From Candidatus Omnitrophota bacterium (GTDB lineage: Bacteria > Omnitrophota > Gorgyraeia > Zapsychrales > Fredricksoniimonadaceae), in the NCBI GenBank assembly GCA_031386565.1, contig JANNCL010000267.1, positions 1 to 35,642 of the forward strand: 35,642 bases of DNA, in the 5' to 3' direction. Both the position numbers and the translations under genes were made by a program. Shown here one piece after another: positions 1 through 35,642 of this stretch (position 1 is the stretch's first letter; each line of letters starts with the position of its first letter). Below the pieces are notes generated by a model, which searched no databases, had not been told where the DNA came from, and was given only the letters and a program-made list of their open reading frames with translations.

Positions 1-2
1 TT

Positions 3-497
3 TTATCCATTGCATCACAGCCCGACGCGGATGCCTATGTTACCCATCAAAAGAATTTGCCGATCGCCATACGTACGGCGGATTGCGTGCCGGTTTTTAT
101 TTATGATCCTATTAAGAAGGTCATTGGTTTAGCTCACGCTGGATGGAAGGGGACGCACAAAGCCATTGCCCGGAAAACGGTAGAAAGAATGCAGGACGTT
201 TACGGCTGTCAATGGCATGATATTGGGGTGTATTTAGGGCCGTCGATCCGATCCTGCTGTTATACGGTGGGTCACGAATTCAAAGCCTATTTCCCGCAGG
301 ATATCACCGATCATGACGACGGCACGATCAGCGTGGACTTAATCGGGGCAAATCGCCGGCAATTGTTACAAATGGGATTGAACCCGGCACAGGTCATAGA
401 CAGCGGGGAATGCACCTGTTGTAATAATAAATATTTTTCATTTAGACGGGACAAAGAAAAGGCGGGGCGCATGATATCCCTGATGATGCTGGTATGA
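3..497 (+). CDS. pgeF: PgeF/YfiH-family (DUF152) peptidoglycan editing factor / laccase-domain protein; 5' end cut by window edge
   Basis: The frame stays open from nt 3 (..DADAYVTHQKNLPIAIRTADCVPV..), so the ORF-track ATG at 57 is internal. Family motifs: TADCVPV, GLAHAGWKGT, GPSIRSCCY, ECTCC..YFSFRRD. The stop overlaps the next start (ATGA, 494-497). Confidence 0.8.
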   Translation, partial: LSIASQPDADAYVTHQKNLPIAIRTADCVPVFIYDPIKKVIGLAHAGWKGTHKAIARKTVERMQDVYGCQWHDIGVYLGPSIRSCCYTVGHEFKAYFPQDITDHDDGTISVDLIGANRRQLLQMGLNPAQVIDSGECTCCNNKYFSFRRDKEKAGRMISLMMLV

Positions 498-814
498 AAA
501 ATGAATTCATTATTGTTTTAGTGACTGCGAAAGACCGCACGCAAGGCAAGCGTATCGCTAAGGGATTATTGAAAGACAAGCTGATCGCTTGCGCGAACAT
601 TGTCGGCGGGATCGAGTCTATATTTCTCTGGAAGGGCAAGATCGATAGCGCCAAAGAAGTGTTGTTGATCTTAAAAACAAAAAAGAGTTTGTTCAATAGG
701 GTGGCGGATAAGGTAAAATCCTTGCATAGCTATGAAACCCCGGAGATCATTGCCATGCCGATCCTCGCGGGTGAACAAAAATATCTGCAGTGGATAAAGG
801 AGAGTGTATGTTAA
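494..814 (+). CDS. cutA: Divalent-cation tolerance protein CutA
   Basis: 106 aa with CutA1-family motifs: IVLVT, LIACANI, ESIFLWKGKI, LILKT, HSYETPEII. Confidence 0.85.
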   Translation: MKNEFIIVLVTAKDRTQGKRIAKGLLKDKLIACANIVGGIESIFLWKGKIDSAKEVLLILKTKKSLFNRVADKVKSLHSYETPEIIAMPILAGEQKYLQWIKESVC

Positions 815-1326
815 AGAGATACAAGATCGCGGTATTGATCGCGGCGTTATTGCTGCCGGTGGCCGTTTTTGCCATGGGACAACGCCCAGAAAAGCCCGGT
901 CCTATGGTCGGGAAAGCTGCGCCGGAATTTGTGTTGGACACGCTTTATAATGGGACGAAAAAATTATCCGATGCCCGCGGGGATAAAAAAGCGGTGTTAT
1001 TCTTTTGGGCCACATGGTGTCCGCATTGCCATGAGCAATTGATCAGGCTTAATAACAGCATTGAATCATTGAAACGCCGGGGCTTTGTGGTGATCTTAGT
1101 CGACTTGGGGGAAAGCCCCAATGATGTTAAAGCGTTCCTGAAATTCAATACGATCTTTTTGGATTCCTTTGTAGATCCCGACAGCAGCCTGCAGGACATT
1201 TACCAGGACGTTGGAGTTCCTACTATCTATTATCTGGATGAGAATGGTGTGATTGTTTCCGAACAGCATGAGTTCGAAGGGAATATTGATGCGTTGTTTG
1301 GCGGATCGGATAAGAAGAAAAAGTAA
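808..1326 (+). CDS. Secreted TlpA/ResA-like thiol-disulfide oxidoreductase (thioredoxin fold)
   Basis: Signal peptide KIAVLIAALLLPVAVFA and the WCPHC active site inside FWATWCPHC. AGGAG lies just upstream of ATG 808, so the ORF-track start at 790 is less likely. Confidence 0.85.
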   Translation: MLKRYKIAVLIAALLLPVAVFAMGQRPEKPGPMVGKAAPEFVLDTLYNGTKKLSDARGDKKAVLFFWATWCPHCHEQLIRLNNSIESLKRRGFVVILVDLGESPNDVKAFLKFNTIFLDSFVDPDSSLQDIYQDVGVPTIYYLDENGVIVSEQHEFEGNIDALFGGSDKKKK

Positions 1327-1330
1327 AAAA

Positions 1331-1368
1331 AGCAGGGTTCTTAAGATTTTCTGAACCCTGCTTTTTTA
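1331..1368. terminator. Bidirectional rho-independent terminator between convergent genes
   Basis: Perfect 10-bp stem AGCAGGGTTC (1331-1340) / GAACCCTGCT (1353-1362). An A-run precedes it and a T-run follows it. It sits between the thioredoxin stop and the ppiD stop. Confidence 0.75.
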
Positions 1369-1371
1369 TTA

Positions 1372-2841
1372 TTAGCGGTAACTGATCTTATTTTTTAAGT
1401 CTGGCTGTACATTCGCTTCGAATTTCAATTTGGTGATGAACGCGCCGATCTTTTCATTGCGTTTTTGGGCGCTGACCATGTTCTTGAAATCTTCCTTGTC
1501 CATATCGAATTTCTTTTCATCAATGGCTTCTTTGCTGCTTAAATAAGCGATCGCCGGCCCTTGGCTGGTCTCGATCACGCCGCTTAATTTATTGGCATCA
1601 TTGATGGAGTAGCTGTCCTGCTGGAATTCCGCGATGATGCCTGGCGCATTGATATATTCGCCGCGGGCAAATGATGTTGTCTCATCAAGCTTCAGGCTGA
1701 GTTCTGTGGCAATTGTCTTGAAGTCTTTGGTCTTTAAACCCTCTTTGATGGTGTTAAGCGTTGTTTCGGCTTTGGCTTTTGCAGCGGCATAGCCTTTATC
1801 ATTAAGGGCGGCATCTTTTACTTTCGCGCTGATGCTAGCAAATTCAGGGATGCCGCTTGCTTTCTTTTCTTTGATCTTCACGATCTGCCAGCCGTCCGGT
1901 GCTTCCATCGGGCTTGTGACCTCGCCTGTTTTTAAGGCAAAGATCTTATCGACGAATTCCGGTGACCAGGCGAAGGTAAGTAAGGGTTGTTCTTGGGCAA
2001 AAAAGCCGCTTTCTTTAAGGGCTTGCTGATGCTTGGCCGCGATGGCCGCAAAGTCTGCTTTGGGTGTTAATTCATGCGCGATGGCAACCGCGGTATCTTT
2101 GATGGCTTGTTTCTGTTTAGCATCTGCTTTTTCAGGATACAAAATATGCACATACTGCACATTCACCATGGGCGGTTCCCGGAAGGATTCTTTATGTTGT
2201 GCGAAGAATTTTGTGACGTCGTCGTCCGTAATAGTGGCGTCTTTGGAAAAATCGGCAGGCGTAAAAAGCACGTAGCTTAATTTTATCTTTTCATTGCGTT
2301 TAATATATTCCTGTTTTAGCTCTGCATCGGTAAAAGTGATATTGCCACCGACTTGATCAAGCAATTTACGGACGATGATGGAACGTCTGGCGCCTGCTTC
2401 GAAATCTTTGACCTTGCGGTCGAATATCCCCTGGGATTGGACGATATTCTCATAAATACTCTGGTCGAATTTACCGGCGCTTTGGAAGAAGGGCAATTGC
2501 GCGATATAATCCACGACTTCTTTGTCGGTAGCCGTGATATTACGTTTTTGAGCTTCGCGGCTGAGGATAATGCGGGTCCAAGCTTCACGTTCTAAGTCCA
2601 GTTGCTGTCCCATCTTAAAGAAACGGTCGCCATAGGAGATGATGGCTTGATCGCGGCTGTCTAAATAGGCGCGTTCAAACTCACGCAGCGGGACGGATTT
2701 TCCATACACTTTGCCAGCGGTGTTGATATTATTATCCAGGCGGTAGGCGGTCCCAAAGACCCCGAACGATAAAATATCAATGATCGCGACAGCCCATAAA
2801 ATTTTACGAGATACCCCTTTGTGGCGCAGAATGCTTAGCAT
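1372..2841 (-). CDS. ppiD: PpiD-like membrane-anchored periplasmic chaperone / parvulin-type PPIase
   Basis: N-terminal TM anchor (ILWAVAIIDILSFGVFG), a SurA-N-like region, then a degenerate parvulin-like region (PPMVNVQYVHIL...GWQIVKI). Length and architecture fit PpiD. Confidence 0.7.
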   Translation of the reverse strand: MLSILRHKGVSRKILWAVAIIDILSFGVFGTAYRLDNNINTAGKVYGKSVPLREFERAYLDSRDQAIISYGDRFFKMGQQLDLEREAWTRIILSREAQKRNITATDKEVVDYIAQLPFFQSAGKFDQSIYENIVQSQGIFDRKVKDFEAGARRSIIVRKLLDQVGGNITFTDAELKQEYIKRNEKIKLSYVLFTPADFSKDATITDDDVTKFFAQHKESFREPPMVNVQYVHILYPEKADAKQKQAIKDTAVAIAHELTPKADFAAIAAKHQQALKESGFFAQEQPLLTFAWSPEFVDKIFALKTGEVTSPMEAPDGWQIVKIKEKKASGIPEFASISAKVKDAALNDKGYAAAKAKAETTLNTIKEGLKTKDFKTIATELSLKLDETTSFARGEYINAPGIIAEFQQDSYSINDANKLSGVIETSQGPAIAYLSSKEAIDEKKFDMDKEDFKNMVSAQKRNEKIGAFITKLKFEANVQPDLKNKISYR

Positions 2842-2902
2842 GGAATTTCCTTTGCAATGATTGTTGTAAGAAGATGTGCAATTATAAAGTAATGTGACTA
2901 TT

Positions 2903-2931
2903 TTGACAAGGGGGAAGTTTGCAACTATATA
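2903..2931 (+). promoter_or_regulatory. Putative sigma70-type promoter of giant paralog 1
   Basis: TTGACA (2903-2908), 17-nt spacer, TATATA (2926-2931). The ~22-nt leader to ATG 2954 has no recognisable Shine-Dalgarno. Confidence 0.4.
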
Positions 2932-2953
2932 GATAATATGTTATCTTTACCTT

Positions 2954-5900
2954 ATGCTTCGGAAGCTAGGGTGCCTCTTTTTAACTTTTTTACTATTGCC
3001 ATTTTCCCAACTACAAGCGGATCAAATAGTTCTGCCTGTCCCCGGAACCATGGTACGGCTAAGCCCTGCCTATGAGCCTCCGTTATTAAAAGGTATTAAG
3101 GTCCATCCTGAGAATCCGTTTCGTTTCGAATTCGTTTTGGATCGTGGCGATCAAAAATCTACCGTAGGGGCGGATCGTGATCCGCCCTTTTTAAAAGAAG
3201 AATCCAAAAAATTGATCAAATATTTCCTAGCCGCCTTAACCACCCCCGAAAAAGATCTCTGGGTCAACTTAAGCCCCTACGAAAAAGACCGCATCGTGCC
3301 GGAGAGTTTTGGCCAGACTGAGATGGGCCGCGACCTTTTAGCGCAAGACTATATTTTAAAGCAAATTACGGCAAGTTTGGTTTATCCTGAAGGGGATATT
3401 GGTAAAAGGTTTTGGAAAAAGGTATATGAGTCAGCCGGGAATAAAAATGTTCCTGTTAATACGTTCAATAAAGTATGGATCATGCCTGATAAGGCGGAGG
3501 TGTATGAGAATACAAAGACCGGCACGGCGTATATTGTGCGGTCCAGTCTAAAAGTATTGACTGAGCAAGACTATCTTGCCACCAACAAAAACACAACCGT
3601 AGGGGCCGATCTTGTGTCGGCCCGCCATGCCGGGCGGACACAAGGTCCGCCCCTACGAAATACCGATAATTCCAAGATCATACGTGACCTCGTCATCCCA
3701 GAATTAACCAAAGAAATAAACCAAGGCCAAAACTTCGCCCAATTACGTCAAGTTTACAACAGCCTGATACTTGCCACCTGGTACAAAAAGAAGATCAAAG
3801 ACAGCATCCTCTCACAAGTATATGCCGATAAGAACAAGATCAAAGGCACAGAATACGATCAAAGCATTATTTCCCCTCCCCTTGTGGGAGGGGCCAGGGG
3901 AGGGGTACGATCCCAAGGACAAAAAGACGAGTCCCCCCTCCCTAACCCTCCCCACGATGGGGGAGGGAAGAATGACGTCGAAGCCATCTACGCCCGCTAT
4001 TTACAAGCCTTCAAAAAAGGCGCCTACAATTATATCAAAGATACTGACTTGCCTAACGGCCGGACAGTACCTACGAAATATTTCTCCGGCGGGGCGCGAT
4101 TTGATATGGCGATGATGACGACAACGGAAGAGTTAAGTGATCTACATCTTAGCCAAGCGGTGATCGTTCAGGCAAATATGGAACAAGCCATTTTTAAGGA
4201 ACCTGATGCTGCCATGTCGCATGACGAATCAATGCATAAATTACTTCTTGAGGCTATGTTATGGTATATGAACAGAGATCCTGAGCTGTCTCAACAAATG
4301 GTGGTTGCTCATCATGAGGAAGATCTTGTAAGAAAGTTTTTTCTTGGCAGAAAGGTTTTAAATGTTGCGCCGGAAGAAATTTCTTTTTCGGATATTCTAT
4401 TGGAGCAGAATATCATGACGGATATGAGGCAAAAAGGTATCGATGCAAGGGCTCTAGCTCCCGTAAACAAGCATCCACTTTGGGAAAAAGAAAGTTTCTA
4501 TCAAGGAGTGGTGGAAGATATGCATATGATCAATGCTGACACATTTGATGATATTGTCATTGCTAGATTATTTGATCCTGATTATTGGGAAACTACTGTA
4601 GGGAAGCAATTAGGCCAGACGGTAGAACAAAGAAGGGCTCTTTATCCCAGGATCGCAAAAGAATTAAAACGGGTACTTAGAGATAAAGGCAGGCTTTTTA
4701 TGCTTTCTATGGACGGCAATCCGTATTTATTCGAAGCTTTAAGGCACGAAGGGTTTAAGGTTTTTTCTTTAAAGTTAGATAAGAACAATCAGTTATTTGG
4801 CACGCTTTTAATTAACGACAAAACCATTATAGAATACGGAAATGGTGTTGGAAGAACAGACTTCGGCAGTAATCAAGCCATGCTTTCGCTTGCGGACAGT
4901 ATGGCATGGGGGGATGCGAAGGAAGATGCGGGGGTATATTTCAGGCTTAAGGCATTTTTGGATAAGGATGATCTTAAAGATCTGCAGCAATATGATCCGC
5001 AACAGCGCGCGCAATTGATCGCGCTTTGGTTGAAGGTGCGTTGGGCGAAAGCATTTCCTACGGATCATTGGCGATTATTAGAATCCGTCAGAAGCATCAT
5101 CGTAAATTATTTGTTAAAGAATACGTTATTGACGCACAGGGAACGCAATGAGGGGGCGATAGGGGAATTCGCTAAGTTTGGGATGCCCCGCTTTCAAGCG
5201 GAGATGCTGCTGCATTGGGCAGAGGATGTATTTAATGGCAAGTCGGATGCTCGATTCACGTTCCATCAATGGGCGGTGGCGTCCCATGTAGGGGATGCGC
5301 AAAATGCCGTGGATAAATTTGGTGTCATTGTTGGGCTTAATGAAGAGCAGAAAAATGAATTGATCCAGTATCTTTTAGGACAGAGTGAAAGGCTGTACCG
5401 TGATGCCGAAGAACAACAAAAGTTCGACGCTATTTGGCTGGCAGTCAAGTACAAATGGTCCGAGGATTCTTTTAAGCGGTTCATGAATGAACATATGATG
5501 ACGCATATCGATCCCGAAGCGCGTCAGATCTTAAGGCAGGAGGCTTTGGAAGATCTCCCGATGCAGGGACGGGAGAGGTTATATACCCGTCAACAGATCG
5601 CGGACATGGCCAATGATGCGGGCGTGCTTTGGAATCGTTGGGAGTGGATTAAGGCCAGGCAGCCTGCGATCGAGCGGATGGCGGCGCCGTTTAATGGTGT
5701 TGAAGCAAGAAAACGGGCCATTATTTTTGGAAGATTGCTGGAGCTTAATCTAGCACAACAGAAAGACGTAGAGAGTTATCTTTTAGGCGCCCTCGAAAGG
5801 GTATTTGTTGACAATACAGAGCAGCAAAAATTTGATGCTGTTTGGCTGGCAGTGAAATATGGATGGACAGGAGAATCGCTGGTTCGGTTCGTTCAAAATA

Positions 5901-8900
5901 AAATAATTTTCCACATCGATCCAAAGGCTGCGGGATTCTTAAGGAGGGAAGTCCCAGATCACCTTAGGATCTTCCGTTCTGAGAAGTCTGGCGGCTTCTC
6001 TGATGGGGAGATCTTCGCTATGGCTCATGATGCCGGGTTACTTTATGAAACGCGTTGGGAGGTAAAGCATATTAATCAGGAGTCTCAACACGTGATGCAG
6101 GTCATTGAAGAGAAGCTGGCCAAATCTGTCCCGTTAACCCGCGCGCCTAAGATCGAACCGGAGGTCACACAAAGGATCCAGCAGGCCGAGCAAAAGGCCG
6201 ACCTGTTTTTCGAAGATTTGCATGCGTTAAGCACCCTGCCTCCGGCGCAGTTCGTAGAAGAGTTATTGCAGAAGATGGTTATCCAAGAGCCTAATTTTGA
6301 GCGTATCCTTTCAGGGCAGGCGGCCTTGCCGGATAATTGGCAGGACGATGTTGCTGCGTTCGCGAAACGTCTGGATCAACGCTGGCAAGCGTGGGGTGCA
6401 GATGGGATATCCATGCAGCAAAGATTTGGCTCGATCTATTCAGTGATGGCCTTGAGGATCGGAGCCGATTTATTTGCTACTTACGAGCAGGCGGTATTGA
6501 CACACGCATGGTTTTTTGCTTTTGTTTCAGCTGCTCCTCCGGAGGCTATGGTTGAAGCATTGCACATGATCACATCCTCGCATATCATCCATTTAAGGCT
6601 TCATGGGATGCATCCATATTCAGATAAGTTGTTTGAAAGGCCAGTGAGTTTAGATGTTGATACTCTTTATGGAAGAAAGGGCAGGAGTGTTGGTGTTTTA
6701 AGAAATTACTTGGAAGCATTCAAGCCCCTAAGGTCAAAGGTATTTGACCAACGTTTTGAATATGATTTTTTATGGGGTCTGGTGATGGGATCAGACCCAT
6801 CCCCACTTGATCCCAGATATGCGGAGAATCATTCTAACGATCAGGTTAATGTTCTTAAGCAGGGCAAGTCTGATGATGAATTCTTTAGGAATTCATTAAG
6901 AGAAGCTGTCGAACAGCTCGACATTGATCCGCGAGAGTTTGAATTGTTGTTATTGGAAGCGTTAGCTATTTCAGATCAAGAATGGGAAGCGATGGGCTAT
7001 GTTTCTCCTTATAAAATTAAGATGGGACATGAAATCAGTGATTTTTACATTGCTGCCGCGCAGAAAAAACATGTTCTACCCACTGGGCCTGTATCCTTAA
7101 TGAGCCCAGATCCTGGATTGCTTGAATTCAGAGGGGTCTTTTTAAAGAACTACAATAAGGTTTTCGAAGGAAGGGAAAGTTTAAGGGACTACTACATAGA
7201 ATCCTGGTCCGCGCTGTACCCCAGTCTGGCGGGAATAAAAGATCGTGCTCAGACTGCCGACGATAAGGCGGTTTCTGAGAGTTCATGGTTGGATCAGATC
7301 ATTAAGGATCCCAAGATTGACAAGATCAGTGAAGGTGTTCATGTGCGTCGGATCACTTTTTTGAATACGGCTTTGGTTATGGAAATATGGTTATCCGATA
7401 CACGGCAACATGGGATAGACGCTGTTGTTGTCAATGAAGGATTCCCATCTGCTAAAAAGAAAGAATTCAGGAATATCCCTAGACGCTTGGTTTTTGACAA
7501 TAGCGCTGGTATTGAAAAGCGAAAAAGCATGGTGTATACGCTTATGGATTTCTTAGCCGGTGAAATTCTTGTGCAGCGCATCGCGGCCAATCACAAAGCT
7601 TCCAGAGAACTAGAGATCCAGCATAAGGATGAGTATTTGGATGAGAAAGTAAGTGCGGATCTTCAAGGACTTATTGGATTTGGGAAGTTTATTAAGACGA
7701 TTGTTTATATGATTTTTGGCAAAACAGGTTTAATGTACGAGAATCTTTTAAATACAAAATCGAGGTTTTTAAAAGCGGTTTTACGCTTAAATGATACGGA
7801 TTTTTTAAAACAGAAGCCGCAGCTGGGACGAACTTATCAGGTTGTATTTCGTGAGCAGTATTATGGCAAGATATCTATTTCGATGGATGATCGAGATCAG
7901 TTTTATGTTGTTTTGATAGAACAAATGTACGGTCGACCATTATGGAGGCGTATCCCCATAGCACAATATGATCATTTATCGGATATTATAAAAGTTACCC
8001 TTGATTCTATAGAGCAAGAGATCGGGCAGACAGCGGTTCCAGGACAGGGGGTAGATCGGGCTATGGTACAAGGTCAGGGGGCCGACCGTATTAGAAGAGG
8101 ATTGTTGGTGAGTATTGCTTCATCACTATCGTTTTCTCCCCAAGCGGCTGTGATCGAATTTCCTACATATGATGAAGAAAGGGTTACGGGGCAAGTTCCC
8201 GGTTATGTACAAAGCGTGATCGGCAGATGGTTCCCCAGGTATAAAATTATCCTTACACAGGGTGGGGATCAGATTTTATGGGATGAAAGAACCAAAACGC
8301 TGCGTTTTAACAGGGAGCGTTTTGAGGGAATGAACGATGATCAGCTATTTGCGGCCTTGGCTGCAGATACGGCATATTATGGAGTGAAACTTTTTGCTAA
8401 AGATAATGACGCGCTGATGCAAATGGGTTTTATAGGTGCGGAGACGATCGCGCGGGCAAAGAAAATGCTTGTTTTTGACCATCTAGTGTCAGATGGCAAG
8501 ATACCTGTTACTTCAACAATGCAGGAGGAGCAGCTGCTTAGCAAGGCTTTTCTGGCCTTGATCGAACAGCGTCATAAGCTGGTGGATTTTGAAGGGTACA
8601 GCCTTGAAAAGGCCACGCTTGAAAAACCGCTTGTGGATAATAACGGTTTTTTGCAGCAGAGGGTTGTAAGCATTGCTCTGGAAAACTTGAATACGCGCTT
8701 AAAGAAACGCGTTTTAGCAAAGGTTGTCATGGATCTTCAGAGCGGAAAGAATAAAGTTACTTTCATGCCGATGGAAGATAGTGCTCAAATCAGTTCCATT
8801 GACTCAAAGCGCGGGGGTATTGATCTTACTAGTGACAAGATGGATTTAAAGCTTAAAAGCGATGGTGGGGCTATCCGGTTCAAGATGGATCCGGCTCAAT

Positions 8901-9019
8901 TAAAAGCGTTGCAAGAAGCTCCGGGTTTGATCCCTTCTATTGTTAACATGCGCACTTTGCCCGCAGGACAGGAAGGCATCAACATCTTAAAGTTGTTTTT
9001 AGGGGTTCAGGCTCCTTAG
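2954..9019 (+). CDS. Giant secreted modular protein, paralog 1 (2021 aa): conserved N-module + orphan ~1500-aa cargo + conserved C-terminal tail; function unknown
   Basis: Uninterrupted 6066-nt ORF with signal peptide MLRKLGCLFLTFLLLPFSQLQA. The N-module aligns with 11889-14906 (45/58 identical over KYFLAALT..YPE) and with 35400-35642 (36/39 identical over LPVPGTMV..LD+G). The tail GGIDLTSDKMDLKLK..GLIPSIV aligns with the paralog 2 tail. Confidence 0.9.
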   Translation: MLRKLGCLFLTFLLLPFSQLQADQIVLPVPGTMVRLSPAYEPPLLKGIKVHPENPFRFEFVLDRGDQKSTVGADRDPPFLKEESKKLIKYFLAALTTPEKDLWVNLSPYEKDRIVPESFGQTEMGRDLLAQDYILKQITASLVYPEGDIGKRFWKKVYESAGNKNVPVNTFNKVWIMPDKAEVYENTKTGTAYIVRSSLKVLTEQDYLATNKNTTVGADLVSARHAGRTQGPPLRNTDNSKIIRDLVIPELTKEINQGQNFAQLRQVYNSLILATWYKKKIKDSILSQVYADKNKIKGTEYDQSIISPPLVGGARGGVRSQGQKDESPLPNPPHDGGGKNDVEAIYARYLQAFKKGAYNYIKDTDLPNGRTVPTKYFSGGARFDMAMMTTTEELSDLHLSQAVIVQANMEQAIFKEPDAAMSHDESMHKLLLEAMLWYMNRDPELSQQMVVAHHEEDLVRKFFLGRKVLNVAPEEISFSDILLEQNIMTDMRQKGIDARALAPVNKHPLWEKESFYQGVVEDMHMINADTFDDIVIARLFDPDYWETTVGKQLGQTVEQRRALYPRIAKELKRVLRDKGRLFMLSMDGNPYLFEALRHEGFKVFSLKLDKNNQLFGTLLINDKTIIEYGNGVGRTDFGSNQAMLSLADSMAWGDAKEDAGVYFRLKAFLDKDDLKDLQQYDPQQRAQLIALWLKVRWAKAFPTDHWRLLESVRSIIVNYLLKNTLLTHRERNEGAIGEFAKFGMPRFQAEMLLHWAEDVFNGKSDARFTFHQWAVASHVGDAQNAVDKFGVIVGLNEEQKNELIQYLLGQSERLYRDAEEQQKFDAIWLAVKYKWSEDSFKRFMNEHMMTHIDPEARQILRQEALEDLPMQGRERLYTRQQIADMANDAGVLWNRWEWIKARQPAIERMAAPFNGVEARKRAIIFGRLLELNLAQQKDVESYLLGALERVFVDNTEQQKFDAVWLAVKYGWTGESLVRFVQNKIIFHIDPKAAGFLRREVPDHLRIFRSEKSGGFSDGEIFAMAHDAGLLYETRWEVKHINQESQHVMQVIEEKLAKSVPLTRAPKIEPEVTQRIQQAEQKADLFFEDLHALSTLPPAQFVEELLQKMVIQEPNFERILSGQAALPDNWQDDVAAFAKRLDQRWQAWGADGISMQQRFGSIYSVMALRIGADLFATYEQAVLTHAWFFAFVSAAPPEAMVEALHMITSSHIIHLRLHGMHPYSDKLFERPVSLDVDTLYGRKGRSVGVLRNYLEAFKPLRSKVFDQRFEYDFLWGLVMGSDPSPLDPRYAENHSNDQVNVLKQGKSDDEFFRNSLREAVEQLDIDPREFELLLLEALAISDQEWEAMGYVSPYKIKMGHEISDFYIAAAQKKHVLPTGPVSLMSPDPGLLEFRGVFLKNYNKVFEGRESLRDYYIESWSALYPSLAGIKDRAQTADDKAVSESSWLDQIIKDPKIDKISEGVHVRRITFLNTALVMEIWLSDTRQHGIDAVVVNEGFPSAKKKEFRNIPRRLVFDNSAGIEKRKSMVYTLMDFLAGEILVQRIAANHKASRELEIQHKDEYLDEKVSADLQGLIGFGKFIKTIVYMIFGKTGLMYENLLNTKSRFLKAVLRLNDTDFLKQKPQLGRTYQVVFREQYYGKISISMDDRDQFYVVLIEQMYGRPLWRRIPIAQYDHLSDIIKVTLDSIEQEIGQTAVPGQGVDRAMVQGQGADRIRRGLLVSIASSLSFSPQAAVIEFPTYDEERVTGQVPGYVQSVIGRWFPRYKIILTQGGDQILWDERTKTLRFNRERFEGMNDDQLFAALAADTAYYGVKLFAKDNDALMQMGFIGAETIARAKKMLVFDHLVSDGKIPVTSTMQEEQLLSKAFLALIEQRHKLVDFEGYSLEKATLEKPLVDNNGFLQQRVVSIALENLNTRLKKRVLAKVVMDLQSGKNKVTFMPMEDSAQISSIDSKRGGIDLTSDKMDLKLKSDGGAIRFKMDPAQLKALQEAPGLIPSIVNMRTLPAGQEGINILKLFLGVQAP
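3164..3187 (+). repeat. Single REP-like unit (GTAG + 8-bp hairpin) inside the paralog 1 CDS
   Basis: GTAG GGGCGGAT CGTG ATCCGCCC: perfect 8-bp stem with a 4-nt loop. It is translated as TVGADRDPP. Confidence 0.7.
3599..3656 (+). repeat. 58-nt REPIN-like inverted doublet (two hairpins) read in frame inside the paralog 1 N-module
   Basis: GTAG GGGCCGAT CTTGT GTCGGCCC GCCATGCC GGGCGGAC ACAAG GTCCGCCC CTAC. The outer ends are GTAG/CTAC and the two loops are complementary. It encodes VGADLVSARHAGRTQGPPL. Confidence 0.85.
3873..3967 (+). repeat. C-tract/G-tract triple-hairpin cluster inserted in frame in paralog 1 only
   Basis: Three arm pairs: CCCCTCCC (3873-3880) / GGGAGGGG (3886-3893) with loop CTTGT; GGGAGGGG (3898-3905) / CCCCTCCC (3935-3942); CCCTCCCC (3946-3953) / GGGGAGGG (3960-3967). 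It encodes SPPLVGGARGGVRSQGQKDESPLPNPPHDGGG. Paralog 2 is 24 codons shorter here. Confidence 0.8.
5336..6070 (+). repeat. Internal tandem duplication (~136-aa unit, 2 copies) within the paralog 1 cargo
   Basis: Unit 1 starts at LNEEQKNELIQYLLG (5336) and unit 2 at LNLAQQKDVESYLLG (5744). 22/37 residues are identical over EQQKFDA[IV]WLAVKY..HIDP.A, and both units end with DAG[VL]L...RWE[WV]K. Confidence 0.8.
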
Positions 9020-9078
9020 GGACATAATCTTGACTATTAATAATGGTCATGATAAGCTTGGTTGAGGAGGATCTATAT

Positions 9079-9306
9079 ATGATCATTGCCGCGGGAAAAT
9101 TTAAAGCACAATGTTTAAAGATCATGGATGAAGTGCACAATCATCATCGGGAAGTGATTGTTACGAAATATGGAAAGCCTTTTGTCAAATTGACGGGGAT
9201 AAAATCAACGCCTAAAAAATCGTTATTTGGTTTAATGAAGGGGTCTGTGACCATCCATGAGGATATCATAGGGCCGTCCGGGGATAAGTGGGATGCCGAA
9301 AAGTAA
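9079..9306 (+). CDS. Phd/YefM-family antitoxin (VapB-like)
   Basis: MIIAAGKFKAQCLKIMDEVHNHHREVIVTKYGKPFVKL is a typical Phd/YefM N-terminus. GAGGAGG lies 7-8 nt upstream of ATG 9079, so the ORF-track start at 9043 is unlikely. It overlaps the PIN gene by 14 nt. Confidence 0.8.
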   Translation: MIIAAGKFKAQCLKIMDEVHNHHREVIVTKYGKPFVKLTGIKSTPKKSLFGLMKGSVTIHEDIIGPSGDKWDAEK

Positions 9307-9730
9307 TGGATCACAAGCGAAAACATTGCTTTTAGATACGCATGTTTGGCTTTGGCTGATCAATGATAGCGATCAGCTTAAGGGGGCCCGAATAGTCGGC
9401 CACATTGAAGAGTACGCGCAACACAACGGATTAAGGGTTTCCGCGATCTCTGTGTGGGAGATCGGGATGCTGGTTGCGAAGAAAAAGATCACGCTCTCTA
9501 AAGATGTTTTTTTATGGGTAAAAGAGTCGCTTAAAGAAAACGGGTTGACTGTTGAGCCTTTGAGCAATGAGATCTTATTAGAAAGCAATCTTTTAGATGT
9601 TCACGGCGATCCTGCGGACCGGATGATAATAGCTACAGCAAAATTAACGCACGCGGCGATAATGACCGCAGATAAAGCCATCATTCAGTTCTGCCGTAAG
9701 CATGATATGGAAGTTGTGCCGGTAAGCTAA
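9293..9730 (+). CDS. vapC: PIN-domain toxin VapC
   Basis: LLLDTHVWLWL (first acidic Asp), SVWEIGML, DPADRMIIATA and MTADKAI match the PIN acidic residues. It overlaps the upstream antitoxin. Confidence 0.85.
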   Translation: MPKSNGSQAKTLLLDTHVWLWLINDSDQLKGARIVGHIEEYAQHNGLRVSAISVWEIGMLVAKKKITLSKDVFLWVKESLKENGLTVEPLSNEILLESNLLDVHGDPADRMIIATAKLTHAAIMTADKAIIQFCRKHDMEVVPVS

Positions 9731-9819
9731 AATCATGGAACGCAAGAATAGGGCTTTACATTCTGTGTGCTGATATATATAATGCGCCCTACTAAACGAA
9801 GGAAAATGAAAGATAAGAT

Positions 9820-10707
9820 ATGTCTAAAACAGGAACAAAACTAAAATTAGGTATTCCCAAAGGCAGTTTGCAGGACGCCACGGTCGCTTTGTTCGAGAAA
9901 GCAGGATTTAAAGTGGTTGTTTCCTCGCGTTCGTATTTTCCGCAAATTGATGATGCCGAGATCGATCCGGTGTTATTGCGTGCCCAGGAAATGTCGCGCT
10001 ACGTTGAGGATGAAACGCTTGATTGCGGGATCACCGGTAATGACTGGATTATGGAGAATCATTCCGATGTGGTGCGTTTAAGCGAATTGCTGTACTCGAA
10101 AGCGACCACCAATAAGGTGCGCTGGGTTCTGGCTGTTCCGGAATCCTCTAATATTAAATCTGTTAAAGATCTCGAAGGCAAAAAGATCGCGACCGAAGTC
10201 GTGAATGTGGCTAAACAATATTTAGCGAAGAATAAGGTTAAGGCTGATGTTGAATTCTCATGGGGGGCGACCGAAGCTAAAGTTGCCACGGGTTTAGTCG
10301 ATGCCATTGTAGAATTAACCGAGACGGGATCGTCGCTGCGGGCCAATAAACTGCGCATTGTTGATACGTTATGTGAGTCAACAACACAGTTCATTGCCAA
10401 CAAGAAAGCATCCAAAGACCCCTGGAAACGCAAAAAGATGGAGCAGATCATCATGCTTTTGCATGGGGCATTGGCGGCCAATAATATGGTTGGCTTGAAG
10501 ATGAACGTCAACCGTAAGCATTTGGATGATGTGCTGAATATTTTAACCTCGCTAAGAAATCCGACGGTGTCGCCCTTGACCAAGGACGGCTGGGTTGCGC
10601 TGGAAATAGTTATTGATGAAGGTACGGTGCGTCAGATCATTCCCGCGCTTAAAGACGCCGGGGCTGAAGGCATCATTGAATATAGTTTAAACAAATTGAT
10701 CTACTAA
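9820..10707 (+). CDS. hisG: ATP phosphoribosyltransferase, long form
   Basis: [34 protein letters not shown], plus a C-terminal regulatory domain (PTVSPL..WVALEIV). Confidence 0.9.
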
Positions 10708-10723
10708 CAACAGAAAGGGTTCT

Positions 10724-10825
10724 ATGCCTTGCGGTAAGAAAAGAAAGCGCATTAAGATCCGTACGCACAAACGTAAGAAATTACGTAAAGCGTTACGTCA
10801 TCTCAAGAAACGCGCAACCCGTTAA
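10724..10825 (+). CDS. 33-aa highly basic protein, bS22 / AURKAIP1-COX24-like small ribosomal protein candidate (absent from the ORF track)
   Basis: ATG 10724 to TAA 10823-10825 gives MPCGKKRKRIKIRTHKRKKLRKALRHLKKRATR. The KKRKR-x-K-x-R/K-x-HKRKKL pattern resembles small basic bS22-type proteins. It fills the otherwise empty hisG-TPR spacer. Confidence 0.5.
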   Translation: MPCGKKRKRIKIRTHKRKKLRKALRHLKKRATR

Positions 10826-10839
10826 TTTAAGGGAAAAAG

Positions 10840-11820
10840 ATGTTGAAATTAGTAGTTTCAGTCATAGCTTTTGCGTATGTCTGTGCCTTAAGCGTCTATG
10901 CCGGGGATGAGTATGTACAGACGCGGTCTAAGGCATTGGCGCATTTTATCATGGCTGAGATACACGATTTTAACGGCAACAGCACCGATGCGATCACGGA
11001 GTACGAACGGTCTTCTGCCTTAGACAGGGCGCAACCTTTACCTCATTTGCATCTTGCCTCTTATTATGCCCGGGCCGGGCTTTTGACGAAAGCCCAGGAA
11101 CAGTTAAAAGATGTAGCGGCCATCGAACCAAACAATGCCCAAGCGCATTATCTGATGGCGTTGGTATATTCTTCCCAAAAAAAATATGATCTGGCGGCCA
11201 AAGAATACGAGCTAATCATTTCCTCTAAGCTTGATAGTACTCCTGAGAATCTTGATATCCATACTAATTTGGCCCAGCTGTATTTTTCCCAGAAAAAGTA
11301 TTCCAAAGCCATCGAAGAGTTCCAGCAAATTGTGATCATTGAGCCGAATAATACTTCTGCCTATTATTTAATGGGCTCTTCGTTCTTAGAGATCAATGAT
11401 CAGCAAAATGCCAAGGAACAATTTAAGAAAGTTCTGAAATTAGAACCGGGCAATGACGGGGCGCTTAATTCTCTGGCGTATATTTATTCCCAATTAGGCG
11501 AAAATCTAGATGAAGCGTTGGTACTGGCCAAGAAAGCCGTTGAGATCGATGCAACCAACGGCGCTTATTATGACACCTTGGGTTGGGTGCTGCATCAAAA
11601 AGGGTTGCAGACGGACAGTTTATTAGCGTTACAAAAAGCAGAAATGTATATCAAAGACCCGGTATTGTATGACCATATGGGTGATGTTTATAAGTCCATC
11701 GGCGAATTCGCTCTGGCGCGTAAATATTGGCGTAAATCCATTGAGCTTGATCCTAAGCAAAGCAGTGTTCAGGAAAAGATCAGTAGTTTAGAAAAGATCC
11801 AAGCCTTAAAAGAGCAGTAA
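10840..11820 (+). CDS. Secreted tetratricopeptide-repeat (TPR) protein
   Basis: Signal peptide (LVVSVIAFAYVCALSVYA) followed by repeated A..Y..LA.aY...g.y..A...f.kal.l.P.n units. Confidence 0.8.
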   Translation: MLKLVVSVIAFAYVCALSVYAGDEYVQTRSKALAHFIMAEIHDFNGNSTDAITEYERSSALDRAQPLPHLHLASYYARAGLLTKAQEQLKDVAAIEPNNAQAHYLMALVYSSQKKYDLAAKEYELIISSKLDSTPENLDIHTNLAQLYFSQKKYSKAIEEFQQIVIIEPNNTSAYYLMGSSFLEINDQQNAKEQFKKVLKLEPGNDGALNSLAYIYSQLGENLDEALVLAKKAVEIDATNGAYYDTLGWVLHQKGLQTDSLLALQKAEMYIKDPVLYDHMGDVYKSIGEFALARKYWRKSIELDPKQSSVQEKISSLEKIQALKEQ

Positions 11821-11850
11821 GTTCACCTCCGGTTTTTTAGCCTCCCCAAC

Positions 11851-11880
11851 TTGATTTTGGCTCTCCTGTATGTATATACT
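11851..11880 (+). promoter_or_regulatory. Putative promoter of paralog 2
   Basis: TTGATT (11851-11856), 18-nt spacer, TATACT (11875-11880). Only 8 nt separate it from ATG 11889 and there is no SD. Confidence 0.35.
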
Positions 11881-11888
11881 ATTGCGTC

Positions 11889-14800
11889 ATGCGGAAAACG
11901 ATATTTAGCCTAGTTTTGGTCAGCTTCTTGATCAGTAACATCAATATTCCTTTGCTTAGGGCAGGGGAAGTTGTTGTGCCCATCATGCCCAAGCCGGGCA
12001 CCATGGTTTCTTTAAGTCCTATCTTTACCCCGGCTTATCTTAAAGGGATTGTTATTCATCCCGACAATGCCCTGCAATTCGACTTTTTGATCAACAAAGG
12101 CGATGGAAATTTAAACACTCAAGAAAAGAATCAGGAATATACTAAACTAGTCAAATACTTCCTGGCGGCACTCACCGTCCCGGATCAAGACCAATGGGTG
12201 AACTTAAGCCCGTATGAAAAAGACCGCATTATTAAAGATGACTTCGGCAAGACCGAAATGGGCCGCGACCTTTTGGGTCAAGATTATTTGTTAAAGCAGA
12301 TCACCTCATCTTTAATGTATCCCGAATCTGGTTTAGGCAAAAATTTCTGGGATAAAGTCTATGCCAAAGCCCAAGAAGAATTTGGCAACACCAATATCCC
12401 CGTCAACACATTCAACAAAGTCTGGATCGTGCCAGATCAAGCCATTGTTTATGAAAGCGGCAATATTGCGTATGTAGGGCGCAGTCATTTGAAAGTGATG
12501 TTGGAAGAAGATTATCTTGCCATCAACAAAAATAAATCCGTAGGGGAGGACCTTGTGTCCTCCCGCCATGCCGGGCCGATACAAGATCGGCCCCTACAAA
12601 ATACCGATCAAGCACAAATAATCCGTGAACTCATCCTCCCCGAATTAGAAAAAGAAGTCAACCAAGGCAAAAATTTCGCCCAATTACGCCAAGTTTTTAG
12701 CGGCATGATCCTAGCCACTTGGTATAAAAAAGCATTGAAAGAATCTTTGTTAGCCAAAATTTACGCAGATAAAAATAAAACTAAAGGAACGGGATATACA
12801 AAAAGCATTCTCAACCGAAGCCAACCTGGGAAACAACCAAACGACATCGAGCTTGTGTACCAGCAATACCTCCAAGCCTTTAAGAAAGGCGTATACAACT
12901 ATATTAAAGAGGACACAGACAAATACACACATCAACCCATTCCCAGAAAATATTTTGCGGGTGGGGTGAATGGCATTCCAAAAAATGTTCTAGAAGTACG
13001 CCAAGGCACAAGCCCGGCAATGACGGCGGAAGTAAACACCCTTGATGCCGCGCAAGTTAGTTTAGATAGTAAAAAAGCAGATGCGGCGATGAATATTCAA
13101 GAAATACAATCTTACAGCCAATGGGTAGTTCGGATATTGACGACCGGTGTACCGTTGACATTTACAACTGTTTCAGCTCAGGCAGCACAATTTCAAGAAT
13201 TTGTATCAACATATCCTTGGTTAGCAACGGGTTCTGCAATAGGGCTGACGGCTGCAACATGGTTTGGGTATTATTTGTGGAGTATGTTTCATACGTTAAA
13301 GGGAATGGGGCGTGCTTATGACCAGAAAATAGTGAGCAAGGAACAATTTCGTGCGTGGCTAGATGAATATCTTCCCACACAAAGCGACGCAATATTGATT
13401 GGCTTATTGAACCACCGACAGATGGCAGTTCGGGAAAAATCTGCGGAAATATTAGTGCGTTTGAAAACTAGAAGGGCTTCTCAAGAAGAGGTGATCCAAG
13501 CATTGTTGGGAAGACTTGGCGATTATGATCCTGTTCATCAGAGGGCATTATTAGGATTGAAGGAATTAGGAGTAAGCCAAGAACTCCTATTGAGCGAATA
13601 TCATGTCATTGTCTGGAATGCAGATAACTCAACATTTATGCGCTTGGGAGGAGACTCCGAACGCTCCTCTTTTGAGTCTGTTAACAAAGCCATCAAATTT
13701 TTTAGTGAAATAGGTGAACAAGGCAGGGATGAATTAGTTGCTATAGGTAAAAATCATCCAAGTGAAGGTGTTCGAAAGCGAGCGGGAGAAATTGTATCCA
13801 GGATAGTATGGGATTATGGGACATGGGGTTCAACTTATACTTTGGATGATGTCGAAATGGCAATAAAAATGTTAGGAAGAATGGGGTCGGTAGGGTTGTA
13901 TGAATTATCCAGAATAAAAGGGGAAGATCTTGACCGCAGGGTTATTGAAATGGCGAAAAATCAAATAGACGCGGCGATGGGGGAGAATTTGAGTTATAAG
14001 GGCAAGGACTTTGAAATCAGCTCGCAAGGACTATTGATTGGCACAATATATTCAATTTATTTTCTTTTACGTGAAAGGGCTATTGCTTCGAAGCATCCAA
14101 CGATTGCATTTGACCTAGATGGAACGATTGCTTTTTGGAACGGGAGTGAATATCTGATAAGACCCGGAATCGAAGAACAAATCCGTAAGCTTAAACAAAG
14201 GGGTTTTCGTATAGTTTTATGGACGTCAGCACCAAGAGAGCATGTTCGTGTTAACTTTATTGAAAAGAATTCTGCAATTGCTAATTTTTTTGATTTAGTT
14301 ATTTCCAGAGAAAGTTTCAGCCCTTTAATAGAAAATGAGCAAGCAATGAAAGGCGTTTATGCAAGATTTATGAAGATTCCAGTAAGTGATTTTATGGAAA
14401 GAATTCATAGAACATATTTTGCGACTAACAATGATTGGGGATTTAAGGATTTTTTGTTGCTGGGATACAAGTTCTTAGTTGATGATACACCGCTCAAGAT
14501 TTTAAAAGGTCAGCCTTATCCTCTAATCCAAGAGTACAAGATGAGGTACATGCAGGCGGGATTTTTCTACACTAATTCTCAAGGAGTGAGTCTGGGTGAC
14601 GATTATCCGATAGGAAATCTAGCTGATACGATTCAAGAAAAAATTGAGCAAGCTGACAAATCATTTGGTGGTGGTACTGATGTTGATGTGGCTGGAAATG
14701 TATTAGATGCGGCGATGAAAGATCCCGGCGGTATTGACATGAACTCCGCTAATTTGGATTTGCAGATTAAGCGTGATGGTAAAGGGGTGCCTTTGCCGCT

Positions 14801-14906
14801 TTCTCAGCAAGATATGGCGCTGTTGTCTCGTATTGAAGGATTTGTTCCGCGTATCATTGCAATCAAACCTGCCTCTTCATTGCCGATCTTTAGTAAAATA
14901 CAGTAA
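11889..14906 (+). CDS. Secreted modular protein, paralog 2 (1005 aa): conserved N-module + TM segment + HEAT-like repeats + HAD-superfamily phosphatase domain + conserved tail
   Basis: Signal peptide, then an N-module homologous to paralog 1. Hydrophobic helix WLATGSAIGLTAATWFGYYLW. HEAT-like units (HRQMAVREKSAEILVRL, HPSEGVRKRAGEIVSRI). HAD motifs: FDLDGT (14109-14126), LWTSA, VDDTP (~14478-14492). Tail: GGIDMNSANLDLQIK..GFVPRII. Confidence 0.9.
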   Translation: MRKTIFSLVLVSFLISNINIPLLRAGEVVVPIMPKPGTMVSLSPIFTPAYLKGIVIHPDNALQFDFLINKGDGNLNTQEKNQEYTKLVKYFLAALTVPDQDQWVNLSPYEKDRIIKDDFGKTEMGRDLLGQDYLLKQITSSLMYPESGLGKNFWDKVYAKAQEEFGNTNIPVNTFNKVWIVPDQAIVYESGNIAYVGRSHLKVMLEEDYLAINKNKSVGEDLVSSRHAGPIQDRPLQNTDQAQIIRELILPELEKEVNQGKNFAQLRQVFSGMILATWYKKALKESLLAKIYADKNKTKGTGYTKSILNRSQPGKQPNDIELVYQQYLQAFKKGVYNYIKEDTDKYTHQPIPRKYFAGGVNGIPKNVLEVRQGTSPAMTAEVNTLDAAQVSLDSKKADAAMNIQEIQSYSQWVVRILTTGVPLTFTTVSAQAAQFQEFVSTYPWLATGSAIGLTAATWFGYYLWSMFHTLKGMGRAYDQKIVSKEQFRAWLDEYLPTQSDAILIGLLNHRQMAVREKSAEILVRLKTRRASQEEVIQALLGRLGDYDPVHQRALLGLKELGVSQELLLSEYHVIVWNADNSTFMRLGGDSERSSFESVNKAIKFFSEIGEQGRDELVAIGKNHPSEGVRKRAGEIVSRIVWDYGTWGSTYTLDDVEMAIKMLGRMGSVGLYELSRIKGEDLDRRVIEMAKNQIDAAMGENLSYKGKDFEISSQGLLIGTIYSIYFLLRERAIASKHPTIAFDLDGTIAFWNGSEYLIRPGIEEQIRKLKQRGFRIVLWTSAPREHVRVNFIEKNSAIANFFDLVISRESFSPLIENEQAMKGVYARFMKIPVSDFMERIHRTYFATNNDWGFKDFLLLGYKFLVDDTPLKILKGQPYPLIQEYKMRYMQAGFFYTNSQGVSLGDDYPIGNLADTIQEKIEQADKSFGGGTDVDVAGNVLDAAMKDPGGIDMNSANLDLQIKRDGKGVPLPLSQQDMALLSRIEGFVPRIIAIKPASSLPIFSKIQ
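12540..12597 (+). repeat. 58-nt REPIN-like inverted doublet read in frame inside the paralog 2 N-module (same site as 3599-3656)
   Basis: GTAG GGGAGGAC CTTGT GTCCTCCC GCCATGCC GGGCCGAT ACAAG ATCGGCCC CTAC. Both stems are perfect. It encodes VGEDLVSSRHAGPIQDRPL. Confidence 0.85.
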
Positions 14907-15005
14907 ATTTCTTCCCCGTTTGGAAATAATTGTTTCAGAACACATTTTTATTGACAATGATCTTGTTATATAGTAACCTTGGTTACAGTAACGGGGGTTG
15001 CAATT

Positions 15006-16346
15006 ATGAAATTTTATGATCGACAACAGGAATTGGCCGAACTTAACACCTTGATGGGACAGGCTAAGGGTGGATCGCGTATGGCGGTCCTGACTGGTCG
15101 CAGGCGCGTGGGAAAGACGCTGCTTTCCCTGGAGTTCGCCAGGGACAAAAAGCATCTTTATCTTTTTGTAGCTAAGAAGTCCGAGGCCCTGCTTTGCGAA
15201 GAATACGTTGCAGAGATAAAACGGATGTACCCTGATGCACCCGTTATTGGGAATATTCGTTCCTTTGCGAATGTCTTTCAACTTTTACTGCGGATCGCCG
15301 TGGATGAACCACTTACGGTTATCATTGACGAGTTCCAGGAGTTTTACAACATCAACCCCTCTGTTTATTCCGAGATACAAAAACTTTGGGACTTGAAAAA
15401 GGCCAAAAGCAAGCTGAACGTCATTTGCGTTGGGTCGGTGTATTCGCTGATGCACAAGATCTTCGAGGGTTCCAAGGAGCCCTTGTTTAATCGTGCGGAT
15501 CGGATGTTTATGATCAAGCCGTTTTTGATTGGAACCATGGCCGGCATCCTAGAGGACTATAAGGTAAAGAATGCGACGGAACTCTTTAATTACTATCTCT
15601 TTACCGGTGGAAGCCCGAAGTATATTGATCAGCTAGTTGAGAACCAGGCGTTTACGTTTGAGAAGATCCTGAACTTTGCGGTTGAGGCCAACTCGCCATT
15701 CTTAAACGAAGGCAGGAACCTTCTGATCGAGGAGTTCGGGAAAGAGTATGGGACGTATTTCTCCATACTTGAGCTGATCTCGGTTGGGAAGACGGGCCGT
15801 TCGGAGATCCAGTCTATTCTGGAGTCGGATGTCGGCGGATACCTCGACCGGCTGGAGAGGGATTACGCTGTCATCGAGAGATATAAGCCGGTGAACGCGA
15901 AGCCAAACTCAAAAGCGCAAAAGTACCGGATCGCGGATAATTTCCTGGCCTTCTGGTTCCGGTTTATTTATCGCAACCGGGCTGCAGTCGAAACCGGGAA
16001 CTATGAGTACATCAGGGATATAATCAGGCGTGACTATTCAACGTATGCTGGCCGCATTCTGGAGCGGTTCTTCCAGTCTCTGTTTGCCGAGACCGGAGAG
16101 TATAACCGTATCGGCTCGTATTGGGAGAAGGATGGCCACAACGAGATCGACCTGGTGGCAATGAACGATATTAAGAAGATCATGGTCATTGCCGAGGTCA
16201 AGATGAACAAGGATAGGATCGACCTAGCCGGGTTAAAGCTCAAGTCCAAGGCGTTGATCGCCAGTTATCCAAAGTACAAAGTCGAGTGGCAGGCGCTCGG
16301 ACTTGAGGATGTTGAGCGTTTGATCAATCGGTCAGGCGGTGTCTGA
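15006..16346 (+). CDS. AAA-type ATP-binding protein (Arch_ATPase/ATPase_2-like N-domain + DUF234-like C-terminal domain)
   Basis: FYDRQQEL..GRRRVGKT (Walker A) and IIDEFQ (Walker B). The C-terminal IGSYWEKDGHNEIDLVA...AEVK resembles a PD-(D/E)xK motif. GGGGG lies upstream of ATG 15006. GC is visibly higher than in neighbours. Confidence 0.8.
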   Translation: MKFYDRQQELAELNTLMGQAKGGSRMAVLTGRRRVGKTLLSLEFARDKKHLYLFVAKKSEALLCEEYVAEIKRMYPDAPVIGNIRSFANVFQLLLRIAVDEPLTVIIDEFQEFYNINPSVYSEIQKLWDLKKAKSKLNVICVGSVYSLMHKIFEGSKEPLFNRADRMFMIKPFLIGTMAGILEDYKVKNATELFNYYLFTGGSPKYIDQLVENQAFTFEKILNFAVEANSPFLNEGRNLLIEEFGKEYGTYFSILELISVGKTGRSEIQSILESDVGGYLDRLERDYAVIERYKPVNAKPNSKAQKYRIADNFLAFWFRFIYRNRAAVETGNYEYIRDIIRRDYSTYAGRILERFFQSLFAETGEYNRIGSYWEKDGHNEIDLVAMNDIKKIMVIAEVKMNKDRIDLAGLKLKSKALIASYPKYKVEWQALGLEDVERLINRSGGV

Positions 16347-16350
16347 TAAA

Positions 16351-16504
16351 CCCGCATTTAGCAAAGGCAAAATGCGCCTTCAGGGGCGATTGTCGCAACT
16401 TGTTGCGATATGAGCGGTTATCCAGACAAGCGAACAAACCGTTGCTTGCAACAAATTGTGCTAACGTCATCGACGCTAGGACAGTTTCTATTGCAAAATG
16501 CGGG
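16351..16504. repeat. 154-nt segment bracketed by 14-nt inverted repeats with internal palindromes (MITE-like or structured leader)
   Basis: CCCGCATTTAGCAA (16351-16364) versus TTGCAAAATGCGGG (16491-16504), 13/14 complementary. Internal palindromes: TCGCAACTTGTTGCGA (16393-16408) and GTTGCTTGCAAC (16441-16452). A proximal partner AAATGCG lies at 16370-16376. Confidence 0.4.
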
Positions 16505-16538
16505 ACAAATCAACAAATATTTAAGGTTAGGTTCTTTT

Positions 16539-17420
16539 ATGAAGCATATTACAATAAAATCTCCCGCTAAATTGAATTTGGTTTTAGATATATTAGGTAA
16601 GCGTCAGGATGGTTTCCATGAATTGCGGACCATCTTTGAGCGTATCGATCTGCATGATTCTATCACGTTAAAAAACCGGGCGGACGGGAAGGTCAAGGTA
16701 ATCTGTGCGCACCCGCATGTGCCTAAGGGGCCTACTAATTTGGTGGTTAAAGTCGCACAAAGACTCCGGCAGGAGTTTGGGATCACTCAAGGGGTCACCA
16801 TTGAGATCCAAAAACGCATCCCGGTTGCGGCAGGTCTGGCCGGAGGGTCAAGCAATGCGGCTTCCGTTTTGATGGGGCTAAACTGCTTGTGGCAGTTGAA
16901 GTTATCGCAAGAGCAACTCGTTTTGCACGCTTCCGCGATTGGTTCGGATGTGGCGTTCTTTATTCACGATACCCCCTATGCTTTAGGCACCGGCCGGGGT
17001 GAGCAGATCAAGGTTTTAGGGATCCGCACCAAACTATGGCATGTGCTTGTGACCCCGAAGGTTAAGGTGTTGACTAAGGATGTTTTTAAGGCCTTAAATG
17101 CTAAACCGACAGGGGGTAAAAAGCGGTTGACATATAATAGGGATAATGTTAGTATTTTGCTTCCCTTTTTGAGGGAGTGTAAGCTTGTCCAGATCGGGCA
17201 GTCTTTGGCCAATGATCTGGAGCCGGCCATTTTGTCTTTGCGGCCAGATTTTATTTTGCTAAAGGAAAAATTAAAAGGGGGGAATCCTCTTGGTGTATGT
17301 TTTTCCGGAAGCGGTCCGTCGGTATATGCGTTGGCAAGTTCCAAAGCGCATGCACTGGCGATCAAAGCAAAATTTGATAAGCGTTACGTTCAGGTTTTTG
17401 TTGTTGGAACATTACTGTAG
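16539..17420 (+). CDS. ispE: 4-diphosphocytidyl-2-C-methyl-D-erythritol kinase
   Basis: IKSPAKLNL, the GHMP-kinase motif PVAAGLAGGSSNAA and GSGPSVYAL. The track start at 16410 adds 43 non-homologous residues, so ATG 16539 is preferred. Confidence 0.9.
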   Translation: MKHITIKSPAKLNLVLDILGKRQDGFHELRTIFERIDLHDSITLKNRADGKVKVICAHPHVPKGPTNLVVKVAQRLRQEFGITQGVTIEIQKRIPVAAGLAGGSSNAASVLMGLNCLWQLKLSQEQLVLHASAIGSDVAFFIHDTPYALGTGRGEQIKVLGIRTKLWHVLVTPKVKVLTKDVFKALNAKPTGGKKRLTYNRDNVSILLPFLRECKLVQIGQSLANDLEPAILSLRPDFILLKEKLKGGNPLGVCFSGSGPSVYALASSKAHALAIKAKFDKRYVQVFVVGTLL

Positions 17421-17423
17421 TAT

Positions 17424-17454
17424 CATGGCGGGACGACACAAGGTCGTCCCCTAC
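17424..17454 (+). repeat. Intergenic single REP-like unit (half of the 58-nt element)
   Basis: CATGGC GGGACGAC ACAAG GTCGTCCC CTAC. It has the same spacer fragment, the same ACAAG loop and the same CTAC end as the right half of the in-CDS doublets, with a different but self-complementary stem. Confidence 0.8.
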
Positions 17455-17493
17455 ATATCGTATTTAAATAATTTGTTTGTGAGATTTAAATAC

Positions 17494-17567
17494 TGCCCGG
17501 TGGTGTAAAGGTAGCACACGAGAATTTGGATCTCGTTGTCAAGGTTCGAATCCTTGCTGGGCAACCA
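17494..17567 (+). tRNA. tRNA-Gln (anticodon UUG), CCA encoded
   Basis: Manual cloverleaf. Acceptor TGCCCGG/CTGGGCA. D-arm GTGT-AAAGGTA-GCAC. Anticodon arm CGAGA-ATTTGGA-TCTCG (TTG at positions 34-36). 4-nt variable loop. T-arm CAAGG-TTCGAAT-CCTTG. Discriminator A, then CCA. Confidence 0.9.
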
Positions 17568-17640
17568 AATTTTCTGTAGAAAATTTGGTAGAGCAATAGA
17601 GCAATTGAACAATAGATATTGAAGCAAGACAGGATAGCTG

Positions 17641-18888
17641 ATGTCAGAAACGCGGGCGATCATTTTAGCGGCAGGAAAAGGGACACGGCTTAAGTCCGAT
17701 ATCCCTAAAGTCCTGCACCACGTGTGCGGTAAACCGGTCTTAAGTTATATTATTGAGCTTGTTCGTTCTTTGAAAACGTATGTTGTGGTCGGTTTCGGTG
17801 CCCGGGAAGTGCAGCAGGTCATTGGCAACGGGGTTGAATATGTTGTGCAGGATCAATTGCTGGGTACCGGAGATGCGGTGCGGCGGGTCGAGAAGCATTT
17901 AAAAAATTTTAATGGCAATGTCGTCGTGCTTTGTGGTGATACTCCGTTATTAGAAAAGGCAGTGGTCGCACGATTGTTGGCAACGCACCGCAAAAGTAAT
18001 GCCAGCGCGACCATCCTAAGCGCTCGAGTGGGTAATCCGCATGGTTATGGGCGCATGATCCGCGATGAACGGGGTCAGGTAAGCGCGATCCGGGAACAAA
18101 GAGATCTGGCGGCAAGCGAAATTGGGATCAATGAGATCAATGTGGGGATGTATTGTTTTAAAGCGAAAGATCTATTTGAAGCGTTGCGCGGCGTGAAATT
18201 ATCGCCTACGAAGAAAGAATATTATTTGACGGATGTGATCGCGATCCTAATAGCTGCGGGCAAAAAAATTTCATCGGTCATTAGTGACGACCCTAATGTG
18301 GCATTTGGTATTAACACCCGGCAGGATGTGGCGCAGGCGGAAGGCATCATGCGGGGCAGGATCTTAGATAAGTTGATGACGGCGGGTGTGGGTATCGTTG
18401 ATCCCGCGACGACTTTTGTTGATAGCGGGGCTAAGATCGGGCAGGATACGATCATTTATCCTTGTACCATGATCGCCGGTGATGTGGTTATCGGTAAAAA
18501 TTGTAAGATCGGTCCTTTTGCGCGTATTCGACCGGGGACAAGGATCGCGGACCATAGCGAGATCGGTAATTTTGCGGAAGTTTCCAGGACTTCGATCGGG
18601 AAGCGCGTAATGATGAAACATTTTTCGTTCCTAGGTGATGCGGCGGTTGGGAATGATGTGAATATCGGTGCCGGGACCATTACCGCGAATTATGACGGTA
18701 AAGAAAAGCACCGGACAAATATTGCGGATGGCGCCTTCATCGGGTCCGATGCGATCTTAGTAGCACCAGTCACGGTCGGACGTAAAGCGATGGTAGGGGC
18801 TGGTAGTGTTGTTCCCAAGGGGACAACGGTAAAGCCAGGAAGCGTTGTGGTGGGAGTGCCGGCACGTATGATAAGGAAAATTGGATGA
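17641..18888 (+). CDS. glmU: Bifunctional GlcNAc-1-P uridyltransferase / GlcN-1-P acetyltransferase (shorter than typical, 415 aa)
   Basis: AIILAAGKGTRLKSDIPKVLH, and a left-handed beta-helix hexapeptide region (IGKNCKIGPFARIRPGTRI..IGNFAEV). Confidence 0.9.
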   Translation: MSETRAIILAAGKGTRLKSDIPKVLHHVCGKPVLSYIIELVRSLKTYVVVGFGAREVQQVIGNGVEYVVQDQLLGTGDAVRRVEKHLKNFNGNVVVLCGDTPLLEKAVVARLLATHRKSNASATILSARVGNPHGYGRMIRDERGQVSAIREQRDLAASEIGINEINVGMYCFKAKDLFEALRGVKLSPTKKEYYLTDVIAILIAAGKKISSVISDDPNVAFGINTRQDVAQAEGIMRGRILDKLMTAGVGIVDPATTFVDSGAKIGQDTIIYPCTMIAGDVVIGKNCKIGPFARIRPGTRIADHSEIGNFAEVSRTSIGKRVMMKHFSFLGDAAVGNDVNIGAGTITANYDGKEKHRTNIADGAFIGSDAILVAPVTVGRKAMVGAGSVVPKGTTVKPGSVVVGVPARMIRKIG

Positions 18889-19838
18889 ACAAGAAAATTG
18901 CGATCTTAGGCGGTAATGCCAACACGGCGTTAACAAAAGAAATTTGTGATTGTTTGAAGGTCAAGCAGACGGAAGTTTTTGTCGGTCAGTTCAGCGAAGG
19001 CGAGATCCGGGTGCATGTGAAGGAGAATATCCGCGGTAAAGACGTGTTCATCGTCCAGCCGACATGTCCGCCGGTCAATGATAATCTGATGGAGCTGTTG
19101 ATCATGATCGACGCGGTGCGCCGTGCTTCAGGGGACCGTATCACGGCTGTATTGCCGTATTATGGGTATGCCCGTCAGGACCGTAAAGATCAGCCGCGCG
19201 TGCCGATCACGGCGAAATTGGTCGCGAATATTATTGTGGCGGCGGGAGCGAATCGTGTCTTGACCATGGACCTGCATGCGAATCAGGTGCAGGGGTTTTT
19301 TGATATACCGGTGGACCATTTATATGCCATCAATGTTCTTTCTGAATATTTTAAAGAGAAGCAATTAAAAGACGTGGTCGTGGTGTCGCCCGATGTCGGC
19401 GGTATCAAGATGGCCCGCGCGTACGCGAAACGTTTAGGCGCGGCCCTGGCGATCGTCGATAAACGCCGCATGTCCCCGGAAAAAACGGAAGTCATGCACA
19501 TTTTAGGGGATGTGAAGGATAAGAATGTTATCATGATCGACGATATCATCGCCACGGCGAGTTCTTTGGTCGAGGCGGCGAATGCTTTGAAGGGTTTTGG
19601 CGCCAAAGGTATTTACGCGGCGGCATCGCATGGGGTATTATCAGGACCGGCGAAAGAACGCATCGCCAATTGCAATAATTTGCTGGAAGTGGTCATCACA
19701 AATAGTATACCTTTGGTCAATCCGCAGGATTGTCCGAAGATAAAACAATTATCGATCGCTCCGTTGCTGGCGGAAGCTATCGCACGTACACACAACGAAG
19801 AATCGATCAGCAGTTTATTTGAAGAAATACGCAATTGA
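18885..19838 (+). CDS. prs: Ribose-phosphate pyrophosphokinase
   Basis: YYGYARQDRK, VVSPDVGG, MIDDIIATASS (PRPP-binding loop). Confidence 0.95.
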   Translation: MNKKIAILGGNANTALTKEICDCLKVKQTEVFVGQFSEGEIRVHVKENIRGKDVFIVQPTCPPVNDNLMELLIMIDAVRRASGDRITAVLPYYGYARQDRKDQPRVPITAKLVANIIVAAGANRVLTMDLHANQVQGFFDIPVDHLYAINVLSEYFKEKQLKDVVVVSPDVGGIKMARAYAKRLGAALAIVDKRRMSPEKTEVMHILGDVKDKNVIMIDDIIATASSLVEAANALKGFGAKGIYAAASHGVLSGPAKERIANCNNLLEVVITNSIPLVNPQDCPKIKQLSIAPLLAEAIARTHNEESISSLFEEIRN

Positions 19839-19890
19839 CCCTGGTGATGAATACCGGGGGCTTAACGAAAGAGAAAAGGGTGGTAATCAA

Positions 19891-20595
19891 ATGGAACAGA
19901 TCAACTTAGACGTTCAATTAAGAAAACAATCCGGATCAGCTTTTGTGCGCAAATTACGCCGCACGAATGTGATCCCTGCCATTATTTATGGTGGTGATGA
20001 AAAGCCGACAATGATCCAGGCTGACCGTAAGACGTATGACCGTATTCATCGTCAACACGCGGGTGAGAGTTTGATCTATCACTTGAATGTTGTGGATGGT
20101 GATAAGAAGGTTGCGGATTTTCCTGCTATTATCAAAGATGTGCAATGGCATCCGGTGAGCGATCAGGTCGTTCATTTGGATTTCAACCGCATTTCGTTGG
20201 ACAAAGAGATCGAGATCAATGTGAAGATCGTTACCAAGGGTGAAGCGATCGGTATCAAACGTGACGGCGGTACTCTTGACCACTCCATGTGGGAATTGGA
20301 TATTATCTGTTTACCGACGAATATTCCTCATCACATCGAAGTTGATATTTCTAATTTAGGTATTCATGATGCGATCCATGTGAAGGACTTGGTTCTTTCT
20401 AAAGGTGTGCGTACCAAGCACGATCCTGATTCAGTCGTTGTTTCCGTTGTTGGTTCTATGCGTGAAGAAGTTGCCGGCGCCGCTGAAGGCGAAGCTGCAG
20501 CGACAGAACCGGAAGTAACCAAGGAAAAGAAGAAGGAAGAACCTGCGGCTGGTGATGCAAAGAAGGACGCTGGTAAAAAAGACGATAAGAAATAG
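19891..20595 (+). CDS. rplY: 50S ribosomal protein L25 / general stress protein Ctc, with Lys/Glu-rich C-terminal tail
   Basis: RKLRRTNVIPAIIYG, VQWHPVSDQVVHLDF. Start ATG 19891 is preferred because the track start at 19819 overlaps prs. Confidence 0.9.
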   Translation: MEQINLDVQLRKQSGSAFVRKLRRTNVIPAIIYGGDEKPTMIQADRKTYDRIHRQHAGESLIYHLNVVDGDKKVADFPAIIKDVQWHPVSDQVVHLDFNRISLDKEIEINVKIVTKGEAIGIKRDGGTLDHSMWELDIICLPTNIPHHIEVDISNLGIHDAIHVKDLVLSKGVRTKHDPDSVVVSVVGSMREEVAGAAEGEAAATEPEVTKEKKKEEPAAGDAKKDAGKKDDKK

Positions 20596-20603
20596 TTCTA
20601 ATT

Positions 20604-21185
20604 ATGAAATTGATCGTTGGACTTGGGAACCCGGGGAAAGCATATACGTATACCCGTCACAATATCGGGTTTCTGGTCGTCGAACGATTAGCAGAAGAGA
20701 AAAAGGGACGTTTTCATAAAGCCTGCGATGGGTTGATGGCGCAGGTTGACATAGATGGGCAGCAATGTTCTTTGTTAATGCCGCAGACCATGATGAATAA
20801 TTCAGGGTTTGCGGTTAGAAAAGCAGCAGCAAAATTAGGTGTGGCCATAAACGATGTGCTCATTGTTTATGATGATATGACACTCGGTTTTGAAGCATTA
20901 CGGATCCGTCCGATCGGTTCCGCTGGAGGGCATAACGGGATCAAATCCATCATCGCGCATTTAGGGACGCAGGATTTTGCGCGATTAAGATTAGGCGTCA
21001 GTAAGCCTCCGTTGGGTGTTGATGCCGCGGATCATGTGTTAGCAAAATTTACGTCGGGCGAACAAAAAAGTTTGCCGGACTTTATCAATCAAGCCTCTTT
21101 GGCGGTTCATTGCTGGGTGACGCAAGGGGTGGAAGCGGCCATGAATGAGTATAACGGTAACAAAAAAACAAAGGAAAATGCATGA
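20604..21185 (+). CDS. pth: Peptidyl-tRNA hydrolase
   Basis: LIVGLGNPG..Y..TRHNIGF, GSAGGHNGIKSI. Confidence 0.95.
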   Translation: MKLIVGLGNPGKAYTYTRHNIGFLVVERLAEEKKGRFHKACDGLMAQVDIDGQQCSLLMPQTMMNNSGFAVRKAAAKLGVAINDVLIVYDDMTLGFEALRIRPIGSAGGHNGIKSIIAHLGTQDFARLRLGVSKPPLGVDAADHVLAKFTSGEQKSLPDFINQASLAVHCWVTQGVEAAMNEYNGNKKTKENA

Positions 21186-21481
21186 ATAAGTATGAACTAG
21201 TCTATATCGTCGACGCGCATGCGACACAGACCGTCAAAGATGATATTGCCAAGCAGGTCAATGAAGCGATCGCCAAATCGAACATCAAGGTCTTAAACAC
21301 CCAGGTTTGGATAGAGCGTCACAAAATGAGTTTTGCCATCAATAAGGTCTGGGAAGGTACGTATTACATGTTGAATTTAGAAGCGCCTGCTGCGGCATTG
21401 TCGAAGTTGCACGGGCTGCTTCGCATCAATGAACAGATTTTGCGTTCTTTGACCATCAAGGTAGAGAATACCAGCGCATAA
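21182..21481 (+). CDS. rpsF: 30S ribosomal protein S6
   Basis: YELVYIV..., W..RHKMSFAINK..EGTYY. It holds the conserved rpsF-ssb-rpsR-rplI position. Confidence 0.9.
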   Translation: MNKYELVYIVDAHATQTVKDDIAKQVNEAIAKSNIKVLNTQVWIERHKMSFAINKVWEGTYYMLNLEAPAAALSKLHGLLRINEQILRSLTIKVENTSA

Positions 21482-21509
21482 ATTACGCAATGTGTGGAGG
21501 GCAAAGAAG

Positions 21510-21941
21510 ATGGCAAGTTTAAATAAAGTGTTATTGATCGGTAATTTGACCAAAGATCCGGAATTGCGTTATACTCCTAACGGAACAGCGGTGACCAACC
21601 TGCGCATCGCGGTCAACCGCAAGTTCAAGGACCGTAGCGGAGAGCTCAAAGAAGATACTTGCTTTGTGACCGTGACGGCGTGGGATAAGCAAGCGGAAAT
21701 TTGTAATCAGCACTTGCAAAAAGGCCGTGCCGTATTCGTGGAGGGTATTTTACAAAGCCGTTCCTGGGAAACTAGCGACGGACAGAAACGCAGCACCATT
21801 GATGTGCGCGCTGAGCGCATTCAATTCTTGAACGGCACTGCAAAAACAGAAGGTGCTAATACCGGTAACACCGATAACAATAAAGATGTTGAACCTCAGG
21901 ATGAAGTCATTTCACCTGAAGATATCGCTTGGGAGGAATAA
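21510..21941 (+). CDS. ssb: Single-stranded DNA-binding protein
   Basis: MASLNKVLLIGNLTKDPELRYTPNGTAVTNLRIAVNR (OB fold). GGAGGG lies upstream of ATG 21510. The C-terminal tail is acidic. Confidence 0.9.
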   Translation: MASLNKVLLIGNLTKDPELRYTPNGTAVTNLRIAVNRKFKDRSGELKEDTCFVTVTAWDKQAEICNQHLQKGRAVFVEGILQSRSWETSDGQKRSTIDVRAERIQFLNGTAKTEGANTGNTDNNKDVEPQDEVISPEDIAWEE

Positions 21942-21944
21942 ATC

Positions 21945-22256
21945 ATGGAAGAACGCAGCAGATCAAGATTCAATAAAGATGACCGTAGTAAGTCCGGTGG
22001 CAAAAGAGACAGTGAAGGCGGCAACCGTCGCGGTAGCAGTAGCGCGCATCGCACGCCCAGAGTGAGCATTCCTAAGGGTACCGAGATCAGCTATAAAAAT
22101 TTACCGTTGTTACAAAAATGCTTAACGGAACGCGGCAAGTTATTGTCCCGCCGTTTGACGAGCAGTTCCGCCAAACAGCAGCGTTTGTTGAGCGTTGCAG
22201 TCAAGCGTGCCCGTTTCTTAGGGTTATTGCCGTCAGGTTCATCAACACATAAATAG
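21945..22256 (+). CDS. rpsR: 30S ribosomal protein S18 with ~40-aa basic N-terminal extension
   Basis: [49 protein letters not shown] is the S18 core. Confidence 0.9.
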
Positions 22257-22272
22257 GCGTAAGGGAAGGTTC

Positions 22273-22302
22273 TCCGCCTAAGGCGGATCCGCCTTTGGTG
22301 GA
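22273..22302 (+). repeat. Tandem short hairpins in the rpsR-rplI spacer, arms related to the REP-like units
   Basis: TCCGCC TAA GGCGGA TCCGCC TTT GGTGGA. The central GGCGGATCCGCC is a perfect 12-nt palindrome. Its arms (GGCGGATC/GATCCGCC) match those of the unit at 3164-3187. Confidence 0.55.
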
Positions 22303-22334
22303 TAAACCGTCCCGAACAATAAAGAGGGGTTTTT

Positions 22335-22778
22335 ATGCAAGTAATTCTAATGAATAATGTGGAACATTTAGGAAAAGTCGGCGACGTGGTCAAGGTAAAA
22401 GACGGCTATGGCCGTAATTACTTGCTACCGCGGGAAATAGCCGTGGAGGCCACGGCAGGGAATATGAAACGCATTGAGAAAGAAAAGGTCAAGCGTTTAG
22501 CGCAATACGAAGAACAGCGTAAAGCCGCCCAAGCAAAGGCGGAAGTGATCAGCAAGGTGTCATTGACGATCGCAGTGGAAGTCAACGATCAGGAAAAATT
22601 ATACGGGGCTATTTCCGAGACCGAGATCATTAAGGCCTTTGAAGCCGAAGGCCAAAAGATCGATAAGAAATCCTTAAGTATTGAAAAAGCGATCGAGGAT
22701 CTGGGCATCTTTGAAGTGGGTGTCAAATTACATCCGGAAGTGATCGCCAAAGTCCGTTTATGGGTAACGAAGAAATAA
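22335..22778 (+). CDS. rplI: 50S ribosomal protein L9
   Basis: MQVILMNNVEHLGKVGDVVKVKDGYGRNYLLP. Confidence 0.9.
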   Translation: MQVILMNNVEHLGKVGDVVKVKDGYGRNYLLPREIAVEATAGNMKRIEKEKVKRLAQYEEQRKAAQAKAEVISKVSLTIAVEVNDQEKLYGAISETEIIKAFEAEGQKIDKKSLSIEKAIEDLGIFEVGVKLHPEVIAKVRLWVTKK

Positions 22779-24097
22779 GGATCCCGCCCCAGAACATCGA
22801 GGCTGAGAAAGCCGTTTTGGGAGCGATGATGTTAAGCGATGAAGCTATCGGGACTGCTCTAGAGCATCTCGATAGCTTTTATTTTTATGAGACCCGCCAT
22901 CAAAAGATCTTCGAGGCGATGCGCGAGCTTTATACAGAGCGTCGTCAGGTCGATCTGATCACCTTGACCGATCATTTAAAGAATAAAGCCATCTTTGATG
23001 CCGTGGGCGGCAAGAACTATGTGATGGAGATTGCCGATTTTGTCCCCACCGCGGCGAACGTCAAATACTACATCGATATCATTAAGGAAAAAGGCATACA
23101 GCGTCAGCTTATTAAGAATTCGACGGAGATCATTGCCAAGAGTTACGGGACGGATGTCAATGTTGATGAATTGGTCGATGCCGCGGAACAATTGATCTTT
23201 GAGATCGCCACCTCCAAACAAAAGCAGCAGGCGGTGCCGGTCAAAGATTTGGTGAAGGCCGCGATCGAGACCATCGACAGTTTGTATCAGCGCAAGCAGG
23301 CCATAACCGGGGTGCCTACCGGTTTCATCGATTTCGATAAAATGACCTCAGGTCTGCAGAAGTCCGATCTGATCATCATTGCCGGTCGCCCGTCCATGGG
23401 GAAAAGCGCGTTCGCGGTCAGTATCGGTGAGAATGCCGCTATCGATCATAAGGTGCCGGTGGCCATTTTTTCTCTGGAAATGTCTAAAGAGCAATTAGTG
23501 CAGCGCATGTTATGTTCCCAGGCAATGGTCGATGCGAACAAGGTGCGCACCGGTATGTTATCCCCTTCGGATTGGCCGCATCTGACCAAAGCTGCGGGCA
23601 AGCTTTCCAGTGTCCCTATTTTCATTGATGATACGCCGGCCATTTCCGTGCTTGAATTACGTGCCAAAGCCCGCCGGTTAAAGGCCGCGCATAATATCGG
23701 TCTCATCATTGTGGATTATTTACAGCTGATGGTATCATCGGCCAGGGCGGAGAGCCGCCAACAAGAAATTTCCGAAATCTCTAGATCCTTAAAGGCTTTA
23801 GCGCGTGAATTAAGAGTCCCATTGATCGCGATCAGCCAGTTATCTCGCGCCGTTGAAAGCCGCCAGGACCATCGCCCGCAATTATCCGATCTACGTGAAT
23901 CCGGCGCCATCGAACAGGACGCGGATGTGGTGGTCATGCTCATGCGTGAAGAATATTATACCCCCACCGAAGAAAACCGCGGCATCGCGGAGGCCATCAT
24001 CGGCAAACAACGTAACGGCCCTGTCGGTTCCGTCAAAATGAAATTCTTTAAAGAGTACGTCAAATTCGCGAATTTAGAAACAGCGCACGGGCAGTAA
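22760..24097 (+). CDS. dnaB: Replicative DNA helicase DnaB
   Basis: PPQNIEAEKAVLGAMML, Walker A GRPSMGKS, IIVDYLQLM, LSDLRESGAIEQDADVV. Confidence 0.95.
   Translation: MGNEEIRIPPQNIEAEKAVLGAMMLSDEAIGTALEHLDSFYFYETRHQKIFEAMRELYTERRQVDLITLTDHLKNKAIFDAVGGKNYVMEIADFVPTAANVKYYIDIIKEKGIQRQLIKNSTEIIAKSYGTDVNVDELVDAAEQLIFEIATSKQKQQAVPVKDLVKAAIETIDSLYQRKQAITGVPTGFIDFDKMTSGLQKSDLIIIAGRPSMGKSAFAVSIGENAAIDHKVPVAIFSLEMSKEQLVQRMLCSQAMVDANKVRTGMLSPSDWPHLTKAAGKLSSVPIFIDDTPAISVLELRAKARRLKAAHNIGLIIVDYLQLMVSSARAESRQQEISEISRSLKALARELRVPLIAISQLSRAVESRQDHRPQLSDLRESGAIEQDADVVVMLMREEYYTPTEENRGIAEAIIGKQRNGPVGSVKMKFFKEYVKFANLETAHGQ
24041..24079 (+). repeat. Direct repeat copy A (functional dnaB 3' end)
   Basis: AAATTCTTTAAAGAGTACGTCAAATTCGCGAATTTAGAA matches 24700-24738 at 35/39 positions. 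Confidence 0.85.
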
Positions 24098-24174
24098 TCG
24101 GTGAATCTTTAGTCTCATCTTAGTCGCCTTGACGATGACATCATTACATGATAAATTTATAAAACGAAGGAGGA

Positions 24175-24414
24175 GTGGTGCCTACAATTTTAGTTGTTGG
24201 ATCCTATAGGTTCTTCTTTTACTCAAGTGATGCGCAAGAACCAATTCATGTGCATGTTCAGTCTGGCGTTTGTTCGGCAAAATTTTGGATAAATCCTACT
24301 CGTTTGCAATCATCGAAAGGGTTTAATCATCGGCAGATAACTGAGATCATGAAACTTGTAGAGAAGAACTCTGGGCTTTTTGAAAGGAAATGGCATGAAT
24401 ACTTTAACTCTTGA
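24175..24414 (+). CDS. DUF4160-family small protein
   Basis: FFFYSSDAQEPIHVHVQSG..AKFWINP...W.EYF is the DUF4160 pattern. GTG start (24175 or 24178) follows GAAGGAGGA. Confidence 0.75.
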   Translation: MVPTILVVGSYRFFFYSSDAQEPIHVHVQSGVCSAKFWINPTRLQSSKGFNHRQITEIMKLVEKNSGLFERKWHEYFNS

Positions 24415-24694
24415 ACACACAAGTGTCGCGACCAAGCTGACGTTTTCTGATGATTCTTTTACGGTTTATTTAGATGACGGAAGGAATATCAATATCCCAT
24501 TAGCATGGTACCCCAGGCTTTTGTCAGGGAATAAGAAAGAGCGTGAACAGTATGAATTTATTGGCGGAGGCGAAGGTGTGCATTGGCCGAAGCTTAATGA
24601 AGACATTCAAGTAGAAGGTCTTTTAGCCGGACGGGCATCTCAAGAAAGTCAAAGCTCCCTAAAGAAATGGTTTCAAAAACGGAACAAGAAATAA
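24395..24694 (+). CDS. DUF2442-family small protein
   Basis: LDDGRNINIPLAWYPRL...EFIGGGEGVHWPKLNEDIQVEGLL is the DUF2442 pattern. It overlaps the DUF4160 gene. ATG 24395 is preferred over 24380. Confidence 0.7.
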   Translation: MNTLTLEHTSVATKLTFSDDSFTVYLDDGRNINIPLAWYPRLLSGNKKEREQYEFIGGGEGVHWPKLNEDIQVEGLLAGRASQESQSSLKKWFQKRNKK

Positions 24695-24699
24695 TCAAA

Positions 24700-24783
24700 A
24701 AATTCTTCAAAGATTACGTCAAATTCGTGAATTTGGAAGGATCTTCGGTCAATAAATCTTTCTCCACGCATATTACAAATTGA
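24700..24783 (+). pseudogene. Orphaned alternative dnaB 3' end (direct repeat copy B plus its own 14-codon tail and stop)
   Basis: Reads KFFKDYVKFVNLEGSSVNKSFSTHITN*, compared with the dnaB end KFFKEYVKFANLETAHGQ*. There is no start codon or upstream helicase sequence. Confidence 0.6.
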
Positions 24784-24832
24784 TGGGAATAGAAGGTGAC
24801 AGTTGAGATAAAAAGAGTGGTGGAAGATCGTA

Positions 24833-25171
24833 TTAGTTTATAGCGGTATTTTCTTGAATGGTTTTATATAAAGCTAGTAATAATTTTGCGCTATTAAAGC
24901 TTTTCTTATTCAATAGTTTTCTGAGTTGTTGTAAAGATTCTGCTTCCTCGGTTCCTTCAGGTGCTTTTTTAACGAGCTCACATAATTCAATCTCTAAAAC
25001 TTTTGCTATGCGGTTAAGCGTATGCAAAGACGGCTGTTTTAAGCCCCTTTCAATCAACCCAATATAGTTATCGCTAAGCTCTGTTTTTTCTGCTAATTGG
25101 GCTTGAGTTAATCCACACTGCTCTCTATAAGAGCGAACTCTTTTGCCAACCTGTTGGTAAGGATTTTCCAT
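24833..25171 (-). CDS. XRE-family helix-turn-helix transcriptional regulator
   Basis: GKRVRSYREQCGLTQAQLAEKTELSDNYIGLIERG..PSLHTLNRIAKVLEI (HTH_3). GGAGG lies 7 nt upstream of the ATG at 25171 (minus strand). Confidence 0.85.
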   Translation of the reverse strand: MENPYQQVGKRVRSYREQCGLTQAQLAEKTELSDNYIGLIERGLKQPSLHTLNRIAKVLEIELCELVKKAPEGTEEAESLQQLRKLLNKKSFNSAKLLLALYKTIQENTAIN

Positions 25172-25319
25172 TAAAAACCTCCATGACGGATATATTAATT
25201 GCATTTAATGGCGCCTTCCAGATACCAATGGTTGTTATTTTATGTTGAAATAATAACTATCAGTGTGTATTATGATTTTGATCTATCTGATAAATATTTT
25301 ATTCTGGGAATATCAACAT

Positions 25320-25925
25320 ATGTCTATGAGGCTTAACTTAGGGTGTGGGACAAAAAAGCGTGAGGGCTGGATCAATATTGATTCTGCTAAAGAATGTGAT
25401 CCAGATGTCCTGCATGATTTAACTGAGCCATTACCTTTTGAAGACCAATCCGTGGATGAAATAATGGTTGATGCGGTTTTAGAGCATTTTGATAAATATG
25501 CACGCTATTTTATCTTGTACGATTGGGTAAGAGTTCTGAAGACGGGCGGTTGTATTTCGATTGGGGTTCCAAATTTTCAGAAGATTTTGTTTCGTTATTT
25601 CAAGTGGGGATTTGATGATCTTGTTGACACTATCTTTGGTGAGACTATGTGGGAGTCAAAATATTACATTGGTCATTTCGGAAGTCATAAATGGGGGTAT
25701 TCGGATAAAAGTTTAAAGAGTTTTCTGGAATGTTTTGGTATAAGTCGTATTGAAGTTCAAAAACATGGCCTTATCCTCACCGCTAAAGGAATAAAATCGA
25801 GGCATATCTCTTATCAAGATTTGAAAAATTCTCGGATTTACTCTCCCAATAATGCCTGTGGCACAGGAAGGGCATTTATGACTTTAGATGAAGTTAAAGA
25901 AGTTGCTAATTTTAAGGTTAGGTAA
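25320..25925 (+). CDS. Class I SAM-dependent methyltransferase (Methyltransf_11/23-like)
   Basis: LNLGCGTKKREGWINID (motif I), VDEIMVDAVLEHF, RVLKTGGCISIGVPN. The ORF-track GTG at 25263 adds an implausible hydrophobic leader. Confidence 0.7.
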   Translation: MSMRLNLGCGTKKREGWINIDSAKECDPDVLHDLTEPLPFEDQSVDEIMVDAVLEHFDKYARYFILYDWVRVLKTGGCISIGVPNFQKILFRYFKWGFDDLVDTIFGETMWESKYYIGHFGSHKWGYSDKSLKSFLECFGISRIEVQKHGLILTAKGIKSRHISYQDLKNSRIYSPNNACGTGRAFMTLDEVKEVANFKVR

Positions 25926-25930
25926 AATGC

Positions 25931-26707
25931 ATGGCAGTTAAGATTTCCATTGTCATTCCCGTAAAGAACGAGGAATTGCGCATCAGGCGATGTTTGGATT
26001 CGCTTAAAGGATGGGTAGATGAAATTATTATTTTAGACGATAATTCAGATGATCGAACTGCTGTCATTGCGTGTGAAGAATATGGGGCTGTTGTAATAAA
26101 GCAGTCACTAGAGAAAGATTGGTCAAAACAAAGAAACAGGGGCGCATTAGCTAGTCGCAATGACTGGATATTACAATTGGATGCTGATGAAGTTGTTCCT
26201 AGACAAACAGCACGAATCATTGAGAATGTTCTTAATAAGGATGTAAAAGAAAAGGCCTTTTCTTTAACAAGGGTCAATGTTTTGGCGAATAAGCCCTTGT
26301 TGCATTGTGGCGCTGGAGAATATGTCAGATTGTATGACCGTAGGTCAGCAGCATGGGAAGGGGAAGTTCACGAGCAATTGCGCGTTCAAGGTTGTGTGGC
26401 TAAAATCGATGGGTGTATTGAACATTATCCTGTTGATTCCATGGAATATTTTCTAGGAAAGAATCTCTTTTACGCCAGAATATCAGCAGGACAATTTGTT
26501 AGTAAAGTTGCGTCTTTAGAAGCAAGAGAGATCCGTTCTCGACTAACAGTTAAGGTATTGAAATTATTCTGGAAGAGTTATGTGAGAAAGAAAGGTTATA
26601 GGGATGGGATGCAAGGGTTGATATGGTGTGTTTTAAACATCATGACATCCCAAATGTATTGGCTTATGGTCTGGGAGAAAGCCAGTAACAGCGGGAAGCT
26701 TAAGTAA
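25931..26707 (+). CDS. Family 2 glycosyltransferase
   Basis: ISIVIPVKNEE...CLDSL..WVDEIIILDDNSDDRT and LQLDADEVV (DxD-type motif). Confidence 0.85.
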   Translation: MAVKISIVIPVKNEELRIRRCLDSLKGWVDEIIILDDNSDDRTAVIACEEYGAVVIKQSLEKDWSKQRNRGALASRNDWILQLDADEVVPRQTARIIENVLNKDVKEKAFSLTRVNVLANKPLLHCGAGEYVRLYDRRSAAWEGEVHEQLRVQGCVAKIDGCIEHYPVDSMEYFLGKNLFYARISAGQFVSKVASLEAREIRSRLTVKVLKLFWKSYVRKKGYRDGMQGLIWCVLNIMTSQMYWLMVWEKASNSGKLK

Positions 26708-27552
26708 TGAAAATCAGTGGCTGTACCATTGTCCGGAATGGAATTAGACTACAATACCCTATTGTTGAATCCATATGCTCGATTTTGCCGATCTGTGATG
26801 AGTTTATTGTCAATGTAGGGGACAGTGATGATGGGACGCTTGCCTTAATCCAAAGCATTGGGTCGCCCAAACTGAAAATAATCGAAACTGTATGGGATTT
26901 TACTAATAAAGAGAAAGTTTTATCCCAGCAGACAAATGTTGCGATCGGCCATTGTACGGGAGACTGGATTTTTTATCTACAAACAGATGAGGTTGTACAC
27001 GAATCGGATTTACTAAAGATAAAAAGATGTATGGAAGACAATTTAAGAAACTGCGCGGTTGATGCGCTGCGTTTTAGATGGTTTCATTTCTTTGGAAGTC
27101 ATTTTCGTTATCGTATTGACAGGGGCTGGTATCAAAAACAGGATCGGATTATTCGCAATGATGGGGGCATTGAATCTTACGATGATGCTTTTTCTTTTCG
27201 ACGCAAGAATGGACAATCGTTGCGCATAAAAAGCACAGGTTGCTTTATTTATCATTATGGCTGGGTCTTTACTCCTGAGGAAATGGCAAAACGTCGGATA
27301 AATTCTGGTAAAATATGGGGCGATGACCGTTCACGGGAGGAAAAGACCGGCAGGTATGAGTTTGGGAATTTGAAGCGTTTTCCTATTTATTTTGGAACGC
27401 ATCCTAGTGTTATGAGGGATTTGATCGCAAAACATGAAGTTAGTCGGAAGGATTGGAGTCAAATACGCAGTTGGTATTTCTGGAATCCTATTCTTTGGAT
27501 GCGTCTGAGGTATAAAACAGGATATCGAGTAAAGCATCGGATAGAAGATTGA
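26707..27552 (+). CDS. Glycosyltransferase family 2-like protein
   Basis: ISGCTIVRNG...CDEFIVNVGDSDDGT and FYLQTDEVVHE. Its start overlaps the preceding stop. Confidence 0.65.
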   Translation: MKISGCTIVRNGIRLQYPIVESICSILPICDEFIVNVGDSDDGTLALIQSIGSPKLKIIETVWDFTNKEKVLSQQTNVAIGHCTGDWIFYLQTDEVVHESDLLKIKRCMEDNLRNCAVDALRFRWFHFFGSHFRYRIDRGWYQKQDRIIRNDGGIESYDDAFSFRRKNGQSLRIKSTGCFIYHYGWVFTPEEMAKRRINSGKIWGDDRSREEKTGRYEFGNLKRFPIYFGTHPSVMRDLIAKHEVSRKDWSQIRSWYFWNPILWMRLRYKTGYRVKHRIED

Positions 27553-27581
27553 ATGTAAAATTTGCCTGAGATAGAGTGTAA

Positions 27582-28304
27582 ATGAAAATATATAGGAATA
27601 TATATCTCGCTGAGCACATTGAAGGTTTCTTGACCACGCGAGAAGGACAATTATTGTATTCTATGGCGCGGGCATGCCATGGTTTAGGGGTAATCGTAGA
27701 GATCGGATCCTGGAAAGGAAGATCCACTATATGGCTTGCTTCTGGTTTACAAGATGGCTCTTCTAAATCCATTCTTTATGCAATTGATCCTCACACTGGT
27801 TCTCCTGAGCATCAGGGAGAAAATAGTGTTTGGACATTTGATCAGTTCCAATCGAATATAACGGCAGCCGGATTGCAACATGTTATAAAGCCATTAATCA
27901 AAACTTCCGTTGAAGCGATAAGTCACATCAATGATAAGATAGAATTGCTTTTTATTGATGGGGCACATGAATATGAGGCTGTCCGGCTGGATTATGAGCT
28001 TTTTCGTCCGTTGGTGACTAATGGGGGATTTATAGCTTTTCATGATTCTTCTTGGCCTGGCGTTGATCGGCTACTAAATGAAGTTCTGATCAAAGATGGA
28101 TTTAAAGATGTCTATTTTACTGACACACTGTTTTTCGGAATAAAGATACCCCAAGCAACACGCAAAGATCGATTAAAGAATATTATTATGTTGTCGCTTA
28201 ATCGGCAATTTTATAGCACTTGTCGCTCTAAGTTTCCCAAGGCTATTCGCTCATTGCAGAAGAATTTGATCAAGTTGTGCAGAGAAATAATTTATCGTTC
28301 TTAA
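27582..28304 (+). CDS. Class I SAM-dependent methyltransferase (Methyltransf_24 / CmcI-like)
   Basis: VIVEIGSWKGRSTIWLA, LLFIDGAHEYEAVRLDYE, GGFIAFHD. Confidence 0.65.
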   Translation: MKIYRNIYLAEHIEGFLTTREGQLLYSMARACHGLGVIVEIGSWKGRSTIWLASGLQDGSSKSILYAIDPHTGSPEHQGENSVWTFDQFQSNITAAGLQHVIKPLIKTSVEAISHINDKIELLFIDGAHEYEAVRLDYELFRPLVTNGGFIAFHDSSWPGVDRLLNEVLIKDGFKDVYFTDTLFFGIKIPQATRKDRLKNIIMLSLNRQFYSTCRSKFPKAIRSLQKNLIKLCREIIYRS

Positions 28305-28391
28305 AATAGTTTAAAATTGATTGTTTGATTTCATTCTTCTTAACATCCCTAAAAAATTCGTTAATCTAGGTATAAATATTTTTTTTGTCAA

Positions 28392-28420
28392 TTGACATGA
28401 CAAACCCCAGCCCTTATAAT
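28392..28420 (+). promoter_or_regulatory. Consensus sigma70 promoter directly abutting the bamA start codon
   Basis: TTGACA (28392-28397), exactly 17 nt, TATAAT (28415-28420). ATG 28427 lies 6 nt after the -10 box and there is no SD. Confidence 0.6.
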
Positions 28421-28426
28421 TCCACC

Positions 28427-30904
28427 ATGCCTAAAAAATCACTCACATACCTATTTATTTTATTGTCCATTTTAATTCTAACTGACGCTAAAACCTCATT
28501 GGCGCAAGAGGTTGCGGCGGAGGCAACGGCGACGCAGGATAATGCGGCCGCAGTGCCGGCGGATACAACTCCGACACAAGATAACGCTCAAAAACCTGCC
28601 TCGGATATGCCGACCATGGAGCTTAAACAGGAAGCCCCATCAGCAGCGGTAAGCATGCCTTCCGAAACAGCACCGATGGCTAAAACAGTCAAGTCGATCG
28701 ATATCATCGGCAATAAATCAATTGGTATCACACAAATTCTAGCTAAGATCAAAACCCGTGTGGGGCAAGATTATGTGGAGAATATCGTCAGCGATGATTT
28801 AAAACGTCTATATAACACCGGTCATTTCTCTGATGTGCAGATCGATCACGAAGATCTTGACGGCGGTTATAAGGTGATCGTGAAACTGAAGGAAAAACCG
28901 ATCATCGAGGAAGTAACGTTCTCGAAATTGAAGTATTACAATAAAAAATTCATCGAAAGCAAGATCAAGACCCGTAAAGACAAGTTCCTGGATAATAAGA
29001 CGTTAAAAGATGATATTAATATCATCGAAGATCTTTATAAGAAAAAGGGTTTGACGCAGGTGAAAGTGGATGTGGAAACGTTCATGGATGATACCACCAA
29101 TAAAGCCAGTTTGCATTTTATCATCCGCGAAGGATTTCGCATGAAGATCAAGCGCATTAATGTCTACGGAAATACTGCGTACCGTGACAACAAGATCATA
29201 AAGACCATGAAATCCCGTCCGGCTTGGTTGTTCAATTCGGGGTTCTTGAAGGAAGAAGACCTTGAAGAGGACATGACCAAGATCCAGGCATTCTATGAAC
29301 AAAATGGTTATATCGATGCCAAAGCGTCATATAAGGTCGATTCGTTGTATAAGGGGTTGGTCAACGTTGATGTGACGGTCGAGGAAGGCAAACGCTATTA
29401 CGTGGGTGTTTTGGCGATGGAAGGTAATGCTATTCTTTCAGAGCTGGATATCAAATCAAAGATCAAGAATTTACGCGAAGGTAATGTTTTTAGCCGGGAG
29501 AAATTACAGGATGATGTCAGCGCGGTACGCGATGCATATTTCGATCATGGGTATATCTCCGCATCCGTGGTCGATGCGACATCCTTTAATGCTGAATCCG
29601 GCCGTGTGGATGTAAAGCTTACCATTAAGGAAGGTAAATTAGCCTATATTGATAAGATCAAGATACAGGGGAATGCGAATACCCGTGATATTGTTATCCG
29701 CCGGGAATTACGTATGTACCCTGGGGATCAATTCGATGGGGCGAAATTACGTAAATCCAAGGAACGCTTGCGTAATTTAGGCTATTTTGAAGATGTGGGT
29801 TATGATATCGAAGACACCGATCAAGAAGACCAAAAAGACTTAGTCGTTCAAGTGAAAGAAGCCAAAACGGGTAGTTTCTCTTTCGGCGGCGGTTATAGTA
29901 CGGTTGATAAATTGGTCGGCTTTATCGAATTGGAACAGAAGAATTTCGATATCGCTAACTGGCCATCCTTTACCGGCGGCGGACAGGATTTACGTATTCG
30001 CGGCGAGATCGGTTCTTCCCGTCAGAACGCGGAATTGAGTTTTACCGAACCTTGGGTGTTTGATTATCCTGTTTCAGCTGGGTTCGACCTGTTCGTGACC
30101 AGTTTAACGAAGGATAGTTCTACCGGTTATGCCTATGATGAGCGTCGTACCGGCGGAGATCTTCGTTTAGGGAAGAGTTTCAACGATAATTTCAATATGG
30201 GCAGTTATTATCGCTTAGAGCAGATCAAGATCAATAACGTTGCTTCCAATGTTTCTGCTGATCTGGCCGCGGAAGAAGGGACCAATGTGGTCAGTTCCAT
30301 CGGCGTGTCTAGCACGAATGATTACCGTGATAGTCCTTTGGCTACGACGAAGGGATTTACTTGGCATAATAGCGCTGATCTGGCCGGCGGTGTTCTTGGC
30401 GGCGATAAGGATTTTTACCGATTGCAAACAGAGGGCAGTTATTATGCTCCTTTTAAATTCAATGAGCTGGTGACCGTCCTTGAAGTTAGTGGAAAAACAG
30501 GCATGGTCAAAGCATACAATAAAACAGCTCGCGTGCCGATCTTTGAACGTTACTTTGCTGGTGGTGCCAATACTATCCGTGGGTACAATGAACGTAAAGT
30601 AGGTCCGCTCGATAGGAATACCAATGATCCTATCGGGGGTGAAGCGATCTTGGTCGGTAGTATGGAATATACCGTTCCGATCATCGAGGTGCTAAAAGCG
30701 GCGGTTTTCTTTGATGCCGGTAACGTGTGGTCGAAGGCCAGCGATTATGCCAGCGGCGGAATCAAGTCCGGAACAGGTTTGGGCCTGCGGGTCAAAACCC
30801 CGATCGGTCCTCTAAAGCTTGATTATGGTATTCCTCTAAGCAAAGAACCAGGTGAAAATAAGAAGAGCGGCAAGTTCTATTTCAGTGTAAGCCGAGGGTT
30901 TTAA
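28427..30904 (+). CDS. bamA: Outer membrane protein assembly factor BamA (Omp85), with Ala/Thr/Pro/Gln-rich linker after the signal peptide
   Basis: Signal peptide MPKKSLTYLFILLSILILTDAKTSLA, POTRA-like repeats (IKSIDIIGN.., IKRINVYGN.., IDKIKIQGN..), and a C-terminal barrel ending ..GKFYFSVSRGF (terminal aromatic residue). Confidence 0.9.
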   Translation: MPKKSLTYLFILLSILILTDAKTSLAQEVAAEATATQDNAAAVPADTTPTQDNAQKPASDMPTMELKQEAPSAAVSMPSETAPMAKTVKSIDIIGNKSIGITQILAKIKTRVGQDYVENIVSDDLKRLYNTGHFSDVQIDHEDLDGGYKVIVKLKEKPIIEEVTFSKLKYYNKKFIESKIKTRKDKFLDNKTLKDDINIIEDLYKKKGLTQVKVDVETFMDDTTNKASLHFIIREGFRMKIKRINVYGNTAYRDNKIIKTMKSRPAWLFNSGFLKEEDLEEDMTKIQAFYEQNGYIDAKASYKVDSLYKGLVNVDVTVEEGKRYYVGVLAMEGNAILSELDIKSKIKNLREGNVFSREKLQDDVSAVRDAYFDHGYISASVVDATSFNAESGRVDVKLTIKEGKLAYIDKIKIQGNANTRDIVIRRELRMYPGDQFDGAKLRKSKERLRNLGYFEDVGYDIEDTDQEDQKDLVVQVKEAKTGSFSFGGGYSTVDKLVGFIELEQKNFDIANWPSFTGGGQDLRIRGEIGSSRQNAELSFTEPWVFDYPVSAGFDLFVTSLTKDSSTGYAYDERRTGGDLRLGKSFNDNFNMGSYYRLEQIKINNVASNVSADLAAEEGTNVVSSIGVSSTNDYRDSPLATTKGFTWHNSADLAGGVLGGDKDFYRLQTEGSYYAPFKFNELVTVLEVSGKTGMVKAYNKTARVPIFERYFAGGANTIRGYNERKVGPLDRNTNDPIGGEAILVGSMEYTVPIIEVLKAAVFFDAGNVWSKASDYASGGIKSGTGLGLRVKTPIGPLKLDYGIPLSKEPGENKKSGKFYFSVSRGF

Positions 30905-30948
30905 ACTTTTTAAGATTTATTTGGGTTAATCAAACAAGGGAGGATAGT

Positions 30949-31452
30949 ATGAAGTTCGCACGTATTCTTAGCATCATGGTTTTAGGAGTCATGTTATCGT
31001 CATCCGCATTTGCTAAAGAATTGAAGGTCGGTTATGTGGACTTAAGCCGCCTGTTCGATAATTACCAAAAAACAAAAGAGTTTGATGCGGCTTTGCAAAA
31101 ACAAGGGGAGTCATTTACGAAAGACCGTGATGGGATGATCGCCAAGATCCGGGATGCTCAAGGAAAATTGGCTTTACTCAAGGAAGAAGAGAAGAATAAA
31201 TTGGGCGAAAGCATCGAGAAGCAAAAGACGGATCTGATCGAATACGATAAACAAAAACGCACGGAATTGGCCAAGCAACGCGATGAAAAAGTGCGCGAGA
31301 TCCTTTTGGAGATCGAAAAGATCGTTAGCGATCTGGCTAAAAAAGAAGGTTATGATTATATCCTGAATGACCGCGTTCTGGTTTACGGTGATCAAACACA
31401 GAATATCACGGACAGGGTGCTCAAGATATTAAACGATAGTTATAAGAAATAA
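30949..31452 (+). CDS. skp: OmpH/Skp periplasmic chaperone
   Basis: Signal peptide, KVGYVDLSRLFDNYQKTKE, and a coiled-coil Lys/Glu-rich body. It holds the conserved position between bamA and lpxD. Confidence 0.85.
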   Translation: MKFARILSIMVLGVMLSSSAFAKELKVGYVDLSRLFDNYQKTKEFDAALQKQGESFTKDRDGMIAKIRDAQGKLALLKEEEKNKLGESIEKQKTDLIEYDKQKRTELAKQRDEKVREILLEIEKIVSDLAKKEGYDYILNDRVLVYGDQTQNITDRVLKILNDSYKK

Positions 31453-31454
31453 TA

Positions 31455-32489
31455 ATGACGAACATAACCGTTGCCGAAATTGCCAGGTTTACGAATGGTG
31501 AGCTCGTCGGTGATGGGAGTATCGAGATCCAGGCCTGCTCTGGGATATATGAAGCCAAGAACGGTCAGATAACATTCGTGATCGGTGATGCTTACAAAGA
31601 GCAGGCGTTAAAAAGTGAAGCTTCGGCAGTGATCATTCCCCGACAGATGTCCTTGCCGGGGAAAACTGTTATTAGGGTCGATAATCCTTCGCACGCGTTC
31701 ACGCGGCTTTTAAAATATTTTTTAAAAGACCGTCCCTCCGTGCATCCTGTCGGCATTCACCCTACTGCTATAGTCGCGTCCACCGCACGGATAGGAGCGC
31801 GTGTGGCCATCGGTCCGTATGTTGTCATTGACAATGATGCTGTTATTGGGGATGATACGGTCATTTATGCGCATGGGTATGTCGGAGCTAAGGTGCATGT
31901 TGGCAAAGAATGCGTGCTCTATGCGCATGTGAGCATACGCGAGGAAGTGATCATTGGTGACCGGGTTATCATACAAAACGGGGCGGTTATAGGCAGCGAT
32001 GGTTACGGATATGTGATGGTCGATGGCAAACATGAGAAGATCCCGCAAATTGGTACAGTGATCATTGAAGATGATGTTGAGATCGGGGCCAATACCGCTA
32101 TTGACCGGGCGCGTTTTGAAAAGACAATTATCGGAGAAGGTACCAAGATCGATAATCTGGTCCATATCGCACACAATGTGATCACCGGCAAGCATTGCTT
32201 GATCATAGCGCAGGCCGGTGTTTCAGGGAGTGCTAGATTAGGTAATTATGTCATATTAGCCGGTCAAGTCGGGGTGGTAGGTCACTTAACCATCGGCGAC
32301 GGGGCGATCGTGACCGCGCAATCGGGGGTGAGCAAATCTCTTAAGGCGGGAGAGCAGGTATTTGGTTCGCCGGCACAGCCGATCAAAAAAGCGTTCATCA
32401 CCAATGCGCATATCCAGCGTCTTGATCATTATGCGAACACTATCAAAGATCTAAAGAAACGCATTGAAGTATTAGAAAATAAACAATGA
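31455..32489 (+). CDS. lpxD: UDP-3-O-acylglucosamine N-acyltransferase
   Basis: The N-terminal domain is followed by hexapeptide repeats (IHPTAIV..ARIGARVAIGPYVVI..) and a C-terminal helix. Confidence 0.95.
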   Translation: MTNITVAEIARFTNGELVGDGSIEIQACSGIYEAKNGQITFVIGDAYKEQALKSEASAVIIPRQMSLPGKTVIRVDNPSHAFTRLLKYFLKDRPSVHPVGIHPTAIVASTARIGARVAIGPYVVIDNDAVIGDDTVIYAHGYVGAKVHVGKECVLYAHVSIREEVIIGDRVIIQNGAVIGSDGYGYVMVDGKHEKIPQIGTVIIEDDVEIGANTAIDRARFEKTIIGEGTKIDNLVHIAHNVITGKHCLIIAQAGVSGSARLGNYVILAGQVGVVGHLTIGDGAIVTAQSGVSKSLKAGEQVFGSPAQPIKKAFITNAHIQRLDHYANTIKDLKKRIEVLENKQ

Positions 32490-33772
32490 AACAACACACG
32501 ATACGATCATCCGTCAAACTTTCTGGCATCGGTCTGCATACAGGTAAGAAGGCTTCTATAACAATAAAACCTGCGCCTATTGGCCAGGGTATTTCTTTTT
32601 TGCGCATTGACCTGGTGAACCCGGTGAGCATACCGCTTACACCTCAAAGTGCGGTCATGGATGAGAATATTACCCGCTGTACGGCGATCAGGGCCAACGG
32701 GGCCAGCGTTTTTACTATCGAACATTTATTGGCCGCTTTCCATGCGCTGGGGATCGATAACGCGGTTGTTGAGATCGATGCGGATGAAGTGCCGGGCATG
32801 GATGGGAGTAGTCTTGAGTTCACCAATGCACTCGCTAAGGCAGGTATTGTCGAACAGGATGCCGCCCGGGAGTTCATAAAGGTCACTAAGCCTATTACCA
32901 TTACTAAAGGGGCGGCTACACTTACCATTTTACCTGCGGACGATTTTAAGGTATCATATACCTTGGACTATGCCCACCCGGCTTTACCGTTGCAGACGTA
33001 TGAAACTATGGTAACGGCGGCAACATTCGCAAAAGATGTTGCCCCGGCGCGGACTTTTTGTTTAAAAGAAGAGATCGAACTTATACGCGGCAAGGGTTTG
33101 GGTAAGGGCGCGAATGAACAGAACACGCTGGTGATGGGTATAGATGGGCCGGTCGGGAATCGTTTGCGTTTTCCGGATGAATGCGCCCGTCACAAGGCCT
33201 TGGATATCGTCGGAGATCTTTTTTTATTGGGGAAGCCTCTGTGCGGGCATGTGGTTGGTGTCAAAAGCGGGCATGCGTTAAATCGTTTATTGGTCGCGAA
33301 GATCATGGAGCAGAATATGAAGACAAAAGTTTATGACATTAACGATATCATGAAGATCTTGCCCCACCGTTATCCTTTTTTATTGGTAGATCGCGTGACG
33401 ATCACGGAAGCGGGGAAAAAGGGTGTCGGACTTAAGAATGTGACGATCAATGATGGGTTTTTTGCCGGACATTTTCCCCAGCGCCCGGTCATGCCGGGGG
33501 TTTTGATGGTGGAAGCTTTGGCCCAAACCGCCGGCGTTGTCGTGTTAACTGGCGGCGCGCATCAGGATAAGGTGGCATTGTTCATGTCGATCGACAGCGT
33601 GAAATTCCGTAAGGTTGTTTCTCCCGGAGATCAATTGATGCTCGAGGTTGAGATCCTGCGTGACCGCGAACGTACCGCGCAAGTTAAAGGTGTGGGCAAG
33701 GTCGATGGAGAAGTGGTGGTGGAGGCGGAAATGATATTTTCTTATACGGACATGGCGTACTTGAATAAATAA
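32486..33772 (+). CDS. lpxC/fabZ: Bifunctional UDP-3-O-acyl-GlcNAc deacetylase / 3-hydroxyacyl-ACP dehydratase (LpxC-FabZ fusion)
   Basis: LpxC part: SGIGLHTGK, TIEHLLAA, HKALDIVGDL, GHALN. FabZ part: ILPHRYPFLLVDRV, GHFPQRPVMPGVLMVEALAQ. Confidence 0.95.
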   Translation: MKQHTIRSSVKLSGIGLHTGKKASITIKPAPIGQGISFLRIDLVNPVSIPLTPQSAVMDENITRCTAIRANGASVFTIEHLLAAFHALGIDNAVVEIDADEVPGMDGSSLEFTNALAKAGIVEQDAAREFIKVTKPITITKGAATLTILPADDFKVSYTLDYAHPALPLQTYETMVTAATFAKDVAPARTFCLKEEIELIRGKGLGKGANEQNTLVMGIDGPVGNRLRFPDECARHKALDIVGDLFLLGKPLCGHVVGVKSGHALNRLLVAKIMEQNMKTKVYDINDIMKILPHRYPFLLVDRVTITEAGKKGVGLKNVTINDGFFAGHFPQRPVMPGVLMVEALAQTAGVVVLTGGAHQDKVALFMSIDSVKFRKVVSPGDQLMLEVEILRDRERTAQVKGVGKVDGEVVVEAEMIFSYTDMAYLNK

Positions 33773-33774
33773 AT

Positions 33775-34560
33775 ATGATGACAACTCAACAAATACATCC
33801 AACAGCGATCATCAGCGATGATGTCACCTTAGGTAAGAATGTCGTGATCGGACCTTATACGATCATCAATGGCCCGGTCATCCTAGGAGACGATGTTTCC
33901 ATCGGAGCGCACTGTGTCATTGAGGGCTGGACAACCATCGGCCGCGGCTGTCAGCTTTATACAGGTGCGGTGATCGGCAGCCCTCCGCAAGATAAAAAGC
34001 ATGATCGCAAGGATAAGGTGTTCCTGAAGATAGGCGATGATAATATTTTTCGTGAATATGTGACGGTTAATCCAGGGACCATCGACGGTGGCGGAGAAAC
34101 CACGATCGGTAATGGGAATTTATTCATGGCCTGTTCTCATGTGGCGCATGACTGCCATGTGGGGAGTCATTGCATCATGGCCAATTATGTGGGATTGTCC
34201 GGCCACGTGACCATCGAAGACCGTGCGGTCATCGGCGGGCTTTCCGGTGTCCATCAGCATGCGCGTGTTGGTTTTTTGTCCATTATCGGCGGATGTTCTA
34301 AAGTCAATCAGGATGTGCCGCCTTACTGCATGGTGGATGGTAACCCAGCTACGTTGCGTACGCTAAATGTGGTCGGTTTAAAACGTGCTAATATTTCCTC
34401 TCAAACAAGTTTGGCGTTGCGCCGAACGATAAAGATCCTTTTCAATTCCGGTTTGGCGCGCAGCAATGCCTTAACGCAGGTCAAAGAGCAAATGGGCACT
34501 ATCCCGGAAGTTAAACGCCTGATCGATTTCGTTGAGAGTTCTAAGCGTGGGATCTCCTAA
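33775..34560 (+). CDS. lpxA: Acyl-ACP--UDP-GlcNAc O-acyltransferase
   Basis: IHPTAIISDDVTLGKNVVIGPYTII hexapeptide repeats, HVAHDC, GLKRA. Confidence 0.95.
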   Translation: MMTTQQIHPTAIISDDVTLGKNVVIGPYTIINGPVILGDDVSIGAHCVIEGWTTIGRGCQLYTGAVIGSPPQDKKHDRKDKVFLKIGDDNIFREYVTVNPGTIDGGGETTIGNGNLFMACSHVAHDCHVGSHCIMANYVGLSGHVTIEDRAVIGGLSGVHQHARVGFLSIIGGCSKVNQDVPPYCMVDGNPATLRTLNVVGLKRANISSQTSLALRRTIKILFNSGLARSNALTQVKEQMGTIPEVKRLIDFVESSKRGIS

Positions 34561-35362
34561 AAAAATTATTGGTTTAATTGCCGGTAACAATCAATTCCCT
34601 TTCCTGTTCGCGCGAGCGGCGAAGGATCAGGGATACCGCATCATTGCTGCTGGAGTTATCGGTGATACATCACCGTTCTTATTCTTTTCCGTTGATCACT
34701 TTAAATATTTTAAAGTCGGTGAATTAGCAAAGTTGTTCAAATATTTCCGCCTGCATGGAGTCAGTGAAGTGATCATGGCGGGGCAGGTCAATCCGGACAA
34801 CTTATTCAATCCGTCGGTAAGATTGGATGAAGAGTTTCAGACGATCGCCGATGCCTTGCGCGATCGTAAGACTGACACGATATTTGGCGCTGTGGCGGAC
34901 CGGTTGGGAAAAGAAGGTATGACTTTATTGGATTCAACGTTTTTGTTAAAGAAATATCTGGCTCCTAAAGGCACGTTGACAAAACGCGGACCAACCAAGG
35001 TTGAGCTTGAAGATATTGATTTTGGTTTTGGGTTAGCCAAATTCATGGGCGGCATTGATGTGGGGCAGACCGTGGTGGTAAAGGCAAAAGCCATTGTTGC
35101 CATCGAAGCCATGGAAGGTACGGATAAAGCGATCCGACGTGGCGGAAGCATTGCCCGTAGCGGTGCGGTAATCGTGAAGACCTCAAAACCAAAACAAGAC
35201 AGTCGCTTTGATGTCCCGGTCATTGGCCCCAGAACCATTGAGAATATGATCAAATGCCAGGCTGCCTGCTTGTGCATAGAAGCAAATAAAACCCTCATCA
35301 TTGATTATGATAAAGTTTTAAAACTCGCCAACGAAAATAATATCTGCATCGTCGCTGCCTGA
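34532..35362 (+). CDS. lpxI: UDP-2,3-diacylglucosamine diphosphatase LpxI (DUF1009)
   Basis: IGLIAGNNQFP, VGQTVVVK..IVAIEAMEGTD..IRRGG, KP.QD.RFDVPVIGP.TI. The start is uncertain: TTG 34532 or in-frame GTG 34547. Confidence 0.8.
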   Translation: MRVLSVGSPKKIIGLIAGNNQFPFLFARAAKDQGYRIIAAGVIGDTSPFLFFSVDHFKYFKVGELAKLFKYFRLHGVSEVIMAGQVNPDNLFNPSVRLDEEFQTIADALRDRKTDTIFGAVADRLGKEGMTLLDSTFLLKKYLAPKGTLTKRGPTKVELEDIDFGFGLAKFMGGIDVGQTVVVKAKAIVAIEAMEGTDKAIRRGGSIARSGAVIVKTSKPKQDSRFDVPVIGPRTIENMIKCQAACLCIEANKTLIIDYDKVLKLANENNICIVAA

Positions 35363-35399
35363 AGTGGCACATATATAAATAATATGCTAAACTTTGGGC

Positions 35400-35642
35400 A
35401 TGCCTCGAAGATTTTTAAGTTTAATCCTATCTATATGTTTATTGCCTTTGCCGCAAGTCTATGCAGCAGAAGGACTTTTAAGCTTGCCTGTGCCTGGGAC
35501 TATGGTACGGCTAAGCCCTGCTTATGAACCGCCACTATTAAAAGGCATTAAAGTTCATCCTGATAATCCGTTTCGTTTCGAGTTCATTTTAGATAAAGGA
35601 AACGAAACGCCCGCCGTAGCCAAAGGCGAAAGCACTTTGGCG
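35400..35642 (+). CDS. Secreted modular protein, paralog 3 (first 81 codons only; runs off the window; absent from the ORF track)
   Basis: My translation from ATG 35400 is MPRRFLSLILSICLLPLPQVYAAEGLLSLPVPGTMVRLSPAYEPPLLKGIKVHPDNPFRFEFILDKGNETPAVAKGESTLA. 36/39 residues are identical to paralog 1 after the signal peptide. The nucleotide differences I checked are mostly synonymous. Confidence 0.85.
   Translation, partial: MPRRFLSLILSICLLPLPQVYAAEGLLSLPVPGTMVRLSPAYEPPLLKGIKVHPDNPFRFEFILDKGNETPAVAKGESTLA

Follow-up and report, generated by a model that had tools for sequence, protein, structure and literature searches.

A dnaB-derived orphan repeat inside a composite island of an Omnitrophota genome as a candidate case of 3′-end displacement

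Some integrative elements, among them islands that target tRNA or tmRNA genes and SGI1, which uses the 3′ end of trmE and forms tandem arrays, insert at a gene's 3′ terminus and make the gene whole again with a copy that they carry themselves. Gene ends can also be duplicated by another route: at T6SS and rhs loci, recombination anchored by homology displaces 3′ ends (PMC5361080), and C-terminal displacement with orphan 3′ fragments at rhs, CDI and T6SS loci is reported in the same paper and in Jackson et al. 2009, which it cites. No integrase takes part in these arrays, and the route proposed for them is homology-facilitated illegitimate recombination, which is described for naturally transformable bacteria and for E. 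coli conjugation (PMC3240628; references in PMC5361080). Tandem integration of SGI1 is treated in PMC2297512. Finally, the DUF4160/DUF2442 pair is known from experiments in Dickeya dadantii 3937 as dhiTA, a toxin-antitoxin system of type II (PMC8198452; PMC12065111), and in Thermus such a pair raised plasmid persistence (PMC12724237).

Here we describe a locus of a Candidatus Omnitrophota bacterium in which a piece of the dnaB 3′ end (copy R) recurs as an orphan (copy R′) behind a DUF4160/DUF2442 pair. The window, that is, the whole stretch of DNA that was analysed, is 35,642 nt long (35.6 kb). We favour, with some reservation, the reading that R′ is a non-functional dnaB relic, that it marks a seam within a composite, lineage-specific island of 4.3 kb, and that it arose by 3′-end displacement. 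The features on which the argument turns are as follows.

22760–24097, plus strand: intact dnaB, encoding the replicative helicase of 445 aa, whose native C-terminus reads …KFFKEYVKFANLETAHGQ before the stop
24041–24079, plus strand: repeat copy R, dnaB codons 428–440
24080–24097, plus strand: native dnaB tail TAHGQ and stop, unduplicated; relatives have TAHAQ or TAHGQ here
24098–24127, no strand: linker of 30 nt; cassette-family homology starts only at 24128
24129–24157, plus strand: predicted sigma-70-like promoter of the cassette, TTGACG-17-TAAATT, its −10 box preceded by TG, then a GGAGG RBS
24175–24414, plus strand: DUF4160 gene, putative toxin of a dhiTA-type pair (Pfam PF13711, E = 5e-16)
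24395–24694, plus strand: DUF2442 gene, putative antitoxin (Pfam PF10387, E = 1.4e-19)
24700–24738, plus strand: R′, orphaned remnant of the dnaB 3′ terminus, KFFKDYVKFVNLE; a start at 24695 (TCAAA), with 3 nt deleted, is possible
24739–24783, plus strand: read-through tail of the orphan frame, GSSVNKSFSTHITN and stop; island DNA, not dnaB, without DnaB-tail similarity
24833–25171, minus strand: XRE-family HTH regulator, 112 aa from an RBS-preceded ATG (Pfam HTH_3, E = 5.5e-15)
25320–28304, plus strand: block B, comprising a methyltransferase, two GT2 glycosyltransferases and a Methyltransf_24 gene (Pfam)
28376–28425, plus strand: right edge, where the ancestral dnaB-bamA intergenic DNA resumes, with a T-rich spacer, TTGACA at 28391–28396 and TATAAT at 28414–28419

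The repeat to which the preliminary description had drawn attention is present: R (AAATTCTTTAAAGAGTACGTCAAATTCGCGAATTTAGAA) and R′ are identical at 35 of 39 positions, with 659 nt from start to start, and no other site in the window matches either copy at more than 24/39. Their similarity is far above chance, with 0 matches expected in 100 shuffles when 3 mismatches are allowed. The repeat is a genuine piece of dnaB and comes from its 3′ region, encoding KFFKEYVKFANLE, although it does not comprise the last codons as had been claimed: R spans codons 428–440 of 445, and the five codons TAHGQ and the stop that follow have no second copy downstream. Leftward, the similarity may continue for 5 nt (TCAAA) across a 3-nt gap. 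Rightward, no continuation is significant (p = 0.2–0.9 in shuffles), the resemblance between TCGGTGAATCTTT and TCGGTCAATAAATCTTT included, and with no significant similarity past GAA the right breakpoint is sharp and falls exactly on a codon boundary, directly after NLE. The copies have diverged by 4 substitutions (10%) and possibly a 3-nt deletion in R′, and the longest identical run common to both is at most about 13–14 bases; the 39-mer is so short, and varies so much from relative to relative, that its substitutions do not point to one copy as the changed one. R′ is still open in the dnaB-like frame, reading KFFKDYVKFVNLEGSSVNKSFSTHITN up to the stop at 24781–24783, and the interval between the copies indeed holds solely a promoter-like region (TTGACG-17-TAAATT), an RBS and the DUF4160 and DUF2442 genes.

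We recovered empty sites through exact-protein look-ups and a degenerate DNA pattern; a DnaB scan of one genome per species returned one close relative among the matches listed. At 47 related loci, dnaB and bamA are separated by about 50 nt that contain the bamA promoter, and each locus has one motif copy, as the insertion model put forward earlier had required of relatives without the cassette. In L001–L012 and L088–L091 the order runs dnaB, about 50 nt, bamA-ompH-lpxD-lpxC/fabZ-lpxA-lpxI. Adjacency of dnaB and bamA holds for 33 of 35 JGI loci, the remaining two contigs ending too soon. In the window, homology to these relatives is lost right after the dnaB TAA (24097/24098) and regained at about 28376 in alignment with L001, L088, L089 and L091, just ahead of the bamA ATG at 28426 (BamA identified by TIGR03303, E = 1e-170), and the flanking synteny is otherwise perfect. 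Because the empty site in relatives is dnaB, some 50 nt and bamA, the whole of 24098 to about 28375 is inserted, not the 0.62-kb cassette alone, giving an island of 4.3 kb at 37–40% GC. The earlier suspicion that the cassette forms the edge of a larger AT-rich island was therefore correct; the proposal that the repeats mark the host/foreign junctions was not, since those junctions lie at 24097/24098 and about 28375/28376, and R′ sits 600 nt inside the island, away from both. With the empty site known from 47 relatives, the locus is a well-bounded example of accessory DNA accumulating directly behind an essential gene in Omnitrophota, and its boundary should be annotated from the empty-site comparison, not from the nearest direct repeat.

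The same comparison of dnaB 3′ ends bears on the gene itself. Its product matches Pfam DnaB and DnaB_C (E = 1e-113), with the profile covered up to residue 438, and is 95% identical to Omnitrophota DnaB proteins with the end …NLETAHAQ. It terminates in …NLETAHGQ, where relatives have …NLETAHAQ or …NLETAHGQ; R itself agrees at 35 of 39 positions with the 39-mer at the orthologous place in the closest relatives, all four differences being synonymous, and over its final 57 nt dnaB shows 84% identity to relative L001, as against 83% for the whole gene. Because relatives end in TAHAQ or TAHGQ and the divergence matches that of the rest of the gene, sequence comparison identifies the terminus now attached to dnaB as the native one, which speaks against the suggestion that an element had supplied a replacement.

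R′, for its part, is nearest to the window's own R (35/39, vs at most 34/39 for 36 distinct 39-mers of relatives), and the two have minority states in common at positions 18, 27 and 30. Because its closest match is the window's own dnaB, the orphan derives from the dnaB of its own lineage. Its 13 dnaB-derived residues carry conservative changes only (E→D, A→V). The tail that follows has no Pfam or PADLOC match and no similarity to any DnaB tail, and a DNA pattern for a dnaB ending in it (…NLEG) gave 0 matches in JGI metagenomes, so that the orphan can no longer be regarded as an alternative DnaB C-terminus. A dnaB ending …NLEGSSVNKSFSTHITN directly before an XRE gene, should one exist, would make the orphan a former working terminus and would favour the replacement model. 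As it stands, the orphan is a dead leftover that does not serve the helicase as a second functional terminus, and the scar of recombination that it represents, though real, is an ordinary one. A second, separately assembled contig of 1056 nt (L100) reproduces the DUF2442-orphan-XRE junction with one mismatch, and because it repeats the same junction, a one-off assembly error is not the explanation.

The island itself is best read as two modules, namely a toxin-antitoxin cassette (24128–24694) and an XRE-controlled methyl-/glycosyl-transferase block (24739 to about 28375). By its Pfam domains and gene layout the former is a putative dhiTA-type toxin-antitoxin module: as in dhiTA, two small overlapping genes in the same order carry both Pfam domains under a promoter of their own, and copies are dispersed over unrelated contexts, as expected of a selfish addiction module. 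The match to the Dickeya pair is one of domains and gene order, and toxicity and neutralisation are putative for the pair here; membership of the family gives no information on the module's route to the dnaB site. The true start of DUF4160 is probably the GTG at 24178, giving 78 aa, and the product is 78–81% identical to 78-aa partners in L095–L099. The two genes overlap by 20 nt, with an equal overlap in relatives at 74–78% identity. DNA homology to the cassettes in L095, L097 and L099 covers exactly 24128–24684, that is, the promoter, whose −35 region (CTTGACGA…) is conserved in these relatives, and both genes. The flanks are unrelated and the hosts' contexts differ, among them type II secretion operons and HEPN/NTase loci, which bears out the earlier view that the cassette, two genes under a promoter of their own, is a separate mobile unit. 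Around these cassette relatives we found no dnaB-like or other att-like flanking repeat and no duplicated pieces of upstream genes. PADLOC and NCBIfam models did not match the cassette, a protein search of viral contigs gave no relatives of DUF2442, a DNA search of plasmid records gave no match to 24098–24832, and look-ups for the 79-aa and 78-aa DUF4160 products, which would confirm the left junction, returned no records. The locus illustrates that a toxin-antitoxin module can insert within 30 nt of the dnaB stop, before the bamA promoter, with neither gene damaged.

The second module has other relatives. Its XRE gene is convergent with the orphan and divergent from the transferase genes, and its homologues (at most 68% identity) stand divergent to sugar-modifying genes elsewhere, never beside dnaB. 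Block B has a GC content of 0.37–0.40, vs 0.51 in dnaB, its proteins are singletons at 90% identity in a collection of 15 billion proteins, and it is missing from all relatives examined. Within the neighbourhoods of XRE homologues and among these singleton proteins, no block-B donor adjoining a dnaB was found.

Under the displacement reading, homology-anchored DNA would have brought in, or kept, an intact dnaB end together with the toxin-antitoxin cassette, displacing the other dnaB end downstream. Two routes would be the simplest: a homologous crossover in dnaB, the other end being joined illegitimately or through microhomology at TCAAA/AAATTC, immediately beyond the stop codon of DUF2442, or RecA-type Campbell insertion of a circular fragment via short dnaB homology. 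The other module would then have joined the relic exactly after the NLE codon, removing the relic's own tail, while selection would hold the dnaB-attached copy intact and let the orphan drift; a dedicated site-specific recombinase would not be required. This reading is supported by the empty site, the native dnaB terminus, the in-lineage origin of the orphan, the dhiTA-type identity of the pair, the lack of integration machinery, the junction repeated in L100 and the published precedent of displaced 3′ ends, and also by cassette homology that ends at the unit borders and by sharp breakpoints around the orphan. We infer at least two recombination events at the dnaB-bamA junction; because no intermediate state was found among the loci recovered, neither dnaB with the cassette only nor dnaB with block B only, their order and number are a matter of inference.

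The parallel with rhs/CDI/T6SS arrays lies in the incoming 3′ end, which enters with downstream gene(s) via conserved upstream homology, and in the old 3′ end, which is moved downstream as an orphan that opens with a short conserved piece and then diverges; R′ opens in the same way, 35/39 to dnaB codons 428–440 and then unrelated sequence. Unlike those loci, however, with their polymorphic toxins and cognate immunity genes, the one here has an essential housekeeping helicase gene, dnaB, upstream and a toxin-antitoxin module that is independent of it downstream, and the orphan comprises 13 codons without a functional tail, in a single case instead of a recurrent array. Where such arrays have a toxin tip and an immunity gene, the upstream gene here is that for DnaB, the orphan tail has no family match and the next gene is the convergent XRE regulator, so that the likeness would be one of mechanism only, not of membership. 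Against displacement, two independent events are needed at one junction, and 39–57 nt of homology is short for RecA-mediated Campbell insertion. A one-sided dnaB anchor with a microhomology join would give the TCAAA/AAATTC seam, in line with homology-facilitated illegitimate recombination, but that process, as described, mostly deletes recipient DNA, whereas at dnaB recipient DNA is duplicated. The breakpoint on the NLE codon boundary would be explained more neatly by an att-type or homology-limited crossover between different dnaB ends.

An unlikely alternative is that a single complex event joined the 4.3-kb block at once, for example through template switching or microhomology-mediated break-induced replication that copied 39–45 nt of the dnaB end into the seam between two foreign fragments, or that a sister strain not yet sampled had put the block together before it was imported in one piece via flanking dnaB and bamA homology. 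In favour of this, the relic is a very short piece bounded by breakpoints left and right and lies only 620 nt from its source, the island, with its singleton block-B proteins, is confined to this genome, and the conserved dnaB and bamA flanks would permit homologous import. Yet a long time must have passed since the event for the copies to differ by 10%, and the relatives and contexts of the cassette differ from those of block B in a way that argues for separate origins.

Similarly unlikely, in our estimate, is site-specific integration, in which an integrase-less cassette and, earlier, block B were mobilised in trans into an att site in the dnaB 3′ end. The layout would be a tandem one, in which R is attL and R′ a middle att with the cassette between them, block B extends from R′ to a decayed attR, and a replacement terminus is supplied. 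Direct repeats derived from the gene's 3′ end do flank foreign DNA beside an intact gene, as in elements that target 3′ ends; the repeat boundaries are sharp, the right one lying where two different dnaB tails would diverge; and mobilisable islands are known to accumulate in tandem at att sites in 3′ ends (PMC2297512). R also contains a perfect 14-nt palindrome, AAATTCGCGAATTT, but it is not conserved in relatives and is explained by the KFANL codons. A third match, AAATTCGTTAATCTAG, at 28354–28369, encodes KFVNL directly to the left of the restored intergenic region, beside a TAA, and would fit tandem integration; as a third repeat copy, however, it is not significant (p about 0.08–0.15 with six reference sequences).

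In agreement with the preliminary description, Pfam searches over ORFs of at least 90 aa in the window revealed no Phage_integrase, Resolvase or transposase domain. There is no tRNA gene, tmRNA or Rfam RNA in or beside the island, and none of the 47 related dnaB ends is occupied or duplicated. Viral contigs gave 0 matches to dnaB-like sequence that might represent an attP, and the lack of flanking att repeats at cassette relatives, of a plasmid match and of unusual divergence at the dnaB terminus, all noted above, also counts against integration of this kind. Elements that target 3′ ends bring a recombinase, repeats at both junctions and recurrent target use; the dnaB island differs in having no recombinase, no right-edge repeat and no recurrence in 47 relatives, in that its repeats lie off the host/foreign junctions, and in that the repeat omits the last 5 codons and the stop. 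Of the attL/attR-like footprint proposed earlier, the repeat itself stands and its placement at the junctions does not, and integrase-mediated integration is possible but unsupported beyond that repeat. Its more specific form, in which the 39-mer is an att core forming an integron-like site where small integrase-less, trans-mobilised cassettes, here a toxin-antitoxin module and earlier a glycan-modifying block, accrete in tandem and each renews the dnaB terminus, strikes us as improbable. If true, the att-site reading would imply, for an uncultured phylum, a new trans-mobilised cassette system whose capture site is concealed inside a core gene, but the evidence does not favour it. With regard to an integron gene cassette, which would carry attC at its 3′ end and have intI nearby, the window contains no intI-like recombinase, and 24695–24832 shows no notable imperfect palindrome.

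We also considered a transposon, IS or MITE with target-site duplication and rejected it: no terminal inverted repeats were found at the cassette borders, there is no transposase, and the repeat, with a length of 39 nt, an identity of only 90% and 18 nt between its left copy and the insert, contrasts with the exact duplication of 2–14 bp expected of such elements.

It is very improbable that the contig is a strain chimera joined at the repeat; the source is a metagenome-assembled genome, the dnaB-cassette left junction is seen in this contig alone and the contig of one relative (L090) breaks 80 nt past dnaB, but the 4 differences leave an identical run too short for a k-mer join, the independent contig of 1056 nt runs from DUF4160/DUF2442 through the orphan to XRE, and the flanking synteny is undisturbed. 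Barely credible is a functional orphan, whether a 38-aa peptide (24667–24783) mimicking the DnaB C-terminus or a regulatory element linked to the toxin-antitoxin pair: a 38-codon frame is open and the dnaB-derived residues have changed conservatively, but no Shine-Dalgarno sequence precedes the ATG at 24667, the frame overlaps the DUF2442 gene out of frame, it has no homologue, family or Rfam match and is missing from all other cassette copies, and the 14 further open codons are unremarkable in AT-rich DNA. The open frame through the orphan is a chance read-through, and the 38-codon ORF is a pseudogene fragment that should not be called as a gene.

The 39-nt direct repeat noted in the preliminary description, with copies at 24041-24079 and 24700-24738 (spacing 659 nt), was recovered at the coordinates and the identity (35/39) reported there, and is readily distinguished from background: the runner-up match to either copy, on both strands of the whole 35.6-kb window, is 24/39, and shuffled sequence is expected to give 0 matches to the repeat at 3 mismatches. 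The first copy had been taken for the last codons of dnaB; it does lie in the 3' end of that gene, as codons 428-440 (KFFKEYVKFANLE), but the repeat stops short of the final five codons (TAHGQ) and the stop. The second copy, hereafter the orphan, reads KFFKDYVKFVNLE, its frame staying open to a TGA at 24781-24783 as described. Local alignment extends the repeat leftward by TCAAA only, over a 3-nt gap, and to the right the similarity does not exceed chance (p = 0.2-0.9). The four differences between the copies (two synonymous changes, E→D and A→V) are too few to give the direction of change or the mode of selection. The dnaB copy also holds a perfect 14-nt palindrome (AAATTCGCGAATTT, 24061-24074), which neither the orphan nor any relative examined has in perfect form and which is not conserved; it may be a by-product of the KFANL codons, perhaps coincidental, or alternatively may mark a fragile or recombinogenic spot. 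The initial observation is thereby confirmed, and its interpretation is supported in part.

The window DnaB (Pfam DnaB and DnaB_C; 95% identity to Omnitrophota proteins) is encoded in the order pth-rpsF-ssb-rpsR-rplI-dnaB, followed by an AT-rich stretch and then bamA-ompH-lpxD-lpxC/fabZ-lpxA-lpxI. Comparison with related dnaB 3' regions, as proposed earlier, revealed the empty site: in all relatives with retrievable context, ~50 nt with a TTGACA…TATAAT promoter separate dnaB from a downstream bamA. This arrangement is present in L001-L012 and L088-L091 (DnaB identity 59-95%) and in 33 of the 35 loci that a degenerate DNA version of the repeat motif picked out of JGI metagenomes, the remaining two contigs stopping too early; each empty-site locus carries exactly one motif copy. 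One relative with 91% DnaB identity (L090) has a contig that stops 80 nt past the dnaB stop, and its sister contig (L089) runs into bamA, a break that might reflect strain variation at this junction. Since homology to the relatives ends directly past the dnaB stop (24097|24098) and returns at ~28376, just 5' of the bamA promoter, the inserted DNA spans 24098 to ~28375 (4.3 kb; GC 37-40% vs 51% in dnaB). The repeats had been likened to attL/attR ends of an element, which this extent does not bear out, as the second copy sits 600 nt within the insert.

Features of the insert and its right border
24175-24414, DUF4160 gene (Pfam)
24395-24694, DUF2442 gene (Pfam)
28391-28396, TTGACA of the bamA promoter (alignment to relatives)
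28414-28419, TATAAT of the bamA promoter (alignment to relatives)
28426, ATG start of bamA (alignment to relatives)

The DUF4160 and DUF2442 genes share a 20-nt overlap, and upstream of them lie a GGAGG ribosome-binding site and a TTGACG-17-TAAATT promoter. The pair corresponds to the dhiTA type II toxin-antitoxin (TA) system of Dickeya dadantii (PMC8198452; summary PMC12065111), and a related pair raises plasmid persistence in Thermus (PMC12724237); we accordingly designate the cassette a putative dhiTA-type module. Its nearest relatives (DUF2442, 74-78% identity; DUF4160, 78-81%) come from other uncultured bacteria, Omnitrophota among them, and stand in quite different settings, either between type II secretion genes or next to HEPN/nucleotidyltransferase genes. 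Because DNA homology to these relatives is confined to 24128-24684 (promoter and both genes), and their flanks show no dnaB-like sequence or comparable repeats, the mobile unit comprises the promoter and two genes and excludes the dnaB fragment. In one such relative (L092), the HEPN, nucleotidyltransferase and DUF2442 genes lie between the two identical copies of a 25-nt direct repeat (GATTCCCGCTTTCGCGGGAATGACA, a hairpin in its own right; 4519-4543 and 5956-5980), which may represent a REP-like element or the boundary of a cassette. The exact first-start products of dnaB (22760-24097) and the DUF4160 gene are absent from the protein collection, where their neighbors are present; different start codons were probably annotated in the source, with the GTG at 24178 the likely one for DUF4160 (78 aa, as in homologs).

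Right of the orphan, the remainder of the island (block B) encodes a minus-strand XRE regulator, a methyltransferase, two GT2 glycosyltransferases and a Methyltransf_24 protein (Pfam), all of which stand alone at the 90% level within a collection of 15 billion proteins. Homologs of the regulator (identity ≤68%) lie divergent from sugar-modifying genes elsewhere, so block B fits a regulator-plus-operon module; none of them adjoins dnaB.

Against 36 distinct orthologous 39-mers drawn from 47 related loci, the orphan most closely matches the window's own dnaB (35/39), with relatives reaching 34/39 at most and more distant Omnitrophota 27-32. At three sites both window copies further carry a base that most relatives lack (position 18 C, 8/36; 27 C, 7/36; 30 G, 3/36). 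The orphan thus derives from the dnaB of this lineage or of an unsampled, very close relative rather than from a distant donor. The gene's own terminus, in turn, appears vertically inherited, since relatives end …KFFKEYVKFANLETAHAQ (the closest) or, as here, …TAHGQ (some slightly more distant) and divergence is uniform; a replacement terminus supplied by an element, as previously suggested, is at odds with a final 57 nt as diverged from L001 (84% identity) as the whole gene, which is evenly 83% identical. In another Omnitrophota lineage, a DnaB protein (P0114) ends in …RFENLASVENLAHVD where relatives have …RFENLAHVD, so that six residues are tandemly duplicated in frame at this same point of the protein.

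Breakpoints delimit the orphan, a 39-45-nt stretch of the own-lineage dnaB end, on either side: the DUF2442 stop lies 5 nt from the left one, and block B begins exactly past the NLE codon at the right one. It is seated between two modules of different ancestry, within an island unique to this genome, and is a scar left by recombination in that composite, dhiTA-type TA module-bearing island. At least two recombination events at the dnaB-bamA junction would be required, one of them anchored by dnaB homology and placing an intact dnaB end plus the cassette upstream of another dnaB end. In one order, block B would first have fused past NLE, giving a DnaB with a 14-residue foreign tail, after which sister-strain DNA carrying dnaB-TAHGQ*-cassette would have recombined, homologously on the left and by illegitimate or short-homology joining on the right; this would account for both sharp boundaries at one stroke. 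In the other, entry of the cassette would itself have duplicated the dnaB end (a circle might, for instance, have integrated by Campbell insertion via short homology), and block B would subsequently have replaced the relic's tail. As neither intermediate was found among related loci, we do not choose between the two. Origin in one complex episode of repair, or through import of a block assembled beforehand, seems rather unlikely.

In its architecture the locus matches the '3′-end displacement' reported for rhs, CDI and T6SS loci, which has been explained by homology-facilitated illegitimate recombination (PMC5361080; PMC3240628), although the likeness is limited to mechanism because DnaB is not a polymorphic toxin. 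Scar and island are fresh instances of already known kinds, of value mainly for annotation and for island build-up beside essential genes in Omnitrophota.

Integrase-mediated tandem integration, the model originally put forward, is also unlikely, and retains what credence it has through the neat repeat boundaries and a weak third match. That candidate (AAATTCGTTAATCTAG, 28354-28369, encoding KFVNL), which TATAA and the restored intergenic region follow, would fit tandem accretion if genuine; it falls within shuffled controls (p = 0.08-0.15, six references). No integrase, resolvase or transposase domain was detected in any window ORF ≥90 aa, in line with the initial reading, and the cassette shows no terminal inverted repeats. 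The sole tRNA gene in the window (tRNA-Gln, 17494-17567) lies ~6.5 kb from the island, and an Rfam search of 23500-29000 found no RNA. Searches of viral contigs recovered neither the dnaB motif nor, at the protein level, a DUF2442 relative, and cassette DNA matched no plasmid record.

An assembly chimera is highly improbable: the longest identical run common to both copies (~13-14 bases) is too short for a k-mer mis-join, and an independent 1056-nt contig (L100) reproduces window 24225-25280 with one mismatch, crossing the cassette-orphan-XRE seam, to which this confirmation is limited, the left junction lying outside it. The orphan ORF overlaps with the DUF2442 gene in a different reading frame and has neither a ribosome-binding site nor a family match, which leaves a functional peptide scarcely credible. 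Nor does its tail (GSSVNKSFSTHITN*) resemble any DnaB tail among 120 listed homologs, and the DNA pattern …NLE followed by G had no match in JGI metagenomes; the tail is read-through rather than the alternative DnaB C-terminus once proposed.

Elsewhere in the window, a 1005-aa ORF and a 455-aa ATPase_2/DUF234 ORF (11889-16346) separate a TPR gene and a GHMP-kinase gene that adjoin in L001, L088 and L089, making this a second lineage-specific insertion. N-terminal DNA segments of the 1005-aa ORF (11889-14906), a giant 2021-aa ORF with no Pfam match (2954-9019) and the gene that begins beyond lpxI (35485-35619) are 72-79% identical, so that these form one family of large paralogous proteins. A ~59-nt palindromic element (GTAGGGG…CATGCCGGGC…CCCCTAC) that looks like a REP-type repeat occurs three times, as two full copies within the large ORFs (3599-3657, 12539-12597) and a half copy (17424-17454) just 5' of the tRNA-Gln gene. 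A PIN-domain ORF at 9293-9730 probably encodes the toxin component of a further TA pair.
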